Part shown: positions 1 through 64,000 of the stretch, piece after piece
Numbering within the stretch: the first letter of the stretch is position 1
How the letters are laid out: each line of letters begins with the position of its first letter
Assembly (NCBI GenBank): GCA_016786765.1
Contig: JAEUUZ010000017.1
Location: 104,077 to 168,076, forward strand
DNA: 64,000 nt
Origin: Chitinophagales bacterium
GTDB lineage: Bacteria > Bacteroidota > Bacteroidia > Chitinophagales > LD1
Direction of reading: 5' to 3'
Program-made: the position numbers and the translations under genes
Notes under the pieces: model-generated
The model's input: only the letters and a program-made list of their open reading frames with translations
The model's database searches: none
Told to the model about the DNA's origin: nothing

Positions 1-47
1 CAAGCGAAGCCGACAAAGTATCTGATTTTACTTCATTTTTTGGGAAA

Positions 48-956
48 CTACCAGCCTAAATCAGTGATGATTTGCCAAATCCGAAACTTGAGTTTATCGG
101 TAAATTTGTCTTCACCGTACATACTTTCCAGTTTAAGATAAGGCTTATACTGAACTAAATGCTGAAAATAGCGATCGAGATGGGGTTTTAACAGAGGCTC
201 TCGTCCTTGTACGATAGAGCGGATAGTAGTATAGTTAAAATGAATGAAAATAAGCGGGTAATGGTTATCCAGCATTACCTGTTCGCCTTGAAGGGAGCGG
301 GGAACTTCTTGCCTGTTCCAGTCGGCAACGTTACAGCCTTTATGGCGGAGAATATGTACTCGCTCGTCCATAACGGGCAATAAATCCAAATAGCGTTGAT
401 CGTCAAAAGTGCCGCGAATGGGGTTTTTTTCACACCGATAAGCACAGCACGAAGCCCACCATTGCATGAGTGAAACAGCATCGCGGTTTACACCCACAAA
501 GCCGGCATTATAGAGTCCTACTTTAAAATTTGCCTCAAACCAATTTTGCTCTTTGGTGGCGTTACGCGAGTAGTGATGAGGCGTGAGGAGTGTGTTATGC
601 GTATCGAGAAGATCGAATAGGAATTGAAAATTTCCAAAAAAATAGGTGTCGGTATCTAAGTAGATAACTTTTGTATCGACCTGTTGTAACAAATATTGAA
701 GTAGGATAGGCTTTAGGCTCCATCGATACTTATCGCTGTATTGGCTGTATTTTTGGGCAATGATTTTAGCATTTTCGATGTCGAAAAATTGTTCCGGCCG
801 ATATAACGTAAGTCCGGAATCTTGCGGGAAATCAGAACAGGTATTGATTGAAAGAATATGCAGATGTACATCGCTATCGAGTTGACGAAGAGAATCATAG
901 AGCGCTAAAGCTTTATGCAAATGGTCGCCAGTGATGATGGTACAGAAATGCTTCAT
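48..956 (-). CDS. putative GT-A-like nucleotide-sugar glycosyltransferase (DxD type)
   Basis: 302-aa ORF with ATG start and no signal peptide or TM. 'VIYLDTDTYFF' (strand followed by DxD-like acidic motif) and 'FDDQRYLD' resemble GT-A transferases. Assignment is by motif only. Confidence 0.45.
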   Translation of the reverse strand: MKHFCTIITGDHLHKALALYDSLRQLDSDVHLHILSINTCSDFPQDSGLTLYRPEQFFDIENAKIIAQKYSQYSDKYRWSLKPILLQYLLQQVDTKVIYLDTDTYFFGNFQFLFDLLDTHNTLLTPHHYSRNATKEQNWFEANFKVGLYNAGFVGVNRDAVSLMQWWASCCAYRCEKNPIRGTFDDQRYLDLLPVMDERVHILRHKGCNVADWNRQEVPRSLQGEQVMLDNHYPLIFIHFNYTTIRSIVQGREPLLKPHLDRYFQHLVQYKPYLKLESMYGEDKFTDKLKFRIWQIITDLGW

Positions 957-974
957 TACATCGGAAAAATAGAT

Positions 975-2027
975 TTATTTTTCGGAATCACTTAGTAAAC
1001 CTAAAATTTGTTTAGCGTAAAATTGGTGACCGGCATTGTTCAGATGGGCGTCTGGATAAGCCGTATAAAGTGATTTGTTGATTCCTGTAGGTAGCCAAAC
1101 AAATGGACCGAGTATAGTATCTGCAAAAAGGGCTTTGTATCGGTTTTTGAAATAAACGGAATCTTTGTTCGCCTCTTTTTGCTCAGGTATAATAACAATG
1201 TGAAGTTTGCTGTGGTTGGCTTTACAGTGCTTAGCAATTGCATAAAGGTGCTGTTTTGTGAATGTCATTTCTGCTATACTTTTGTTATATTGTTGTTTTT
1301 CAACCCATCGCATGTGTATAGCATAGAGTAATGTAATGATGGCGCTTTTGCTTGCTGCTTTTTGGAATATTGTTGTTGGGTGCCGCAGGAAATATTTTTC
1401 TTCCATATAGTAACGGTAAGCTTCAGCAGCTGAAGTAAATGTTCTGTTTCCATCGGAGGCTAACATAGCTCCCGCATTTGTATAAAAGTAAAGCGGTTTA
1501 TAGGCGACAATATTTCTGTCGTTTTGCATTATATCATTTCCGAGATAGAGCATTACAAACACCTGTTGTGGCTTAAATTTGGGGATATATTGCTGGGCTA
1601 ACATTTCATACTGCAAAGGATCTGCTACCGGAATACCGAGATTGACAATATTGTTTGCCGATTGATTACGCACCAAATCAACAAAACAGGCAGTTAAAGG
1701 GTTTGCCGATAATCCCCATGTGAAACTGTCGCCAATAAAGAGGTCGGTTTTTTTTGTTGAATCAATAGAAGGCCATTCCGGGGTACGAAAGCCATTGTTA
1801 TTTATATCGATATGCAGACTATCGAAATAAGGTTTATTGGCAACTATAAGTCCATTGGAGTCGGTTATAAAATGGTGGTATTCTATTAGGCTGTCAACAG
1901 GTTTGAAGTTGGCCCAGTTTGGGGTGAGGTTGCCGGGTTGATGGTTGGTGAACCTAAGTCCGAGCTCAACTATTCCAATCAATAGCAGGAAGAGCATAGT
2001 GTTTCCAAGTAGAACTTTTGTTTTCAT
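975..2027 (-). CDS. membrane-anchored SGNH/GDSL-family esterase/acyltransferase
   Basis: 350 aa with an N-terminal hydrophobic anchor 'LFLLLIGIVELGL'. Block I 'LFIGDSFTWG' (GDS nucleophile), block III-like 'LYLGNDI', C-terminal His block 'PDAHLNNAGH'. Confidence 0.6.
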   Translation of the reverse strand: MKTKVLLGNTMLFLLLIGIVELGLRFTNHQPGNLTPNWANFKPVDSLIEYHHFITDSNGLIVANKPYFDSLHIDINNNGFRTPEWPSIDSTKKTDLFIGDSFTWGLSANPLTACFVDLVRNQSANNIVNLGIPVADPLQYEMLAQQYIPKFKPQQVFVMLYLGNDIMQNDRNIVAYKPLYFYTNAGAMLASDGNRTFTSAAEAYRYYMEEKYFLRHPTTIFQKAASKSAIITLLYAIHMRWVEKQQYNKSIAEMTFTKQHLYAIAKHCKANHSKLHIVIIPEQKEANKDSVYFKNRYKALFADTILGPFVWLPTGINKSLYTAYPDAHLNNAGHQFYAKQILGLLSDSEK

Positions 2028-2092
2028 GACTCACTCAAGAATAAATTAATGTTTGTTGTGGATTAATGAGGTATTGCTATTGTTTTTATGCA

Positions 2093-3268
2093 TTATTGTA
2101 CGATGAGTAGTTGAATTTCTTTTGCTATTTTTCGATTCGCATTTTTATTGGGATGGCCGTGTTTAGGAATAAAGTCGGTGTTATTCAAAAGGCTGCTATT
2201 GCCTACAACATAGTCTATTTTTTCTGCCTTAAGATAAGGAATTATGGTTCCACTGCTGCCAGGATAGATGAAGACCACAAATTTTCCTTGTTTGAATTGC
2301 TGAGAAAATCTGTCTCTGCTTGCTTTGAGAAGGGCAGTAACCAGTGCATAATCTTGTTTAGTTTCATGCGAAGGGATTTCAATATTTTTAAAAAAGAGGC
2401 TGTTGTTTAACAGCTCGAATAAGAAACCTTTCAATGGATAAGCTTTTTCAAAACTGCCTTTGTATTTAAGTACATTGTTTTCAAGCGTAAAGCAAGGAAA
2501 AAATTGTGTCCATCCTTGATAGTGCGATTTGTATAATGCAGCTCTTTTGATGTGGTCGTCAATCCAAACATAGATACCCAAGGCTGTATCTGAGTATGTT
2601 TCAATAGATAAATTTCTTTTACTGATTTGGAGATAGGTTTGTTGAGGTCCCCAGCCGTCTATAGCATAATTATAAACAGATACAGAAGAATCAAGATCTG
2701 CATATTGCGAAGGTAGGGTTTCTCTATCATTTACACCATCACCGTAAGTGAAAGAGCATCCAAAAAATAAGATCGATTTCGATTGATGTGTAGAGGGGCA
2801 ATATGTTTTTCTTCTTCCTAAGGAATCAAAATTGTAAGAGACTTCAAGAAGTAGACTATCTTGCTGATAAACTATTTCATGTCGTTTACTACTTCTAGGA
2901 TAAGCATAGCCATACATTGGATCTCTTAATTTTCGAGATCCTTGAATAATATAGATTAGTTCGTCATTTTTGCATTTGAAGAGGAACCAAATTCCAACAA
3001 TACAATAAAACAAGAGGTATAAAAGAAAATGAAAAAAAACCACCTCATCTAAACGAAGCCACTGAACTATTCTTTTTCTAAGGACAAATCCCAGCCCTAC
3101 TAATAGTCCAAAAAGAACAAGTATGGATAACATTTTTTTAAACATGTTATCAGAAAAATAGCTATCAGAAGGTGGTGTGTTATCTAGGAGAATATGATGT
3201 GAAAAAAAAAGGCCAACAACACAAAATAAATAGGCAAATAGCAATGCTAGTATACTTTTCTTAATCAT
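2093..3268 (-). CDS. polytopic-anchored SGNH-like protein (variant block I)
   Basis: 391 aa with about 4 N-terminal TM helices. 'ILFFGCSFTYGDGV' is a GDS block with D->C and the Ser retained. C-terminal 'KHGHPNKNANRKIA' is a His block. Confidence 0.45.
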   Translation of the reverse strand: MIKKSILALLFAYLFCVVGLFFSHHILLDNTPPSDSYFSDNMFKKMLSILVLFGLLVGLGFVLRKRIVQWLRLDEVVFFHFLLYLLFYCIVGIWFLFKCKNDELIYIIQGSRKLRDPMYGYAYPRSSKRHEIVYQQDSLLLEVSYNFDSLGRRKTYCPSTHQSKSILFFGCSFTYGDGVNDRETLPSQYADLDSSVSVYNYAIDGWGPQQTYLQISKRNLSIETYSDTALGIYVWIDDHIKRAALYKSHYQGWTQFFPCFTLENNVLKYKGSFEKAYPLKGFLFELLNNSLFFKNIEIPSHETKQDYALVTALLKASRDRFSQQFKQGKFVVFIYPGSSGTIIPYLKAEKIDYVVGNSSLLNNTDFIPKHGHPNKNANRKIAKEIQLLIVQ

Positions 3269-3530
3269 CTTAAATACAATTAAATTGTACTGAATAGCTA
3301 TGTTTTAACTAAACAAATCGCAATGTAGCAGAAATTTTACCCCACTTTTACAAATAAATGAATGTTGTTCAATATTTTTTAATCATAGCTCTTCTGTATC
3401 AATCAGTTGAATTATTTTTCTACTTGTTCAAAGATCATTATTCATTTCTTTATTTGCTGATATCCGAGCATTATTTATTATTTTGCAACTTTACTTATAC
3501 ATTTAAAATGTAAGGTCTTTTTATAGAGCT

Positions 3531-5480
3531 ATGTGTGGAATTGCAGGATACTTAACATTAGGAGCTGAGCCAAATGATACGATTAAACGTGTTGTTGGTG
3601 ATATGGCTAATGTAATTCGCCATAGGGGTCCAGATGCTTTTGGCTCGTTTCAGAATCAACACCTATCGGTTGCCAATACTAGGTTGTCGATTATTGACGT
3701 TTCTCCGAATGCTAATTTACCAATGGTAAGTTCTGATGGCTCAGTTTTGTTGTGTTATAATGGAGAAATATCCAATTTCAAAGAGTTAAAAGCCAAATAT
3801 GATTTAGAAGACCTTTTCCCCTTTCGCACCTCTTCAGATTCCGAAGTAATTATTTATCTCTATAAACTTTTAGGTATAAAATTTTTGCAAGAATTAAGCG
3901 GGATGTTTGCCTTCTGTTTATACGATCGTGATAAGGCAAAGGCATATATTGTCAGAGATTTCTATGGGATACTTCCATTGTTTATGTCGTTTCGAGACGG
4001 AGGGATTTATTTTGCTTCAGAGATAAAATCATTTTTGGAAATACCTGGCTTTGACACTAGCATAAATTCAACCTCAATACATCATTTTTTCACATTAGCA
4101 TATATACCGGACACCCTTACGCCCTATAATTCGATTCGTGAAATTAGAGGAGGCGAATTAATGGAAGTGGATTTTTCAACATCTAGTTATCAGTTCTCTC
4201 AGTACTATGATTTTAATTACTACGAAGACTTTAGTATCAGTAAGGAAGCCGCTGTTAAAACAACAAGAGAATTATTAATTGATTCTGTTAAAAGGAATTT
4301 AATAAGCGATGCTCCGCTGGGAATGACCTTGTCTGGGGGAATAGACACAAGCGCCATGTTGGGAATTGTGAAGTATTTAGGCTTAGGAGACAAAATGCAT
4401 ACATTTTCTTTAAAAATGGGCGAATTAAGTTTTGATGAATCCAAGTATCAAAGAATAATGGCTCAATATTCGGGATCTATTCATCATGAGATACTGGTAA
4501 CACCAGATGATGTGATTGAAAATATGCTTACTCAAATAGCATATATTGATGAACCCAATGGGAATGGAGCTTGTATTCCGTCTTTTATTCTTGCACATAA
4601 GGCAGCTCCAATTGTAAGTGTATTATTAAGTGGAGAAGGAGGTGATGAGCTATTTAATGCTTATCCTAGCATTGCTGCCTATCAAATCAGAAAGCTGTAT
4701 CGCTCCCTAGCTCCTGCTTTTGTTAGAAAGCTTTTTCGAAAAGGAATAGAGCAACTGCCATCTGACTATCGTAAGTTAAGTTTTGATTTTAAAGCAAAAC
4801 GATTTACAGGAGGAGCAGAACTTAACGTGCCGGAATCACATCTGTATTGGCGTCATGTATTTACAGAAGAACAAAAAAAATTATTGCTAATAGGTGATTT
4901 TGATAGAACTTCTACGCAAACATTTTATGACAAAATATTTTATAATAGCGGTATTGAAAACGATTTAAACAAGATTTCGCTCATCGATATGAAGCACTTC
5001 TTTATCGATGATTTAATGGTAAAAAACGATCGTACATTTTTAGCAAATTCTGTTGAAGGTCGTTTCCCTTTTATGGATAGAATGCTTGTGGAATATGTTA
5101 CTAAGTTGCCTTTAAAATATAGAGTTAGGCATTTTTCAAAACTGCGGTGGGTAGAGAAAGAAGCAATGAAACCTTTTCTTCCCAAAGAAATTTACCAAAG
5201 AGATGGTTTTGGATTGGAAATGCCTCATGCTGTTTGGTTCAAGGATAAGTTGGGCAAGTTTGCTGAAAAATATATAAATCAGAAGATGGTAGAACAAACC
5301 GAACTTCTAGACTGGGAATTTGTAGAGAAAATTTGGAAAATTCACTTAAGTGGAAAACAAGATTTCGGCCGGCCAATTTGGTGTATTCTTAATTATCTGA
5401 TTTGGTTTGATATGTATGTTGTAAATCGTAACTACAAATCGTTTTGGCAGTTGCCAGTAAGAAGAAATAACATTAAATGA
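3531..5480 (+). CDS. asparagine synthase (glutamine-hydrolysing)-family amidotransferase, AsnB/WbpS-like
   Basis: 649 aa starting Met-Cys ('MCGIAGY', Ntn glutaminase nucleophile). 'LSGGIDTS' is the PP-loop (SGGxDS) of the synthetase domain. Its stop overlaps the next start (ATGA at 5477-5480). Confidence 0.9.
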   Translation: MCGIAGYLTLGAEPNDTIKRVVGDMANVIRHRGPDAFGSFQNQHLSVANTRLSIIDVSPNANLPMVSSDGSVLLCYNGEISNFKELKAKYDLEDLFPFRTSSDSEVIIYLYKLLGIKFLQELSGMFAFCLYDRDKAKAYIVRDFYGILPLFMSFRDGGIYFASEIKSFLEIPGFDTSINSTSIHHFFTLAYIPDTLTPYNSIREIRGGELMEVDFSTSSYQFSQYYDFNYYEDFSISKEAAVKTTRELLIDSVKRNLISDAPLGMTLSGGIDTSAMLGIVKYLGLGDKMHTFSLKMGELSFDESKYQRIMAQYSGSIHHEILVTPDDVIENMLTQIAYIDEPNGNGACIPSFILAHKAAPIVSVLLSGEGGDELFNAYPSIAAYQIRKLYRSLAPAFVRKLFRKGIEQLPSDYRKLSFDFKAKRFTGGAELNVPESHLYWRHVFTEEQKKLLLIGDFDRTSTQTFYDKIFYNSGIENDLNKISLIDMKHFFIDDLMVKNDRTFLANSVEGRFPFMDRMLVEYVTKLPLKYRVRHFSKLRWVEKEAMKPFLPKEIYQRDGFGLEMPHAVWFKDKLGKFAEKYINQKMVEQTELLDWEFVEKIWKIHLSGKQDFGRPIWCILNYLIWFDMYVVNRNYKSFWQLPVRRNNIK

Positions 5481-6184
5481 AGTTAAGTGTTGTTGTACCA
5501 ATATATAATGAAGAAGGGAGTGTTCTTCTCTTGATGGAATCATTATATGCTAATCTACAGAATTATTGTTACGAACTGATACTCGTTGATGATGGTTCAA
5601 CGGATGCTACTTTATCCATAATACAACAAAATAAAAATGAACATACGCGCCTTTTAGCGCTTGAGACGAACTCTGGACAGAGTGCAGCATTAAGAGCAGG
5701 TTTGGCTCAATCTAAACATGAGATTATAATTACTCTTGATGGGGATATGCAAAATAATCCGAAGGATATTCATGCATTGATAGAGCAGATTAACGGGAGT
5801 AAATATAGCCTAGTACAAGGATATCGAAAGCATCGGAAAGATGGTCTAGACAAGCTTATTCCCAGTATTGTTGCAAATCAACTTATTCGCTTCCTCTTTT
5901 CTTTACCAGTTCATGACATTGGTTGTTCGCTTAAAGCGTTTCGTAGGGAGGCAATTACAACGTTTAGTTTTTTTGATGGTTTTCATAGGTACATTCCATT
6001 ATTTGTGCATTTGAATGGGTTGGAAGTTGGAGAAATAATAGTAGGTCATAATGTTCGACAAGCTGGAATATCAAAATATGGAATAGGAAGGACATTTAGT
6101 GTTTTTAAACACTTGCTTTTGTTCCGGTTTGGAAATACAGAAAAGCTTTCAAACGTGGAGTACAGAATAAAAAATTATTTTTAG
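5477..6184 (+). CDS. GT2 glycosyltransferase, polyprenyl-phosphate sugar synthase-like (DPM1/ArnC/GtrB type)
   Basis: 235 aa with 'LSVVVPIYNEEGSV', 'LVDDGSTDAT' and 'TLDGDMQNNP' (DxD). These are the GT2 GT-A signature in the order seen in ArnC/DPM1-type enzymes. Confidence 0.8.
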   Translation: MKLSVVVPIYNEEGSVLLLMESLYANLQNYCYELILVDDGSTDATLSIIQQNKNEHTRLLALETNSGQSAALRAGLAQSKHEIIITLDGDMQNNPKDIHALIEQINGSKYSLVQGYRKHRKDGLDKLIPSIVANQLIRFLFSLPVHDIGCSLKAFRREAITTFSFFDGFHRYIPLFVHLNGLEVGEIIVGHNVRQAGISKYGIGRTFSVFKHLLLFRFGNTEKLSNVEYRIKNYF

Positions 6185-6208
6185 TTGTATAGTGCAACAC
6201 TTTTTTAG

Positions 6209-8182
6209 ATGTGGGAAAAACAAAAATACAATGGTATTAGATGGTGGTATGTACTCAGTAGCATTCTATGTATATGTTTGTTTTCTATAACTAAGCTTCT
6301 TTTTCTTGAAATTATCCCATCATCACCCTTTGGTTACTTATTTGAAGCAGACTATCTCGATTTTTCCAAATGGTATCCCCATACATATTTTCTAGTCTAT
6401 TTTTTGATATATGTTTTACACTTACTACCATATTTGGCGCTATGTGCTTCGTTGATTTTAGTATATCGTGCATCAGTTGTTTCCCCTGTTTTTTTTTACC
6501 TATATGCGCTTGCAAATATTATTGGAGCAGTTCTTTTTCCAATACATAGTTGGCTATTTTCATCAATATTTCTCTTTGTTGTTTCCATTTTTAGTGTTAG
6601 AGAGAATCTAAAATTTATGGAGCAATTGTCAACAAAACGATTGCTTATTATTGGAGTGGTAGTTGCATTAGTAATCAGAATTAGTTGGATTTTTATTTCA
6701 GATAACTGTGATAATGGGGACTCAGGAGCAAGATTGTATGTATCATACATATGGCTTAAATTGTTTGGTGCCTATCCTTCCATATTTGGCGTTCAGGTAA
6801 TAAACCCTGCTTATGATTGGTTGCCATTACATTTCTATTTGACAGGAACTACAATGTTTTTGACACAAAATGTTTTTACTGCTCCAAGAATATTAACCGC
6901 TTTATTTGGGGCGTTTTCAGTTATTCCATTATATCTTTTTACTTCCATTAAATTTAGCAGGAACACGGCAATAGCAGCTTGTATAATATTTATTTTTTAC
7001 CTACAACATATTGTTCTTTCCTCGCAGGTATTAAGTGAGCCGTATTACATATTTTTTTTGCTTTGGGCATATTATTTTATTGAGAAATTTATCGCTGAGG
7101 GACAATCTGGAAAAACAGCATCTGCATTGGGTTTTGCACTTGCTTGTTGTTGTTGGCTACGTTATGAAGGGTGGGCTTTTAGTGGAATGGTAGTGATGTT
7201 GATTTTGTTTACTCCGAGAATTTCAACAAAAATTTGGCTGAAAATTGCAATTCCTGTGTTAATAGCCATAGTAGTAATTATGATCTGTGAGGTTGCATCA
7301 GGCTTGCACCCATTACGTGGCATATTATTCAGTGATAACGAAGTGGCAACTACCTATACTAATGGTGAATCTTCCTATAGCGATATTTTAACTAATTTGC
7401 CCTTTGCATATCTTCCGCTTTACGGTATAGCAATGTTGGCTTCGTTTCTTTCATTATTCAAGACGAAAAAAAGAACGGACATTATACTTTTTTGTATCTA
7501 TTGGCTAGCAGTGCTGCCTTTTGCATATAAGATTTTCAACCAAACACTCACTTCACAATCTCGTTATCTTTCAATTTACATGGTACCTGCAATACCGTTT
7601 ATTGCGAATATTCTTGAAAAAGTGCTTGTGTACCTACGGATGAATCGATATACATTTTTTTTCACGCTTGCATTCTATATACTTTTATCAAATTTGTTTA
7701 TGTCAAACAAAGTGATTCAAAGTAAGCGCTCATTACGTTATGAAGAAGGTTTTTTAAATAGTGCAACGTATACCCGAGATAGTATATCAAAATGTCAGCT
7801 ATACCTTGATTATGCTAATGAGATTGCTAATTTTAGTTGGGTTGTCTATTCCAATACTTTAGATATTCCACATATATTTCATGAGTATGATAGTAACTAC
7901 TACTATTTAAACGAGAAAAAAATTAAGGCTATCCTTTACCGAGAGTGGCAACGAAATTGCGTAGTTCGGCTTCAAAATAAAACTGATTTTAATCGAAAAT
8001 CTTTTGATACACTATTGGCTCAAAACAAAATTTCCCATATTATGCTTTTTCCTGAAGGGGAACTCAACAAAGTACTGCGTTTTTCAGATAAAAGAGAGAT
8101 TTATAACGACAAAGAATTTGAGTTGTTGTTCTGTGAAAATGGATATAGAATATATAAACTAGTAGGTGTAGATGACCGGTGA
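6209..8182 (+). CDS. polytopic membrane protein, GT-C (ArnT/PMT-like) glycosyltransferase candidate
   Basis: 657 aa with at least 12 hydrophobic helices followed by a soluble C-terminal domain of about 150 aa. It lies directly downstream of the ArnC-like GT2. The call rests on topology and context only. Confidence 0.5.
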   Translation: MWEKQKYNGIRWWYVLSSILCICLFSITKLLFLEIIPSSPFGYLFEADYLDFSKWYPHTYFLVYFLIYVLHLLPYLALCASLILVYRASVVSPVFFYLYALANIIGAVLFPIHSWLFSSIFLFVVSIFSVRENLKFMEQLSTKRLLIIGVVVALVIRISWIFISDNCDNGDSGARLYVSYIWLKLFGAYPSIFGVQVINPAYDWLPLHFYLTGTTMFLTQNVFTAPRILTALFGAFSVIPLYLFTSIKFSRNTAIAACIIFIFYLQHIVLSSQVLSEPYYIFFLLWAYYFIEKFIAEGQSGKTASALGFALACCCWLRYEGWAFSGMVVMLILFTPRISTKIWLKIAIPVLIAIVVIMICEVASGLHPLRGILFSDNEVATTYTNGESSYSDILTNLPFAYLPLYGIAMLASFLSLFKTKKRTDIILFCIYWLAVLPFAYKIFNQTLTSQSRYLSIYMVPAIPFIANILEKVLVYLRMNRYTFFFTLAFYILLSNLFMSNKVIQSKRSLRYEEGFLNSATYTRDSISKCQLYLDYANEIANFSWVVYSNTLDIPHIFHEYDSNYYYLNEKKIKAILYREWQRNCVVRLQNKTDFNRKSFDTLLAQNKISHIMLFPEGELNKVLRFSDKREIYNDKEFELLFCENGYRIYKLVGVDDR

Positions 8183-8320
8183 AAATTGGATGGGGTTGGG
8201 ACTAAAGCTAACACAGTCCCTTACGAGTAAGCAAAAGAGCAAATAAGGAGGAGTAGTATAAACAGCAATTTCTTTAATGTTGCGAATAGTTGTTTCTTTT
8301 TATCTCATTAGAATGAAAGG

Positions 8321-9607
8321 TCAAATGTTCTGTTTGATCATTGATGTTAACTCAGGGAAAACTTGTGAAAAATCTTCCCCTCTTATGGTGTCTACACTTT
8401 TAATGGTATGATTAAACTCTCCGGCTAGATTTCTTTCATTTGAATTCATTAGTGTAATAACTGATTTACAGTGGTTTTTAATATTCTCGGACTTAGATAG
8501 TTTGTTTAAGTAGTTTAACTCAAAATCGGCATAAAGTACAGTTGCTTTTTCTTTAAGTTCTTTTGGTAGTGTATCTACGCAAAAATGATTAGGTCCAAAC
8601 AAAGGGTATAGATTCATGCGATCGGGACTTACAAATTTTTGTTCAACCATATGCTTAAAAAAATCGGGAACATGAAAGATGTTGAAAATACTTACAGTTA
8701 CATTTACGCCAAAGAATATATTGGAGCATTCCCTTTGTATGGTTCTAATATTTTCTTCTACTTCATTCCACCTTTGACCCTTTCGTTGATAATCTCCCTT
8801 TTCACCCATACCATCTAAGCTTGCCCAAATATCCACCTGCCTAAATTTTTTCCATTGTTCTATTACGTTGTAACGTTTATAGCGGAGAGTAGAAAAATTT
8901 GTGTTGTACGTTAGGTTAACATCAGTATTGCCAATCTCAATGAGATATTCTAGTGTTGCATAGTGTTCATCCATGAAAAGTGGCTCTCCACCAGCAAAGT
9001 GAAGTCTTTTTACAGTAGGGAGTAAAGCCTTGAACGATTCCCAAAATTTGACCTCATCTTGCGCTACTTTTATTTCTTTGTTTGCCGGATTAATTTGTCT
9101 TCCTAGTTTTACCTCTTCATCGTACCATAGCGTGCTGTATTCGCTACTGCAGATTCGACATTTATAGTTACATTTGTTAGAAAATCGGATATCGAGAATG
9201 GGAATAGCTAAATCGTTGATCGAACCGTCTTTATTTGTGCGTTCAACTCTTGAATAATAGTGCTGAAAATCTCTGTTATAATGATGGCGTTCGCTGTTTC
9301 TTCCAAGGTCTTGATACTTATAACAATTGTGACATAAAGAGTTTTTTCTTCCGTTCAGCATGTCTAATCGCAACTGCTTCATGTTAGCTGAATTCCAAGA
9401 ATTTGATAATTCAGGATCTTGATTTAAATCCCCAATTGGATTTTCGGGATTAAAGGAAGACATACAGCAAGGCGCTACTTTGCCATTTGTTTGCGCGTGG
9501 AGTTGAATCCAAGGCGCCATACAAAAAACATCAGAATTTTCCAGTAACTTTTTGCGTTTTCCCGAAGGATCAAGCAAAAGGTGTTTTATTTTACGAACCA
9601 GTTTCAT
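8321..9607 (-). CDS. radical SAM enzyme with N-terminal twitch/SPASM-like Cys motif
   Basis: 428 aa. 'CMAPWIQLHAQTNGKVAPCC' (C-x12-G-x4-C) and 'CHNC' lie upstream of the core 'CNYKCRIC' (CX3CX2C) and 'FAGGEPLF'. Confidence 0.8.
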   Translation of the reverse strand: MKLVRKIKHLLLDPSGKRKKLLENSDVFCMAPWIQLHAQTNGKVAPCCMSSFNPENPIGDLNQDPELSNSWNSANMKQLRLDMLNGRKNSLCHNCYKYQDLGRNSERHHYNRDFQHYYSRVERTNKDGSINDLAIPILDIRFSNKCNYKCRICSSEYSTLWYDEEVKLGRQINPANKEIKVAQDEVKFWESFKALLPTVKRLHFAGGEPLFMDEHYATLEYLIEIGNTDVNLTYNTNFSTLRYKRYNVIEQWKKFRQVDIWASLDGMGEKGDYQRKGQRWNEVEENIRTIQRECSNIFFGVNVTVSIFNIFHVPDFFKHMVEQKFVSPDRMNLYPLFGPNHFCVDTLPKELKEKATVLYADFELNYLNKLSKSENIKNHCKSVITLMNSNERNLAGEFNHTIKSVDTIRGEDFSQVFPELTSMIKQNI

Positions 9608-9677
9608 TCTTAATAATTTTAAGTTTACCTTGAGATATTGTGAAAGTAAAACAATTCACCAATAAAGTTTTTTGAAA

Positions 9678-10919
9678 ATGATTAGGATTTCAAAAATGAT
9701 TAAATTTTTGTTTTTCCCGCTTTTTGCATATGCTTTGTGGGAAATCTACCAAGCCAGTAAAGTAGGTTCGCTCTTTATAAAATGGCATACCCATATAGCA
9801 TTATACATCTACTTGTGGATTGTAACTATTGCTTTGCTGTTTTTGGTCAATAAAATTATATATCTGAAACAGTATACTAATATCCAAACATCAGCAACCA
9901 CATTCTGGGGAATACTTTTACTTGTTGAAATGTACTTGGTTAAGTTTGGTAACATGGATACTTATATGGAAAAAATCGAATACGGGTATGTGTCGAGATA
10001 TGGGTCAAATCATGAAGATTACTATCGGACCCACAAACCGAATGAGGTATTTTACATTTCTCGTCCAGAGTTTAATCATATACGCCACTGTAATTCGCTA
10101 GGATTTTCGGATATAGAGTGGCCCATTCAAAAGCGGAAGAATGAAAAGCGTATACTTGTTTTAGGCGATAGTTTTACGGAAGGCGTTGGGGCGCCATTTG
10201 ATTCAAATTGTGTGAGCATTTTGCGTCAACTCTTCGCAGCATCTGATACGAATGTCTCGTTCATGAATGCCGCTAATGCGGGTGACGACCCTTGTGTTAA
10301 TTTTGTTTGTTATCGCGATTTGCTCCGAAAGTACAAGCCAGACATAATAGTACAAACATTATCTTCAAACGATATGCATACCGACTTGGTAACAAAAGGG
10401 GGGCTAGAGCGATTCAAGCCAAACGGTAAGGTGCAGTTTGAAAAAGGGCCGTGGTGGGAGCCCATTTATGCCTTGAGCCATGTGTCGCGTTTATTTTTTA
10501 ATGCTGTAGGGTATAATGAATTGCTAATAAAAATGCCCTTCTCCGTAGAAGACAAGGCACAACTTGATGCCAAAGCTATTGCTCTTTTTGATACTTATTC
10601 GAAATTAGCCCAACAAGAAAATGCACTTCTAATGGTGTTGCTTCAGCCGGATCAAACAGCAGTTTACAATAAAACGTTTGAATATAGTTTAGATACAATC
10701 GTGAAGCATATTTCGAAATTTGACAATGTGAAAGTAGCTAGCTTGCTTCCTTTTTATCTTAATTTTTTTGCTGACAAACAGGATAGTATTACCCATTATT
10801 ATTGGATTCAAGATGGGCACCATAACGCTAAAGGATATACACTGATGGCAAAGTCGATGAAGTATAGTTTAGATTCATTAACAAGCAGTATTGCTGAAGA
10901 GTTAAGCCGCAGAAAGTAA
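9678..10919 (+). CDS. membrane-anchored SGNH/GDSL-family protein
   Basis: The ORF track starts at TTG 9672; the first ATG is at 9678. N-terminal TM helices are present. 'ILVLGDSFTEGVGAPFD' (block I), 'NAGDDP' (block III-like), 'QDGHHNAKG' (DxxH). Confidence 0.65.
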   Translation: MIRISKMIKFLFFPLFAYALWEIYQASKVGSLFIKWHTHIALYIYLWIVTIALLFLVNKIIYLKQYTNIQTSATTFWGILLLVEMYLVKFGNMDTYMEKIEYGYVSRYGSNHEDYYRTHKPNEVFYISRPEFNHIRHCNSLGFSDIEWPIQKRKNEKRILVLGDSFTEGVGAPFDSNCVSILRQLFAASDTNVSFMNAANAGDDPCVNFVCYRDLLRKYKPDIIVQTLSSNDMHTDLVTKGGLERFKPNGKVQFEKGPWWEPIYALSHVSRLFFNAVGYNELLIKMPFSVEDKAQLDAKAIALFDTYSKLAQQENALLMVLLQPDQTAVYNKTFEYSLDTIVKHISKFDNVKVASLLPFYLNFFADKQDSITHYYWIQDGHHNAKGYTLMAKSMKYSLDSLTSSIAEELSRRK

Positions 10920-10929
10920 TAGGGAAACA

Positions 10930-12204
10930 ATGAAAGACAGCACATCAAGATTTATGAGGTACTTTTTGCTTTTTGAAAAGAAAGGCTTTTCTGTTTCCAT
11001 TAGCTTAAGTTATCGGTACATACTTCTTTTATTTACGTTTCCTTATTTGATATGGGAAATCTATTGGGCTAGTCAAGTTGGCTATGTAAGTATAAAATGG
11101 CACACACACCTAATGCTTTATCTGTATCTATGGATAATAGGCTATTTTACGCTGTCTTTTTTAACGCGCAATGCCAATCGCAATACATATGCAAATAGTT
11201 TATTGTTCTTAACTGCAACTCTTTTGGTTTTATTTATAGTAGAGTTTTTTTGTGTTGTTTTTAAACTAAAGCAAACAACTATTGAGTCTTTTGGAAACGG
11301 ATATTATTCATGGCACAATTCGCATTGGGAAACATGGTACCGTTCTTCTGTTCCAAACAAAGAGTATTGGTTGCGTAAAGAGGAATATCAGTATCAACGG
11401 TACGCAAATTCGTATGGTTTTGGCGATAGAGAGTGGGTAGAAAAAAAGGCTAAAAACGAAAAAAGGGTGTTGTGTTTGGGAGACTCTTACACCGAAGGAG
11501 ACGGTGCACCTTTTGATTCCACATATGTAGCGTTTTTGTGCAACAGCTTACGGGAAATAGATACATCTGTTTCTGTTATGAATGCCGGAACGTGTGGTAA
11601 CGACCCATTTGTAAACTTCGTGAATTATAGGGATAGATTGGTTAAGTTTAATCCGAATATTATTGTACAAACGATTTCCTCCGGAGACCTTACTGTTGAC
11701 TTAATGGTGAGAGGCGGCATGGAGCGGTTTGAAAAAAATGGCAAAGTAAAGTATAGGGCAGCACCTTGGTGGGAGCCAATATATGCTATTAGTTATATCT
11801 CGCGTTTCTATTTTAGTGCCTTGGGATATAATGAGTTGTTAATGAAGGATAGCGATGTGCAAAAGCGAAAAGCGGAGCTCGATGCAATAGTAGTTGATCT
11901 TTTTAAACACTATGCAACCCTTGCCAAAAGAAACGGCTCGAGACTGGTTGTCGTTTTTCATCCCTATAAAGGAGAAGTAATTGCCGAAAAATATGCATAC
12001 GATTTCACTCAAATAGAAAACCGGTTAAAAGCCATAGACAATCTTTATGTCTTGAATTTACTTCCAGTGTATATTTCGAAGACAAAAGGTAGTAAATCCG
12101 TTGAACGTTATTATTGGCCTAAAGACGGGCATCATAATTCGACAGGTTATGCCATGATGGCCGATGGGATTTATGAATACCTTGTGAAGGATTGGGCGAG
12201 ATAA
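10930..12204 (+). CDS. membrane-anchored SGNH/GDSL-family protein (tandem paralogue of 9678-10919)
   Basis: 'VLCLGDSYTEGDGAPFD', 'GTCGNDP' (GxND), 'KDGHHNSTG' (DxxH). It is collinear with the upstream gene, e.g. 'WEIYWASQVGYVSIKWHTH' versus 'WEIYQASKVGSLFIKWHTH'. Confidence 0.65.
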   Translation: MKDSTSRFMRYFLLFEKKGFSVSISLSYRYILLLFTFPYLIWEIYWASQVGYVSIKWHTHLMLYLYLWIIGYFTLSFLTRNANRNTYANSLLFLTATLLVLFIVEFFCVVFKLKQTTIESFGNGYYSWHNSHWETWYRSSVPNKEYWLRKEEYQYQRYANSYGFGDREWVEKKAKNEKRVLCLGDSYTEGDGAPFDSTYVAFLCNSLREIDTSVSVMNAGTCGNDPFVNFVNYRDRLVKFNPNIIVQTISSGDLTVDLMVRGGMERFEKNGKVKYRAAPWWEPIYAISYISRFYFSALGYNELLMKDSDVQKRKAELDAIVVDLFKHYATLAKRNGSRLVVVFHPYKGEVIAEKYAYDFTQIENRLKAIDNLYVLNLLPVYISKTKGSKSVERYYWPKDGHHNSTGYAMMADGIYEYLVKDWAR

Positions 12205-12243
12205 GTATTTTTTGTAATCTTAGTATAATATAATCATCCGAAA

Positions 12244-13317
12244 ATGAATCCGGCACAAGTGTATAATTTAGTGGTAACAAAGCAATATCCGGCCACTATG
12301 GTTCATTTTTTAACGGATCGTTGTAATGCGCGTTGCCCGTTTTGCTTTATTGATTTTAATGCAGAGCATCACGGTAAGCATGAATTAAGCACTGACGAAA
12401 TAGAGAAAATGACGCGTTTATTACCGCGTACATTGATGAATGTGAATTTCACCGGAGGTGAGCCTTTTATGCGAAAAGATATGCTCGAAATTGCAAAAGC
12501 TTATTTTACGCATTCTTCCATACAAAGTATTTTCATTACATCAAACGGATATTATACCGATCGTACGAAAGTTTTTTGCGAAACCATACTTGGTCAATTT
12601 CCGGAGAAGGAAATATTTGTCGCCCTTTCTATTGACGACTTTCCTGAAAATCACGATAAGACCCGAAAAGTAAAAGGACTGTTTGCTCGATGTATAGACA
12701 CTTTCAAAACGTTAAAGCAAATGGACGTAAATGTTCGTCCTTCTATTTCTATTACCATTTCACAAGAAAATTATCAGCAAGCGGAGGCGCTTTACGACAT
12801 GTTAATCAACACCTATGAAGTAGATGCGGTGCAGTTGATTATGGTGCGCGATGAAGGCGTATTCAAGTTAGCAGACGAGTTCAAAAAGCCTTTGCTCCAA
12901 ACGTATCTTCACCTATCAGGACGCTTAAAAGTAGATTATAATTCCGGCAGATTGAAAGGCTTTGATCGAGATTCTTTTCGCGGTAAAGTGTTAAACAAGA
13001 AGAATGAATTGTCTAGAAGCATATTAAATCAGTATTTGGAGTCGCCCCATTATATGCATCCTTGTAGGGCGGCAGCTTTATTTGGCGTAATCACTTCCAC
13101 CGGAGATGTTTATCCGTGCGAAGTTCTCGACAAATCTATGGGCAATGTGCGCAACTATGGTTACGATTTAAAACAGTTATGGAAAGACAAGGCTGCCCAA
13201 GAGGTTCGAACTTTTATTGCTAAAACGAATTGCAATTGTGAATACGAATGTGCCATGAGCGTAAATATTTTGTCTAACCCAAAATACCTGCCCCCAATGG
13301 CTTCCGGATTGCTATAA
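12244..13317 (+). CDS. radical SAM/SPASM-domain enzyme
   Basis: 357 aa. 'FLTDRCNARCPFCF' (CX3CX2C) and 'NFTGGEPF'. C-terminal 'CRAAALFGVITSTGDVYPC' (C-x12-G-x4-C) and 'CNCEYEC' are SPASM-type auxiliary cluster motifs. Confidence 0.85.
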   Translation: MNPAQVYNLVVTKQYPATMVHFLTDRCNARCPFCFIDFNAEHHGKHELSTDEIEKMTRLLPRTLMNVNFTGGEPFMRKDMLEIAKAYFTHSSIQSIFITSNGYYTDRTKVFCETILGQFPEKEIFVALSIDDFPENHDKTRKVKGLFARCIDTFKTLKQMDVNVRPSISITISQENYQQAEALYDMLINTYEVDAVQLIMVRDEGVFKLADEFKKPLLQTYLHLSGRLKVDYNSGRLKGFDRDSFRGKVLNKKNELSRSILNQYLESPHYMHPCRAAALFGVITSTGDVYPCEVLDKSMGNVRNYGYDLKQLWKDKAAQEVRTFIAKTNCNCEYECAMSVNILSNPKYLPPMASGLL

Positions 13318-13321
13318 AACG

Positions 13322-14311
13322 ATGAAAGAGGTAAGTATTATAATTCCTGCTGTTACTTGGGAGCCCTTCACGGAAGAATGTATTAAGGCCTGTGCTGCTT
13401 TATTTCCGGAAGCTTCCCTTATTCTTGTGCTAGATAGTGAATTGCCGATAACAACCACAGTTCCTCGTTTAACGGTACTGTATGGCCAAACAGGCACTAT
13501 ATCGCGTAAGCGAAATGTTGCTGTTGCTCTTGCCTCCACTACTTATATTGCCTTTATTGACAGCGATGCATATCCGCATAAAGATTGGTTAAACAATGCC
13601 ATAGCTATACTCAATTCGGATAAGAAAGTCGGTTTGGTTGGAGGGCCAAATATTTCGCCCCCTTCAGAATCGCTTGAACGGAAATTGGTTGGAATGTCTA
13701 TAAAGAGTTGGCTGGTGGCCGGGAAATGGAACTTCTATAAATTCGAACATTCACCGGCTCGATATTGTGATAATCTTCCTTCCTGCAACTTGATTTTGCG
13801 GAAAGATATGTATGCGGAACTGAATGGAATGAACGAAACTTTAGAAGTGGGAGAAGATACTGATTTTTGCGCCCGACTTATTCAGCATGGGTACAACGTA
13901 TTTTTTCATCCTAGCGTTATTGTTTATCACTACGATCGGAAAATACCTGCTTATTTTCGGCAACGTATGGTAAGAGGGGCGGGCGTTTTTCTCCACATCT
14001 TCGGTCATTCTGCACAGAAAAATAGTTGGTATACCTATTTGATGCTTCAACCGGTTTTTGCGCTGTTGTTTTGGTTGTCTTTTCCAATCGTTTTTATTTG
14101 GTCAACTTGGCTTTTTGTTTTTACTTTAATTGCGTTTGTTTACGTATTGCTTATTGTTGTTGAAGCCTATAAATGCAGCGATTCGTTTCGTTTTATACCT
14201 GCAGTAAGCCTACTCATTTTGGCCGGAAACGTATTGCCCGGTGTTGGTTTTTTAATGAAAATGCTTGGTGCATTTCCTTCGCTGCAGTCGTTTTACAGAA
14301 ATGATGAGTAA
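13322..14311 (+). CDS. GT2 glycosyltransferase with C-terminal TM helices
   Basis: 329 aa with 'VSIIIPAV', 'FIDSDAYP' (DxD) and 'GEDTDFCARL'. The hydrophobic C-terminus has about 3 TM helices. Confidence 0.75.
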   Translation: MKEVSIIIPAVTWEPFTEECIKACAALFPEASLILVLDSELPITTTVPRLTVLYGQTGTISRKRNVAVALASTTYIAFIDSDAYPHKDWLNNAIAILNSDKKVGLVGGPNISPPSESLERKLVGMSIKSWLVAGKWNFYKFEHSPARYCDNLPSCNLILRKDMYAELNGMNETLEVGEDTDFCARLIQHGYNVFFHPSVIVYHYDRKIPAYFRQRMVRGAGVFLHIFGHSAQKNSWYTYLMLQPVFALLFWLSFPIVFIWSTWLFVFTLIAFVYVLLIVVEAYKCSDSFRFIPAVSLLILAGNVLPGVGFLMKMLGAFPSLQSFYRNDE

Positions 14312-14366
14312 TAACTATTAAAAGAATTTATAAATCAAATTTCATTGAACCCCAATCCCCAATATT

Positions 14367-15116
14367 ATGCAAAACAAATTTTTAGAATCATTTGCCAATT
14401 ACTCCAACTTTGAGTTGCTGATAATCATAAATATGCCTGACGACTATCAACAAGAAGCTATTGACGCTGCAGCAGCAATAATTGATGAGCGTGAGGTAAC
14501 AGAGGATGAGTTAAAGATGGTAGATGATTACATACTCGAAACAGAAACCCAAAAAGAAAATGGCAAGAAAAAGATAGAAAGGAGCACCGAAAAACTTGTT
14601 GCTTTTTTTGAACCAATTATAAAGCCGTCCGCTGATGTGAGTACCCATAAGTGGTTAAATATATTTTTGTTTTTTACAGCAATACATTATCTCTGGACAT
14701 TCTACACAACCGTTAACGTGTTCATTCTATTTGTAAAATGTGAGTCATGCAAAATTGACACCCATATTATAGCAGAAATGCTCTATCTGATGTATATACC
14801 TATCTTATTTTATCAACTTTACATAAAATCACGACTAGGATGGGTTTTACTTTTAATTGACAATGCGTTGTCGATTGTTTTTATCGTTTCAAACTTATTC
14901 ATGGTGTATAAACTGAACAACGAAATTCGTGGATATGCCGATAACACATTGTGGCTATTGTTTATAAAGATTGCATTTGTAGTTTTCATACTCAAGGAAG
15001 AGGTTCACTTCTATTTCAATATCAACCCAACAGAAAAGAAAAGGTATTGCAAGGTAATTGCTATGGCTGCTGCTGTATTGCAACTGCTTCTTTTCTGTAA
15101 AATAGTTTGGGGTTAA
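14367..15116 (+). CDS. hypothetical membrane protein
   Basis: 249 aa. An acidic soluble N-terminal region of about 90 aa is followed by about 4 TM helices. It has no recognisable catalytic motif and is the last gene of the plus-strand run 9678-15116. Confidence 0.4.
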   Translation: MQNKFLESFANYSNFELLIIINMPDDYQQEAIDAAAAIIDEREVTEDELKMVDDYILETETQKENGKKKIERSTEKLVAFFEPIIKPSADVSTHKWLNIFLFFTAIHYLWTFYTTVNVFILFVKCESCKIDTHIIAEMLYLMYIPILFYQLYIKSRLGWVLLLIDNALSIVFIVSNLFMVYKLNNEIRGYADNTLWLLFIKIAFVVFILKEEVHFYFNINPTEKKRYCKVIAMAAAVLQLLLFCKIVWG

Positions 15117-15176
15117 TTGACTTAACGTATAATTCTGTAGTGTCTCTTTCCTTGTTTAATGGATATTTTAGTGCAT

Positions 15177-16214
15177 TTACAATAAATTCCCCATAATACT
15201 TTGATAAGCTTCACAGGGTTGCCAGCATTGCGGGCATTGTCCTTTCCAAATTTCTTGTTGCAATTGCTTTGTTTCAGGCAAGTTCCAAATTTTTTCTAAA
15301 TCGTAATGATGGTCGCGGATATTTCCCAGTTTATGATCATAGGTTACACAAGGATATACATTGCCCCAAGAGTCGATAAAACAGGAGGCGCTTAACGAAT
15401 GACATTGCACCGGAGTTTTGCCTGTGCTGAGGTACTGCTCGACTTTTCCTAGATATTGATTTTCTAAAAAGCTAACTGGGCCACGTGTAATTCCTCTCGA
15501 TTTCCGATATTGTTTTAATTCTTGAATGATTGTTTGTTCCGCCTCTTTGTCCATCAAAGATTGTGCATCATTATTATAGAAATGGGCAGATTCGTGGGCG
15601 ATATTTACATGAAAATCTTGATGGTGTAAATTCGGTAAAACCTTTTTTACAGCGTTGAAAGTTTCGATGTACTTACCGGCATTATGTTTTGAAAGCGTCA
15701 TGCCCAAAACAACTTCTACCCCTTTTATTTCTTGAAGCTGACGAAAAGTGTCTATCTGTTTTTTCCAACCTCCTTTTATTCCGCGAATTTCATCATTCGT
15801 TTCTTCATCGCCATCCAAGCTCACCGTGATAATGGTTTTAGGAGGCTTCATTTTCATAATTTCTTTTACCCCTTCCACCGTTTTTTGAGTATAGAAGCCA
15901 TTCGTTGGAAAATGAATTAACGCAAGGTCTTTACAATGGTGAAGCGAAGATTCAACAATCGATACAAAATCATTTCTAATCCATATTTCACCACCAGAAA
16001 AATCAATCCAATTGAAGCGATTGGATTGCTGAAAAAAAGTGTTGATTTCCTCTAAGGTGAGCTCGTTCTCCGGTCTTTTCTGCCAGATGTTACATGTTTT
16101 ACATTTGTAATTACACCGGTACGTTAATACAAAAGTTAATTTGTAGGGGAAAGGGAGCCTGCCAAAATTAGAGGATAGGATGTTTTTTGCGAGGCCAAAT
16201 CTTTCTCTCAACAT
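15177..16214 (-). CDS. radical SAM/SPASM-domain enzyme
   Basis: 345 aa. 'LTYRCNYKCKTCNIW' (CX3CX2C) and 'DFSGGE'. C-terminal 'CHSLSASCFIDSWGNVYPC' (G-x4-C) and 'CPQCWQPC'. Confidence 0.85.
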   Translation of the reverse strand: MLRERFGLAKNILSSNFGRLPFPYKLTFVLTYRCNYKCKTCNIWQKRPENELTLEEINTFFQQSNRFNWIDFSGGEIWIRNDFVSIVESSLHHCKDLALIHFPTNGFYTQKTVEGVKEIMKMKPPKTIITVSLDGDEETNDEIRGIKGGWKKQIDTFRQLQEIKGVEVVLGMTLSKHNAGKYIETFNAVKKVLPNLHHQDFHVNIAHESAHFYNNDAQSLMDKEAEQTIIQELKQYRKSRGITRGPVSFLENQYLGKVEQYLSTGKTPVQCHSLSASCFIDSWGNVYPCVTYDHKLGNIRDHHYDLEKIWNLPETKQLQQEIWKGQCPQCWQPCEAYQSIMGNLL

Positions 16215-16324
16215 TTATTGTCAATTTAGTGCAAAATAATGATTATTGTGGGAGTTAGTGTTATTTTCCATTGTGATTTTGAAATGTCTGTCAAAAGTCC
16301 TTTTCAGCAACTGACAAATTAGCG

Positions 16325-17518
16325 ATGAATATAGAGAAGCTTAGAAAATTAGATTTCTTGTTGGGTTCGGTAATGATAGTGTTACTGAGACCGGCTTCTA
16401 TTCTTTTGGGTACAATACTCAGACGAAATCACGATATGGTGATTCGGAAACATTTAGTAGTGCTAAAAATAAAGGGAGGGGGCAGCTTATTATTGGCCAT
16501 GCCTGCCATGTTATCGCTTCGTAAAAAATATCCTGACAAGCGCTTTACCTTAGTCACTTCTGCAGAAGTAAAACCCTTTGCCGAATTGATGGGTGTTTTT
16601 GATGAAATCGTTTTAGTAGACACCACTCGCTTTTTCGCTTTTTTCTTTTCTACGATTGCCGCAATACGGAAATCGTTTCGAGCAGATGGATTCATCAATT
16701 TTGAGATACACTCGAAATTAACTACAGTATTTTCCTCCTTGTCTTGTGCCCGAAATCGCTTTGGATTTTATCACGAAACCAACTCTTGGCAACGCGATGT
16801 TATAACGCATCTTTTCTTTTACAATATCACCTCTCCTGTATACATCAATTACAATCAGGTAGCACTTGTGTTGGGTGCCAACATATTGAATTATAGAGAG
16901 GTATCGGACTTTTTTCTTCAACATAATGCATTGGGTAAACCTTCAGCGCAAGACGCACCGGCTCAAATTGTTTTAGCTCCCTTTTGTTCTGATTTAGGTA
17001 AAGAGCGCGAGTTTACCCCAGAGCAGTGGGCTGAAATCCTAAAAGCAGAACTTGGCGATCAAAACAGTACAGTAGTGATTTTGGGTGGTAAAGGCGATGT
17101 GTCCAGAGCCGGAGCATTAGCGAGCCATCTTACGAAAAGTAATCCTAAACTCAATTTTATCAACCTTGTAGGGAAAACAACACTTCACGAATCGGCTATC
17201 CTTATCAAATCAGCAAACGTTTTTTTTACTATCGATTCCGGGCTAAATCATATTGCTCGCTTGATGGGGGAAGGTCCGCAGATTGTATCCTATTGGGGGC
17301 CAACAGATCCATCAACAAGATTAGCCCCGTTTCCTACTATCAACGAAACCGTTGTTTATAAAAAAATGTTTTGTTCCCCTTGTGTGCATGTTGTGGCAAC
17401 ACCGCCTTGTAAAGGCAATAATATATGTATGCAACAATATGCAAAGGCTGATTTAAATCAATATTCTACAGGAGGCTGGCTTATAATTTCCAACAGCGCT
17501 ACCCCAAAAAATGTTTGA
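16325..17518 (+). CDS. GT9-family (heptosyltransferase-like, GT-B) glycosyltransferase
   Basis: 397 aa. 'LKIKGGGSLLLAMPAMLSLRKKYPDKRFTLVTS', 'VVILGGKGD' and 'FFTIDSGLNHIARLMG' match the layout of ADP-heptose:LPS heptosyltransferase-type proteins. Confidence 0.7.
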   Translation: MNIEKLRKLDFLLGSVMIVLLRPASILLGTILRRNHDMVIRKHLVVLKIKGGGSLLLAMPAMLSLRKKYPDKRFTLVTSAEVKPFAELMGVFDEIVLVDTTRFFAFFFSTIAAIRKSFRADGFINFEIHSKLTTVFSSLSCARNRFGFYHETNSWQRDVITHLFFYNITSPVYINYNQVALVLGANILNYREVSDFFLQHNALGKPSAQDAPAQIVLAPFCSDLGKEREFTPEQWAEILKAELGDQNSTVVILGGKGDVSRAGALASHLTKSNPKLNFINLVGKTTLHESAILIKSANVFFTIDSGLNHIARLMGEGPQIVSYWGPTDPSTRLAPFPTINETVVYKKMFCSPCVHVVATPPCKGNNICMQQYAKADLNQYSTGGWLIISNSATPKNV

Positions 17519-17555
17519 GGGGAAATTCTAATCAGGTAATATTAAGTTCAGAATT

Positions 17556-18812
17556 TTACTTTTTTTCTGGAAGAGATTCAAGCAAAGTGGGTTTAGGAAC
17601 TGCATAGTGTTTAGATATGGTATTAAAAATATTATTCGCAACTATTTCAATACCACTTTGATTTGTATGTATACAATCTATAAAATATTCGGTTGTGTCA
17701 TTATTATAAATACTTGTGAGATCAAAAAAGTCGGCTATGGAAACAGAATCTACTCGATTCAATATCTTTTTCCTAAGTCGTAAATTGTAGAAGTATTGAC
17801 TGCTATCTTGCATTTTCCAAATGTTTTCTGTTGAAGCACTACACATGTTTTTGTAATAAACCATGGGTTGTAAAAACACAGCAAATTCTGCCCCAAAGGC
17901 TTTCGCAATTTTATCGGTTTTATATATTGCAGAAACATAGTTTTGTGCTATTTCGTTCTCCCAAGATTCAGATAGATAATTGACTTGTTTCCTTAATTGA
18001 TTTTGATTGCCAAATTGATTTGCAAAATAATCTTTAAATAAAACTCTCAATAAATTACTTTTATATGCTATTAAAGCTATGGCAGGATAATTGTTTACGT
18101 TAAAAAAAACATTTTTCTCGTAAGCACAAAAATTGAAAGGATACCCAGGTCTTGGGTCATCAGTATAGGGACTAATAATATCGTTACCTCCATCATAAAA
18201 AATTATCAAATCCGGGCTATAATCAGAAACCTCATAAACAACTCTCGCTAATTCCATATTGACATTAGACGAAATTACTCCCATATTATAAACATATACA
18301 TTGGAGTATCCTGCTTCCAAAAACTTATGCTGAATTATTTCTGAAATTGGAGGATTCCCTCCTGTAACTGTTGAGCCCCCAAGTAAGAATATTCTATATT
18401 CTAATGGCGCTTTGGGTTGTATTTGTTTCTTTTCGGGATATTTAATTGCGCGATTAAATATGGAATCGCCTTTAAACTCGATGTAAGGGTAGCGCTTTCG
18501 AGCTTCGTCCAAGAGCCCTTGATCGAACTTGCTTTTGTATGGAATCAAAATTAAACTAAACAACTCTAATAAATAAAAAGTATAAAGAAGGATAACCCCA
18601 CCACAAAATAGTTTACTACTTTTTGAACGAATTACCCTTGAATAAAATAGTGGGATAAATAGGAAAGGAGCTATAACAACACAAAAAAGCAACAAAAGTA
18701 TTGCGAGCGAATTATTTTGAACATGGTTACTAGTAAAAATAAGTGCTGCTGATAAAACTAAAGTAGTGGTTGAAAAAAGTAACGCCCTTCTTGTTTTTAA
18801 TGCAGATGTCAT
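17556..18812 (-). CDS. membrane-anchored SGNH-like protein
   Basis: 418 aa with about 3 N-terminal TM helices. 'IFLLGGSTVTGG' (Ser block), 'IIFYDGGNDI' (GxND), 'DCIHTNQSG' (DxxH). Confidence 0.45.
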   Translation of the reverse strand: MTSALKTRRALLFSTTTLVLSAALIFTSNHVQNNSLAILLLLFCVVIAPFLFIPLFYSRVIRSKSSKLFCGGVILLYTFYLLELFSLILIPYKSKFDQGLLDEARKRYPYIEFKGDSIFNRAIKYPEKKQIQPKAPLEYRIFLLGGSTVTGGNPPISEIIQHKFLEAGYSNVYVYNMGVISSNVNMELARVVYEVSDYSPDLIIFYDGGNDIISPYTDDPRPGYPFNFCAYEKNVFFNVNNYPAIALIAYKSNLLRVLFKDYFANQFGNQNQLRKQVNYLSESWENEIAQNYVSAIYKTDKIAKAFGAEFAVFLQPMVYYKNMCSASTENIWKMQDSSQYFYNLRLRKKILNRVDSVSIADFFDLTSIYNNDTTEYFIDCIHTNQSGIEIVANNIFNTISKHYAVPKPTLLESLPEKK

Positions 18813-19019
18813 TTGTGACTTGTAAAAAGTAGAGAATGAAGATAAAAAATATACTATAAGCAGTGGAATATTATTATTTCTAGATGGATTCTTGTAGTAA
18901 CTATCCTTTACAATTGAACAAAACCAATCTGCTCGGATTTCGATGAAACTTGATTTTTACCAAAAAGCATCGTATTTTCATTTTGATGTGGATTATATAA
19001 CTATCTAAACCTAAATTCT

Positions 19020-21539
19020 ATGAAATCTATTTTTACACTCCTAGCTTTGCTATTCGTGATGTTTTGCCCTGTTTTATCTTTTTCGCAGGGCTGGATAGGA
19101 ATTGGAAGTAATCAACTGAATGGTGTAAACCAAACTGGAACAAACTCTCCACTTTTTGTTGGTATTGGTATTGTTTCGCAACCCTCCGTCACCCTCACTA
19201 CAAGTGGAAGACTTCAGTTTAGAGCACTTACTCTTGATGTTACAAAAAACAACGTATTAGTTGTTGACCCAACTACTGGAGAAGTAAACTATAGACCTCT
19301 TCCTGCAGGACCAACAGGACCAACAGGTGCAACGGGAATCAAGGGTGCAACTGGAGCTACTGGCGCAAAAGGGAATACGGGTGCCACTGGCGCAAAAGGA
19401 AATACAGGTGCTACTGGAGTAAAAGGAAGTACAGGGTCAACGGGAATGGTTGGGAACACGGGTCCCACAGGACCTACTTGTACTTTGACGGCTGCTAATT
19501 TTGGTAGTTGTTCGGGTTCGGGGCCAGATGGGACTTTATCTCTTACAAGTTGTAACGGGATTATTACCACAGCACAAAAAGCATGGTTGACGAGTGGCAA
19601 TAATACCTCCTCATCTGATTATTTAGGCACTTACAATAATGATGATATTCGAATAGCAACTAACAACAATAATTGCAATTTCGATTTGCAAAGACAAAAA
19701 ATGATTATTGCCAAAGATGGCTCTGTAGGAATAGGAAACTATGATGGAACTAACCTACCTATTTATCCTCAAAATAGCCTACTGGTTCAAAGGGGAACAA
19801 ATAATATTGCTTTAGCTGGTGGGTCGATTTACAACGCAATTGGATCAGATTGGACTTTTATTGGCACAAACTCTAAAGGAGCAACAGGCTCAGCAAACAA
19901 TGGGATTTTTACTGCAACTTTGGATGATAACTCCACTAATAGTAGCCTCCAATCCGTTGCTATTGGAATAGGCTCTACCAACACCGCAGGTGCATTTGAG
20001 GCTAGTGGGGACAATGGTGCCACCAATAATGGGATTAATATTAGGGCAATTGGGGAAACAAGTACTAATACTGGTATTAATTTAAATGTAAATGGAGATG
20101 CTGGTACAAATGTTGGTGTGGATGGCAGTGTTGATGGAGTTACAAATAATGTCAATTTGGGAATTACAATGAATGTTACAGGGTCTAACAATAGAAATCA
20201 AGGCATCCAAGCCTTTGCTTCTGGCAATGCCCAACGCAATGTGGGTGTATTTGGAAGCGCTTGGGGTGGCACAATTTCAAATCATGGTGTGCAAGGAAAT
20301 GCAACAGGTGATGGAGTGGAAAATATAGGTGTAAGAGCATATGCTGTTGGTGGCAATGGTGCTGATAACAAAGGTTTGGAAGCTGGAGCTAGTGGAAACA
20401 ACTGTATGAATGCTGCTGTTAGAGTATGGGTAAATGGTGATAATAACCACAATTTTACCAATAGCTTTAACGCAGGTTTTCTTAGTTCAGTTGAAGGGAA
20501 TAACAGTAATAATGTTGCTGTTTACGGAACGATGATAGGAGCATCTGGTCACAATACTAGTAGTGACTGTTATGGCGTGATTGGATCGATTGGAATTGAC
20601 GAAGGTGAAATTCATGTAGGTGTAAAGGGGGAGGTAGTTAGTTATTTAGGCTCCACAGTAAATTATGGTGTATGGGGAGTGCAACCCGCAGGAACTGCAT
20701 CTCCTTCTTCTTCACCTCCTACATCTGGAACAAACGGTACTAATCCTGTGGCCTATGCTGGGTATTTTGAAGGAGATGTATTTTGTAGCAATACTTATTA
20801 TTATTCTGACCCCAAACTAAAACAAAATGTAAAAGAATATAATGGAGCATTGACCCAACTTAGAAAGTTAAACATCAAAAGTTACAACTTCAAAAATGAT
20901 ATTTATCCTGATATGAACTTGCCACAAGGGGATCAGATCGGTGTTTTATCTACAGAACTAAAAACAGTATTCCCAAGTTTGGTAAAACATAGCATGCATG
21001 TTTCATCAGAGAAAAAGGACAATAAATATGTTGAATTTGATGCAGTAAACTACAATGCTCTAATCCCTGTATTAATTCAAGCTGTAAAGGAGTTGGACTC
21101 AAAAAAGAATGAAAACAAACAATTGGAAGAAAAGGTGGCGAATTTGGAAAACAAATTATCACAACTAGCAGCCCTTGAATATAAATTGACACAATTAGAA
21201 AAGAATATAAACGAAATTTGCGATAGGGGCTGTGCAGGAAATAAGGGAATAACATCTACAAGCAACTCGTCTGATGTTAGCGCTCTTTTTCAAAATGTAC
21301 CCAATCCATTGGATAAAACCACAAGAATAGATTATTATATTGGCAGAGATGTGCAATCGTCATTTATTCTATTTTATAATTCGGAGGGTATTGAAATTAC
21401 AAAATTCGAGCATCTTTCTTCAGGCAGTGGAAGTATAACTTTAAATGCGGAAACATTAGCTGCGGGAACGTATTACTATACTCTTTTATGTAACGATAAA
21501 AAAGTGGATACTAAAACAATGATTATTATAGACAAATGA
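19020..21539 (+). CDS. secreted collagen-like / tail-fibre-like surface protein with T9SS C-terminal sorting domain
   Basis: 839 aa. Signal peptide '[24 protein letters not shown]'. 19 G-X-Y triplets. A long Asn/Gly-rich short-repeat region. A Peptidase_S74-type intramolecular chaperone segment ('[15 protein letters not shown]...' plus coiled coil). C-terminal '[19 protein letters not shown]...GTYYYTL...KTMIIIDK' is a T9SS type-A CTD. Confidence 0.85.
19308..19478 (+). repeat. collagen-like (Gly-X-Y)x19 coding repeat
   Basis: 171 nt with 9-nt periodicity encoding [58 protein letters not shown] near-perfect 18-nt unit 'actggcgcaaaagg[ga]aatac[ga]ggtgc' is duplicated. Confidence 0.95.
20805..21224 (+). 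other. intramolecular-chaperone (Peptidase_S74-like) autoproteolysis domain within 19020-21539
   Basis: 'S596-D-P-K-L-K601' has the Ser/Lys spacing of the endosialidase/tail-spike IMC dyad. It is followed by '[16 protein letters not shown]', '[17 protein letters not shown]' and a heptad coiled coil '[30 protein letters not shown]'. Confidence 0.65.
21282..21536 (+). other. T9SS type-A C-terminal sorting domain within 19020-21539
   Basis: The last ~85 aa contain 'LFQNVPNP', '[20 protein letters not shown]' and a terminal '[10 protein letters not shown]'. This is the typical Por secretion tail pattern of Bacteroidota. Confidence 0.8.
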
Positions 21540-21648
21540 AAACTGATATCTTTATGGATTTTTAAAGGCATTAGAATACACAATCTTTAGCAGAAGTGAG
21601 TTTCAGAAACTGTTGACTTAATTAATAACTCACGTTTTCAAAGTCAAA

Positions 21649-23292
21649 ATGTTTATACTAAACAAACACAGTCTAATGTCAAAGTACAACTACCTATCAG
21701 TGGTTGTTGCTCTAGTTTTGATTTTACCAACAATAGTATGGATAGTTCTAGACCATGGCGTTTGGCGAGGCGACCCAGTGGGTTATGCAATAACTGCCTT
21801 AATGCTTCACAAGCAATGGGGTTTAGGGTTTCAGGCATGGTTAGGAACCATGTTCAATGGTTACAAGGGCCCAGGTATATATTGGTTAGGGCAGTGTATG
21901 GTTCCTGTTGGGCAGTTATTGGGTAATTTAAATTTTGCCTTTTTACTTATCCCTGTAGGTGCACTTTTTTTATCAATACACTATTTATATAAAAGTTTTG
22001 TGTTATTGCATCAAAGCAAATTAGTTGCATTTTGCGGTTGCTTAATACTTGTGGCTTCTCCACTGCTGAACGGATTAGTTACGGGATTTTGGATTGAGCC
22101 GCTTCAAGTTGCTATTGTATCGTGGTTTATTTATGCCACATGCAAAGCCAAAGATTGGGGCGTAGATGTTACGATTGCAAAACTCCTAATAGCATTTTCG
22201 TTGGCGTTACTTGTTAAAGCATCTTCTCCTCTGTATATCTTGGGATCTGCCGCTACGATTTCTTACGTTATACTAAAGCAATGGTCTACGTTGCAAGTAA
22301 ATCGAAAATTTTTTTTCCTTTTATTTATTGCATTTATAGTAGTATTTCCTACAGTTGTTTTCTATATCTATAATTATGAAGCTATATTGCGTTTCGCTCA
22401 TTTTGCATCAACAAGTCCCTTGTTCAGCTCTAATATTCCTCGTTTTGATCTTTGGCAACAAAATGTTAGCAGCCAATTATTTCAAGAACCAAGCTTTTTT
22501 TTGTCGGTAGTTGTTTTTTTTTCAGGGATTATACTTACACTGAACCGAAAACAATACAATCGTTTAACTGGAATATTTTTACTTTCTGTTTTTCAAATCG
22601 CACTTTTTTTTGCTGCATGGCAAAGTTCATCAAATGTTGATTCGCGTTACTTTGCACCGGCTTTACCCTATTTTTCAGCACTGGTTTGCTGGGCATTGAC
22701 TGCTATCAATGTACGTTTGGTTACAATCATCACAACATGCGTGTTTTTGTTGCAATTTTTTTTGATTACAGGATGTTCGTTTGTTAGTTTATCCCCGTCT
22801 TCTTCATATGGCAATACTCGACCATTCACGGTTAGTCCCGATAACGATATGCGTGTAATACAAGGTGTTCTATCCCTTATTACCCGCGATTCCGCAGTTA
22901 TAGTTGATTTAAGTCCGGAATTGGGTGTGGCAGAAATTCAATATGAGTTAGCAAAAAACAACATAAACGGAAATTGGCAGAACAGTTGCAAAGATATTGG
23001 TATGTTTTTCAACTATAACCATCAAGAGATAGATACATCAACCATTCAAATTGACAGCGTAGTAAATGCCATTCGTAGCTATCATCCCGATTATTATATT
23101 ACTTGGGATTCTAGACGAATGCCAGACATGGTAAAAACAGAGATGCAGCGCATTGACAGGTATAATGCAGTAACAATTCCTGCCCGATGGGCAATTGCCG
23201 AAAAACTTGCCGCTAGCCAGGAATACAGAATTGTTAATTTCCCTAATCAGCCCAAAGTACTAGTGTTTAAACGCATCGAGCCTCGCAAGTAG
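21649..23292 (+). CDS. polytopic membrane protein, GT-C-like candidate
   Basis: 547 aa with about 11 TM helices followed by a soluble C-terminal domain of about 150 aa. It lies directly downstream of the collagen-like gene. No firm motif; the call rests on topology only. Confidence 0.4.
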   Translation: MFILNKHSLMSKYNYLSVVVALVLILPTIVWIVLDHGVWRGDPVGYAITALMLHKQWGLGFQAWLGTMFNGYKGPGIYWLGQCMVPVGQLLGNLNFAFLLIPVGALFLSIHYLYKSFVLLHQSKLVAFCGCLILVASPLLNGLVTGFWIEPLQVAIVSWFIYATCKAKDWGVDVTIAKLLIAFSLALLVKASSPLYILGSAATISYVILKQWSTLQVNRKFFFLLFIAFIVVFPTVVFYIYNYEAILRFAHFASTSPLFSSNIPRFDLWQQNVSSQLFQEPSFFLSVVVFFSGIILTLNRKQYNRLTGIFLLSVFQIALFFAAWQSSSNVDSRYFAPALPYFSALVCWALTAINVRLVTIITTCVFLLQFFLITGCSFVSLSPSSSYGNTRPFTVSPDNDMRVIQGVLSLITRDSAVIVDLSPELGVAEIQYELAKNNINGNWQNSCKDIGMFFNYNHQEIDTSTIQIDSVVNAIRSYHPDYYITWDSRRMPDMVKTEMQRIDRYNAVTIPARWAIAEKLAASQEYRIVNFPNQPKVLVFKRIEPRK

Positions 23293-23375
23293 CGAAGTTT
23301 TTCTAATATTAGTACTTCTTTTTAGTCATGAAAAATCATCAAATTTCAATATATTACCTTCCGAAAACAGCATAA

Positions 23376-25232
23376 ATGAAAATTGTTTTAGCCTTGGCAC
23401 CTGTATGGGATTCGGTAACACCGCATCTGGCGCTTGCCTTTTTAAAAGCTAGCGTTGAAAAGGCGGGGCACGAATGTAGGTGTATCGATTTCTCCATTCA
23501 GTTTCGGCCGATAATGGTATCGGTGCTTGGAGATGTGAATGCCGATAAACATATCCGCGAGAATCCAAAACTTCCTCAAGGTTGGGCAAAGCAAATTTGT
23601 GATGAAAAACCGGATATTGTTGGGTTTAGTATTCTAGGGTCTAACATTTCGAATACCGCGTTAGTTGCGCGGGAGGTGAAAAAAATATTACCTAATGTGA
23701 TGATTGTATCTGGAGGGCCAAGCCTTACGCGCGAGAACAAGGAAAGCATAATCACCAGTTTACAGTTTTCAGATTATGTAATTGAAGGGGAAGGGGAAAT
23801 TGCTTTGGTCGATTTCATTAACTGCTACGAACAAAAAGGAGATTTCACTAAACTAAAACAAGTATGGATGCGTGATCGGCAGAGTGGTTTATACTACACC
23901 GGACATACAGCGCTACAAAATATTGATGCCATACCCTATCCCGATTTTACCGATTTTGACCGAAAACTCTATCCTTCACCGGAAAAACTTCCGCTTCTGT
24001 TTTCGCGTGGCTGTATTTTGAATTGTAACTATTGCGAGAATAAATGGAATCACCTCACCCAGCGTTCCCGTACCGGGAAAAATGTTTTTGATGAACTAAA
24101 GCATCACGTAAAAAAATACGGTATCAAAGAATACATGTTTAACGATGATTCGCTGATTTCTTCCAAAACATTGCGACAAATGGATGATTATGCCGATCTG
24201 GTTTTGGCCGAAGGGTTGGTGATGCCCTGGAGCGTTTATGGAACAAGAGTAGAGCGATTAATCACGGAAGAATTTACGAATAAGTTGCGCAAAACAGGCA
24301 TGGAAAGACTTTCGTTAGGGGTAGAAAGTTTTTCATCACGGGTACAAAAAGAAATGGGAAAATCTTCACGTTATGATGATGCCGATCGAATGTGCAAGAT
24401 GTTTGCTAATGCAGGTATTAAAACGGAGTCGTGGATTATTTATGGTTATCCAACCGAAACTGATGCCGATTTCGAAGAAACATTAAACTGGTTTATTCAA
24501 AATCCGAATGTGCTCAGCCACGTTACTGCCAATGCTTTTGGACCGAATGCAAAATATATGCACGATCGTCCGGGTGTTGTTACGAATGAAACAAATACAC
24601 ACTGGGGCTGGACAGGTTTAGAGAGTACTTTACAAAAAAGAAAGAAGCGGTTCCTTCAGTTAATTGAAGTGTTGGAGTCGATTCGTGTTGCCCGAAAAGG
24701 CGCATTTACCTATTATTTTGGCGATCCTTTGTATGTGAAATATTTTAAATCGTGGACATTGCGCGACAAAGAATACCTGCTTAAAAACTGGGAGCGACTC
24801 GAAAATATATACAACGATGAGCCTGCTGCAAAACCTTCTGCAATAAAGAAGATATTTAGTTTCATTGGTTTGAAGAGTGTTGATCAGGAACTGAAAAAAT
24901 CTGCAGAGAAAGCTGTGATTCCGGAGAAGCTTGAGGTAGGTGATTTAGAACAAATGAAAGAAAAACTCAGTAAGCGAATCGAGAAAGTTTTGTTACAAAA
25001 CAAAGCACTGTCTGTTGCTGATGTGCAGGCGAAAAGAGATTTTTATATGCGCTACATCGATGAGGTAAAGATACACTTAAACGATAATGTGACCGAAGAG
25101 ATATTGTATTCGTTAACCTTAAAAGGGGATGTGGAACGGATGATAGAAGACATCGACACCCATGCTCCTGAATATTTAGCACAACGTGTAGTGGAACATG
25201 CAGGGAAGTTCATTATCCAGCCGGTAGCATAA
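23376..25232 (+). CDS. B12-binding-domain radical SAM enzyme (class B-like) with helical C-terminal extension
   Basis: 618 aa. N-terminal Rossmann-like region ('MKIVLALAPVWD', 'DIVGFSILGSN', 'VSGGPS'). Core 'FSRGCILNCNYCEN' (CX3CX2C). A C-terminal charged helical tail of about 130 aa. Confidence 0.8.
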   Translation: MKIVLALAPVWDSVTPHLALAFLKASVEKAGHECRCIDFSIQFRPIMVSVLGDVNADKHIRENPKLPQGWAKQICDEKPDIVGFSILGSNISNTALVAREVKKILPNVMIVSGGPSLTRENKESIITSLQFSDYVIEGEGEIALVDFINCYEQKGDFTKLKQVWMRDRQSGLYYTGHTALQNIDAIPYPDFTDFDRKLYPSPEKLPLLFSRGCILNCNYCENKWNHLTQRSRTGKNVFDELKHHVKKYGIKEYMFNDDSLISSKTLRQMDDYADLVLAEGLVMPWSVYGTRVERLITEEFTNKLRKTGMERLSLGVESFSSRVQKEMGKSSRYDDADRMCKMFANAGIKTESWIIYGYPTETDADFEETLNWFIQNPNVLSHVTANAFGPNAKYMHDRPGVVTNETNTHWGWTGLESTLQKRKKRFLQLIEVLESIRVARKGAFTYYFGDPLYVKYFKSWTLRDKEYLLKNWERLENIYNDEPAAKPSAIKKIFSFIGLKSVDQELKKSAEKAVIPEKLEVGDLEQMKEKLSKRIEKVLLQNKALSVADVQAKRDFYMRYIDEVKIHLNDNVTEEILYSLTLKGDVERMIEDIDTHAPEYLAQRVVEHAGKFIIQPVA

Positions 25233-25272
25233 AAAAACAAATGTTTCGGCTAAGCCGATACAAAAAAATGAT

Positions 25273-26781
25273 ATGATTAATATTATAGAATCCATAAAGA
25301 CACGCTTTCAGCAAGAGGCCCGATATCGCGAGGCGGAAAGCAAAGGCTTTAAGCCCTTGAACAAAGGACTCTATAAGAAATACAACAGTTTTCGGCCTGA
25401 AGGCGGAAAGCCCATATTTTGTTATTTACCCTACAACAGTCTAACCTTCTCTTTTACAGGAAAAGTTTTTGTGTGTGGTTATAATCGAGAAATTCTCTTA
25501 GGTAAGTATCCCCAAAATACTATCGATGAAATTTGGAATGGATCCAATGCTAAGAAGTTACGCGAACACATGTCGCATAACGATCTGGAATTTGGATGCC
25601 AACATTGCAAATATTTCTTCGACAAAGAAAAGTTCACTAATCTTCGTCCGCTAGTTTTTGACAAGTACTATAACAATACAGAAGCCCTATTCCCAAAGGT
25701 ATTCGAGTTTGAATTGAGTAACGAATGTAATTTGGAATGTCAAATGTGTCAAGGTGAAGTATCGTCTAGCATTCGTAAGAATAAAGACAAGTTACCTCCC
25801 ATTCCAATGGTGTATGATGATGCGTTTGTGGAGCAATTAGCTAAATATATACCCCATCTGAAAGAAGCAAAGTTTTATGGTGGAGAGCCTTTCTTGATAC
25901 CGATTTATTATAAAATCTGGGAGAAAGTTAGGGAACTCAATCCATCACTGGAGCTGTTTCTTATCACAAACGGAATGCACTGGAACAGTAAAATCGAGAA
26001 ATTAGTCACCGAACTGAACTTTGATTTGGCCGTGTCTATAGATGCCATGGATAAAGAGAAGTTGGAGCGCATTCGAAAAAATGTAGTGCACGAAAAGCTG
26101 CTCGATAACATTAAACGGTTCAGCGATATTTGCACTAAAAAGGGTAAGCATCTTTCGTTGAGTTTTACGGTACAGAAAGACAATTGGGATCAACTTCCAT
26201 TGGTGATTAAGCATTGCAACGAGGTGAACGCCTTTATTTATGTAAGTTATTTGGAACGCCCTATTCATTACTCGCTTACAGACATGAGCAAAGCTGAGTT
26301 GAAAGAAGTGAGAGCATATATGGAAAAGTTTAACTTCCCGATTTTTACACAAAAGGAAAGACACAACAAAAAATGTTTTGAAGACTTCAAGCATTTTCTC
26401 GACACATATATCAACAACGAAGAAGAAACACGTTATCACGAGTATCGTTTCGATAGCGAAAAGTTGTTTGAAGAAATGCCGGAAGTAAAACAACAGGTAT
26501 TGCCCGAAATTAGCCTTATCAGTGAATCGCAGTGGTTAGAGTGGGTTGATAAATCTTACCAAAAACAAGAATCATATGCCTTGTTGGTGCCTAAAGAAAT
26601 TTTTATCCGAAAGATTAATGCTGTGATGGAACAGTTCAGCGATAACGATCGACAGTATCTTAAGAGTACTATGGTAGGGACATCTTTCGATCAGATTTTA
26701 GAAAGTGTAAAACATTTTTCGGAAGAGGAATTAAGACGTCTCAGTTTACAACAACTCAATCGAATAAGAGCCGGAGTGTAA
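25273..26781 (+). CDS. radical SAM enzyme with N-terminal twitch/SPASM-like motif (paralogue 1 of 3)
   Basis: 502 aa. 'CYLPYNSLTFSFTGKVFVC' (C-x12-G-x4-C) and 'CQHC' precede the core 'SNECNLECQMC', then 'KNKDKLPPI' and 'YGGEPFL'. It has a divergent helical C-terminal tail. Its stop shares 1 nt with the next start (TAATG). Confidence 0.8.
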   Translation: MINIIESIKTRFQQEARYREAESKGFKPLNKGLYKKYNSFRPEGGKPIFCYLPYNSLTFSFTGKVFVCGYNREILLGKYPQNTIDEIWNGSNAKKLREHMSHNDLEFGCQHCKYFFDKEKFTNLRPLVFDKYYNNTEALFPKVFEFELSNECNLECQMCQGEVSSSIRKNKDKLPPIPMVYDDAFVEQLAKYIPHLKEAKFYGGEPFLIPIYYKIWEKVRELNPSLELFLITNGMHWNSKIEKLVTELNFDLAVSIDAMDKEKLERIRKNVVHEKLLDNIKRFSDICTKKGKHLSLSFTVQKDNWDQLPLVIKHCNEVNAFIYVSYLERPIHYSLTDMSKAELKEVRAYMEKFNFPIFTQKERHNKKCFEDFKHFLDTYINNEEETRYHEYRFDSEKLFEEMPEVKQQVLPEISLISESQWLEWVDKSYQKQESYALLVPKEIFIRKINAVMEQFSDNDRQYLKSTMVGTSFDQILESVKHFSEEELRRLSLQQLNRIRAGV

Positions 26782-28229
26782 TGATGAAAACAGCAATTCT
26801 CAAATTTATCAATCGATTTACGAGTAAACCTTCAGGCGTAGAGTTGGCCAGTGATGTGATTGCGGACTATACAGCCTCTAGAGGTAAGTTAGACAACACC
26901 TATATTTGTCACGCTCCTTTTAGTAACATGTATTTCAACGTGCATGGCGATTGTGCACCATGTTGGTTAACCTTTATTGATCCAGATTCTTATAAAGAAA
27001 AGTCGATTCGCGAGATTTGGTTTGGTGAAAAATATCAAACCTTACGCGAAAAATTACTGAAGTACGATTTAACGTTTCGATGCAGTGTTTGTTTGAAAAA
27101 TCTACAAAGTGGCAACTTCACTTCAGTGTTGGCTAAAGCTTACGATGTGAACCCTATACAGCAATATCCGAGCATGATGGAGCTGGAGATCGAAAACACC
27201 TGTAACCTAGAGTGTGTGATGTGTATTGGTGAACTATCATCGGCCATTCGCAAGAACAGAGAGAAGTTGCCTCCTATCAAAAGTCCATATAACGATGCTT
27301 TTGTAGAGCAACTGGAAGAGTTTATTCCGCACTTAAAAGAGTTGCGCTTCAATGGAGGAGAGCCTTTTTTGATCAACGCTGTTTTCCGGATTTTTGAAAA
27401 AGTGGAAAAACTAAATCCCAAACTTAAGATTGTAATTGCTACCAATGGAACGGTATGGAACTACAAAGTGCGCGAGTGGTTGGACAAATTGAATATTCAC
27501 ATCAATTTTTCTTTGGATTCGCTCACACCCGAAATTTATGAAGCCATTCGTGTAAACGCGCACTTCGATCGTGTGATGGAACATTTCTTGCATTTCAGAA
27601 AATACTGTTTCGACAATAAACGGACCATGTGTTTAATGGTGAATCCTATGCGCAACAATTGGCATGAAATGCCTAATTTTATTCGCTTTGTAAATAAGCA
27701 CAACATTAATATTTGGTTTAATACCATTCATCGCCCGGAAGAATGGTCGATTTGGGCATTGCCATCCGCTACGCTTACGGAAGTCTATCAACAATTGAGT
27801 GCCGTTGTGTTTGAGAAAGAAGATAGAGCAGGCTCTTTGTCGGCTTACAATATCAGTATTTACAATAATCTGGTGAATGTTCAGATAAAGAATTGGTTGA
27901 AGGAAGCCATTGAGCGCGAAGAACGTGAAGCCACGAAAACACCTATTGAATTGGAAGAAGACGCGCAAGTGTTTTTTGAAAATGCACTACACGATTATAT
28001 CTATGTCAACTTCAATGAAGGCGAAGAACAGAAAATATATCGCTACAAAACGGTAATCGAGAAAACAAATGCCATTGTAGAGCGCATTAAAGCTAGTCAG
28101 GCAGATTTTGAGTTCTATAAGATTGTAAAGGATGTGCCTACCGATGTGTATTACAAGCAAATGGAATCGCGCAGTGTAAATGATTTACTGGACGAATTTC
28201 AACAGCGGTTTAAGAAACCTACACTCTAG
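26781..28229 (+). CDS. radical SAM enzyme with N-terminal twitch/SPASM-like motif (paralogue 2 of 3)
   Basis: 482 aa with 'CHAPFSNMYFNVHGDCAPC', 'CSVC', core 'ENTCNLECVMC', 'KNREKLPPI' and 'NGGEPFL'. Confidence 0.8.
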   Translation: MMKTAILKFINRFTSKPSGVELASDVIADYTASRGKLDNTYICHAPFSNMYFNVHGDCAPCWLTFIDPDSYKEKSIREIWFGEKYQTLREKLLKYDLTFRCSVCLKNLQSGNFTSVLAKAYDVNPIQQYPSMMELEIENTCNLECVMCIGELSSAIRKNREKLPPIKSPYNDAFVEQLEEFIPHLKELRFNGGEPFLINAVFRIFEKVEKLNPKLKIVIATNGTVWNYKVREWLDKLNIHINFSLDSLTPEIYEAIRVNAHFDRVMEHFLHFRKYCFDNKRTMCLMVNPMRNNWHEMPNFIRFVNKHNINIWFNTIHRPEEWSIWALPSATLTEVYQQLSAVVFEKEDRAGSLSAYNISIYNNLVNVQIKNWLKEAIEREEREATKTPIELEEDAQVFFENALHDYIYVNFNEGEEQKIYRYKTVIEKTNAIVERIKASQADFEFYKIVKDVPTDVYYKQMESRSVNDLLDEFQQRFKKPTL

Positions 28230-29769
28230 CATTAAATTGAGCAGCAAAAATTTGCTCTAATTCTGCCAATTCCTTTTCTGCCATAAGCGCTGCAAAAACA
28301 GTTGGAGGTGCTTGTGAGGCCATACTCAGAATGCTTTCTCTATAATCGTGCTGCTCTATAAGTAGTGCTAGTTTCTGCAGTTTTTCCCAAGAATGCACAT
28401 CGGTTGTTTTATTAGCAAGCGCATCAGCTTCTTGAATAAAACAGTAAAGCGCTTCTGCTTCTTTCCCTTTAGGCGTTTTTGCAAATACAGCCCCAAGGTG
28501 ATTTTGCAATTCTCGTTGTTGTTCTGTAAACCCTAAAGTTTCTAGCGCAATCAACTGCTGTATTGTAGCTTTAATGTCTTCTAACGACCATACAACAGCA
28601 GCATTGTTTGTTGTCGACACTACATCCATAAATGCAGGCTTGCTTTTTTCAATAGCCCAACCTTTCAATAGTTGAATGAAATCGTGATAAGCGCTAATGC
28701 TTAGATTTCTTGGGCTTTGCGGATTTCCTGAAATGGAAGGCAAAGGATATTGCGCTAAAAAGGCAATCACCTCTTCCAACGCTTCTGCAGATAATTCGCG
28801 AAGGGTTAAATCAAAAGGCGTGAACACAACATTAAAATAAAGGGCAATATCTCTTTCTAAGCAAAACTCAAGCATTTGCGGAAGCTCTCGCCAATTGTTG
28901 GTCATAGGACATGCGGCCATGGAAATAAATGTTTTTTTACGTTTGGTGTAATCCATAAAATACACCAGGTTTTCCATCACCTTTTCGAAGTTGCCGTTGA
29001 CTCTAATTTTTTTGTAAGTCTCTTTGTCTACAGAGTCGATAGAGAGAATAATCCCTGCATTTAATCCTTCTAATAGGTCTTTAATTCTATTATTCAGGAA
29101 AGTGCCGTTGGTAGTAATGTGCATTCTGATGCTCGGATTGATTTTCAAAATGCGCTCCCAAATTTTTAGATAGATATCAATCATAAACGGTTCGCCCCCC
29201 AAAAATTTAGCATCCGTTAAATGCGGGATAAACTCGTCTAACTCATCCACAAATTTATCGTTGTAGGGCGAGACAATAGGCGGTAATTTTTCTCGGTTTT
29301 TGCGTATGCTGGAGGAGAAACTTCCGTTACACATAATGCATTCCAAATTACATTCGTTGCTCAACTCAAACTCCATCACTTTAGGATAAACGAAGCCACC
29401 GGTAAATGTTCGTTTGATTTTGGCAATAGTATCTGCTAATCCATGGGTTGCGAATTCGTCATAGTATTTAGCTCTTACCCCTTGGTAATTGCCGGCTTCT
29501 ATCATTTTACCGCACTCAATACAGCCTCCGCCTAAATTGTTGTCGGCAACAAACGAACGCAAATCGGCCAACTTCTGTCCAGTCCAAATCTCCCGTAAAC
29601 TTTGTTCCGGCCATTTTCCCAAAACATGCTTGAAGTTGTAGCAGCAGGCACGGACTTCACCGGTTTGTTCAAAATTAAGATTCACCAATGGCGCATGGCA
29701 TACAATGTTTTTATTGGCGCAATTTCTTGACGCGTTGTATGCTTGTATTGTTTCTTTAGAAAGAATCAT
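28219..29769 (-). CDS. radical SAM enzyme with N-terminal twitch/SPASM-like motif (paralogue 3 of 3)
   Basis: 516 aa with 'CHAPLVNLNFEQTGEVRACC', 'CIEC', core 'SNECNLECIMC', 'KNREKLPPI' and 'LGGEPFM'. Its 3' end overlaps the convergent paralogue by 11 nt. Confidence 0.8.
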   Translation of the reverse strand: MILSKETIQAYNASRNCANKNIVCHAPLVNLNFEQTGEVRACCYNFKHVLGKWPEQSLREIWTGQKLADLRSFVADNNLGGGCIECGKMIEAGNYQGVRAKYYDEFATHGLADTIAKIKRTFTGGFVYPKVMEFELSNECNLECIMCNGSFSSSIRKNREKLPPIVSPYNDKFVDELDEFIPHLTDAKFLGGEPFMIDIYLKIWERILKINPSIRMHITTNGTFLNNRIKDLLEGLNAGIILSIDSVDKETYKKIRVNGNFEKVMENLVYFMDYTKRKKTFISMAACPMTNNWRELPQMLEFCLERDIALYFNVVFTPFDLTLRELSAEALEEVIAFLAQYPLPSISGNPQSPRNLSISAYHDFIQLLKGWAIEKSKPAFMDVVSTTNNAAVVWSLEDIKATIQQLIALETLGFTEQQRELQNHLGAVFAKTPKGKEAEALYCFIQEADALANKTTDVHSWEKLQKLALLIEQHDYRESILSMASQAPPTVFAALMAEKELAELEQIFAAQFNARV

Positions 29770-29788
29770 CGTATTATGTGCCGGCTAT

Positions 29789-30586
29789 TTATTGTTTCAA
29801 AAATCCTTGATGTTTCAATTTGTTCATTGCTTTTCCCCAGAATGACGAAGGAAGCGTAATCAAATCATAACGGTGTAAAAGTACTGCTAATGTCGACTTA
29901 TAGTAAAAAAAACTTTTCGAAACATTTCTTGAACGCCATTCTTCGTTTTGCCAATGAATGAAAGACCATTGAGCAGGAATAGGTTCAGCATTTTGTACCC
30001 ATCGGCTTGTGATATCCCATTGATCAGGGTTGCTTACTCCATGGTTAATGAATTCTTCTAAACCCAATGCTGCAATGGCTGTATTGAGGATTTCGATGGG
30101 TTTATGCCAATCGGTATTATGTTCGTCAACTGTTGCAATGGCTTCCTGATAGCACTTCCACATTAGTTCACTTTTTGGAGGGCATTTCATCACATTGCCT
30201 ACTACTTTTAGTTCATGATGATTTCTAAAAAAGTAAGGCGAATTGGTGTTAAAAGGCTTCAAACAGGTTACATCCATGTCTACCCACCAACCTCCTTTTT
30301 CGTAGAGCAATTTATATCTGAAAATATCGGAGAAGCCGGCTACACTGCCTTTGCCATGGCCGTATTTATTGGTGTTTTTATAGCTGAATACTAGTTCTTT
30401 AGGCACAATGGTGTTTGCATCGCAAAGTACGACCTCTTCAGGAAGCACTGTTTCCAATGGTTCGTATACCCACAATTGAAATGTATGTCCGTTACCAATA
30501 AACGATTTTAAGGTGAGCAGTTCAATTACACTCAACGTTTTCCCTATCCACAGCGAATGGATGATTGTATTGTCTTGAGCTATCAT
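29789..30586 (-). CDS. GT32-like glycosyltransferase (Gly_transf_sug DXD region)
   Basis: 265 aa. 'FSDIFRYKLLYEKGGWWVDMDVTCL' matches the conserved sugar-binding/DXD region of GT32-type transferases. ATGA overlap with the upstream gene at 30583-30586. Confidence 0.7.
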   Translation of the reverse strand: MIAQDNTIIHSLWIGKTLSVIELLTLKSFIGNGHTFQLWVYEPLETVLPEEVVLCDANTIVPKELVFSYKNTNKYGHGKGSVAGFSDIFRYKLLYEKGGWWVDMDVTCLKPFNTNSPYFFRNHHELKVVGNVMKCPPKSELMWKCYQEAIATVDEHNTDWHKPIEILNTAIAALGLEEFINHGVSNPDQWDITSRWVQNAEPIPAQWSFIHWQNEEWRSRNVSKSFFYYKSTLAVLLHRYDLITLPSSFWGKAMNKLKHQGFLKQ

Positions 30587-31785
30587 GTTGCTGCGATATG
30601 TTTTACTACATCATTCCAAACAGGCCATTTTTCGTCACCCCAATGATGATAAATATGAATAAAATAGGGTTGAATCCTTTTTTTTGCTGGTCCGATGAGA
30701 AACGCCAGATGACCTATGTATTCGATGGATTTGTTATTGTAATCTGCAATAAGATTGTATTCCAAAGGGAGTGTAGGGTGTTGCTGAAGATTGAATTGAC
30801 ATACCGTTGCAATCAATGTGCCTTGATCTCTCGTTCGCCAATGGTTATCCTTAAAAATGGACATAGTGCTGTTGTGCCATTGCTCCAAAAAAGCAGCGGA
30901 TTCATCGTTGAATAAAAAAACACCTCCATTCCAATGTTGCCAATGGAAGGGCTTTGCCGTTATATTGAATTTCTTTTCGAGCTGTTCTGCCAAGTGCTCG
31001 CAACTTAGGCGCGTAAGCGATGTTCCGTCTTTTCTAAACCATTGTTTTAGCGAAGTATTATAATTGAATCCGGTTTTTTGAGCTACATATAAAATGTCGT
31101 CTTTGGCATTCTCATCATACTTCAGCAAGGTGTTGTTTTGATCATACCAAAGCCCTGCTTTTTTATCCAATTTGTATTCATTACATAGGTGGTAAAACCG
31201 CCCGGGTAACCAATATTTAAAAGTATGCCAGCGATATAGCCATTTCGATGATTTGCTTTCGGCAATCTTTTTTTCAATGTCGGCAACACATTGATCGATA
31301 TACAACAGTTGAGGTAGCACGTTATTCTGAAAATCGTGATAGTAGTAATAAGGTTTTGGCGAGTCTATGGCAAATGCCTCTTGACAACCACATTGAACAG
31401 CCGATGGACTAAACTCATCCATACTGCAATGGTCTGTGCAAAAAGTAATGGGTGCTGTAAACTTGTCGAAAATGCCGTCAACACTATTATTCAGTGCTAC
31501 TACATCGGTATCCAAATAGCAGTAATTGTTTCCTTTCGGAAGAAATTTATGAAGTCCGGTTTTTAAATAGATACTGGCCTGATGGTGGTTAAATTCTTTT
31601 GGTGTCGGAATATCAACGATGGTATGATGTATTACAGGTATTTCATTTCTACTACTATCCGTTACTACACAAACTTCTTTCGTGCTATACTTTTGGAGTG
31701 CATGTAACGAAAAATGAAGCGTATCAATATGCTCCTTTCCTCCACAAACCACAAAAACAAAAATAGATTTATTTCCTTGCATCAT
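30583..31785 (-). CDS. putative GT-A-like glycosyltransferase (DxD)
   Basis: The ORF is open to 31890, but that start would overlap the upstream SDR gene by 122 nt. The ATG-ATG at 31785/31782 gives a 17-nt overlap. 'IFVFVVCGGKEHIDTLHFSL' and 'YCYLDTDVVAL' (DxD). Confidence 0.4.
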   Translation of the reverse strand: MMQGNKSIFVFVVCGGKEHIDTLHFSLHALQKYSTKEVCVVTDSSRNEIPVIHHTIVDIPTPKEFNHHQASIYLKTGLHKFLPKGNNYCYLDTDVVALNNSVDGIFDKFTAPITFCTDHCSMDEFSPSAVQCGCQEAFAIDSPKPYYYYHDFQNNVLPQLLYIDQCVADIEKKIAESKSSKWLYRWHTFKYWLPGRFYHLCNEYKLDKKAGLWYDQNNTLLKYDENAKDDILYVAQKTGFNYNTSLKQWFRKDGTSLTRLSCEHLAEQLEKKFNITAKPFHWQHWNGGVFLFNDESAAFLEQWHNSTMSIFKDNHWRTRDQGTLIATVCQFNLQQHPTLPLEYNLIADYNNKSIEYIGHLAFLIGPAKKRIQPYFIHIYHHWGDEKWPVWNDVVKHIAAT

Positions 31786-32797
31786 GCTTAATCGCAAAGT
31801 TATACCATTCAATTGTTTTTTGTAATCCTTCTTCAATCGACACCTTTGGCTTAAACGAAATGTGTTGAAAAAGTTTGTTGCAATTCGCAAAGGTTTTAAT
31901 CATTTCGCCTTCACCTCCTTGTTGTTTTTTAACTTGAACTGTTCGACCGGTTTGCTTTCCGATTTCTGCTACATAGGTTGCTATATCTACCGGCTCTCCA
32001 CCGCCAATGTTGTAAATGGAGTGGCCGAGGCTTTTTTGCTTTGCACTGCACAGCTGTTGTACTAGGCGTGCAATAGCTTCACAAACATCCTCCACATAAG
32101 TAAAATCGCGAACCATTGATTGTTGTTGGTGTTGAAAAACGGTAATCTCTTCGTTGTTCAGCACCTTACGAATAAAATTGAAAGTCGCCATATCGGGTCT
32201 TGTCCAAGGACCATATACCGTAAAAAAACGCAAACCAATCATCGTAATATTGTGCTGTTGGGTAAAGTCTTCTGCAAACAGTTCGTTGTTTTTTTTGGTT
32301 GAGGCATAAGGGTTTAACGGGTGGTTTGTATCAGACCCTTCTGTAAATGGATAGTCGCTACAACTCCCATAAACTGATGAGCTGGAGGCATAGATGATTT
32401 TTTTTACCCCATGTTGTTCAGCTATTTCTACTACATTTTTAAACCCTTGTTCATTGACTTTGCGATACTGTTCTTCGTGTTGAATAGAAGGACGAATGCC
32501 TGTTAATGCCGCCAGGTGAATCACTACATCGAAAGTATGCAAACTGAAAAGGGATTGCAGTTTCACACGATCTAGGATGTCGGCAGTAATAAAAACGCCT
32601 TTCTCGGCTGTCACTTCAACCGAATCTTCCTTTTGAATTTGTTGGCTAAAGAAATTGCTGAGGCGTTGTAACTTCATTTGCGGATTAGAAAAGTCGGTTA
32701 GGTTATCGATGCCCATTACAGTGTGCTCTATACACAGTTTTTCCCATAGGTTATAGCCTATGAAACCTGCTGCTCCTGTAATTAAAATCTTTGCCAT
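31769..32797 (-). CDS. NAD-dependent extended-SDR nucleotide-sugar epimerase (UDP-glucuronate 4-epimerase-like)
   Basis: 342 aa. 'ILITGAAGFIGYNL' (GxxGxxG), 'ASSSSVYG', 'YASTKKNNE' (YxxxK). 'IDNLTDFSNPQMKLQRL' resembles the 'DN.NDYYD...K..RL' region of UDP-GlcA 4-epimerases. Confidence 0.8.
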   Translation of the reverse strand: MAKILITGAAGFIGYNLWEKLCIEHTVMGIDNLTDFSNPQMKLQRLSNFFSQQIQKEDSVEVTAEKGVFITADILDRVKLQSLFSLHTFDVVIHLAALTGIRPSIQHEEQYRKVNEQGFKNVVEIAEQHGVKKIIYASSSSVYGSCSDYPFTEGSDTNHPLNPYASTKKNNELFAEDFTQQHNITMIGLRFFTVYGPWTRPDMATFNFIRKVLNNEEITVFQHQQQSMVRDFTYVEDVCEAIARLVQQLCSAKQKSLGHSIYNIGGGEPVDIATYVAEIGKQTGRTVQVKKQQGGEGEMIKTFANCNKLFQHISFKPKVSIEEGLQKTIEWYNFAIKHDARK

Positions 32798-34573
32798 TTA
32801 TAATGCCCAACGATTAAACCATTTTTCCATCACCAGCAGTTTCCAAAGTCGCCAATGGTCTTGCTGTGTTAACAATTGAAGATAATATTCTTCGTTGATA
32901 ATTCCCTCCTTTATCAGCGTAGACTGATCTAAATTCGATTTGTACCACTCTATTTGCATGTAAAAACTATCGGGACCAACAAAGCCTTGCTTTTGTCGAT
33001 TCAAAATGGTTTTAGGAAGGACCTGTTTAATGTTTTCATACAGTAGATATTTGGTGGTGTTGGCATCCATGTAGCAACTTTCTTGGTTCGCAAGCACTAG
33101 TTCATATAGTTCATGATCTAAGAAAGGTACACGTACTTCCAACGAGTTTGCCATACTTGCACGGTCGATTTTCGTTAACACCAATTCGCCCATAAAGCAT
33201 TTTATATCGAGGTGTTGAATGGATTGAAAGGCTGTCAATTCCTGTTGGTGATGTTGACGGTAAAACCAATGTACATCATTCGGGATGTTCTTGTGGTAAT
33301 TGGGATGCAGCAGTTGTTGTTGTTCAGCAGATCCGAAATATCCCATGGCCATTGCATTTGCATAATAAGGAATCAGCGTTTCAGGATGATTGTCGGACAG
33401 ACCGAATAACTTCTGCTTCCATGTTGCCGGGTGCTCACGAAACCAATCTTTTTGCCAGGTATAGCCCCCTAAAAGCTCATCTGCACCCTCGCCCCCCATC
33501 ACCGCTTTTACATATTTCCTTGCATTTTTACTGACCAAGTAAGTTGGTAAAATAGATATATCGGCAATAGGCTCATCGTACACATCCGGCATAATATTCG
33601 CCAAATCCAAATCGTTTTCGGACACCATTAGCGGATGATGATTTAATCCAAATTTTTCAGCTACTACTGCAGCATATTGGTCTTCACTCTTTTCCCAATT
33701 ATTAAAACCAATAGAAAATGTTTGCGGCAAATAATTGTTCTTCGCTAATAAGTAAGCAATGGCTGAGCTGTCGTAGCCACCACTCAAAAAACTCCCCACA
33801 GGTACGTCAGCTCTTGAGTGTTGTAAAACAGACTGTTCAAGTTGTTGGCCATACAGGAACGCTAGCTCTTCTTTCTCTATTTTTCTTTTTTGATAGTCGA
33901 TTTTCCAGTATTCGTGAATAGAATAAGTAGCGGAACGAATATTGTATTCTAAATAATGTGCCGGTGGCAGCTTGGCAACGTTCTGCCAAATTGTTTTTGG
34001 TGAAGGGATATAGCGATAAGTGAAATAATCGGCAAAAGAAGAGAAGTCTACCTGATATTGATGGTTGCTGTGTTTCACGATAGCTTTTAGCTCTGAAGCA
34101 AAAATAAATTCGCCATAAGCAGCCGAGTAATACAAGGGTTTAATGCCGAAACGATCGCGTACTAAGAAAAGTTTTTGTTGCTGTAAGTCCAGTAAACCCA
34201 TGGCGAACATGCCTTTAAGCTTTTGGAGAACGGCAATGCCCCAAACTTTGTAGCCTTCAATAATAACCTCTGTGTCGGTTTGGGTGTGAAAGGTACATCC
34301 CAATTGGAGGAGAACCTCTTTCAGTTCTTTGAAGTTGTAAATTTCTCCATTATAAGTGATCCAGATTTCATTCCGGTTATCACACATGGGTTGATGTCCG
34401 TTTTCGCTGAGATCGAAAAACGATAAGCGTGTATGCCCTAAGGCTATAGTGTTGTTTTGAAGAAATACTGCTCCTTTACCATCGGGGCCTCTATGGTGAA
34501 GCGTGTCTCTTTTCAAACAGAATTGATTCTGTTCAATGATAGATTTAGCGATTTGTCCAATTATACCACACAC
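32798..34573 (-). CDS. asparagine synthase (glutamine-hydrolysing)-family amidotransferase, AsnB/WbpS-like
   Basis: 591 aa. A GTG start places Cys at position 2 ('(M)CGIIGQ', the obligatory Ntn nucleophile). 'LSGGYDSS' PP-loop. It abuts the downstream SDR gene with a 0-nt gap and shares 1 nt with the upstream stop. Confidence 0.9.
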   Translation of the reverse strand: MCGIIGQIAKSIIEQNQFCLKRDTLHHRGPDGKGAVFLQNNTIALGHTRLSFFDLSENGHQPMCDNRNEIWITYNGEIYNFKELKEVLLQLGCTFHTQTDTEVIIEGYKVWGIAVLQKLKGMFAMGLLDLQQQKLFLVRDRFGIKPLYYSAAYGEFIFASELKAIVKHSNHQYQVDFSSFADYFTYRYIPSPKTIWQNVAKLPPAHYLEYNIRSATYSIHEYWKIDYQKRKIEKEELAFLYGQQLEQSVLQHSRADVPVGSFLSGGYDSSAIAYLLAKNNYLPQTFSIGFNNWEKSEDQYAAVVAEKFGLNHHPLMVSENDLDLANIMPDVYDEPIADISILPTYLVSKNARKYVKAVMGGEGADELLGGYTWQKDWFREHPATWKQKLFGLSDNHPETLIPYYANAMAMGYFGSAEQQQLLHPNYHKNIPNDVHWFYRQHHQQELTAFQSIQHLDIKCFMGELVLTKIDRASMANSLEVRVPFLDHELYELVLANQESCYMDANTTKYLLYENIKQVLPKTILNRQKQGFVGPDSFYMQIEWYKSNLDQSTLIKEGIINEEYYLQLLTQQDHWRLWKLLVMEKWFNRWAL

Positions 34574-35709
34574 TATTTTCCCTTGTTTAATTGTCGTAAA
34601 ATATAACCTTTTGCATCTGTTTTTTCTTTTATTAGGTCAACGCCAACTACTTTAAACAAAAGATATACCAACCAATTTACGCCTAATTTGATGCCGGCAA
34701 AAATGCTATGGAAAACACGGTAACATCCATTTTTTATTGCATTCAAGCTATGTTGTAATTCAAAACTTTCAAGGAGTGCATACAACCACTTTCCGGAAAA
34801 AAGAAGTAATTGGATGGGGAATAATAGTAGAAAACGTATGTCGCTGATGCACAAAATAATGATGAAAGAAAGTGGCAAGAGATGATCATATAAAAGATTA
34901 GGAAAATAGAATCGATAGCCATTGAGCTTGTCCATGCTTAGGAAAAGCAAAAGCGACAGCACTATTCCAACTACTGCAACAAAGAACCATTGATTTTGTA
35001 TGCACAGCATGGATACAAGTACCAATAAGAGGACTAATTCCGTTGATCGTAACCCGTTAAGAAAGGAATTTGTAATAGGAACTCCATATTTGTTCGTAAA
35101 GGTTTTCGTGTTACTTAATTGGTCGGCATCACTATCGTTTAGTTGGTGCAAAAGAATGTTCCGTAGGCCAACACAAAACTGCCACGCAAATAAAAGAGCT
35201 ACCCATACACCATCAGCGGGTTTGTCCGAAATTAATGTATAGGTATGTACTGCCATAACAGCGGGAATGCTGTGGGCATAAAGGGCATCAGTAATCAAGC
35301 CAAGTAATCCGCGTTCTTTTAAACGAATACCCGGCATAGAATAGGATAGAAATAATGAGAGCTGCAATACAATAAGCACGATAGTGAACGTATCGAAGGG
35401 TAAATAGTACCAAGGTGTAAACAACATCAACAAAGCGATGCCGAAATAGACCGATTTTTGAATTGTAGTTTTGTTGAGCAGGAAGTTTTTTTTGCCTGCA
35501 AGTCTGTCTTTGTCTTGGTCGAAAAAATCGTTGAGTAAATAGCCAAGTGATGCGAAGCCGATGATGGTAACGAGCGAACACATGGCCCACAATCCAAAGT
35601 GCTCAAAAGGAATTTGAAAATAAATCGTGAAAAGGTAAACCAAGCCAATCAACAAAGAAGCTTTGCCAATCCACCAATCTTCTGCTCTAAATGGCTTTGC
35701 TACCGACAT
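34573..35709 (-). CDS. UbiA-superfamily polyprenyl/prenyl transferase (integral membrane)
   Basis: 378 aa with about 8-9 TM helices. The first Asp-rich motif 'LNDFFDQDKD' fits NDxxDxxxD. The second acidic motif is 'LNDSDADQLSNTKTF'. Confidence 0.7.
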   Translation of the reverse strand: MSVAKPFRAEDWWIGKASLLIGLVYLFTIYFQIPFEHFGLWAMCSLVTIIGFASLGYLLNDFFDQDKDRLAGKKNFLLNKTTIQKSVYFGIALLMLFTPWYYLPFDTFTIVLIVLQLSLFLSYSMPGIRLKERGLLGLITDALYAHSIPAVMAVHTYTLISDKPADGVWVALLFAWQFCVGLRNILLHQLNDSDADQLSNTKTFTNKYGVPITNSFLNGLRSTELVLLLVLVSMLCIQNQWFFVAVVGIVLSLLLFLSMDKLNGYRFYFPNLLYDHLLPLSFIIILCISDIRFLLLFPIQLLLFSGKWLYALLESFELQHSLNAIKNGCYRVFHSIFAGIKLGVNWLVYLLFKVVGVDLIKEKTDAKGYILRQLNKGK

Positions 35710-35715
35710 TTCGCT

Positions 35716-36669
35716 TTAGCTGTTTGGGCGATTTAAAAAGTAGAGGTGCTTTTCTATATTCACATCAAAGGGAGGTTTCATCACTTTCACTTCGTAAAAA
35801 TCTATTGGGAAAACATAGTTCTCCCAGCTTACAATTTTGGCAATATCGAATAAGTTCTGAAAATCGTTAGAGATCGTCAAGTGTTCAAATTCTTCTGTTT
35901 TTACCTCAGGTGTTTTTACAGAAAGCAACAAGAAATTTAATCTTCGAATGGTTTGCATAATAACACTAAAATCAGCAACGTTGTAACAATAGGCTTTGTT
36001 GATTTCAGCAATAATTGCATCAATTTTTGCCCCATCCTCTGCATTGGGATGTTCTCGCTTAAATAAATCTTTGATGTATAAAATGCCACCAGGCTTCAAA
36101 CACGCATAAGCACTTTCTATAAGTTGAATTTGATGGGTAGAATGCCCAAACGATTCGAGGAATAAAATTCTGTCAAAGCGATTTGCGCCATAGAGACTGA
36201 GCATTTGATGGTAGTCGCCTTGTTGAATGGTAACATTGCCTTTAAGTGATTTGGAACTGATAACAGTTTTTGATTTTTCGACTTGAACCTCGGAAATAGT
36301 TAAGCCTTGTACGTCAATATTCAATTTTGAAGCAAAATAACTTGCGGGACCGCCCACACCACAACCGGCATCGAGTATCGTTTGTCCGTCTTTTAGCTCA
36401 GCACTTTCAATGGTATAGTCTAAATAGTCACTTACATTCTTTGTGCGAAACGCTTGAATCACCTCGCCATAAACACCCAAGAACTTATCGGTGGTTTCGT
36501 TGTAAAAATCGCCAACAATTTTTGAATGATTCGTGCTCAAATGGTTAGAAAGGCTTACTGCATTTAAAGTCGCATTCACCGCACTACTTTGTTTTTTCAA
36601 CAAGTAAATAATTACACCTAGTGAAAGCAAAAGGGATAACCCAAGAATAAGAATGAGAAGTTGAATCAT
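35716..36669 (-). CDS. membrane-anchored class I SAM-dependent methyltransferase (lipid-type MT motif)
   Basis: 317 aa. N-terminal TM 'IQLLILILGLSLLLSLGVIIYLL'. Motif I 'ILDAGCGVGGPASY' followed by 'VQGLTISEVQVEKS'. This resembles the ERG6/gamma-TMT/CFA-synthase group of lipid methyltransferases. Confidence 0.75.
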   Translation of the reverse strand: MIQLLILILGLSLLLSLGVIIYLLKKQSSAVNATLNAVSLSNHLSTNHSKIVGDFYNETTDKFLGVYGEVIQAFRTKNVSDYLDYTIESAELKDGQTILDAGCGVGGPASYFASKLNIDVQGLTISEVQVEKSKTVISSKSLKGNVTIQQGDYHQMLSLYGANRFDRILFLESFGHSTHQIQLIESAYACLKPGGILYIKDLFKREHPNAEDGAKIDAIIAEINKAYCYNVADFSVIMQTIRRLNFLLLSVKTPEVKTEEFEHLTISNDFQNLFDIAKIVSWENYVFPIDFYEVKVMKPPFDVNIEKHLYFLNRPNS

Positions 36670-36789
36670 TTGATGAAAAAATTACGCTGTAAAATCCTGT
36701 TTGACTTTAAAAATAACAAAGTTTTTGGCTGAATTTTTTGAGGAGGTGATTTAATAACCTCGATTTTCTATATTTGAGAATATTGAATA

Positions 36790-39624
36790 GTGAAGGCAAA
36801 TAAAAAACATATTAATACAAGTGCAAAGTTGGGCTCAGGCAATTCAGCAGTAGCTACTCCTATATGGGAGCGGAAGTATTTTCTTGATTTCTTGATTTTT
36901 GCCTTTTCTTTTTTGTTGTATGCGAATAGTATTCCAAATGAATATAATTTGGATGATGAGTTGGTAACAATTAATCATCGCCTGACGTCCAAAGGAATAT
37001 CAGCAATTTCCGAAATTTTTGCATCACCCTATTATCAAGACGAATCGGGTTATTCTTACGAATACAGGCCTGTGGTATTGACCTCTTTCGCTATAGAACA
37101 TGATATTTTTGGTGATAATCCACATTGGAGTCATTTTTGGAATGTCATACTCTATTCACTTACATGTGTGATATTGTTTCGTGTTCTTCGAATATTATTT
37201 CAAAATTATTCTCCGCTAATTGCTATAGCAATCACTCTTCTTTTTGTTGCGCATCCGGCACATACAGAGGTTGTTTGTAGTATTAAAAATAGGGACGAAA
37301 TTTTTGGGTTGATGTTTAGTCTGTTGAGTTTATATTTTGCGGTAAAGAGTTTTCGTGACAAGAAGTGGCATTTGCTAATAGTAGTGCTCCTATTTTTTGT
37401 TTTGTCGTTAATGAGCAAAATAACATTTTTGTCTTTTGCAATACTCATTCCTCTAGCTATATTATTTTTTGTAGAATTTAGTTTTATCCCTTTCCTTTTT
37501 GTTGTTACCTCCTTATTAATCGTTGTTGTTACTTTTGCCGACACGAGCAATATTTTCATCAAAATAGGTATTGTTCTCTTTGGTGCAGGCTTAACTATAA
37601 TCTTTTTCTTTATTAAACACTTCCATCAGGTGAGTACCATGGTTGCTAAAATGTTTAGCTGGTTATTCGATAGAAAAAAATATTCTCTTGATAATGTAAA
37701 TGACTTGCCTAAAAGCACAACTAACGACCTCTTCAAAGATGGTTTTAATATAGCCACTCTTAAAAAATCTTTTTTGTTTATTTTTTTGAATGTCCTGTTT
37801 ATTGTATCTACGCTCCACAGTCTATATTATTTGCAATGCTTAGTAGTGGCTATTTGTGTGTTGTTGCTGTTTTGGAAAGATGAATTTGTGGTATTGCTCA
37901 GTACCTGCTCCATTTATGTCTTTATTCTGTTTAGATCATATCATTTCGGTTATTTCGATCACAAAGAATTTATAGATTTTCTTATCATTCCTATTACCTA
38001 TAATTTAATTTATGGCAATCGAGTTTTGATTGTCCCAAGCCTTATAGCAATTATTGTTACTATTATTACAAGCTTTTATAGCCCGATTTATGCTATGAGT
38101 TTTGAGGCATTAAAACCAATCTTGTTTATTGTATTTATGCTTCTTTTTAGATTTAAGTATGGCTGGATAGGTTTAGTAGCATATGCTTTAGGCGATATTT
38201 TTGTTTTTTTTACTTCAGGTTTAGGAGAACTCTCTACTGATAAGTTCAAGTTTATCTTTAATCAACTTGTTTTTTTCTCAACGGTTGCGTTAACTCTTTC
38301 AATTGTCTTTAAAAGATATCATTGGATTCTTGCAAAAGGTATATTAGTTATGGTTGTTTTTCTTTCTATTGTTCAGCATCCTCAACAAAAAGAAAGATAT
38401 GAAATGGTAGAAAAAACAGTAAAAATAATTGGTGACATTAACCCTAAAGTTATTTCTCAAGTAACGAATAGACCCATCGACTTTGCAGAGAATAGCATTG
38501 ATTTCGTAAAAACACCTCAAAGAGTTAAAGCCGGAACATCGTTAGTGATCTTGTTGCATTACTTAAAAACTGTTGCTATTCCCTACCCACTTTCTTTTTA
38601 TTATGGATACAGTTTCATCACTCCGTTGGATGTAATGGATGCAATTCCGTTACTCGCTTTAATTTTGTATTTGATAATTATTACTGTAGGAGGATTTTTG
38701 TTTTGGAAAAACAGGCTAATTTGTTTTGGAATATTGTTCTATCTGATTTCATTGGCAACATTCTCAAACTACTTCCAACCCGTTCCCGGGATGGTGGCCG
38801 ATCGTTTCTTACTAATACCTTCAATTGGATGGTTAATTGTTTTGGTAGCGATACTGTTTGTAGCTTTCAAAATAGATTTAAAAACACCAAAACTGATGCC
38901 GATTCCTGCCGGATTTTTTCGCTATATTTTTGGCTTTATTTTTATTGCTTATTCACTTCTTTCGTTTTCCCGAAACAGGCAATGGAAAGATTATCTTACA
39001 CTTGCCAGACACGATATCCAATATGTTTCTACGTCAACCCAAGCTCATAATCTTTTAGGGCTTCGTTTGATGAAATCCTCTTATGATAGTACTAATTTAG
39101 CAACTCAACTTGCCCTTCGACAGGAAGCTTTAGGCCACTTCAAAAGAGCAGTAGAAATTTATCCTGCATTCTTTAACGCAACTTTTGATATTGGTAGGGT
39201 TTATACCATTTTGAATTTGCCGGATAGCGCATTAGTATATTATGAAAGGGCCACAAAAATGAATACTACATTTGCTGATGCATTTACTGCTGCAGGTGAT
39301 ATTTACTTTCAAAAAGGACAACTAGACTCAGCAAGGATTCGTTATGAAAAGCTAATCGAAATCTTCCCAACTCAATATGTAGGCTACGATAAGGTTAGTT
39401 ATATGTATTTTCTGCAAAAGGAATACTACAAATCGATTATTGTAAACAAAGAAGCTATGGTCAAAATCCCTTCTAATCCTCAAGCACACATAAGCATTGC
39501 TAAAGCTTTTTACACACTAGGTATAATGGATAGTGTGTCATATTATTTAAAAAAAGCATTGGAAGTTGACCCAGGTAACCAAGAAGCGGCAGGGTTACTT
39601 CAAAATTTAAGCACTAGGCGATAA
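36790..39624 (+). CDS. GT-C-like polytopic membrane protein fused to C-terminal TPR repeats (TMTC/PMT-like architecture)
   Basis: GTG start, with no in-frame ATG before TM1. 944 aa. The acidic loop-1 motif 'NEYNLDDELV' follows TM1 as in PMT/TMTC enzymes. More than 15 TM helices. The C-terminal ~230 aa carries TPR-like repeats ('AVEIYPAFFNATFDIGRVY', 'ALVYYERATKMNTTFADAF', 'YLKKALEVDPGNQEA'). Confidence 0.6.
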   Translation: MKANKKHINTSAKLGSGNSAVATPIWERKYFLDFLIFAFSFLLYANSIPNEYNLDDELVTINHRLTSKGISAISEIFASPYYQDESGYSYEYRPVVLTSFAIEHDIFGDNPHWSHFWNVILYSLTCVILFRVLRILFQNYSPLIAIAITLLFVAHPAHTEVVCSIKNRDEIFGLMFSLLSLYFAVKSFRDKKWHLLIVVLLFFVLSLMSKITFLSFAILIPLAILFFVEFSFIPFLFVVTSLLIVVVTFADTSNIFIKIGIVLFGAGLTIIFFFIKHFHQVSTMVAKMFSWLFDRKKYSLDNVNDLPKSTTNDLFKDGFNIATLKKSFLFIFLNVLFIVSTLHSLYYLQCLVVAICVLLLFWKDEFVVLLSTCSIYVFILFRSYHFGYFDHKEFIDFLIIPITYNLIYGNRVLIVPSLIAIIVTIITSFYSPIYAMSFEALKPILFIVFMLLFRFKYGWIGLVAYALGDIFVFFTSGLGELSTDKFKFIFNQLVFFSTVALTLSIVFKRYHWILAKGILVMVVFLSIVQHPQQKERYEMVEKTVKIIGDINPKVISQVTNRPIDFAENSIDFVKTPQRVKAGTSLVILLHYLKTVAIPYPLSFYYGYSFITPLDVMDAIPLLALILYLIIITVGGFLFWKNRLICFGILFYLISLATFSNYFQPVPGMVADRFLLIPSIGWLIVLVAILFVAFKIDLKTPKLMPIPAGFFRYIFGFIFIAYSLLSFSRNRQWKDYLTLARHDIQYVSTSTQAHNLLGLRLMKSSYDSTNLATQLALRQEALGHFKRAVEIYPAFFNATFDIGRVYTILNLPDSALVYYERATKMNTTFADAFTAAGDIYFQKGQLDSARIRYEKLIEIFPTQYVGYDKVSYMYFLQKEYYKSIIVNKEAMVKIPSNPQAHISIAKAFYTLGIMDSVSYYLKKALEVDPGNQEAAGLLQNLSTRR

Positions 39625-41247
39625 TTTTTCTATTCTAAAATTCCCAAGATAGAGCATGTCTAATCCGCTGGAATAGAAAGATGCTATTGCCTCTCTTGGG
39701 GTATTCACAATGGGTTCGTGGTTGAGATTAAAGCTAGTGTTTAGTAGAACACCATAGCCGGTTAGTTTTTTAAATGCTGAAAGTAATCCAAAGTAAAGGG
39801 GGTTGTCTGATTCGCAAACAGTTTGAATTCTACATGTTTCATCGGCATGAACAACGGCCGGAATTTTTTGTATTATGTTTTGCGCAACTTGATATACAAG
39901 TGTCATATAAGGGGCTTTCTTTGCTTTTCCTTGAAAAAATAGATTGATGTCTTGTTCTAAAACTGAAGCACCGAAGGGTCGAAACGATTCTCTAAATTTT
40001 ATCTTTTGATTGACGATTTTTTGCATTTCTGGTAAACACGGATTGGCTAAAATACTCCTGTTTCCTAAAGCTCTAGGGCCAAACTCCATTTTTCCCTGAA
40101 ACCAAGCAATTACCTTGCCTTCAGCTAAGTCTTTAGCCGCAGATTCAACAATATCCACTGGTTTTGTAAAGTTCACTTGGCAGATTTGAAGTGTTTCTTG
40201 AATCGATTCTGCTGAAAACTCGTTCCCTAAAAAGGTATTGTTAGGTGTAACAGGATTAAGCTTTGACTCTAATCCAGCTAACCAAGCCGCACCCATCGAT
40301 ATACCGGCATCGGAAGCAGCAGGTTGAATAAAAATATTGTCTACAACACTCGCATTCATTATCTTTTGATTCATCAAACAGTTTAAGCTGACACCCCCAC
40401 TCAAACAAACATTACGAATTCCTGTGTGTTGAATGTAGTGTTGGGTGAGATGCAATACCGTTGCTTCCAAATGAAATTGAGCTGAAGCGGCTACATCTTT
40501 GTAAAACTGGGTAATGGTTGTTCCCGGTATACGTTTTTCTTTTCCTATTTTATCAATAAACAATTGGTTGAAATTCATTTCATCTCGATGCAATGAAGGC
40601 GCCAGAGGAGCTGGTACTTCTATATATGCGGTATTCAGTTGAAATTCTCCATTGGCGTAAGGCAATAACCACGAAAAATCAAACTTAGTTTTGTCGCCAA
40701 ATGCAGCTAATCCCATGAGTTTGTATTCTTCACTATCTTTAGTGAATCCGCAATATTGAGTGATTAATGAATAAAAAAGTCCAAGACTTTGCGGGCGGTC
40801 ATAACGTTTAATGACTTCAATTTTATTTTTTTTGCCAATAGCGATTTGAACTGAAACACCATCACCAGAATTATCCAAAGTAATGAGGAGGGCCTCATCA
40901 AATCCTGAACTAAAAAAGCTTCCCGCAGCATGACAATCGTGGTGATGATATCTTTTTATTGGGGGTGAGTAGCCGAAAAAATTTTTGAAATAGGTTTCGA
41001 TTTTCTTGTCAAAGTCTTGCCCCCAGGTTGATCCGTGAAAAGCAACTGTTCCAATATCCTGTATAGTAATATTGCCTATTTTCAATACTTCAACAATAGC
41101 CGAATATGGAAGTTTACCAGCGGAAAACTTAACTCTACTTATTCGCTCTTCTTCAATGGCTGCAATTACTTTGCCATTGTGAATCAAACACGCGCTTACA
41201 TCTTGATAGCCTTGTCTAAATCCTCCATTTATGCCTAAAATATACAT
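39607..41247 (-). CDS. carbamoyltransferase (NodU/CmcH/TobZ family)
   Basis: 546 aa. The N-terminus 'MYILGINGGFRQGYQDVSACLIHNGKVIAAIEEERISRVK' and 'YHHHDCHAAGSF' are hallmark regions of this family. Confidence 0.85.
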   Translation of the reverse strand: MYILGINGGFRQGYQDVSACLIHNGKVIAAIEEERISRVKFSAGKLPYSAIVEVLKIGNITIQDIGTVAFHGSTWGQDFDKKIETYFKNFFGYSPPIKRYHHHDCHAAGSFFSSGFDEALLITLDNSGDGVSVQIAIGKKNKIEVIKRYDRPQSLGLFYSLITQYCGFTKDSEEYKLMGLAAFGDKTKFDFSWLLPYANGEFQLNTAYIEVPAPLAPSLHRDEMNFNQLFIDKIGKEKRIPGTTITQFYKDVAASAQFHLEATVLHLTQHYIQHTGIRNVCLSGGVSLNCLMNQKIMNASVVDNIFIQPAASDAGISMGAAWLAGLESKLNPVTPNNTFLGNEFSAESIQETLQICQVNFTKPVDIVESAAKDLAEGKVIAWFQGKMEFGPRALGNRSILANPCLPEMQKIVNQKIKFRESFRPFGASVLEQDINLFFQGKAKKAPYMTLVYQVAQNIIQKIPAVVHADETCRIQTVCESDNPLYFGLLSAFKKLTGYGVLLNTSFNLNHEPIVNTPREAIASFYSSGLDMLYLGNFRIEKLSPSA

Positions 41248-41249
41248 CG

Positions 41250-42047
41250 TTACAATCCTGAAAACTGAGTTCCTTTTTTGGTTGGTGATGGAATGGTTAT
41301 ATCTACAACTTTTAAGTCTCCTGCAAATTCATTGAATTCTCCTTGCGCTAATATGCCTGTTTCGTTAACAGCTAAAGAGCAACCTACCATTTTTTTTCCT
41401 TCATAGGGCCCGCCTACAATATAGCCCACACTCGTTGTGCTTAGTACTGGTATTTGATATTTTTTTGCAATGATAGAAAGGGGTTCAATCCATTTCGTTT
41501 TATAAGGGTCCATTTCTTCTGTAACAAAGTGATCAACTGTCCACGAAGATGGCGAAAGAATAAGTTGAGCTCCCATTCTAGCCAACATATGACCATTGTA
41601 AATAGAATCAATATAATTATCTGCACATATATTTAATCCTATTTTACCAAACGGAGTGTTTGCTACTTCTAGCTTCTGGCCTACCTCATAATAGGGAAAT
41701 TCAACTTCCAGTAGGTTTATTTTAGCATATTTCAAAACGATTTTACCTGTCGAGTCAATAAGTAATGCCGTATTATAATTCTTGCTGCCTAATTTCTCCG
41801 TTAATCCCAGGCAAAGCCAAACATTATGATGAGCTGCTAGATGGCAAAAAAAATCGGAATATAGTCCAGGAATTGGTGCTGCCTCATTTAGTGCAGAGGG
41901 ATGTGTCCAAGCAAAGTCAAGTGTTTCAGGTAATAACATTAGGTCGCACCCTTCCCGCTTTCCTTGGAGGATTAACTTTTCGGCTCGTTCAAGATTGCGT
42001 TCCGGTTCTCCGCCTTCTACTAAAAGTTGCGCCATTCCTATACGCAT
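41250..42047 (-). CDS. carbon-nitrogen hydrolase (nitrilase superfamily)
   Basis: The track start at 42053 is TTG; the ATG at 42047 lies 2 nt after the upstream stop. Glu in 'LMLLPETLDF', Lys in 'VLKYAKINLLE' and Cys in 'GLNICADNY' form the E-K-C triad pattern. Confidence 0.8.
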   Translation of the reverse strand: MRIGMAQLLVEGGEPERNLERAEKLILQGKREGCDLMLLPETLDFAWTHPSALNEAAPIPGLYSDFFCHLAAHHNVWLCLGLTEKLGSKNYNTALLIDSTGKIVLKYAKINLLEVEFPYYEVGQKLEVANTPFGKIGLNICADNYIDSIYNGHMLARMGAQLILSPSSWTVDHFVTEEMDPYKTKWIEPLSIIAKKYQIPVLSTTSVGYIVGGPYEGKKMVGCSLAVNETGILAQGEFNEFAGDLKVVDITIPSPTKKGTQFSGL

Positions 42048-42049
42048 TT

Positions 42050-43240
42050 TCAACGAAATTTTAAGGTGAAATACTTATCGTAGACCACTTGTGTAAAGAT
42101 ACCCAGCTTTGTCAAAATCCAAACTGGAAATTGAGCGAATTTCATCCAACGATAACTGTTTGGGTAATCCCACCAATTTTTAGGAGGTAACTGAAGGTAA
42201 TTGTCGAATTCTTCTTGTGTTATGCCAAGTCGTTTGATACAGAGAGAAATAATTTTCGGGTCCTCAATTTGATAAGGTTGCAACGATTTTTGAAGTGCGA
42301 TATCACGATGAAACTGCCCGCTTCTAATCAATGCAGAGTATTCAATGAGTCGGAAATTAATATTAAATTTTGTGCGATGTATATAAGTAATAAGAGCCCA
42401 ATACAAATCGTCAAAATAATGTGCTCCCGGATAAACCCAATCTAATTCGCGAGATAAAATTTCACCCGATTCTTCACGAGAGTAGGGATAATTGTATAGT
42501 GGAGAGTGTACTCGTATTCCATTAAGTACAGTGTAAAAAAACATCTCCTTTATTCCTAAATTATAACCAGCTTCATTTGGTTTCCATTTTCTTAATTGAA
42601 TAGAGCCGAATTGTTTTTGAATTGCACGTAAATGATCTCCATCAAAGTAGGCCCAGGCAAGCGGGCGGATACCTTCGGTACGAAAACTTTGTCCGAAAAG
42701 GATGTGTTTTACTTTTTCTTTATAGGCTACAGAATAGAGCGCAGCACCAATACCCACATCGGTTCCATTATTTAAGAGCGGAGTAGAGGCTTTTAGATCA
42801 GTAATTTTCAAATCTTTACATTCTCTAAAATCTGAAGTAATAGTGCGTAATTCTACATTTAATTTTCTGACGGCTTTAAGCATGTTTTCTCCAGCAACTG
42901 GATTGTCGAACCCATCATTGAAATGCACGGCAAGCGGTCTTAAATTCCATTTTGTAACGGCTAGATATAGAAGATAAATACTGTCCCTTCCACCACTAAT
43001 TCCAATAACACAGTCGTATTTTTTATTTGAACCATCTTTTTTTATTGCGGCAAATTTCTTTTTCAATATTTTTTCTCCGCGCTCATCATTAGGGAAAGTA
43101 GCAACAAATTTATCGTGCAATTTGCATAGCGTACATTCGCCATTGTTATCAAAAGCTATACCTGGAATAGTATTGTCACAGATGCATCTAGTACATTGCT
43201 GATAGTTGATGTTTTTTTGAAATCCGCTAACGCTTAACAT
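42050..43240 (-). CDS. PP-loop N-acetyl-sugar amidotransferase (WbuX/LfnA-like)
   Basis: 396 aa. N-terminal Cys4 ribbon 'CTRCICDN...NGECTLC' followed by 'VIGISGGRDSIYLLY' (SGGxDS PP-loop). Confidence 0.75.
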   Translation of the reverse strand: MLSVSGFQKNINYQQCTRCICDNTIPGIAFDNNGECTLCKLHDKFVATFPNDERGEKILKKKFAAIKKDGSNKKYDCVIGISGGRDSIYLLYLAVTKWNLRPLAVHFNDGFDNPVAGENMLKAVRKLNVELRTITSDFRECKDLKITDLKASTPLLNNGTDVGIGAALYSVAYKEKVKHILFGQSFRTEGIRPLAWAYFDGDHLRAIQKQFGSIQLRKWKPNEAGYNLGIKEMFFYTVLNGIRVHSPLYNYPYSREESGEILSRELDWVYPGAHYFDDLYWALITYIHRTKFNINFRLIEYSALIRSGQFHRDIALQKSLQPYQIEDPKIISLCIKRLGITQEEFDNYLQLPPKNWWDYPNSYRWMKFAQFPVWILTKLGIFTQVVYDKYFTLKFR

Positions 43241-43310
43241 AGGCTAATACAATAAAATAACAAGAGATCACAGATTTTTTCTATTTTACAAATTAAAACA
43301 TCTTTTCTAA

Positions 43311-44393
43311 ATGTCAGTACCTTTTGTTGATTTAAATCCTATCCACATACCAATTATGGATGAAGTCAATTATGCCATCAAAAGGGTAATAGATAGTAAA
43401 GATTTTATACGAAGTAATGTAGTTGAAAAATTTGAAGAAAATTTCGCGAATTATATTGGAGTAAAATACGCTATTGGTTGTGCAAATGGCACTGATGCAC
43501 TCGAGTTGGCACTTGAAGTGCTTGGTTTAAGTCAGAATGATGAGGTTATTGTTCCGGTACATTCATGGGTATCTACTGCGAGTGCTGTTCATCGTTTGGG
43601 CGCAAAAGTGGTATTTGCAGATACTCTTATTGAAGAGTATACGATTAATCCGGCTAGTATTAGTCAGAAAATAACATCAAAAACAAAAGCAATTATAGTT
43701 GTTCACCTATACGGACATCCCTGCCAAATGGACGAGATTATGGCTATTGCTCAAAAGCACAATATTATAATCATTGAAGATTGTGCACAAGCCCATGGTG
43801 CAATGTACAAAGGGAAAAAAGTAGGCTCATTTGGACTTTTGAGTTGTTTCAGTTTTTATCCGAGCAAAAATCTTGGTGCATTTGGTGATGCAGGAGCAGT
43901 ATTAACAAACGAAAAGGTGTTTGCCGAACGAGTTAAATTTATCGCTAATTGTGGCCAAATTTCAAAAAATGAAATTGCATATATTGGTCGAAACAGTAGA
44001 CTTGATGCTATTCAGGCGGCAATTTTGGATGTTAAACTCAAATATCTAGACGAATGGAATGTTTCTCGTAGGAGGTTAGCACACATGTATACAAAAAAGT
44101 TGGCAAAATCCACATTAATAACTCCAGTAGAAAAAACGGGGTTTTATCATGTATATCATCTCTATGTTGTAAAATCTTCAAGGCGAGCGGAAGTTGTACG
44201 AGAATTTGAAGCAAATCATATAAGTTGTATGATTCATTACCCCTATATTCTTAGTGACCTCAAGCCATTTAGTAGCACAGAGGATTTTCCAAATGCTCGA
44301 ACTTACCAGAATCAAATTATATCCTTGCCAATGTATGCATATATGGAGGAGCATAAAATAGAGTTTGTTCAAAAATTTCTCTCCACGCTATAA
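43311..44393 (+). CDS. DegT/DnrJ/EryC1/StrS-family PLP-dependent sugar aminotransferase
   Basis: 360 aa with 'VPFVDLNP', 'CANGTDALELAL', 'IIEDCAQAHGA' and 'FSFYPSKNLGAFGDAGA' (PLP Lys). Confidence 0.9.
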   Translation: MSVPFVDLNPIHIPIMDEVNYAIKRVIDSKDFIRSNVVEKFEENFANYIGVKYAIGCANGTDALELALEVLGLSQNDEVIVPVHSWVSTASAVHRLGAKVVFADTLIEEYTINPASISQKITSKTKAIIVVHLYGHPCQMDEIMAIAQKHNIIIIEDCAQAHGAMYKGKKVGSFGLLSCFSFYPSKNLGAFGDAGAVLTNEKVFAERVKFIANCGQISKNEIAYIGRNSRLDAIQAAILDVKLKYLDEWNVSRRRLAHMYTKKLAKSTLITPVEKTGFYHVYHLYVVKSSRRAEVVREFEANHISCMIHYPYILSDLKPFSSTEDFPNARTYQNQIISLPMYAYMEEHKIEFVQKFLSTL

Positions 44394-44407
44394 AAATTTC
44401 ATTATAT

Positions 44408-45274
44408 ATGAACGAGATATTCAAGAATAAAGATTGGCAGAAACAATTTTCTAGATATGGGTATGTTATCATACCAAGCATTCTTAATCCTAGTGAAATT
44501 AAACAGATAAGAGATACCTATTCTAAGTTTTCAAACGAGATTACTCAATCTTTTCATACTTCTCATTTTAGCATAAACGTTAATTATAAAAAGACTATTC
44601 AAGAAAAAATTATCGAAATTGTTTACCCAAATTTACTGCCGCTTCTCAATAACTATGTTCCCGTTTTTGCTAATATGATGGTGAAAAGTGCAGACACAAA
44701 TAATTTTCTTCAAATGCATGCCGATTGGACTTATGTTGATGAAACTAAATTTCGATCCATTTCAGCATGGATCCCATTAGTTGATACTAACAAACAAAAT
44801 GGATGTTTTGGTGTAATTGACGAGTCTCATGTTTTTACGAATTTGATTCGAGGTCCACGAATACAACAAAACAATTTTAAGAGAGACAGAGTTTGGGTGA
44901 AAAAATATGGCAAACTAATATGTTTAAAAGCAGGTGACGCAATTATTTTTGATCATGCACTGTTGCATTTTTCTCTAGCTAATTTTTCTGGCGTGGTTCG
45001 ACCAGCCATAAATATGTCTATGGTGCCAAAAGATGTTGAGGTAGTTCATTACTGTGTACCTACAGGAGCTAATGAAATTGAGAAATACATTGTGGACGAC
45101 CTTAATTTTTATTTGGAATATGACAATTGGGAACGGCCTCGAATAGGAAAACCTGTTGAATATTTACCTATTGAAACAATCAAATACATTGATTATCATC
45201 TTGAAAACTATGGGAAAACTCACCTGAGTCTTGGTGGGCGTTTTATTAGTTTTCTAAAAGGGCATTTTGTGTAA
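44408..45274 (+). CDS. PhyH-family Fe(II)/2OG dioxygenase
   Basis: 288 aa. 'MHADWTYVDE' (HxD), 'NGCFGVIDESH', 'LLHFSLAN' (distal His), 'VRPAINM' (Arg). Confidence 0.75.
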   Translation: MNEIFKNKDWQKQFSRYGYVIIPSILNPSEIKQIRDTYSKFSNEITQSFHTSHFSINVNYKKTIQEKIIEIVYPNLLPLLNNYVPVFANMMVKSADTNNFLQMHADWTYVDETKFRSISAWIPLVDTNKQNGCFGVIDESHVFTNLIRGPRIQQNNFKRDRVWVKKYGKLICLKAGDAIIFDHALLHFSLANFSGVVRPAINMSMVPKDVEVVHYCVPTGANEIEKYIVDDLNFYLEYDNWERPRIGKPVEYLPIETIKYIDYHLENYGKTHLSLGGRFISFLKGHFV

Positions 45275-45315
45275 TGCGGGAATTTGGCATGTTAAGATCT
45301 TCAAGCTAACGGATT

Positions 45316-46599
45316 TCAACCTAATGATGGGACTTTATAAATGTTCCATTCTAGTTTTGGTCTTACAGAGCCTTTATTTATATCGCCAATAAGATCTATG
45401 TAATCAGATTGTGGATGGATAATAAAGCTAAGTTCCTCTGAAAAACGAATAAGTTCTTTTGATTCGTTATTCCACTCATTTTCTTCCACACCCAATCGTA
45501 AATGCATATAATACTTTCCCGGAATGAGGAAGTGTTCTGGAATACGACAATCCACTTTTATCTCCCCTATATACTCTTTAAACTGTTCACTTAAGTCCCT
45601 GCCTTCGGTATTGTTGAGCAAATGTCCTACTAGTACTGGCTGATAGAATATATTTTCAACAAAAAATGTTATGCCAATTTTTGCACCTTGAATTTTTTTT
45701 TCAAGTTTTAAAATGATCTCTATGGGATCTGTATTAATAAGTTTTTCGCTCGTTCGTTTTAAGTTAAGAATAGAGATTGCCTTTATCGCAATGAATTTAT
45801 TTTGGGGACAGTTAGCTTTATTCCACTGTAAATCAACTGTCCCAAGTTTATTGAGATCTGTGCTTTTAATCTCTACCATTTCCTTTTTACCGTCAAAATT
45901 ATCTTTCTGCCGTATGAAATATTCGCCTAATAGTGCTGCTGGTTGCCCTGTTTTTTTTAGTTCACCTTTTTCAATCCATAAACATTTGTTGCTCAATTCT
46001 AGAATTTCAGTTCTGTTGTGGGAAACAAAAATGATAGTTCTACCTGAAGCTGACAAAGTTTTCAGCAATTCCTGACATTTTAATCGGAATCCTTCATCAC
46101 CTACCGAAAGGACTTCATCCAAAATCATTATATCTGCATAGGAATGGAAAGCAAGAGAGAACGCAAGCCTTAAAAACATGCCATTTGAATAATGTTTTAC
46201 TGGGCGATAATAGAATTCCCCTATTTCACTGAAGTCTAGAATATTTTGCGAAGCAGTTTCTATTTCTGCTTTGCTCTTTTTGAAGTATTTGAGCTGGAGG
46301 CGAACATTTTCAGCGCCTGTTAAATCGGGATGAAAATTACTGCCAATATCTAAAATGGAAGTGGTAGAGCCATAAAGATAAATTTCACCTGAGCTAGGTT
46401 TGGTAATTCCACTTAATATTTTTAGCAATGTTGTTTTTCCTGAGCCATTATTGCCAATAATACTCACTACATCCCCCCGCTCTACAGTAAATGATATATC
46501 CTTAAGTGCATAGAATGTGTTTTTCTTCCTGTTTTCAACATCTGGAATTATATATTGTTTAGTAATGTTGTTTACGCTAAGTGCAATAGTGTTTTTCAT
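45316..46599 (-). CDS. ABC transporter ATP-binding protein, Wzt/TagH/KpsT-like with C-terminal extension
   Basis: 427 aa. Walker A 'GNNGSGKTT', signature-like 'YSNGMFLRLAFS', Walker B 'IMILDEVLSVGD', H-loop 'FVSHN'. The C-terminal ~190 aa are beta-rich, like a Wzt C-terminal glycan-binding domain. Confidence 0.85.
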   Translation of the reverse strand: MKNTIALSVNNITKQYIIPDVENRKKNTFYALKDISFTVERGDVVSIIGNNGSGKTTLLKILSGITKPSSGEIYLYGSTTSILDIGSNFHPDLTGAENVRLQLKYFKKSKAEIETASQNILDFSEIGEFYYRPVKHYSNGMFLRLAFSLAFHSYADIMILDEVLSVGDEGFRLKCQELLKTLSASGRTIIFVSHNRTEILELSNKCLWIEKGELKKTGQPAALLGEYFIRQKDNFDGKKEMVEIKSTDLNKLGTVDLQWNKANCPQNKFIAIKAISILNLKRTSEKLINTDPIEIILKLEKKIQGAKIGITFFVENIFYQPVLVGHLLNNTEGRDLSEQFKEYIGEIKVDCRIPEHFLIPGKYYMHLRLGVEENEWNNESKELIRFSEELSFIIHPQSDYIDLIGDINKGSVRPKLEWNIYKVPSLG

Positions 46600-46605
46600 A
46601 TTGTC

Positions 46606-48300
46606 TTATAATTCATTTATACCAGCATCAATATAGTCCTCTATAGAAAGCGAAACAATGCCATTTTTCATACTTCCTATAAATTTCCCACCACGATATA
46701 ATCCCTCTCCATTCCAATGTTCATCCATGTAATAGTTTTCATTTTCCAAATAAACAGAAAGTGAATTAATCTCTTTATCCTCACAGATAAAACTATAAAG
46801 ATCGGATGAGGTGTGAATCATACGAAAGGTAAAGCATATTCTATCGTTAAGCGTTAGATTGGCTGTAGAGTTGTGTAATAAATTATTGTCAAATACAATA
46901 GCTTGGCCAGCTTTGAGGCGAACAGGGACTTCAAATTGACGGAGCCATTCCCTGTGTTTTTCATGACAACCAGAGAAAGATCCTCCATAAATTGTTTGCT
47001 GCATACTATGGCTTTTGGGTATTACTGTTAGGCAACCATTTTGTTCATTCACATCAACAAGCGGTACCCAAATGGCATAATGGGGCTCTAGTTGATGGTT
47101 AAGCAATAGAGTGCTGTCAGCATGTAAATCTATATCGCCCGAGGTTAGCGCTTTTTTGGTGTAATATTGCGAAACAGGAATGTTGTAATTCGAAAAATAA
47201 CGATTGAGCGCTGGCTGCACGTTAGCGCTGATAAATTGGTGAATGGTTAATTTTGTTGAGGAATCGGTATGTTGTAAGGTGGTGAATTTGCCAGGCAATT
47301 TATCGATGCCACCGAAATGTTGAGCATAGTGGTCTTGGAATAGTTTTAATTCTGAAGTGCTGAGTAAATCAACAATAGTATATCCTTCCCGGTTAAGTTC
47401 GTTTTCAAAAAAGCGATTGGTCGCAATGTGCAATTGTTTGACATGTACTGCTCTACAACCCCAAAAGGCCATCTGGTAATGCTTTCGAAGTGTTTTGCCA
47501 GTAATGGTATTATTGTCTGTTGGCGACAAATGTGTTATCCCTGTTTTTTCTATTGTTAAAGGCACAATGCCTTTTTCCAATAGTGGAAGATGGCTCAACA
47601 AAACCTCTCCGGTAATTGGGTATAAGTCTGTAGTTTTTTGCTCTGCGTTTTTCTGAAAAAAATAAGTAGGTGCATTTTTCTCTACAAAATTAACGATTAC
47701 TGCAATACGGATTTCATCGGTATTGTTGGGGTGCGAAGCATGAAATAGGCCATTGTGATAGATTAGAATGTTCCCTGCAGGAACATTTATATCGGTGCAG
47801 ATAGCTTTAATCTCATTGCAATATGGAACAACTGGAATACTATAGCTGCCCGAGCGAAAATTGTTGAAAAATTTGTGACTACCAGGCACAACAAACATAC
47901 CCCCGTTCACAGTTGTTGTTAATTGAAGTGGAATCCAAATTTGATAGCTTTTATGTTTTGTTTCGTCTACAATATTCCAATCTTGATGTAACGAAAATTC
48001 CTTATCAACGCGAGCGCCTTTTACCATAAAATGGCCAATGAAATAGTTGTAGTCAGGCAGTAGTGTTTGTAATTTATCACCCACAATTGTCTGGATGGCA
48101 TTACTAATTGCAATTCCTTTTTCTGCAGGATTGGAATTGTGCGAGGCGTACATCTCATTTATAGGTTGTTGCTCGAAATGCTCGGAATAGAGATCTCGCA
48201 ATTGTTGAATTGGGGTATCGTCAAATACCCTAAGCGTGCAAAATCCTAATCGATCAAGCGAATCTAAGAAAGGCTGATATTTTTTGTTTGATGTGTGCAT
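46606..48300 (-). CDS. fused double PhyH-family Fe(II)/2OG dioxygenase
   Basis: 564 aa. Domain 1: 'LHQDWNIVDE' ... 'LFHASHPN' ... 'IRIAV'. Domain 2: 'LHADSTLL' ... 'LLHNSTAN' ... 'DRICF'. The ATG start overlaps the upstream gene by 47 nt. Confidence 0.75.
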   Translation of the reverse strand: MHTSNKKYQPFLDSLDRLGFCTLRVFDDTPIQQLRDLYSEHFEQQPINEMYASHNSNPAEKGIAISNAIQTIVGDKLQTLLPDYNYFIGHFMVKGARVDKEFSLHQDWNIVDETKHKSYQIWIPLQLTTTVNGGMFVVPGSHKFFNNFRSGSYSIPVVPYCNEIKAICTDINVPAGNILIYHNGLFHASHPNNTDEIRIAVIVNFVEKNAPTYFFQKNAEQKTTDLYPITGEVLLSHLPLLEKGIVPLTIEKTGITHLSPTDNNTITGKTLRKHYQMAFWGCRAVHVKQLHIATNRFFENELNREGYTIVDLLSTSELKLFQDHYAQHFGGIDKLPGKFTTLQHTDSSTKLTIHQFISANVQPALNRYFSNYNIPVSQYYTKKALTSGDIDLHADSTLLLNHQLEPHYAIWVPLVDVNEQNGCLTVIPKSHSMQQTIYGGSFSGCHEKHREWLRQFEVPVRLKAGQAIVFDNNLLHNSTANLTLNDRICFTFRMIHTSSDLYSFICEDKEINSLSVYLENENYYMDEHWNGEGLYRGGKFIGSMKNGIVSLSIEDYIDAGINEL

Positions 48301-49165
48301 ATGTTGTAATCGTTGAAACTCTATTGTTTAAAGGTTGAGAAAGCTGCTGGAAGCAGTTGTGCTCAATTGGCGAAAAATCATACTTGAATGTTCTTATGAG
48401 CTGTGCATGTTGAGGTCGATGTCCAACCTTTAGCTCAATGAAATCAGACAGTGTCATATTATATTCTTCTACCTCGTTTTCAGGATTGCCCTCTGGTAAA
48501 AAATAATGCTTAATCTCTGCCGTTTTTGGAATTATAGCCATAATGGCTGCAACCCGAACAGTAGAAGAAAGATTTGGGTAAGAGCTATGAATACAGGCAT
48601 GATTTATTACAACACAATCTCCGATTTTTGTTTCAACATCAGTAAAAAGGTTGTTGAGGTAAGTTATTACTTCTCTGTATTTCCATGGATATGAAGGCAG
48701 TGTACGTATAGTATCTGCCCATAAATGACTACCTCTGATAAATCGTAAGCTGCCATTTTCTTTGGTCGTATTCGTTGTGGCCATCCAAATATTAAGTGAG
48801 TAAAATTGTTCTTCATCTACAAATCTTAAATCTTGATGCGGCCCCAATTCCGATTCGAGATGTGGTTGTTTCACTAAATAATTGGCTGCAATAACTTGGT
48901 AATCTGTAAAATGTTTATCCACCTCTTCCATGAAAACAGACTTTATAAACTGGTCACTTTCTCCGATCAAATCGGCATTGTTCGTCTCGTTAGTAGCATG
49001 AAATTTTTTCGATTCGGCTATTGTTTCATGTGCGACTTGCGTACGCAAATAAAATGCATGAATGCGCTGTACTTGCTCCGCGGAAAACATGCTAAAGGAA
49101 ACGAATCCGTCTTCATCGAATTTTCGTTGCAATTCTTCATCTTTAAAAATAGCAGGCTTCGGCAT
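48254..49165 (-). CDS. PhyH-family Fe(II)/2OG dioxygenase
   Basis: 303 aa with 'GPHQDLRFVDEE', 'NGSLRFIRGSH', 'CIHSSYPN' and 'VRVAA'. Confidence 0.75.
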   Translation of the reverse strand: MPKPAIFKDEELQRKFDEDGFVSFSMFSAEQVQRIHAFYLRTQVAHETIAESKKFHATNETNNADLIGESDQFIKSVFMEEVDKHFTDYQVIAANYLVKQPHLESELGPHQDLRFVDEEQFYSLNIWMATTNTTKENGSLRFIRGSHLWADTIRTLPSYPWKYREVITYLNNLFTDVETKIGDCVVINHACIHSSYPNLSSTVRVAAIMAIIPKTAEIKHYFLPEGNPENEVEEYNMTLSDFIELKVGHRPQHAQLIRTFKYDFSPIEHNCFQQLSQPLNNRVSTITTYAHIKQKISAFLRFA

Positions 49166-49170
49166 TGTTT

Positions 49171-50034
49171 TTAACTAAATAATTGTTTTAAACGGCTTAA
49201 AAATGAGTGTTTGTGTTGCGTCATAAATAGTTCAAAAAGCTGTGGTGTAACTGTTGTAGATGAGAAAAATTGGTCTTCTACATAGGTGCCTTTGCGCGGT
49301 GGCTTTTCTTTTTCAAAGTAAAGATATGCCTCCTTTGTCATGCTGAATTTCTTCAACTGATGAACACTGTTTTTGGGTAAAAAATAGTGTATCAAAGGTG
49401 CCTCTTTTGTGTATGCGGCCACCACAGCTGCTAGTCTATATTTTGATGATAAGTTCGCAAACGACCCATGTATAATCGCATGATTGAAAATAAACGCATC
49501 GCCTGCTTTAGCTGAAAAGGCAATTGCCTTTTTTTTAATCAACGATTTTACGTTTTCATATGGCCAAACATAATCGTGTGTTGGTCGTATATTTGGCATA
49601 AAGTTATGGCTGCCAGGAAGAAAATACATGCCACCATTTTGCTTGTTTATATCTTCAAGCGCAATCCAAATGTTTACCGATAGATGTTGTTCTTCATCTA
49701 CAAAGGTGATATCTTGGTGTGGATCTGTTGCTGAATTTGGCAAAGGCATCTTCACTAAAAAATTGCCAAACAATAGCTCATAATTGGTCAGATGCTTATC
49801 AATTGCTGGTGCAATAATTTTTTGCAAGGCCTCATCTACAGCAGTTATAAGGGTAGGGTCGCTAGAATGGCTTGTTGTAATATAGGGTAAATTTATTTTT
49901 TCGTGTGCTGCACGAAACGGAGTATAGGCGTTCACTAACTCATGCACCTCAGCAGGATTCAACAGGTGTATTTTCACGAAGCCGTCTTGCTCAAATTTAC
50001 GTTGTAATATGGTAGATTTAAACAGTGTTTTCAA
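49171..50034 (-). CDS. PhyH-family Fe(II)/2OG dioxygenase
   Basis: 287 aa. TTG start, with no in-frame ATG near the N-terminus; the length matches its paralogues. 'DPHQDITFVDEE', 'NGGMYFLPGSH', 'IIHGSFAN', 'YRLAA'. Confidence 0.7.
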   Translation of the reverse strand: MKTLFKSTILQRKFEQDGFVKIHLLNPAEVHELVNAYTPFRAAHEKINLPYITTSHSSDPTLITAVDEALQKIIAPAIDKHLTNYELLFGNFLVKMPLPNSATDPHQDITFVDEEQHLSVNIWIALEDINKQNGGMYFLPGSHNFMPNIRPTHDYVWPYENVKSLIKKKAIAFSAKAGDAFIFNHAIIHGSFANLSSKYRLAAVVAAYTKEAPLIHYFLPKNSVHQLKKFSMTKEAYLYFEKEKPPRKGTYVEDQFFSSTTVTPQLFELFMTQHKHSFLSRLKQLFS

Positions 50035-50926
50035 ATTTTTGAAATGATTTTATAAACGAAGAGAACCACGATAGAGATTTTGCTGGTGGAAGGGGGAAAG
50101 CAGCTTTCTGATAAAATTCTTCTTCTGAAATATTGGGAAAAACATAGTCGAACTCACTAATGCGAAACATTTCATTTGGCTTGCCGGTTTTTTGCATATC
50201 CATAAAGACGTCTAAATTGAGCGCATAACATTCGATCGCCTTTTCTTTTTTCGACATATCTTTAAAATAAATTTGCCATTGCGCATTTGATGAACAAACC
50301 AATAAGGTTGCTGCAAGCCTGTGTCTATTTGACTGATTATCGGTAGCCCCGTGAATAGTTGCATTCGAAAAAACAACTGCCTCCCCTGCTTTCATGGGTA
50401 GTTCGGTAGCTATTTCACGCAATTTATTGGAGTAGGTTCTATAATAAACTGGACATTCTGGTACAGTTCGGAGGGCAGAAGAAACTTTATGGGATCCTTT
50501 CACAAAATAAAGATTTCCATTGGTGCTATCTATGTCATGCAAAGCTACCCATACGTTTGCACTGCTAAACTGCTGTTCGTCAACAAAGGATGGGTCTTGA
50601 TGTATTCCTGTGGCCGATCCATTTCCGCTTTCTTTAATATGGAAACAGCCCACTAATGCGTCAAAATTTTTCATATGGCGCTCCAATGCTTTGCCAATAG
50701 TAGTCTTGATCTGTTGGTCGACCTCTAGAATTACTGTATTGTTCTTTGTATCGGTCGTGGTATGATGTAGTTGTCCACTAGCAACGTGCGCCTCCCTGTT
50801 TTTTTCATAGCAGGCAACAAGCGTTCTCACTTCCTCATGGTTGAGTAGCGGAAGTTTCACAAAGCCGTTTTTGTCGAATTCGGCTTGAGTAATAGAATTG
50901 TTAAACATTTTTTTTAGTGATTGCAT
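50018..50926 (-). CDS. PhyH-family Fe(II)/2OG dioxygenase
   Basis: 302 aa with 'GIHQDPSFVDEQ', 'NGNLYFVKGSH', 'TIHGATDN' and 'HRLAA'. Confidence 0.75.
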   Translation of the reverse strand: MQSLKKMFNNSITQAEFDKNGFVKLPLLNHEEVRTLVACYEKNREAHVASGQLHHTTTDTKNNTVILEVDQQIKTTIGKALERHMKNFDALVGCFHIKESGNGSATGIHQDPSFVDEQQFSSANVWVALHDIDSTNGNLYFVKGSHKVSSALRTVPECPVYYRTYSNKLREIATELPMKAGEAVVFSNATIHGATDNQSNRHRLAATLLVCSSNAQWQIYFKDMSKKEKAIECYALNLDVFMDMQKTGKPNEMFRISEFDYVFPNISEEEFYQKAAFPLPPAKSLSWFSSFIKSFQKFENTV

Positions 50927-51047
50927 ACAACTTTAACAATAAACTCACACAAGTTACAATATTAATTGTTCAGAAAAAAAATAAGTAACTTTCAATTTAA
51001 ATACTGATATAAATCAGCTATAATTAGATGTTAAATGTCACTAGAAC

Positions 51048-51920
51048 ATGAACGAAATACACAGAATTTACGGGGAAGAAATTTTTTTTAATTTCCAAGA
51101 GTATAATTATTCCGAAATTGACCAATGTTCGCATTTAGTTAAGGACTTAAAAGCAGGCAATCTCGATGGGTTTATCATGAAAAATGTGTTTCAGCCATCG
51201 GAGGTAGAAGCGGTTAAGTCGTTTTTGTCTACCATGCACGAGGATGATTTAATGCCTACGCCCTCTGGTAAAATTTTTCCTTCCCCATTCGCTATTATTA
51301 CCGATACAGCCGAACGCCTGGATAGTTATTATTCGCAATTGGCAAAGCTAGATGTATGCAGCCAAAATTACCTACCCGTTGCAACGTTGCTCGATCGATT
51401 AGCTCGTTTCTTTGTAGAAGTGGGGAGCGATTTTAAAGTGAGTATTCCGATTAATAAAGTCAAGGGGAAAGCAGTTGCTCCAGGTACTTTTCGTATGTTT
51501 TATCCATCCATGGGTGGACTGCATGTGCATTGTGGAAACCTCTTTCAAGCACAGTCGATGTTTTTTTATTCGCTTATAAAAAACGATATCGAAATGGACG
51601 GACAGTTGAGCTATTTTGTTGTATTGCAACAGTCAGAATCTGGAGGCGAACTCACTTTATATGATATGCTTTGGGAAAACGTGAAGCGGAAAGAAAGCCC
51701 TGAAAACAATGAGTTTGTGATTGATGACGCAGGCAATAAAATTTATGTAGATGCACTCAAAAGTTTTGCGGTAAAACCACAACCTGGCGATATTTTGGTT
51801 TTTTCTGGAGGACCTATTTGGCATCGTGTAGAAAATATTACAGGATTATCGCCTCGCATTACTTTTGGAGGGTTCTTAAATTTTTCGAAAGATGGAGAAG
51901 AGCTTTTTTATTGGTCTTGA
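51048..51920 (+). CDS. 2OG-Fe(II) oxygenase-like (P4H-type jelly-roll) protein with non-canonical metal motif
   Basis: 290 aa. Layout 'GGLHVHCGN' ... 'SESGGELTLYD' ... 'VKPQPGDILVFSGGPIWHRVENI' ... 'PRITFGGFL' follows the P4H/2OG-FeII_Oxy_3 pattern. There is no Asp/Glu two residues after either candidate His. Confidence 0.45.
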   Translation: MNEIHRIYGEEIFFNFQEYNYSEIDQCSHLVKDLKAGNLDGFIMKNVFQPSEVEAVKSFLSTMHEDDLMPTPSGKIFPSPFAIITDTAERLDSYYSQLAKLDVCSQNYLPVATLLDRLARFFVEVGSDFKVSIPINKVKGKAVAPGTFRMFYPSMGGLHVHCGNLFQAQSMFFYSLIKNDIEMDGQLSYFVVLQQSESGGELTLYDMLWENVKRKESPENNEFVIDDAGNKIYVDALKSFAVKPQPGDILVFSGGPIWHRVENITGLSPRITFGGFLNFSKDGEELFYWS

Positions 51921-52729
51921 AGTGTTAAGTTTAGTTTTTGCACAACCAGGTCTACTGTGATTAAAGTATGGTGGTAAGGTAATGTTTCAATAATTGTGGC
52001 TTCTGGCTGTTGTCCAATGGTAAGTGGTGCAAGATTTGTTACAAAATACGAATCGGGAAGTGAGTATACATTCGTGAAACCTGTATTTTTTGCGTGGTAG
52101 TATAAAAACGGGGCATCTTTATCCATAACGGTTGTAGCGGCAATAACTCGGTATTGCTTTGTTCTGTTAGGGTGCGATCCATGAAACAAAGCGGGATGAA
52201 AAAGTATGACCTCCCCTTTTTTTAATGAAACAGTGACCACTTTTTTGGCAATATCTGGGTTTGCAGAACTTATGCGTGCTGTGTCATATGCACCCGATCG
52301 AAAGTTTTGAAACCAGTTATGGCTACCTGGAAGAAAGAAAAGTGCTCCATTGTGAATATCTACATCTTGAAGGGGAATCCAAACATTATAGGCGTTGTGC
52401 TTTACCTCGTTAGTGTAACACCAATCTTGATGCAAAAATAATTCACTTTGCATAGGCGGCTTAACAAGAAAAGAACTTGTGACGGTACGAATATTGTTGA
52501 AATTATGGTAAAAAAAGTCTTGTAAAATTTCATTTTGGCTTTGCATAATGTTGATGTTTTCTGCAGGGGTATGCGTAAGCAAGCTATAATAGAAATCGGT
52601 TATGGCGGTTTCAGGCAAATAAGCGTCTATTGAAGTTGTTAGGTGGGCAAGCTCATCTTCGTTTAGTTTTCCTACAATGGCAAATCCATCTTGCAGTAAA
52701 CACTGTTCTATGTGTTTATTTTTTAACAT
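51908..52729 (-). CDS. PhyH-family Fe(II)/2OG dioxygenase
   Basis: The ORF is open to 52849. The ATG at 52729 ('MLKNKHIEQCLLQDGFAIV') matches paralogue N-termini and cuts the overlap with the upstream cytochrome gene to 14 nt. 'LHQDWCYTNE', 'NGALFFLPGSH', 'LFHGSHPN', 'YRVIAA'. Confidence 0.7.
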   Translation of the reverse strand: MLKNKHIEQCLLQDGFAIVGKLNEDELAHLTTSIDAYLPETAITDFYYSLLTHTPAENINIMQSQNEILQDFFYHNFNNIRTVTSSFLVKPPMQSELFLHQDWCYTNEVKHNAYNVWIPLQDVDIHNGALFFLPGSHNWFQNFRSGAYDTARISSANPDIAKKVVTVSLKKGEVILFHPALFHGSHPNRTKQYRVIAATTVMDKDAPFLYYHAKNTGFTNVYSLPDSYFVTNLAPLTIGQQPEATIIETLPYHHTLITVDLVVQKLNLTLQDQ

Positions 52730-53708
52730 TTTGGTTGGTGCTTTGAATTCCCTTTCGATTAGAATAAAACAATTTGATTGGACCATAGGGGCCATATTTA
52801 TGTTGATACTCACTAAAGCTATCCAAAAATGGGCCCTTAGGGAAATCAATTGGTTTGTTTTCCAAATCCGGACAATCTTTTTCTAATGGCCGATTAGGTC
52901 TTGGGTGAATAGAATCACAGTTGATAAAAGCAACAACATCAAAGACGTCTTCATCGCTAAGCTGTGGGTCCGTTCGAAATTCTAGAAAAGGCATACTCCA
53001 TTTTACAAAACGAGATGCGGTAATGAGGCGGTGCATGCTGCTACCTTGGGCATAGCTATTGGGTCCCCAAAGCGGAGGGTAGATATAAGAGGAAGAGTCT
53101 TTTTGCATAGCACCTTGTCCGTTTAGTCCATGACATTTGCTGCATTTAGTTTTAAAAATAGTACTGCCCTTATTTACATCTGCAGCTCTATCTAAAAGCG
53201 TAATTTTTCCTAAGTGCATTGTGTCATCGCCATAACTTGCTTTTTTCCCTTCACACAGCCATCGCACATAAGCCACCATCGCTCTCATTTCTTTCGAATC
53301 ATAGGGTAGTTGTTTGCCGTTCATTGGTCTTTCAAAGCAATTGTTTATGCGGTCTTCAATGGTCAGTACCGTGCCCTCTCTAGGCCTATATTGAGGATAT
53401 TTCAAATATGTTTCAAGTAGGTTGTTGCTATAAAGGCGAGTGCCTACATCCAGATGACAATTTCTACAGTTCATTTTATTACCGCACAGTTGCATTACCT
53501 TGCCTTCTGGACCAAGATAATATGCTGTTTCCGCAAATAGTGCTCGCCCATACCGAATTGCTTCACCCGTTTTGTCTAGTGGGATTTCATTTGTATCAGG
53601 TAATTCCACATGTATCTCTTGTCTATCTTTAGTAGTATAATGTTTATCACGATTACAAGAGCTAAACACTAACAACAATACAGTAATACAGTAAATAAAT
53701 CTTTGCAT
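52716..53708 (-). CDS. di-haem c-type cytochrome lipoprotein (TsdA-like size/layout, tentative)
   Basis: 330 aa. Lipoprotein-type signal 'CITVLLLVFSSC'. Two CxxCH motifs ('CRNCH', 'CSKCH'). Confidence 0.8.
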   Translation of the reverse strand: MQRFIYCITVLLLVFSSCNRDKHYTTKDRQEIHVELPDTNEIPLDKTGEAIRYGRALFAETAYYLGPEGKVMQLCGNKMNCRNCHLDVGTRLYSNNLLETYLKYPQYRPREGTVLTIEDRINNCFERPMNGKQLPYDSKEMRAMVAYVRWLCEGKKASYGDDTMHLGKITLLDRAADVNKGSTIFKTKCSKCHGLNGQGAMQKDSSSYIYPPLWGPNSYAQGSSMHRLITASRFVKWSMPFLEFRTDPQLSDEDVFDVVAFINCDSIHPRPNRPLEKDCPDLENKPIDFPKGPFLDSFSEYQHKYGPYGPIKLFYSNRKGIQSTNQNVKK

Positions 53709-54262
53709 AGTGTGTGGTGATTTAATAACCCTACTTTCATAAATGAAAATAGTTTATTTTGTATTTTCGAGAACAAATCTATTTATTTTTTTATCGGTTC
53801 CATCCAAACTTATCTTATATCTAATGAATCAAAGCGGTAATGTTCTATTTCATTTACCTATTTGTAAAAGAGTCAATTCACTATCACTGCTAAATTTAAA
53901 AGTATGCTTGATAGAAAAAGCATTAAACAAGGGAAACTATAACGACAACGAGCTCGCTTTCTTGCCAAATACACAACCATACAGTATGTAACCGATGATA
54001 GGAAAAGGTTATCAAAAAGTAGTGTTTTTTTGAAATATTACTCGAAATTTCAATAGGGAACTTTCCTTTTTTGTAAGGTTAGAGTTTGTGTTATCACATA
54101 GATAATAAAATTAGCTCAAACATTACTTGTTACTGTATCCCAAAAAACATATACTCACAAGCATCTTGGAAATACACCTCACAAATCTATTTTATCAAAA
54201 GTATTGAAACTACACTTTATAGGATCAGAATTATTCATATTAAGTATTAGCTTTGTGATAAT

Positions 54263-55426
54263 ATGTTTGCCAAAAAACACTTTGTTTTTTTACTTTTTTT
54301 AGTGACTATTTTGTGTGTTTTAGTGCTGCCATTATTACTGTGTAATCAGCCAAGTACGCAAAGTTATCATGGTTTTGTTGCAACACATGCGTTTCAAAAA
54401 TTACCTAGAGAAAAACAGATTTTAAAGTGTGCTAGTTGTCACAAAAGTGAATACGAAAACGAAAAAAATGGCCCACATGCTTTCTCCTTTAAAAGTATCA
54501 CAGCTCATAAAGATTTTGTGAATAGCACAAAATACAATTGCGATTTTTACACGCAACATGTGAATAGATCTTTTGAAGACTGTTTGGGTTGCCACACCCC
54601 TCAAAATCTATATCAGACTTTATTGTATGATAGTTTGAATCAGCCAGCCCTTCTCGCACAACGTCTTCTAAAAATAGACCACCCAAGTCCTCCCACTCGT
54701 TCTATTGAACAGGGGCGAGCTACAGGTATTGATTGTATGAGCTGCCATTCTGATGGGCAGCAAATAAAAGCATTAAAACATCTTCCAACATCAGAGGATA
54801 GTATTCCCTCTAAACAAACAGTAAATCAAGTCACTGTAAACAACATGAGCTGTTACCCCTGTCATTTTGATGCAGTTCTTCATTTTAGTCCAGAAATAGC
54901 CATAAAAAAAACGGGTACAGCACAATGTGTCAGTTGCCATATAGAAAATGATAGATCTGGAAAAGGAACTCACTATTTCTATTGGCAACACGATAGGGCA
55001 GAAAAGAAAAACCCAAAACCTTCATTAGTGCTCGATGATTTTCGTTTTTCTTTTTCTGCAAATAAGCATGAAGGGGTTATTACTTGGCAGAACACAATAA
55101 TGCCGCATAAAATCAGTCCTGGACCCGAAATGGTGCTATTTTGTTATGTACTGGATAAAGATTCAGCAGTATTAGGTAGCAAAACAATTCGTATCAATAA
55201 GAAGAAAGAATTTGATAGAGAAATGTACAAAACGTTAGGCCGAAATCAGCTGGGTATAGAGGGAGATGATGTTCCATTGGACGGTACGCCAATCGAATAT
55301 CGATTTCTGCTAAAGCATCCAGAAAAATCTGCAATTTTTAAAATTGCTTTCATGCATAAATCGCAGTATTGGTTTCCAGATTCTTTGGGCCAAGTTATAT
55401 TAATCAAGACATATCCCTGCAATTAA
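54263..55426 (+). CDS. penta-haem c-type cytochrome (signal-anchored)
   Basis: 387 aa with an N-terminal hydrophobic signal/anchor. Five CxxCH motifs: 'CASCH', 'CLGCH', 'CMSCH', 'CYPCH', 'CVSCH'. Confidence 0.75.
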   Translation: MFAKKHFVFLLFLVTILCVLVLPLLLCNQPSTQSYHGFVATHAFQKLPREKQILKCASCHKSEYENEKNGPHAFSFKSITAHKDFVNSTKYNCDFYTQHVNRSFEDCLGCHTPQNLYQTLLYDSLNQPALLAQRLLKIDHPSPPTRSIEQGRATGIDCMSCHSDGQQIKALKHLPTSEDSIPSKQTVNQVTVNNMSCYPCHFDAVLHFSPEIAIKKTGTAQCVSCHIENDRSGKGTHYFYWQHDRAEKKNPKPSLVLDDFRFSFSANKHEGVITWQNTIMPHKISPGPEMVLFCYVLDKDSAVLGSKTIRINKKKEFDREMYKTLGRNQLGIEGDDVPLDGTPIEYRFLLKHPEKSAIFKIAFMHKSQYWFPDSLGQVILIKTYPCN

Positions 55427-57150
55427 TCTGAATGATTATTAGCAAATTCCCATCCTTTCCATTCTAGACTATTATTCATGGTCTCTGGTAATTCTTTTAA
55501 CGGCAATTGTAATCTGTAAATCGCTAACAAATATTGCCGAATGGCTTCCATGCGTTCAGGACTCGAAACAACTACGACTTCATTTTTATGGATTATAATA
55601 TACTCCCAAAAAGAAGGGTATGCATATATGTTGCAACTACATTCAGTTTCTAAATACTGTTTGTAATAGGGTAGGAAAGGAATGATATAGCTATCTGTAA
55701 TATATACTTTTTTGAATGGCGAGAAATCAAAGGTTTGAAATGGCTTGCTGCTTAAAAACAGACTATTGAAACACGAAGAATTGATGAGTAAAATTTTGTT
55801 TGATGCTATTGTTTTTATTTTTTCAAATTGCTGTTTTTGAAATGTAAAATCATTCTTTAGTAGATTAGATTCCATTTTGAGGTGGTACACGTGAACTAGA
55901 ACAAGAATGAAAAGTACAGAAAAGTATAAATAAGTTTTAGGTGAAAATCGAGGTCTCCAGTTTCTTGTCAAAATCAAAAAATGGCAGAGAATAAAAATGC
56001 CGATGTAGGGTAACCAAGATCGTTCATTTACTTTGTCTACATAGGTTTGAGCAACTGTTAAACCCCAGAATGACACTAAAAAAGCAAACAAGTAAAAATT
56101 AGATTTTTTAGAATTACTAAAATCGTGGTGCTTCAATAATGTAACACTGAGAAACAAAGCAATCAGTACTAAATACCAGTATTGCGTGGTTATCCATTTT
56201 AATTCGCCTAATACTCGTTTCCATTGGCGTAAATCAGTGAAAATAATGTTTTCCGGTAGAATAAGTGACCTTAAAAATGCAGGAGTCAGCACTTTCGGGT
56301 CAGAAAGTGTCATCTCTTTTGCAAGGCCGTACCGCACAGAGTCTCGGTGCGTTTTCATCATCCCAAGCGGTATTAGATTTTCGCGAGCAATAAACTGTTC
56401 TTCAATATCTGGCTCTACTTGCTTATAAAATTCATCTGCCTGAGCATTCTTTATATCAACTGTTAGAAATAATGATTGCCCGGCTACAACTAAAAACGGG
56501 AAAAGAAAAAGCAACACTGTTTTCTTTATATCTTTTAAATAAAAAAGTGAAAAAGGAATAAGTAGCAGAAAGCAGGCAACGGCAGCTTCATTTCTAATCA
56601 GCGTTCCAATAGTAAAAAACAAATTGAGTGGCACAAAAAAATGCCATTTTCGCTTTGCTACCCCATCTTCTGAGAAAAGAACAACTAAACTTATCAGGGC
56701 CGCTCCACAAACCATATAGGCTACACGTGTATATATCAAATGAATATTGTGATCTGCATACACGAGGATGTAAACAGTTAACATCAATGCTGCTTTCGCC
56801 TGAGCTGAAATACTTTTCGGCAAGTTAACTTGTAACACAAACATGGATAGACAAGTTGCAATGAACATCCATAAATACTCGAACCACGAAATCCATTGTA
56901 TCCCTGGATAGTGCTGATAAAAAAAAGAGTAAAAATAGGAGATGCACAAATTTCCCGAAAAATAAACTGACCGAAACGCCATCCCAGGAGTTAGGCTCCC
57001 ACTAAGAAGGGCTGTATTTAATCCTTCATACTCTGAATAGTAAAAGCCAAAAAAAAAGTAAGTTGCAGTCATTAACATTGGCACCAATAATGCAAAGAGT
57101 AGTTGGGGGTATAGTTGCTTAAGTGAGTTGTTTAATTTACAAATACGCAT
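55423..57150 (-). CDS. polytopic membrane protein (GT-C-like or polymerase/ligase-like candidate)
   Basis: 575 aa with about 12 TM helices and a soluble C-terminal domain of about 170 aa. No firm motif. Its stop overlaps the convergent cytochrome gene stop (TTAA at 55423-55426). Confidence 0.35.
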   Translation of the reverse strand: MRICKLNNSLKQLYPQLLFALLVPMLMTATYFFFGFYYSEYEGLNTALLSGSLTPGMAFRSVYFSGNLCISYFYSFFYQHYPGIQWISWFEYLWMFIATCLSMFVLQVNLPKSISAQAKAALMLTVYILVYADHNIHLIYTRVAYMVCGAALISLVVLFSEDGVAKRKWHFFVPLNLFFTIGTLIRNEAAVACFLLLIPFSLFYLKDIKKTVLLFLFPFLVVAGQSLFLTVDIKNAQADEFYKQVEPDIEEQFIARENLIPLGMMKTHRDSVRYGLAKEMTLSDPKVLTPAFLRSLILPENIIFTDLRQWKRVLGELKWITTQYWYLVLIALFLSVTLLKHHDFSNSKKSNFYLFAFLVSFWGLTVAQTYVDKVNERSWLPYIGIFILCHFLILTRNWRPRFSPKTYLYFSVLFILVLVHVYHLKMESNLLKNDFTFQKQQFEKIKTIASNKILLINSSCFNSLFLSSKPFQTFDFSPFKKVYITDSYIIPFLPYYKQYLETECSCNIYAYPSFWEYIIIHKNEVVVVSSPERMEAIRQYLLAIYRLQLPLKELPETMNNSLEWKGWEFANNHSD

Positions 57151-57219
57151 CTAATCTATGGTTTACAAGCAACTATGATGTTCAGAAATTTAGTTTCAAA
57201 AATTAATAATAACAGTTTA

Positions 57220-58014
57220 TTACAAGAAAAATACACTTCTTTGAAGTGGTAAATATAACTGCCAACCCAATGTAAGTAATTCGCAAAAATAGTTCATAAA
57301 GATGGGTGGCATTTTGCTGAAAATTGGGAATCGTTTTTCAAGATAATTAAAGGATTGAACACCTAAAAGCCTTCTACAAACTTCTCGTTTCTCTAAACCC
57401 ATAAAATTTGGGATAATATCTACAACTAACACATACCTTTTACTATTTGTATGATTCCAAGCAGAATGTAAATAAGCCTCGGTAAAAAGAGTAAATTCAC
57501 CTTCCTTCCATTCTCTCTCTTCTTCACCTACCTTTATTCCGCAATTAGGTAGTGAATTCGGTATAATTAAACCTAAATGCGCCCTTACAATTCCATTGGT
57601 ATCGCCATAATGTGGTTTAATAATGGTGTTAGGCGATAAAACACTGATTACAGCAAAGCTACAATTAGGAACTTTGTCAATTAAACTGGTAATTACGGGG
57701 AATTTTTTTCTGTTTTTATGATGTCTAATCATAAAGTTTTCGAGAAAAATATTACTCCAATTTTCCCCTTCAAATTGAGGCGCTACATATGGATTTGAAT
57801 CGAGCCCTTTAATCGCGCCATTGTTTTTTTCAAAAGTAAGTATTTCATCGCGTATAGCTTTCCAATTTTGTTTCAGTATATCTAATTCTGGAAACCATTC
57901 GGGTTCATAAAAGTGGGGAAGTGATCCGGAGTAACGCTCTGTTCGTTTAAATACTACTAATTCCTCTTTCTGAGGCAAAGGTCTATTTTCCTTTTTTTTT
58001 GATTCGACACACAT
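57220..58014 (-). CDS. aspartyl/asparaginyl beta-hydroxylase-family (AspH/LpxO-like) Fe(II)/2OG oxygenase
   Basis: The track start at 58053 is TTG. The ATG at 58014 aligns with the paralogue N-terminus. 'KPHYGDTNGIVRAHLGLIIP' and 'FTEAYLHSAWN' align with human AspH 'HTGPTNCRLRMHLGLVIP ... FDDSFEHEVW'. It has a hydrophobic C-terminal helix. Confidence 0.8.
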   Translation of the reverse strand: MCVESKKKENRPLPQKEELVVFKRTERYSGSLPHFYEPEWFPELDILKQNWKAIRDEILTFEKNNGAIKGLDSNPYVAPQFEGENWSNIFLENFMIRHHKNRKKFPVITSLIDKVPNCSFAVISVLSPNTIIKPHYGDTNGIVRAHLGLIIPNSLPNCGIKVGEEEREWKEGEFTLFTEAYLHSAWNHTNSKRYVLVVDIIPNFMGLEKREVCRRLLGVQSFNYLEKRFPIFSKMPPIFMNYFCELLTLGWQLYLPLQRSVFFL

Positions 58015-58098
58015 TATAAAAAATAATAAACTTATATTAGTACGCTTATGCAAGATAAAAATTATTGAACCGATTACAACAAATGCTAATTTGTAAAT

Positions 58099-59619
58099 AT
58101 GAAAATAGTACTTGTTAAACCACCTCGTTTTGAAAATTCAGGAACAATTGGTCAGCCCCCAACTCCTCCTCTTGGGTTGGCATATATAGCCGGTGCATTA
58201 GAAGTTGATGGTCACGATTTAACAGTAATTGATGCTGTTGCATTAGCTCCGAGGAAGTACATTCCCTTCAAACCCTTCGGAGAATTCATTGAAGGTCACG
58301 AAACGCTTGTAACACGGGGAATTAGTTTTGAAGAAGCCATCGCTCGAATTCCAAGCGATACGCAATTATTAGGCGTTCATTGCATGTTTTCAATGAATTG
58401 GATAGCTGATCGATATTTTCTTCATCTTATTAGGAAGAAAATGCCGGGTATTGTGATCGTTGCAGGCGGAGAACATGTATCTGGGAGTCCGGATATCTGT
58501 TTGCTATCAAGTGACTTAGATGTTATAGTAACAGGCGAAGGAGAAGAAACTATAGTTGAATTAGTTAAAGCAGTTGAAAAGAACACAGCTTTAGACGAAA
58601 TAAGTGGAATTGTTTTTAAGAAAGATGGGAAAATAGTAACTACATCGCCACGTAAAAGAAAAAGAAATCTTGAGGAGATTCCTCGACCGGCTTGGCATCT
58701 TTTTTCAGTTGATACCTACAACGAAAATAGTCTTTCTTGGAGCGCCACTTCTCACAAGTCAATTCCAATATTAGCAACACGAGGGTGTCCTTATACTTGT
58801 ACATTTTGTAGCAGTCCGTCCATGTGGGGTACTCGTTACTTTATGCGTTCACCAGAAGATGTGCTAGATGAAATGCAACAACTTAAAAGCCGTTATAAAA
58901 TAGAAAACTTCGACTTTTACGACTTAACTGCAATAATCAGCAGAGATTGGATTATTCGTTTTTGCAAACTATTGGTAGAGTCAAATATGAACATAACTTG
59001 GCAGTTGCCAGCCGGAACACGAACAGAAGTAATAGATAAAGAAGTGGCTCGTTGGCTCTATCATTCAGGTTGTAAAAATTTAGTGTATGCTCCTGAAAGT
59101 GGATCTCACAAAATGCTAGAGGAAATTCACAAGAAGGTGAATATTTCTAAAATGCTAAAGAGTATTCGAGATGCTAAGTCTGAAAATCTGAATGTAACAC
59201 TGAATATGATTTTGGGACTTCCCAATGAAAGGCATATAGACATTTTCAAAACTCTTTGGTTTTATATAAAAGCAAGTGGAATAGGTGTAGATTCAATAGC
59301 GCAATCAAATTTTCACCCTTATTCAGGAAGTGAGTTGTTTAATCAACTTACAAAAGACGGCAAAATAAATCCAAATCTAGATGAACATTATCTTGAAATG
59401 GTTTATATCGATACCAATAGTAGAACACCAATTTACAATGATTACGTTAGCCGTAATTGGTATCACTTATATGTTTATTTAACTTATGCTACTTTTTACG
59501 TAAGCAATTTTGTTTTTAGACCGCATCGTATCATTAAATTGATAAAGAATGTTGTAAACTCCACTTATGAGAGTAGGTTTGAAAAACATTTAGGCGAATA
59601 TTTTAGAAAGGTGATATAA
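58099..59619 (+). CDS. B12-binding-domain radical SAM enzyme (class B-like), paralogue A
   Basis: 506 aa with 'MKIVLVKPP', 'PPLGLAYIAGAL', 'CMFSMNW', 'VAGGEH', 'GEGEETIVEL' and core 'ATRGCPYTCTFCSS' (CX3CX2C). Confidence 0.85.
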   Translation: MKIVLVKPPRFENSGTIGQPPTPPLGLAYIAGALEVDGHDLTVIDAVALAPRKYIPFKPFGEFIEGHETLVTRGISFEEAIARIPSDTQLLGVHCMFSMNWIADRYFLHLIRKKMPGIVIVAGGEHVSGSPDICLLSSDLDVIVTGEGEETIVELVKAVEKNTALDEISGIVFKKDGKIVTTSPRKRKRNLEEIPRPAWHLFSVDTYNENSLSWSATSHKSIPILATRGCPYTCTFCSSPSMWGTRYFMRSPEDVLDEMQQLKSRYKIENFDFYDLTAIISRDWIIRFCKLLVESNMNITWQLPAGTRTEVIDKEVARWLYHSGCKNLVYAPESGSHKMLEEIHKKVNISKMLKSIRDAKSENLNVTLNMILGLPNERHIDIFKTLWFYIKASGIGVDSIAQSNFHPYSGSELFNQLTKDGKINPNLDEHYLEMVYIDTNSRTPIYNDYVSRNWYHLYVYLTYATFYVSNFVFRPHRIIKLIKNVVNSTYESRFEKHLGEYFRKVI

Positions 59620-59690
59620 ATACAAGCTGAATACATAAATTGTATGGTGAAAATCGCTTTCTAACCATATTAATTGTATAGTTTCAAAAC

Positions 59691-60446
59691 ATGAAAACGA
59701 AATTTGACACCAATGAGGATTTACTTATTCATATTCGTGAAAGTAAATATGAGGGTAGTCTTCCCTATTTTTACGATCAGAAAGATTTTCCGGAGTTAAG
59801 CTTGATAAAAGATAATTGGCCGTTAATTTTAGAGGAGGTTAGAAACTACGAAAAAAGATGCGGGGATATAACTGGCATGAACACATATACTCCGCCAGAT
59901 TTAAGTAGCGATAATGCATGGAACAACATGTATTTTGATAATTATATGTGGAGATTTCACACTAATCGTAAGCATTTTCCAAAGACTTGTCAATTATTGG
60001 ATCAAATACCCGGATGTACACACTCTGGAATAAGTGTATTATCTCCATATAGTGCCATTGCCGGTCATTATGGAGATACAAATGCAGTAATCCGCTGTCA
60101 TCTTGGGCTTCACATACCTGCCCCTTTTCCTGATTGCGGAATACAAGTGGGTAGTGAAAAACAAGGATGGGCAAATGGAGAACTTACTATTTTTACAGAA
60201 GCTCACTATCATACAACTTGGAATCAAACCCCAGAACGAAGGTACTTGCTTATTTTCGATATCATACACCCGAAATGGAAAGGGCAGGAACACAAAATAT
60301 GCTCAAGGGTGTTGGGTGCGCAGACATATGTGTTTTTTGAAAACAAAATACCTATCCTTAAAAAGCTTCCCGATAGTATTCTTCACCCTTTCCATCGACT
60401 GCTAAGTTTACTATGGTACATTTATTTATATTTGTCAAGAGGGTAA
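59691..60446 (+). CDS. aspartyl/asparaginyl beta-hydroxylase-family (AspH/LpxO-like) Fe(II)/2OG oxygenase
   Basis: 251 aa with 'IAGHYGDTNAVIRCHLGLHIP' and 'FTEAHYHTTWN'. It is a collinear paralogue of 57220-58014. Hydrophobic C-terminal helix 'LLSLLWYIYLYL'. Confidence 0.85.
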   Translation: MKTKFDTNEDLLIHIRESKYEGSLPYFYDQKDFPELSLIKDNWPLILEEVRNYEKRCGDITGMNTYTPPDLSSDNAWNNMYFDNYMWRFHTNRKHFPKTCQLLDQIPGCTHSGISVLSPYSAIAGHYGDTNAVIRCHLGLHIPAPFPDCGIQVGSEKQGWANGELTIFTEAHYHTTWNQTPERRYLLIFDIIHPKWKGQEHKICSRVLGAQTYVFFENKIPILKKLPDSILHPFHRLLSLLWYIYLYLSRG

Positions 60447-60484
60447 CCTATGGTTAAATCGATGTTTAATATAAAAATGAATTT

Positions 60485-61477
60485 ATGAAGCCGAATAACG
60501 TTAAATATTCACATTGGATAGCCTATAATGTTTTATTCTTTAGTGAGCATCTTTTGGGAGAAAAAAAGTATCAAAAGCTATTGGGAGGCCTCGAAAAACG
60601 GCTATATGCTAAAATCGACAAGTATGCTACTGATAACCCTACTGATGATGGCTTTAAAGTTTTTGAATATCAAAAAGGAAGCTATCCTGAACCCCACTGT
60701 CATCCGTATTCCCCTATTATTTTTCGAGGCATAGCAAAAGATTGGCCAAGTCATAACAAATGGAATTTTGATTTTTTTTCTGAAAAATACGGAGACCAAG
60801 ATGTTACGATAATTAACAATAAAGGGGCTGTGCCCGATCCTGAAAATCCACCGCAATCACTTAAATTCAGCGAGTATATTTCAAAACTAAAAGCAGGCAC
60901 AAATAAGTATTTAAAATTTTCCCGCATTGTGGATGAAGATTCCAACTTACGCTCAGACTTCGACTATGACTGGCTTAGAAAATTCAGAACTTCTTTTGCC
61001 AGAGAAGATTTGTTTTACTTTTTCATGGGCGGAAAAAATACACTTACTCCAATACATAATGGATATGCTATTACCGTGTATGTTCAGGTATTAGGAACGA
61101 AAAAATGGGTGTTTTACCCGGCTAATCAAAGACTTTTTTTAGGCGTAAGGCCACGTAGACAAAGCTATTATTACACTGATGCTAATCCTTACAATTTAAA
61201 CGACCCTAAATTCCCTCTTTTAAAACACGCTCAACCTCACGAGATAATTCTCAATGAAGGTGATGTGCTCTATTTTCCTTCTCTCGTTTGGCATCAAGTT
61301 GAAAATATTACAGATACAATTGGGGTTGCCTATAAGTTTGCAGACCCAATACCCGGCTTTGTTTCCTCTAAGATGCTAGCTACTTGTTTCTTTTTATCAA
61401 CCGATCCTTGGTTCATTGAAACACTGATTCCCGGTAAGCCGGATATGTATAACTATGTTAAGAAAAAGAATTCGTAG
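60485..61477 (+). CDS. JmjC/cupin-8-like protein with H-x-G in place of H-x-D/E
   Basis: 330 aa. 'TPIHNGYAITVYVQVLGTKKWVFYPA' aligns with the cupin-8 consensus 'tplHyD...q..G.K.w.l.pP'. 'GDVLYFPSLVWHQVENI' supplies the distal His. Confidence 0.75.
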   Translation: MKPNNVKYSHWIAYNVLFFSEHLLGEKKYQKLLGGLEKRLYAKIDKYATDNPTDDGFKVFEYQKGSYPEPHCHPYSPIIFRGIAKDWPSHNKWNFDFFSEKYGDQDVTIINNKGAVPDPENPPQSLKFSEYISKLKAGTNKYLKFSRIVDEDSNLRSDFDYDWLRKFRTSFAREDLFYFFMGGKNTLTPIHNGYAITVYVQVLGTKKWVFYPANQRLFLGVRPRRQSYYYTDANPYNLNDPKFPLLKHAQPHEIILNEGDVLYFPSLVWHQVENITDTIGVAYKFADPIPGFVSSKMLATCFFLSTDPWFIETLIPGKPDMYNYVKKKNS

Positions 61478-61532
61478 CTCTTGTTTGAGAACCGTTGAAT
61501 TTCTTACAAAACAAGTGTCAAAAAAATTGAAT

Positions 61533-61577
61533 GCAGAAACATGATTCATAATTCCGCTAATTTTCTGCCTTTTTTTG
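61533..61577 (+). terminator. weak hairpin plus T-tract (possible intrinsic terminator or attenuator)
   Basis: GCAGAAA (61533-61539) pairs with TTTCTGC (61562-61568) across a 22-nt loop, followed by 'cttttttt'. The long loop makes it weak. Confidence 0.25.
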
Positions 61578-61602
61578 CAAATTGCATTAACGAATCAACT
61601 AA

Positions 61603-63147
61603 ATGAAAGTTTGTCTTATCCGACCGCCTCAACTGATGAAGGTTTTATCTACTTTGATGAAATCATCACAACCTTTGGGCCTTGCTTATATTGCAGGCTC
61701 GATAAAGGCGGCTGGACATGCGGTAACAGTAATCGATACAATTGCAGAAAGCCCTGAGCAAATTAATGCATTCAATAACGACCTTGTTACTATTGGACTT
61801 TCGATTCAGGAAATTGTAGCACGCATTCCGAAAGATACAGATGTGATTGGGTTTAGTTGTATGTTTTCGATGAACTGGATGAGCGATAGAATGCTTATTG
61901 ATGCTGTGGGCGAAGCTTTTCCTGGGGTTGTTTTAATAGCAGGAGGAGAGCATATTACGGCTACTGCTGAATTTTCTCTTTCCAAATCAAAACACTTGGA
62001 TGTTTGTGTATTAGGTGAGGGAGAGGAAACGATTGTTGAGTTGCTTAAAGCAATAGACGAAAAGCAAAGTCTTCGCGAAGTTGCCGGGATTGTATTTAAA
62101 GAGAATGGAGAGAATGTTACTACAACTCCACGTAAAAGAGTAGCCGCAATTGATGCTATTCCATGGCCCGAATGGAGTTTGTTTCCCATGGATAAATACT
62201 ATGAGCACAGCATGGTTTATGGGGTTGATAGAGGAAAGTCGGTACCCATAATGGCTACAAGAGGTTGTCCGTTTTCTTGTACTTTTTGCTCGAGTCCTGA
62301 TATGTGGGGGACTACATACGCTATGAGAAACATAGAGGATGTAGTAGATGAAATCCAATATATGCAAAGACAATATCAAATTGTCAATTTTGATTTTTTC
62401 GACTTAACTGCAATTGTCGATAAAAAATGGATTATTCGATTCTGCGAAACTATCTTAGAAAGAAACATCAAAATGACTTGGCAGATTCCTGCAGGCACGC
62501 GTTCTGAAGCTATTACTGAACAAGTTACTAAGCTGCTTTATGAATCGGGATGTAGAAATATCACATATGCCCCTGAGTCGGGTTCTCCAGAAATTTTAAG
62601 ACTTATCAAGAAAAGAGTAATACTTCGCAACATGCTCCGTTCAATGCGTTTTGCAAATGCAGAAGGCATGAACATAAAAATAAACATGATTATGGGTTTT
62701 CCGGAAGAGCATCACAAGCACATTTGGGAAACCCTTAAGTTTTTAATTCAAGCGAGTTGGATTGGAGTACACGATATGGCGCCTTCTATATTTCAGCCCT
62801 ATCCAGGAAGTGCACTTTTCAGAAAATTGATTGAAGACAAGAAAATCAATATGGAAAGCGATGAATATTTTTATGAGCTTATCTATGTCGATTCTTTCTT
62901 ATACAATAAATTTTACAACGATCACATACATCCATTTTGGCTAAAGTTTTATCAACTCTTTGCATATCTTGTTTTTTACGGAAGCAATTATCTTTTCCGT
63001 CCTATTCGCTTTTTTGTAACGGTCAAGAATATTTATACCCAACAATATGAGAGCAGGAGCGAGATGGCGTTAGGCGATCTATTTAAGCGATTAAGGTTTA
63101 AGAAAAATCAACAGTCGGTAGTCTTGTCAAATACAACTAAGTTATGA
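61603..63147 (+). CDS. B12-binding-domain radical SAM enzyme (class B-like), paralogue B
   Basis: 514 aa with 'MKVCLIRPP', 'QPLGLAYIAGSI', 'CMFSMNW', 'IAGGEH', 'GEGEETIVEL' and core 'ATRGCPFSCTFCSS'. Confidence 0.85.
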   Translation: MKVCLIRPPQLMKVLSTLMKSSQPLGLAYIAGSIKAAGHAVTVIDTIAESPEQINAFNNDLVTIGLSIQEIVARIPKDTDVIGFSCMFSMNWMSDRMLIDAVGEAFPGVVLIAGGEHITATAEFSLSKSKHLDVCVLGEGEETIVELLKAIDEKQSLREVAGIVFKENGENVTTTPRKRVAAIDAIPWPEWSLFPMDKYYEHSMVYGVDRGKSVPIMATRGCPFSCTFCSSPDMWGTTYAMRNIEDVVDEIQYMQRQYQIVNFDFFDLTAIVDKKWIIRFCETILERNIKMTWQIPAGTRSEAITEQVTKLLYESGCRNITYAPESGSPEILRLIKKRVILRNMLRSMRFANAEGMNIKINMIMGFPEEHHKHIWETLKFLIQASWIGVHDMAPSIFQPYPGSALFRKLIEDKKINMESDEYFYELIYVDSFLYNKFYNDHIHPFWLKFYQLFAYLVFYGSNYLFRPIRFFVTVKNIYTQQYESRSEMALGDLFKRLRFKKNQQSVVLSNTTKL

Positions 63148-64000
63148 TGAAAATATGCCTTATCCGACCTTCCCGTTTCATGGTGCTAAGTGCTATTACT
63201 ATGAACCCGGCTCCTCCCTTAGGGTTGGCCTTTGTTGCGGCTGTACTAAGGGCTGAAGGTCACCAAGTAAAGGTTATTGATAGCATAGCGGAAGCACCCA
63301 ATCAAATTAACCCTTTAGTTGATAAATATGTTTCGAATGGCTTAAGTATGGCCGAAATTGCTGCTCTTATTCCAGAGGATACCGATGTTATAGGAGTGAG
63401 TTGTATGTTTTCTATGAATTGGATAGTAGACCGAGCACTAATCGATTTTCTAGGAGAAAAATTCCCCAAAGCTGTGCTTATTGCCGGAGGTGAACATATA
63501 ACGGCAGCGCCAGATTTCTCATTACAGCAAGCAAAAAATTTGCAAGTTAGTGTATTGGGCGAGGCCGAAGAAACAATTGTGGAACTAATAAAAGCGTTTG
63601 AGTTCAAAACGGCACTTAGCAACGTAAAAGGAATTGTTTTTAAGGATGATCAAGGGAAATGCATTCATACAGAAAAACGGAACCGAATAAAAACCCTAGA
63701 CGAAATTCCTTATCCCGCATGGGATTTATTACCGGTAGAAGCCTATCAGGAAAATAATATGGTTTATGGTGTTACAAAAGAACGATCTTTACCTATTCTT
63801 GCCTCCAGAGGTTGTCCATATACTTGCACATTTTGCTCTAACCCGGTAATGTGGGGGAAGAAGTACACCATTAGAACGCCCCAACAAGTTGCAACCGAAA
63901 TCGAATTTCTGTATACTCAATTTCAAATCAAAAATTTCGATTTTTTTGATCTTACGGCTATTCTCAAAAAGGATTGGGTAGTAGAGTTTTCTTCAGAGAT
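63144..64000 (+). CDS. B12-binding-domain radical SAM enzyme, paralogue C (3'-truncated by window end; absent from ORF track)
   Basis: My own translation from the ATG at 63144 (ATGA overlap with the previous stop): 'MMKICLIRPSRFMVLSAITMNPAPPLGLAFVAAVLRAEGHQVKVIDS...CMFSMNW...IAGGEH...GEAEETIVEL...ASRGCPYTCTFCSN...NFDFFDLTAI'. The frame stays open to position 64000. Confidence 0.85.
   Translation, partial: MMKICLIRPSRFMVLSAITMNPAPPLGLAFVAAVLRAEGHQVKVIDSIAEAPNQINPLVDKYVSNGLSMAEIAALIPEDTDVIGVSCMFSMNWIVDRALIDFLGEKFPKAVLIAGGEHITAAPDFSLQQAKNLQVSVLGEAEETIVELIKAFEFKTALSNVKGIVFKDDQGKCIHTEKRNRIKTLDEIPYPAWDLLPVEAYQENNMVYGVTKERSLPILASRGCPYTCTFCSNPVMWGKKYTIRTPQQVATEIEFLYTQFQIKNFDFFDLTAILKKDWVVEFSSE

Follow-up and report, generated by a model that had tools for sequence, protein, structure and literature searches.

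The fibre protein encoded in a radical-SAM-rich surface-carbohydrate island of this Chitinophagales bacterium appears to be an optional accessory of that island and not a dedicated acceptor of collagen-type hydroxylation or glycosylation. The explanation that we favour, to which we assign a probability of roughly 0.55 as a whole, holds that the protein belongs to a rare, Chitinophagales-restricted family of predicted trimeric cell-surface fibres and that it is accompanied by an SGNH enzyme that would act on the same surface polymer as the fibre. The gene is an intact open reading frame (19020-21539, forward strand) with an 839-residue product, and an identical protein was found on one public contig (Logan SRR31521329). 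The surrounding DNA was analysed over the window, a stretch of 64 kb.

Domain organization of the fibre protein

From the N- to the C-terminus, the protein comprises a signal peptide, an N-domain, a collagen-like run, a Cys-rich neck, and 14-residue repeats, followed by a Ser/Pro/Thr-rich linker, a Peptidase_S74 chaperone domain, a coiled coil, and a probable C-terminal sorting domain (Table 1). A sequence-only reading of the same DNA had described a secreted, collagen-like, tail-fibre-like protein, and this description was upheld: the signal peptide is of the Sec type, and the Pfam models Collagen and Peptidase_S74 both scored above their cut-offs. The linker that it had placed after an Asn/Gly-rich region was also confirmed. 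The protein would be exported through Sec and is predicted to be cut before Gln23, which fits the Bacteroidota habit of Gln following the signal peptidase I site. Relatives whose N-terminus is intact (P0003, P0004, and the L093 copy) carry the motif S/A-Q-G-W/F after the hydrophobic core.

Table 1. Features of the fibre gene and of other genes in the window
Feature	Residues	Position	Strand	Basis or remark
Two membrane SGNH/GDSL paralogues		9672-10919 and 10930-12204	+	type adjoining fibre homologues elsewhere
GT9 (heptosyltransferase-like) gene		16325-17518	+	left border of insert
Membrane SGNH/GDSL enzyme, 418 aa		17556-18812	-	~3 TM helices; GGST, GGND, and DCIH motifs; divergent from fibre gene
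Sec signal peptide	1-22	19020-19085	+	sequence reading; Gln23 would be N-terminal after cleavage
Collagen-like run, 19 G-X-Y triplets	97-153	19308-19478	+	count and Pfam Collagen
27-nt tandem repeat		19359-19435	+	2.9 copies, 88% match; encodes (T-G-A-K-G-N-T-G-A)n
14-15-residue repeat, ~15 copies	293-511	19896-20552	+	N-x-G-[IV]-x-x-x-[AV]-x-G-x-x-x-x; autocorrelation, AF2
Ser/Pro/Thr-rich linker	561-576	20700-20747	+	sequence reading
Peptidase_S74 intramolecular chaperone domain	596-656	20805-20987	+	Pfam 31.8 bits, cut-off 22
Putative self-cleavage dyad	Ser596, Lys601	20805-20807, 20820-20822	+	within S74 domain
Long helix/coiled coil	678-741	21051-21242	+	ends C-D-R-G-C; AF2 helix; conserved in relatives
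Probable T9SS type-A C-terminal sorting domain	755-839	21282-21536	+	
GT-C fold glycosyltransferase, PMT_2/GT39-like, 547 aa		21649-23292	+	right border of insert
B12-binding radical SAM gene		23376-25232	+	synteny anchor
Two AspH-type genes		start 57220 and 59691		
JmjC/cupin_8 gene		start 60485		

Recounting of the collagen-like run yielded the same figures as before, namely 19 uninterrupted G-X-Y triplets with Thr at the Y position in 14 and Lys in 4; the remaining Y residue is Val. None of 20,000 composition-preserving shuffles gave even 8 triplets, and the run was the sole stretch of at least 6 triplets in the six frames of the window. Pfam Collagen (PF01391) scored 34 bits against a cut-off of 27.2. 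We then compared the run across the fibre family. Runs of at least four triplets were present in 6 of 15 family representatives; the nine representatives without a run include the island-resident L011 copy and the copy on the P0153 contig. The L018 copy, which is cut at its N-terminus, has no run in its visible part. Both the presence and the length of the run differ among relatives. At the four Lys positions of the window copy, the closest relative, P0002 (57-59% identity), carries N, N, D, and A. Because Lys at Y was found in none of the 15 representatives examined, including the six with collagen runs, and because three of the four Lys triplets derive from the 27-nt tandem repeat, these residues do not represent conserved X-Lys-Gly acceptor sites. 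The collagen run is therefore dispensable in the family and is not a conserved target; it would serve as a spacer or stalk of variable length, lengthened by tandem duplication.

The best sequence matches of residues 82-158 were models of Bacillus anthracis BclA and the streptococcal Scl proteins, with BclA 1wck_A (E 4e-9) a top match in the PDB. Similar to BclA and Scl1/Scl2, the fibre carries an uninterrupted G-X-Y run rich in Thr at Y on what would be a surface-exposed trimeric fibre. However, its putative trimerisation domain consists of the S74 domain and the coiled coil, whereas BclA has a C1q-like head and Scl has a V domain. Anchoring would depend on a probable T9SS domain in the fibre, in contrast to exosporium attachment in BclA and LPXTG in Scl, and the dispensability of the run is a further difference from both.

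The Asn/Gly-rich short-repeat region proved to be real, with a 14-residue period. Autocorrelation gave z = 7.0 at lag 14 and z = 6.0 at lag 43. The AF2 model displayed regular beta strands with a mean pLDDT per 10-residue block of approximately 42-80, the highest values (66-80) covering residues 331-390, and the repeats are predicted to form a beta-solenoid or beta-roll. They have the same period and the same conserved small or Asn/Gly positions as YadA_head, the 14-residue left-handed beta-roll of trimeric autotransporter adhesins. The YadA_head model (PF05658) gave no match in the window fibre and matched 1 of 14 relatives (4e-07); unlike these adhesins, the fibre is without an autotransporter anchor. 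The Cys-rich neck and these repeats may together constitute the conserved business part of the fibre.

The resemblance to tail fibres resides specifically in the Peptidase_S74 intramolecular chaperone domain, which matched all 14 aligned relatives. Ser596, Asp597, and Lys601 were invariant in two alignments, of 7 and of 14 relatives. Lys601 lies five residues past Ser596 at the start of the domain, the same spacing as in the Ser/Lys dyads of endoNF (S911/K916) and MyRF (S587/K592) (PMC8326128), and the fibre may cleave itself at Ser596 through this dyad. Besides the S74 match and the i/i+5 dyad, the fibre has in common with the endoNF tail-fibre chaperone and the MyRF ICA a helical bundle after S74 and a beta-helical or fibrous region upstream; it differs in the secretion-sorting domain that follows the chaperone and in its predicted Sec export, outside a virion. 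The chain that bears the G-X-Y run thus also has a putative trimerisation domain outside the collagen-like part, namely the S74 domain and the 64-residue helix; by analogy with the endoNF and MyRF literature, we infer that these would drive trimerisation.

S74 domains are characteristic of phage tail fibres and tailspikes, and the phage proteins that matched the fibre bear the annotations 'tail fiber' or 'chaperone of endosialidase'. A phage, prophage, or tailocin fibre left in the chromosome, in place of a cellular surface protein, would explain these matches. We nevertheless consider such an origin extremely improbable. The phage records matched residues 578-739 only, at 26-37% identity, and in IMG/VR only S74 or collagen fragments of the fibre were matched, with no match to the central domain. 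The fibre begins with a Sec signal peptide and ends in a probable T9SS-type domain, and no phage genes, integrase, or flanking repeats were found around the gene.

The sequence-only reading had also named the protein a T9SS cargo, which is probably correct on the basis of the relatives and the predicted fold; in the window fibre itself, the domain is sub-threshold (Por_Secre_tail, PF18962, 18.2 bits against a cut-off of 27), and TIGR04183 gave no match at E <= 0.01. Por_Secre_tail matched 7 of 14 relatives (best E 7e-07), and the C-terminal domain was alignable across P0002-P0005. AF2 predicted a compact beta sandwich with strands over residues 755-836 (pLDDT 75-84). Foldseek aligned it with the sorting domains of T9SS-bound NucA (8glk_D, TMt 0.63) and mirolase (8qb1_A, TMt 0.60), at E values of only ~0.04 and with generic Ig folds ranking equally. 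Chitinophagales generally possess a T9SS; none of its component genes was found in the 64-kb window.

The T9SS type-A cargo of Porphyromonas gingivalis (RgpB) and of C. hutchinsonii is anchored to anionic LPS or O-antigen (PMC11611037). The fibre resembles RgpB-type cargo in its C-terminal beta-sandwich signal, although this signal is sub-threshold and is missing from the L011 and L018 copies. Since the fibre gene lies inside an LPS/O-antigen-like carbohydrate island, anchoring to the island glycan is conceivable by analogy. Cleavage at Ser596, unlike in endoNF and MyRF, would sever the fibre from its own export and anchor signal and would require an ordering of events. How a self-cleaving S74 domain is reconciled with T9SS export is a mechanistic question that this protein raises.

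The fibre gene in related carbohydrate islands

The fibre gene and the divergent SGNH gene form a 4.1-kb insert that splits the GT9-GT-C pair in the window. The GC content of the SGNH gene is 30-33%, compared with 37-41% in the flanks. We fetched 23 loci around the orthologue of the B12-binding radical SAM (B12-rSAM) gene, 16 of which were of the island type. A fibre homologue was present in two island-type loci (L011 and L018), and no open reading frame with at least 6 G-X-Y triplets was found in any of the 23 loci. For the closest relative, L006 (96% identity in the radical SAM block), the 10 kb retrieved upstream were free of fibre genes. In L017 and L023, the GT9 and GT-C genes share 22 nt, and in L028 4 nt lie between them; in L007, the slot is occupied by a polytopic membrane protein together with an SGNH-fusion protein. 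The finding that the insert splits an otherwise contiguous pair suggests that the fibre is an optional accessory of the island. The sequence-only reading had proposed the fibre as the substrate of the locus and had regarded its absence from syntenic loci as decisive against that proposal; the gene was absent from 14 of the 16 islands.

The co-oriented GT-C-like gene that had been noted just downstream was verified. It starts 109 nt past the end of the fibre gene on the same strand, and its AF2 model (pLDDT 86.7, pTM 0.89) displayed a GT-C fold in the Foldseek comparison. The best E values were to the protein-modifying enzymes DPY19 (9e-06) and STT3 (3e-05); the lipid/glycan-type enzymes AftA and ArnT (3e-04, TM 0.54/0.54) were also matched. 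Pfam PMT_2 gave no match in the window protein and matched 10 of 18 orthologues (best E 5.9e-08), one of which carries the NCBI name 'glycosyltransferase family 39 protein'. D35 and D42 were invariant. The synteny partners of this gene are the GT9 and radical SAM genes, not the fibre gene.

The island is rich in glycosyltransferases and oxygenases, as had been stated, and the PMT_2+TPR protein is present (36790-39624). Its 2OG oxygenase families are PhyH, AspH (LpxO/OlsC-like), JmjC/cupin_8, and WelO5-like. The JmjC and AspH enzymes attributed to the locus exist (one JmjC/cupin_8 and two AspH-type), with the qualification that they lie 36-39 kb from the fibre gene; the nearest 2OG oxygenase, a PhyH at 44408, is 22.9 kb away. 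The nearest curated families were the lipid hydroxylases OlsC/LpxO for the AspH-type proteins and the carbohydrate-cluster oxygenase TIGR04324 for PhyH, and none was found for the JmjC protein.

From these elements, the sequence-only reading had assembled a bacterial collagen-type modification system. The fibre would be the dedicated substrate of the island: the GT-C or PMT_2/TPR enzyme would O-glycosylate Thr of GXT, and Lys of X-Lys-Gly would first receive a hydroxyl group from the JmjC, AspH, or PhyH enzymes and then a sugar. Thr residues in GXT of BclA are O-glycosylated, and the resemblance of the GXT-rich run to BclA is in favour of such a system, as are the true GT-C fold of the adjoining enzyme, with its affinity to DPY19 and STT3, and the recurrence of fibre homologues in the radical-SAM island. 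The comparative data make it very unlikely. The GT-C gene retains its GT9 partner without the fibre in L007, L017, L023, and L028, island-resident fibre copies are without the collagen run, and Lys at Y is unique to the window copy, mostly from one recent tandem duplication. The oxygenases are 23-39 kb off, with nearest curated families of the lipid-hydroxylase and carbohydrate-cluster types. No modifying enzymes of this kind lie near the collagen-bearing fibres of L005 and L093; more distant fibres with collagen, S74, and T9SS domains stand in housekeeping contexts, likewise without them. The Bacteroidota general O-glycosylation motif, D(S/T)(A/I/L/V/M/T), is absent from the whole protein. 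The likeness to animal PLOD/GLT25D1 and mimivirus L230 is limited to four X-Lys-Gly sites and to 2OG oxygenases and glycosyltransferases somewhere in the 64-kb island; in contrast to those systems, the fibre Lys residues are unconserved, no oxygenase is adjacent, and across genomes the presence of the substrate does not go with that of the enzymes. With an optional fibre, a dispensable run, unconserved Lys residues, and distant oxygenases, a collagen-type modification system is unsupported, although glycosylation of the fibre by the adjoining GT-C enzyme could still occur in this one strain. If true, it would be the first bacterial collagen hydroxylation/glycosylation pathway outside animals and giant viruses.

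Association of the fibre family with membrane SGNH enzymes

The central domain (residues 155-570) defines a rare family: a search of 1.84 billion proteins gave 24 representatives at E <= 1e-3. Nine of 11 independent contexts adjoin either membrane SGNH/GDSL paralogues or the B12-rSAM gene of the island. Four of them (the window, L011, L018, and the P0153 contig) are beside the B12-rSAM gene, and five (L002/L003, L004, L005, L093, and L099) are outside the island, each with a membrane SGNH gene of the 9672-, 10930-, or 975-type within ~3.5 kb. Neither gene was found beside the fibre in the remaining two contexts (L036=L095 and L101/L102). The same SGNH families had no match in ~106 kb of non-island flanks (L009, L010, L013, L014, L026, and L027) and none beside 55 metagenome loci whose similarity is confined to the collagen run or to the C-terminal S74/sorting part. 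These results indicate a non-random link between the fibre family and the island that runs through the B12-rSAM gene and membrane enzymes of the SGNH/GDSL type and leaves the collagen segment uninvolved. The SGNH enzyme adjoining the window fibre is only marginally similar to the type found by other fibres (E 5e-4 to 0.3). No correlation was seen between the pairwise divergence of the fibres and that of their SGNH neighbours (Spearman 0.13, p = 0.57), which gives no evidence of long-term persistence as one unit.

The one steady neighbour of the fibre is thus a membrane-anchored, esterase-type SGNH/GDSL enzyme. Under the favoured explanation, this enzyme may acylate or de-acylate a glycan to which the fibre binds or by which it is anchored; alternatively, the SGNH enzyme may modify the fibre itself. 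A tentative possibility, less probable than the favoured explanation, is that fibre and SGNH genes are passengers, gathered by recombination in a hypervariable surface-structure region and functionally unrelated to each other or to the island. The variable content of the GT9-GT-C slot (empty, fibre with SGNH, or SGNH fusion with a membrane protein), the lower GC content of the adjoining SGNH gene, and the lack of co-divergence are consistent with passengers, and L095 and L099 have a common flank (Thr synthase) but differ in the presence of the SGNH gene. Against passengers, the family is very rare and yet adjoins island signature genes in 9 of its 11 independent contexts, five of them outside any island, and the SGNH families are absent from the control flanks and from those of the 55 metagenome loci. 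A further, less probable reading is that the fibre family depends on the membrane SGNH/GDSL enzymes as their dedicated client and thereby on the carbohydrate island; the fibre would then either be covalently acylated or de-acylated by the SGNH enzyme or be displayed only on SGNH-modified glycan.

In its architecture class, the fibre agrees with the Bacteroidota proteins labelled 'tail fiber domain-containing protein' by NCBI (for example P0028, P0052, and P0078; collagen, Peptidase_S74, and Por_Secre_tail), with a signal peptide, an optional collagen run, fibrous repeats, S74, and a T9SS sorting domain. Only the C-terminal 250-330 residues are common to both, and the family is set apart by its central domain. 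In contrast to the fibre family, genes of the broader group stand in unrelated housekeeping surroundings, with neither SGNH nor radical SAM genes next to them. No experimentally characterised member of the group was found in the literature.

Significance of the fibre and its genomic partner

The fibre is a clean example of bacterial collagen-like segments acting as expandable, tandem-duplicated spacers and not as conserved functional sites. If the family is indeed a dedicated SGNH client, it would represent a previously undescribed surface appendage module of fibre plus modifying enzyme in Chitinophagales, and a T9SS cargo that cuts itself off its sorting domain would be an added peculiarity. 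A rare fibre family has a reproducible genomic partner, the membrane SGNH enzyme, and recurs in an unusual radical-SAM-rich island; this pairing offers a testable handle on the target of at least one class of island enzymes.

Anatomy of the fibre protein and its family

The open reading frame at 19020-21539 (+) is intact and encodes a protein of 839 aa, here called the fibre. A single public contig, 116 kb long and from the Logan assembly of SRR31521329, carries the exact protein. The sequence-only reading had described the product as collagen-like and tail-fibre-like, with 19 G-X-Y triplets. Our translation matched the triplet number and the composition at Y exactly, and Pfam supported both identities, Collagen scoring 34 bits against a cut-off of 27.2 and Peptidase_S74 31.8 bits against one of 22. 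The controls agreed: none of the shuffled fibre sequences attained even 8 GXY triplets, and the run was the only one in all six frames of the window.

Features of the fibre protein (aa numbering of the 839-aa product)
Feature	Position	Description	Basis
Signal peptide, Sec-type	aa 1-22	Gln right after the predicted cleavage site	Translation
N-domain	between signal peptide and collagen run	~70 aa	Translation
Collagen run	aa 97-153	19 uninterrupted G-X-Y triplets; Y = 14 Thr, 4 Lys, 1 Val	
Cys-containing neck	after collagen run	invariant motif [11 protein letters not shown]	
Repeats N-x-G-[IV]...	aa 293-511	~15 copies of 14-15 residues	Lag-14 autocorrelation z = 7
Linker [16 protein letters not shown]	aa 561-576		Translation
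Peptidase_S74 domain	aa 596-656		Pfam
Long helix	aa 678-741		AF2 model
C-terminal beta domain	end of fibre	85 aa; beta sandwich aa 755-839	AF2 model

The residues S596, D597, and K601 were invariant in 7 close and 14 wider relatives, and the i/i+5 spacing of Ser and Lys is that of the catalytic dyads of endoNF (S911/K916) and MyRF (S587/K592) (PMC8326128). The AF2 monomer model had a mean pLDDT of 48, as expected for a trimeric fibre, and was usable only for the repeats, along which it predicted regular strands, for the single long helix, and for the C-terminal sandwich (pLDDT 75-84). Foldseek matched this sandwich to the T9SS sorting domains 8glk_D and 8qb1_A at an E value of only ~0.04, with generic Ig folds ranking equally. 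Por_Secre_tail scored 18.2 bits in the fibre, under the cut-off of 27, and was matched in 7 of 14 relatives (best E 7e-07). The matches in the relatives, together with the S74 domain and the modelled sandwich, suggest that the protein is probably a Sec-exported, S74-assisted trimeric fibre and a likely T9SS cargo. It falls in a class of Bacteroidota T9SS proteins that is widely annotated, as 'tail fiber domain-containing', but uncharacterised; our literature search turned up no paper on T9SS cargo that bears an S74 domain or is collagen-like.

A phage origin was considered and rejected. In a tblastn search of 50,697 phage records, only the S74 part was matched, at 26-37% identity, by records annotated as tail fibre or chaperone of endosialidase, and IMG/VR contigs matched S74 or collagen fragments only.

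The family defined by the central domain (aa 155-570) is rare. When 1.84 billion representative proteins were searched exhaustively with HMMER, 24 members emerged at E <= 1e-3, of which 15 reached E <= 1e-10; a word-indexed search, crowded by low-complexity candidates, had returned only 2. Within this family, the collagen run behaves as an expandable spacer and is not a conserved target. Runs of at least 4 GXY triplets occurred in 6 of 15 representatives, and Lys at Y in none of the 15. The closest relative (P0002, 57-59% identity) carries N, N, D, and A where the window copy has its four Lys, and another homologue (P0003) has ~30 GXY triplets without Lys. The island-resident copies in locus L011 and on the contig of P0153 have no collagen run whatever, and none was present in the visible part of the L018 copy, the N-terminus of which was lost at the contig edge. 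A 27-nt tandem repeat at 19359-19435 (2.9 copies) yields three of the four Lys triplets of the window copy.

Several homologues differed in layout. Those at L011 11880-13880 and L018 3-1628 stop right past the coiled coil, without a T9SS sorting domain, and leave no space before the neighbouring gene for a frameshifted remainder. A frameshift or an assembly error divides the homologue at L093 10001-12314 into two ORFs of 357 and 363 aa; this copy still carries ~12 GXY triplets and has a convergent SGNH gene nearby. Tandem genes for fibres with S74 and sorting domains were also observed, five in L053 (10070-18114) and two each in L002 (8528-12388) and L057 (10001-17954), suggesting that such fibres diversify through local duplication.

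The fibre gene as a variable insert

We compared 23 loci from Chitinophagales MAGs, anchored on the B12-binding radical SAM (B12-rSAM) gene at 23376-25232 (54-96% identity), onto which all window proteins were mapped; 16 of the loci were of the type of the radical-SAM-rich island that fills the window. The gene string rSAM(12244)-GT2-rSAM(15177)-GT9-GT-C is conserved. An overlap of 22 nt joins the GT9 and GT-C genes in L017 and L023, and 4 nt separate them in L028; in the window the distance is 4.1 kb, taken up by the fibre gene and a divergent SGNH gene (17556-18812). The same slot is filled in L007 (84% identity) by an SGNH-fusion protein and a polytopic membrane protein. A fibre homologue was found in only two of the 16 island-type loci (L011 and L018, 40% identity), and no ORF with six or more GXY triplets was present in any of the 23. 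The closest locus, L006 (96% identity in the rSAM block), contained no fibre in the 10 kb fetched upstream. The contiguous GT9-GT-C genes in three loci, the other content in L007, and the restriction of the fibre to L011 and L018 show that the fibre gene is an insert, variable among otherwise syntenic loci, the very outcome that the sequence-only reading had named as refuting its proposal of a fibre substrate. No convincing direct or inverted repeats border the insert; only its SGNH gene shows a mild GC dip (30-33% vs 37-41% around it).

Partners of the fibre gene

To what the fibre gene is linked was assessed in 11 independent fibre-family contexts. In four (the window, L011, L018, and the P0153 contig), the fibre lies beside the B12-rSAM gene. 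Five others, outside islands (L002/L003, L004, L005, L093, and L099), have within ~3.5 kb a gene for a membrane SGNH/GDSL enzyme that belongs to the 9672/10930 or 975 type, named after window paralogues, and two (L036=L095 and L101/L102) have neither gene. The SGNH families had no match in ~106 kb of non-island control flanks (L009, L010, L013, L014, L026, and L027) or around 55 metagenome loci matching only the C-terminal S74/sorting part or the collagen run, and more distant collagen/S74/T9SS fibres lie among housekeeping genes. With nine of the 11 contexts at B12-rSAM or SGNH genes and the controls empty, the fibre does not behave as a random passenger; the partner that stays with it is an SGNH enzyme and neither a GT-C protein nor an oxygenase. 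This link among fibre, SGNH gene, and island is reproducible. L095 and L099 have a common flank, yet only one of them carries an SGNH gene. The adjoining SGNH protein (17556-18812) is a divergent member, marginally similar to the three other window paralogues, and no correlated divergence between fibre and neighbouring SGNH protein was detected among the few, partly incomplete sequences.

Outside the island, a B12-rSAM orthologue (61-63% identity) is followed by one or two convergent genes (L013 5382-10144, L014 11952-14267, and L026 11940-14177) for Gly/Thr/Ser/Asn-rich proteins of 745-821 aa. A T9SS sorting domain is clearly recognised in these proteins (40-43 bits), which show no resemblance to the fibre. 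That the same rSAM enzyme adjoins a second kind of secreted repeat protein, unrelated to the first, is a lead and not evidence because it comes from one lineage.

The next gene, 109 nt past the end of the fibre gene, had been called GT-C-like, and this assignment holds. Pfam gave no match for the window protein, but PMT_2 was matched in 10 of 18 orthologues, and the AF2 model (pLDDT 86.7) matched the GT-C enzymes DPY19, STT3, AftA, and ArnT in fold. Neither the GT-C protein, as sequence or as profile, nor the SGNH protein had a match in PDB sequence searches; for the GT-C protein the fold search succeeded. Its acceptor is not readable from the modelled fold.

Judged from its gene content, the island looks like a surface carbohydrate or glycolipid type and not a protein-modification type. 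The window encodes at least 11 radical SAM proteins (four with the N-terminal twitch domain NF033640, three B12-binding, and SPASM types), four membrane SGNH/GDSL paralogues, GT2, GT8, and GT9 enzymes, three GT-C-like proteins, two AsnB-type amidotransferases, a carbamoyltransferase, a DegT aminotransferase, a UbiA prenyltransferase, and a TagH/Wzt-like ABC ATPase. It further encodes seven PhyH oxygenases, nearest among NCBIfam models to the 'sporadic carbohydrate cluster' oxygenase, one WelO5-like protein, one JmjC/cupin_8 protein, and two AspH-type proteins, to which OlsC and LpxO, both lipid hydroxylases, came nearest with scores far under the cut-offs. A rearranged version of the island is kept in at least 16 Chitinophagales MAGs; we found no paper on this island type.

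A six-gene PhyH run includes a 564-aa protein with two PhyH matches, a fused double oxygenase (46606-48300), and the WelO5-like gene (51048-51920; carrier-independent halogenase family). Two multihaem/c-type cytochrome genes (52716-55426; SoxA/TsdA-like and MtrC-like domains) lie between the PhyH and the AspH/JmjC/B12-rSAM blocks. Two same-strand ORF overlaps, 30583-31890/31769-32797 (122 nt) and 51908-52849/52716-53708 (134 nt), probably reflect over-long start choices of the mechanical ORF caller. Compared with shuffled controls, a sigma-70 scan, which does not cover Bacteroidota promoters, found 18 promoter-like sites (22.0 expected), and a terminator scan found 2 sites (4.2 expected).

Collagen-type modification and a proposed role

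The sequence-only reading had proposed that the island hydroxylates Lys and/or glycosylates Thr of the collagen region, as a bacterial collagen-type modification system. The GXT run does resemble that of BclA, and glycosylation of its Thr residues in this one strain is possible. A dedicated system is nevertheless very improbable, as three of its defining tests failed: conserved Lys acceptors are absent, no collagen-type hydroxylase is linked, and the fibre and the enzymes fail to co-occur across genomes. The general O-glycosylation motif of Bacteroidota, D(S/T)(A/I/L/V/M/T) (PMC11611037), has zero occurrences in the fibre sequence.

We propose instead that Sec would export the fibre, that the S74 domain and the coiled coil would assist its folding and trimerisation, and that T9SS would carry the trimer over the outer membrane, and that self-cleavage at Ser596 might follow. 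Within 20805-21536, this site lies upstream of the sorting domain, so that cleavage would part the mature fibre from the signal for its export or anchoring; we found no description in the literature of how T9SS cargo that cleaves itself off its sorting domain is handled. The collagen run would set the N-domain apart from the beta-solenoid body. LPS-type glycans are the attachment point of T9SS type-A cargo in P. gingivalis, and in C. hutchinsonii such cargo is O-antigen-dependent (PMC11611037). Most likely, the SGNH partner would acylate or de-acylate a surface glycan to which the fibre binds or is anchored. The SGNH enzyme may alternatively work on the fibre itself.

Follow-up and report, generated by a model that had tools for sequence, protein, structure and literature searches.

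A conserved gene pairing and a proposed nitrilase-fold ammonia donor for a NASAT-like PP-loop enzyme

Introduction

Where does an amidotransferase of the WbuX type obtain its ammonia when the gene beside it encodes a nitrilase-fold protein? ATP-dependent amidotransferases are classed by their glutaminase partner, and the nitrilase type, "class IV", has been assigned to NAD synthetase only (PMC3376133). The N-acetyl-sugar amidotransferase (NASAT) WbpG has ammonia delivered to it by a partner protein, and its interaction with HisF2 has been validated (PMC11445079); in Sphingomonas, WbuX adjoins HisF2/HisH (PMC11340318). Both studies bear out the premise of a sequence-only reading of the locus described here, namely that HisH/HisF-like proteins are the usual partners of WbuX-type enzymes. 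That reading went on to propose that, in the window (the whole stretch of 64,000 nt of DNA that was analysed), a nitrilase-superfamily (CN) hydrolase takes the place of WbuY/WbuZ, giving a non-fused analogue of the NadE architecture.

Gene organization

The minus strand of the window carries three consecutive genes, encoding a PP-loop ATP pyrophosphatase (42050..43240; 396 aa), a CN hydrolase (41250..42047; 265 aa) and a carbamoyltransferase (39607..41247; 546 aa), with spacers of 2 nt. At the first junction, the TGA stop of the PP-loop gene (42052-42050) is followed by an "aa" spacer and the CN hydrolase ATG at 42047. At the second, the TAA of the CN hydrolase gene (41252-41250) is followed by a "cg" spacer and the carbamoyltransferase ATG at 41247. 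The order and spacing originally described for these genes hold at the level of individual codons. A TTG at 42053 was considered as an alternative CN hydrolase start and rejected: homologues begin with MRIGMAQ or MKIGMAQ, which marks the ATG at 42047 as the correct start.

The surroundings are those of a surface-glycan locus. Transcribed divergently from the PP-loop gene, on the plus strand, is a DegT/PseC-type PLP aminotransferase (43311..44393; PF01041 at 347.5 bits), an installer of a sugar amino group; 29 of 69 related loci have it no more than 8 kb away, which makes it a frequent but not constant neighbour. Also on the plus strand, a membrane glycosyltransferase of the GT-C type (PMT_2) bearing TPR repeats at its C-terminus (36790..39624; PF13231 and TPR families) overlaps the carbamoyltransferase gene convergently by 18 nt at its 3' end; it has homologues in loci L001, L002, L028, L031 and L051. 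A TagH/Wzt-like ABC ATPase of polysaccharide export that is extended at its C-terminus (45316..46599, minus strand; PF00005) scores 174 bits against NCBIfam TagH and 139 bits against Wzt/RfbE, each below its cut-off. The three minus-strand genes, with the PP-loop gene as their hub, make up a conserved module, probably coupled in translation, within a pathway for a surface glycan.

The PP-loop protein

NASATs are defined by an SGGxDS motif and a tetracysteine motif, CxxCxn[GN]xCxxC (PMC10607449). The PP-loop protein contains both: SGGRDS occupies residues 82-87, and the zinc motif consists of CxxC at C16/C19 and GxCxxC at C36/C39 (G34-E35-C36). SGGRDS and the four cysteines are invariant in 36 relatives, in agreement with the first description of this gene as WbuX-like. 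Although a Pfam search with the 396-aa protein gave no match, NCBIfam TIGR03573 (WbuX) aligned over profile positions 2-343 of 344 with 181.9 bits. Because this misses the curated cut-off of 203.2, we place the protein in a divergent sister subfamily and not among the core NASAT/WbuX members, and its substrate may differ.

The protein was also modelled with AlphaFold2 (AF2; pLDDT 91.2). The best PDB match of the model in Foldseek is a NASAT, 8WEX_B, over 392 aligned columns (TM 0.63/0.64, E 2.9e-14), whereas other PP-loop enzymes reach a TM of at most 0.36 and the next family, TtuA, a TM of 0.26. As modelled, the likeness to LpNASAT runs the full length of the protein, beyond the Rossmann core.

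We searched for the canonical donors of such an enzyme in the window and in 129 related loci (1.73 Mb). Queries with E. coli HisH, HisF and HisA gave no significant tblastn match, in collections that include no canonical wbuX locus to act as a positive control. Likewise, neither PF00117 nor PF00977 turned up in the ORFs of 150 aa or more in the window. Neither the window nor the 129 loci, then, yielded a HisH/HisF-like gene near the PP-loop gene, as the replacement proposal had anticipated.

The CN hydrolase

The protein encoded next to the PP-loop enzyme matches PF00795 at 115 bits (gathering cut-off 23.2). The E-K-C pattern previously described as intact corresponds to an invariant triad, E41-K109-C141, and 30 of the 36 sequences retain a second glutamate, E116. 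The AF2 model (pLDDT 93.4) adopts the alpha-beta-beta-alpha fold and matches 3IVZ and 6YPA with a TM of 0.83. Its nearest solved relatives are PH0642, represented by 6YPA with glutaramide bound, and Nit2, at 112 and 91 bits, respectively, by profile and at TM 0.81-0.83 by fold. The substrate of Nit2 is alpha-ketoglutaramate, which, like glutaramide, presents a glutamine-like C5 amide. These relatives, whose substrates are glutamine-like amides or analogues of them, favour a role for the CN hydrolase as an ammonia donor.

We also attempted to assign a substrate from Foldseek and HMMER comparisons and abandoned the attempt: PH0642 and Nit2 come first, with carbamoyl-amidases, formamidase and NadE within a narrow band. 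NadE itself has no privileged place in this band. The CN hydrolase scores 38.4 bits against the NAD+ synthase (NadE) model, which has a cut-off of 479, and its profile scores 52.7 bits against NadE 5KHA, about level with carbamoyl-amidases. Phmmer returned no NadE at E <= 1e-3, and NadE is absent from the top 50 fold matches of the model. By these comparisons the CN hydrolase shows no particular kinship with NadE, whose glutaminase domains are no closer to it than other branches of the superfamily.

The same matches bear on a different function, in which the CN hydrolase would be a substrate-level amidase of the same pathway that strips the sugar, or a lipid-linked intermediate, of an N-carbamoyl, N-formyl or N-acetyl group, leaving the PP-loop enzyme to use free ammonia. 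N-carbamoylputrescine amidase and D-carbamoylase perform such removal on small molecules, and both are among the top matches of the CN hydrolase (TM about 0.8, 57-60 bits). However, the protein falls far below every carbamoyl-amidase equivalog, with 47.6 bits against the aguB cut-off of 410, and PH0642 and Nit2 are closer. Gene neighbourhoods, described below, also weigh on this function.

Linkage across related loci

Three collections of related loci were compared: 69 loci flanked on each side by 4 kb or more, where any gene up to 8 kb from the PP-loop gene counts as its neighbour; 56 genome loci selected by the PP-loop gene, with flanks of 3 kb or more at either end; and 23 metagenome loci selected by the CN hydrolase. 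By this measure, 61 of the 69 loci have the CN hydrolase as a neighbour. Of the 56, 43 have it next to the PP-loop gene and on the same strand, 4 have it up to 10 kb away and 9 have none. Wherever both genes are present, they are nearly always adjacent on the same strand (84/91), with gaps typically of -1 to +5 nt. This adjacency survives two gene orders, with the PP-loop gene first in 35 loci and the CN hydrolase first in 49 (median gaps of 3 nt and 5 nt by gene order), and overlaps of -1, -4 and -8 nt are frequent. Viewed from the CN hydrolase, a PP-loop gene adjoins in 19 of the 23 loci. The co-occurrence is strong and reciprocal, and since the arrangement repeats in about 90 independent loci, the pairing is beyond chance.

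Sequence divergence follows the same pattern. Of the pairs compared, the PP-loop protein and the CN hydrolase have the best-correlated pairwise distances, with r = 0.74 (partial 0.60), and their mean divergence rates are alike (0.369 and 0.370). The module occurs in metagenome-assembled genomes (MAGs) labelled as several phyla; a single isolate genome, Acidiluteibacter ferrifornacis S-15 (L073), is among the hits.

The pairing has exceptions. Eight of the 69 loci have no CN hydrolase within 8 kb, and in CN-less loci we found no substitute glutaminase, the small upstream ORFs encoding TerC, RNase H and similar proteins. Four of the 23 CN-selected loci have neither a PP-loop gene nor a carbamoyltransferase. 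At L101 and L103, the CN hydrolase gene stands beside unrelated-looking genes, with no PP-loop gene. The best 150 CN hydrolase representatives include no natural fusion of the two proteins, and a search with a PP-loop/CN hydrolase concatenate brought up nothing but single-domain proteins, about 396 aa long. Several long CN hydrolase matches (P0249, P0305, P0374, P0387 and others) were inspected as candidate fusions and proved to contain unrelated domains or tandem CN domains.

These exceptions are what might be seen if the genes were merely co-operonic and the CN hydrolase had an unrelated job, either in the glycan pathway or in metabolite repair of an omega-amidase-like kind, with no direct functional link to the PP-loop enzyme. 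The missing fusions, the 4 of 23 loci without a PP-loop gene, the surroundings at L101 and L103, and a fold and sequence that point to no specific function all fit such an arrangement. It sits poorly, however, with same-strand adjacency that recurs in two gene orders and in bins of several phyla at gaps of -1 to +5 nt, with a CN hydrolase that diverges at the rate of the PP-loop protein, and with a CN hydrolase family that is small and discrete (64 representatives at E <= 1e-30). We consider it very unlikely that the genes are linked by their operon alone.

The carbamoyltransferase

The third gene encodes a NodU/TobZ-type enzyme with Kae1-like and YrdC-like domains, matching PF16861 (227 bits) and PF02543 (149 bits) over the full length of both; against the NodU equivalog it scores 138.6 bits, with a cut-off of 1000. 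It adjoins the PP-loop gene in 46 of the 56 loci and is present in 55 of the 69. The sequence-only reading noted this gene but not its constancy: it described a module of two genes, whereas the carbamoyltransferase, conserved in almost as many loci as the CN hydrolase, makes a third member. We found no description of a constant carbamoyltransferase/NASAT-like pairing in the literature searched.

A carbamoyltransferase that usually adjoins would suit a CN hydrolase acting as a substrate-level amidase, as would the partial correlation of 0.48 between CN hydrolase and carbamoyltransferase distances and the occurrence of some PP-loop genes with no CN hydrolase nearby. Some related loci, moreover, resemble Arn-type pathways, in which a transient N-acyl group is removed later. 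Against this function, the CN hydrolase and PP-loop genes occur without the carbamoyltransferase in 8 of the 23 CN-selected loci, whereas the CN hydrolase and carbamoyltransferase occur without the PP-loop gene in none of them. Carbamoylation followed by decarbamoylation within one operon would also be futile, unless the carbamoyl served as a transient protecting group. The CN hydrolase gene tracks the PP-loop gene and not the carbamoyltransferase, and its product does not group specifically with N-carbamoyl amidases, a grouping that had been named in advance as speaking against an ammonia donor. The strong co-occurrence of the two genes likewise runs counter to the second observation so named, a lack of co-occurrence. 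On balance, removal of an acyl group from the glycan intermediate strikes us as an unlikely function.

The carbamoyltransferase could instead act upstream of the PP-loop enzyme. It would N-carbamoylate a sugar amine, yielding a ureido group whose oxygen the PP-loop enzyme would adenylate, much as argininosuccinate synthetase does with citrulline; ammonia from the CN hydrolase would then complete a guanidino sugar. The proximity of the PP-loop gene and the carbamoyltransferase is in keeping with this route, as is the DegT aminotransferase that diverges from the PP-loop gene in the window. None of the 55 loci with a carbamoyltransferase has a detectable hexapeptide, GNAT or formyl transferase, and 4 of the 14 loci without one do (3 of them independent), in WbpB/WbpE/WbpD-like contexts. 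This distribution implies that the acyl installer beside the amidotransferase is either an acetyl/formyl transferase or else the carbamoyltransferase, but the numbers are small and the acyltransferase queries were taken from carbamoyltransferase-less loci, an ascertainment bias. Several observations count against a guanidino product. Characterised NodU/TobZ-type enzymes are mostly O-carbamoyltransferases, just 22 of the 55 loci with a carbamoyltransferase have DegT within 8 kb, and the distances of the PP-loop protein and carbamoyltransferase (r = 0.54) hardly co-vary once the CN hydrolase is controlled for (partial 0.09). Ureido-to-guanidino chemistry by a PP-loop enzyme was not found in the literature searched. 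We regard a guanidino sugar as improbable, and as somewhat less probable than deacylation.

Discussion

Given the tight reciprocal linkage and the absence of HisH/HisF, the best-supported reading of this locus is that the nitrilase-fold amidase replaces WbuY/WbuZ and supplies ammonia to the NASAT-like PP-loop enzyme, a proposal to which we give a little better than an even chance. The PP-loop protein, as a divergent N-acetyl-sugar amidotransferase, would adenylate the carbonyl oxygen of a sugar N-acyl group, converting ATP to AMP and PPi, and ammonia would then displace the activated oxygen to leave a cationic amidine on the sugar. Working through a Cys141 thioester, the CN hydrolase would hydrolytically release NH3 from the side-chain amide of glutamine, or from a glutamine-like C5 amide, and pass it to the synthetase, like the G-subunit of two-subunit NAD synthetase. 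Between the two proteins we infer a physical complex and ammonia channelling. The carbamoyltransferase would place a carbamoyl group on the same sugar.

Two-subunit NAD synthetase (PMC3376133) offers a precedent for a nitrilase-fold donor, and WbpG (PMC11445079) one for ammonia supplied by a partner protein. Several observations pull the other way: there is no fusion, the CN hydrolase is absent from 8 of 69 loci, 4 of 23 CN hydrolase loci lack the PP-loop gene, and the partial correlation of 0.48 ties the CN hydrolase to the carbamoyltransferase. Of the original replacement proposal, linkage and the absence of HisH/HisF have held up; the want of a specific kinship with NadE, the want of a fusion and the 8 loci without a CN hydrolase count against it.

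Nothing on a partnership between a NASAT and a nitrilase or CN hydrolase was found in the literature searched. If such a partnership exists, the nitrilase-fold ammonia donor was recruited a second time, for another PP-loop family, a solution that evolved more than once. HisH/HisF and the nitrilase would then form a natural pair for studying ammonia delivery to the poorly characterised NASAT enzymes. The three genes also make a widespread marker, mostly in Bacteroidota, for a predicted cationic, carbamoylated surface-sugar modification, and about 90 paired PP-loop/CN hydrolase sequences are on hand for co-evolution analysis or multimer modelling. Should the sugar prove to be guanidino, the logic of arginine biosynthesis would have moved to a cell-surface glycan by a previously undescribed route, and the acetamidino-forming loci, in which an acetyltransferase replaces the carbamoyltransferase, would be a sister pathway.

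Comparison with known systems

The PP-loop protein shares with the WbuX/WbpG/PseA/LfnA NASATs a full-length fold (8WEX, TM 0.63), though only about 16% identity, along with the SGGxDS PP-loop and CxxC...[GN]xCxxC zinc motifs (PMC10607449). Surface-glycan gene context is common to both, as related loci have WbpB/WbpE/WbpD-like neighbours. The partners differ: HisH2/HisF2 (WbuY/WbuZ) for canonical NASATs, a nitrilase-fold amidase and a carbamoyltransferase as constant neighbours here.

With the PH0642-type archaeal amidases (1J31, 6YPA, 3IVZ) and the Nit2 omega-amidase (2W1V), the CN hydrolase has in common its catalytic residues and a similar length, at only 21-26% identity; D44, W47, N111, Y120, D143, N144, W169 and W186 are invariant residues of its own family. 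To our knowledge, the PH0642-type amidases and Nit2 are stand-alone enzymes, none of which feeds a synthetase. The carbamoyltransferase has both Pfam domains of the NodU/TobZ/CmcH O-carbamoyltransferases but lies far under the NodU equivalog cut-off, and its candidate acceptor is a sugar.

NAD synthetase is the closest parallel in architecture. The Thermus thermophilus enzyme TTC1538/TTC1539 is a proven, non-fused pair of a nitrilase-type glutaminase and a PP-loop subunit (PMC3376133), and in both systems an operon joins a PP-loop ATP pyrophosphatase to a nitrilase-fold protein with a Glu-Lys-Cys triad. In NAD synthetase the nitrilase-fold protein is the proven glutaminase subunit of a 1:1 complex (PMC3376133), whereas its counterpart in the window is a proposed one, and the window synthetase belongs to the NASATs, a PP-loop family other than NadE. 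A class IV glutaminase may be encoded in the same operon as its synthetase (type C), which is the arrangement seen here, or be fused to it (type F), of which we found no case. NAD synthetase forms without a glutaminase run on free ammonia, matching the minority of loci here that have no CN hydrolase. The suggested non-fused analogue of NadE survives as an operonic pair (84/91) but not as a close homologue of the NadE G-domain (38.4 against 479 bits). As the CN hydrolase is no orthologue of that domain (5KHA, 52.7 bits), its use here would be an independent recruitment of a nitrilase-like class IV glutaminase, listed until now as a component of NAD synthetase only (PMC3376133). The split nitrilase-glutaminase/PP-loop enzyme is already known for NAD synthetase; the locus described here would extend that architecture to a NASAT-like enzyme.

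Arrangement and conservation of the three genes

The PP-loop gene (42050-43240, minus strand; 396 aa), the CN hydrolase gene (41250-42047, minus; 265 aa, PF00795) and the gene for a two-domain NodU/TobZ-type carbamoyltransferase, CarbT (39607-41247, minus; 546 aa), lie exactly as the sequence-only reading of this DNA had placed them. The window sequence reads TGA-aa-ATG at the PP/CN junction (stop 42052-42050, start 42047) and TAA-cg-ATG at the CN/CarbT junction (stop 41252-41250, start 41247), with a 2-nt spacer at each. The 3' ends of the CarbT gene and a convergent PMT_2/TPR gene (36790-39624, plus) overlap by 18 nt (39607-39624).

Scanning species-representative genomes with the PP-loop protein gave 80 loci (55-91% identity), mainly from metagenome-assembled genomes (MAGs) of Bacteroidota (Chitinophagales, Flavobacteriales and Bacteroidales); a few bins carry the labels of other phyla. 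Of these loci, 56 have flanks of 3 kb or more on either side. In them the CN hydrolase is a same-strand neighbor of the PP-loop gene 43 times, lies within 10 kb 4 times and is missing 9 times; for CarbT the corresponding counts are 46 adjacent, 4 nearby and 6 absent. When all loci are pooled with the window and at least 4 kb is required on each side, CN lies within 8 kb of PP in 61 of 69 and CarbT in 55 of 69. The side-by-side placement noted in the sequence-only reading is widespread: PP and CN are same-strand neighbors in 84 of the 91 loci holding both, 35 in the window's order (PP>CN) and 49 in the reverse. Median gaps are 3 and 5 nt, and overlaps (-1, -4 and -8 nt) are frequent, which fits translational coupling. 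The PP-CN pairing exceeds chance.

The main rival to an ammonia-supplying CN hydrolase is a substrate-level role, as a deacylase or decarbamoylase. Action on the carbamoylated product is disfavored by the gene's neighborhoods. Of 49 metagenome loci retrieved with the CN hydrolase as bait, 23 had adequate flanks; the PP-loop gene is next door in 19 of these (11 with CarbT, 8 without), 4 have neither gene, and none of the 23 has CarbT without PP. Conversely, 6 of the 56 PP-selected loci pair PP with CarbT and lack CN. Because CN occurs with PP without CarbT but never with CarbT alone, and PP-CarbT loci without CN also exist, the PP-loop gene is the hub to which the other two attach independently. 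A mirror-tree comparison of 40 complete triads, whose correlations share phylogeny and carry supporting weight only, agrees modestly with this arrangement: r is 0.74 for PP-CN (partial 0.60), 0.54 for PP-CarbT (partial 0.09) and 0.67 for CN-CarbT (partial 0.48). Mean divergence rates are 0.369 for PP, 0.370 for CN and 0.508 for CarbT. In two related loci (L101 and L103, 7001-8905), a CN orthologue (67% identical) sits 19 nt upstream of a 352-aa gene whose N-terminus looks ThiL/PurM-like by eye, and no PP-loop gene lies within 7 kb.

The PP-loop protein and the search for canonical partners

The PP-loop protein has no Pfam match. Its alignment to the NCBIfam model TIGR03573 (WbuX, N-acetyl sugar amidotransferase) covers the entire profile, but its 181.9 bits fall short of the curated cut-off of 203.2. 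Both motifs by which the LpNASAT structure study defines the NASAT family, the PP-loop and Cys4 (PMC10607449), are invariant across 36 relatives: SGGRDS at residues 82-87 and CxxC...GxCxxC at C16, C19, C36 and C39. The AlphaFold model (pLDDT 91.2) superposes on the NASAT crystal structure 8WEX over 392 columns (TM 0.63), whereas the remaining PP-loop enzymes match only its nucleotide-binding core (TM at most 0.36).

Sphingomonas WbuX adjoins HisF2- and HisH-family genes (PMC11340318), and a WbpG-HisF2 interaction validated by pull-down supports ammonia delivery by HisH2/HisF2 (PMC11445079). The sequence-only reading held that the CN hydrolase replaces such partners, and we found none nearby. 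Pfam scans covering nearly every window ORF of 150 aa or more revealed neither a class-I glutaminase nor a HisF-type barrel; glutaminase domains were confined to two AsnB-type proteins. Likewise, tblastn with E. coli HisH, HisF and HisA returned nothing significant from the window and 129 related loci (1.73 Mb), and loci without the CN hydrolase yielded no replacement glutaminase. Because a Rosetta-stone fusion would have been strong evidence of partnership, we also looked for one. There was no PP-CN fusion among the best 150 CN representatives, whose long matches carry unrelated domains, nor among relatives searched with a PP+CN concatenate, where a fusion would have outranked single-domain proteins.

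The CN hydrolase

The CN hydrolase is a nitrilase-superfamily protein and matches PF00795 at 115 bits. Residues E41, K109 and C141 never vary, and 30 of 36 sequences keep E116. Its best NCBIfam scores (archaeal nitrilase 62, AguB 47.6, NAD synthase 38.4) are all far under cut-offs, and it is a member of no characterised equivalog. It comes from a small, discrete family: of 1.84 billion proteins, 64 representatives reach E <= 1e-30. Fold comparison of the model (pLDDT 93.4; TM 0.83 to 3IVZ) does not discriminate, with all candidates at TM 0.75-0.83; NadE is not among the top 50 matches. When searched with a family profile, the closest proteins of known structure are the PH0642-type amidase (112 bits; solved with bound glutaramide as 6YPA) and Nit2 (91 bits), while N-carbamoyl amidases (57-60 bits) and the glutamine-dependent NAD synthetase 5KHA (52.7 bits) stand equally far off. 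Judged by these profiles, the enzyme neither groups with the carbamoyl-amidases nor descends from the NadE glutaminase domain. We give the deacylase or decarbamoylase role a low probability. If the CN hydrolase is an ammonia donor, it would have been recruited independently of NadE.

Locus context and sugar chemistry

All 64 kb of the window form a surface-glycan and tailoring locus, which encodes a TagH/Wzt-like export ATPase, an ArnC-like GT2, a GT9, a PMT_2/TPR GT-C enzyme, and DegT, epimerase, UbiA-type, methyltransferase and AsnB-type proteins. Alongside are at least 7 PhyH-type dioxygenases (one a 564-aa double domain), a WelO5-like halogenase-family protein (51048-51920), three AspH-like Asp/Asn beta-hydroxylases, a cupin-8/JmjC protein and more than 10 radical SAM enzymes. 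Fe(II)/2-oxoglutarate-type oxygenases are unusually dense (44408-52849, 57220-58053, 59691-61477), and PhyH genes flank the triad in 27 of 80 related loci. In 15-16 of 80 loci (L007, L031, L036, L039, L063, L075 and others) the triad is followed by a second conserved sub-module (32798-36669, minus; PhyH, CMAS-like methyltransferase, UbiA-type prenyltransferase, AsnB-type amidotransferase), which is retained in CN-less L012, L018, L036 and L063.

In several radical SAM proteins of the window the SPASM domain comes before the radical SAM core instead of after it, as is usual (for example, SPASM 29-96, rSAM 141-293). Their genes form a tandem array (8321-9607, 25273-26781, 26781-28229, 28219-29769), with homologues in related loci including L051 (11239-20915). 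Three radical SAM enzymes of the B12-binding type are encoded as well (23376-25232, 58099-59619, 61603-63147). An 839-aa tail-fibre-like protein (19020-21539, plus), with collagen triple-helix repeats and a C-terminal S74 "chaperone of endosialidase" domain, is encoded among glycosyltransferases and hydroxylases and could be a glycosylated or hydroxylated surface fibre and one substrate of the locus. Two c-type cytochrome genes (52716-55426; SoxA/TsdA-like dihaem and MtrC-like multihaem) lie within this locus, which is otherwise given to glycan tailoring. ORFs 30583-31890 and 31769-32797 overlap by ~120 nt, the upstream TTG start probably being called too early.

CarbT-less loci L098, L126 and L127 combine CN and PP with a MocA-type oxidoreductase, DegT, an N-acyl-installing enzyme, an ArnC-like GT2 and a GT-C enzyme; L112, also CarbT-less, retains only the GT2 genes. 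In the acyl-installing role, L126 has a hexapeptide acetyltransferase, L127 an acetyltransferase with a formyltransferase and deacetylase, and L098 a weak GNAT match. This set mirrors the WbpB/WbpE/WbpD steps, which build the acetamido group amidated by WbpG, joined to an Arn-like lipid-carrier route. In L127 (507-9963) and L126 (1287-10525), Arn-like genes (ArnC-like GT2, DegT, MocA oxidoreductase, polysaccharide deacetylase, formyltransferase, hexapeptide acetyltransferase) precede CN and PP, followed by a GT87/GT-C membrane enzyme. This layout suggests a polyprenyl-phosphate carrier as the route by which the amidinated sugar is delivered.

Across 69 loci, detectable homologues of these acyltransferases occur in 0 of 55 with CarbT versus 4 of 14 without (3 independent), small numbers obtained with queries drawn from CarbT-less loci. 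One tentative possibility, raised by this split, is that a neighboring enzyme installs the acyl group on which the amidation step acts, so that acetyl would yield acetamidino and carbamoyl would yield guanidino. Two points count against the guanidino route: DegT is nearby in only 22 of 55 CarbT loci, and the characterised NodU/TobZ-type enzymes are mainly O-carbamoyltransferases.

Proposed ammonia supply and comparison with NAD synthetase

That the nitrilase-fold CN hydrolase donates ammonia to the PP-loop enzyme is the best explanation at hand, and the one to which we lean. Pointing to it are the linkage of the genes, the loss of HisH/HisF, a catalytic site that is intact and a precedent that is proven. 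Within this reading, we infer the identity of the amide substrate, a physical PP-CN complex and channelling. The precedent is the two-subunit Thermus NAD synthetase, which can use glutamine by virtue of its nitrilase-like subunit, whereas single-domain forms work with free ammonia (PMC3376133). "Split NadE", as the arrangement had been called, is apt as an analogy, but on one point it overstated the novelty, since a split NadE already exists, and it overlooked CarbT as an integral third component. We found no prior description of a NASAT with a nitrilase-fold partner in the literature searched. The new element is the combination, both halves being of known types: NAD synthetase was the sole system for which a nitrilase-fold glutaminase partner had been described, and here a putative partner of that type is joined to NASAT, a known PP-loop family.
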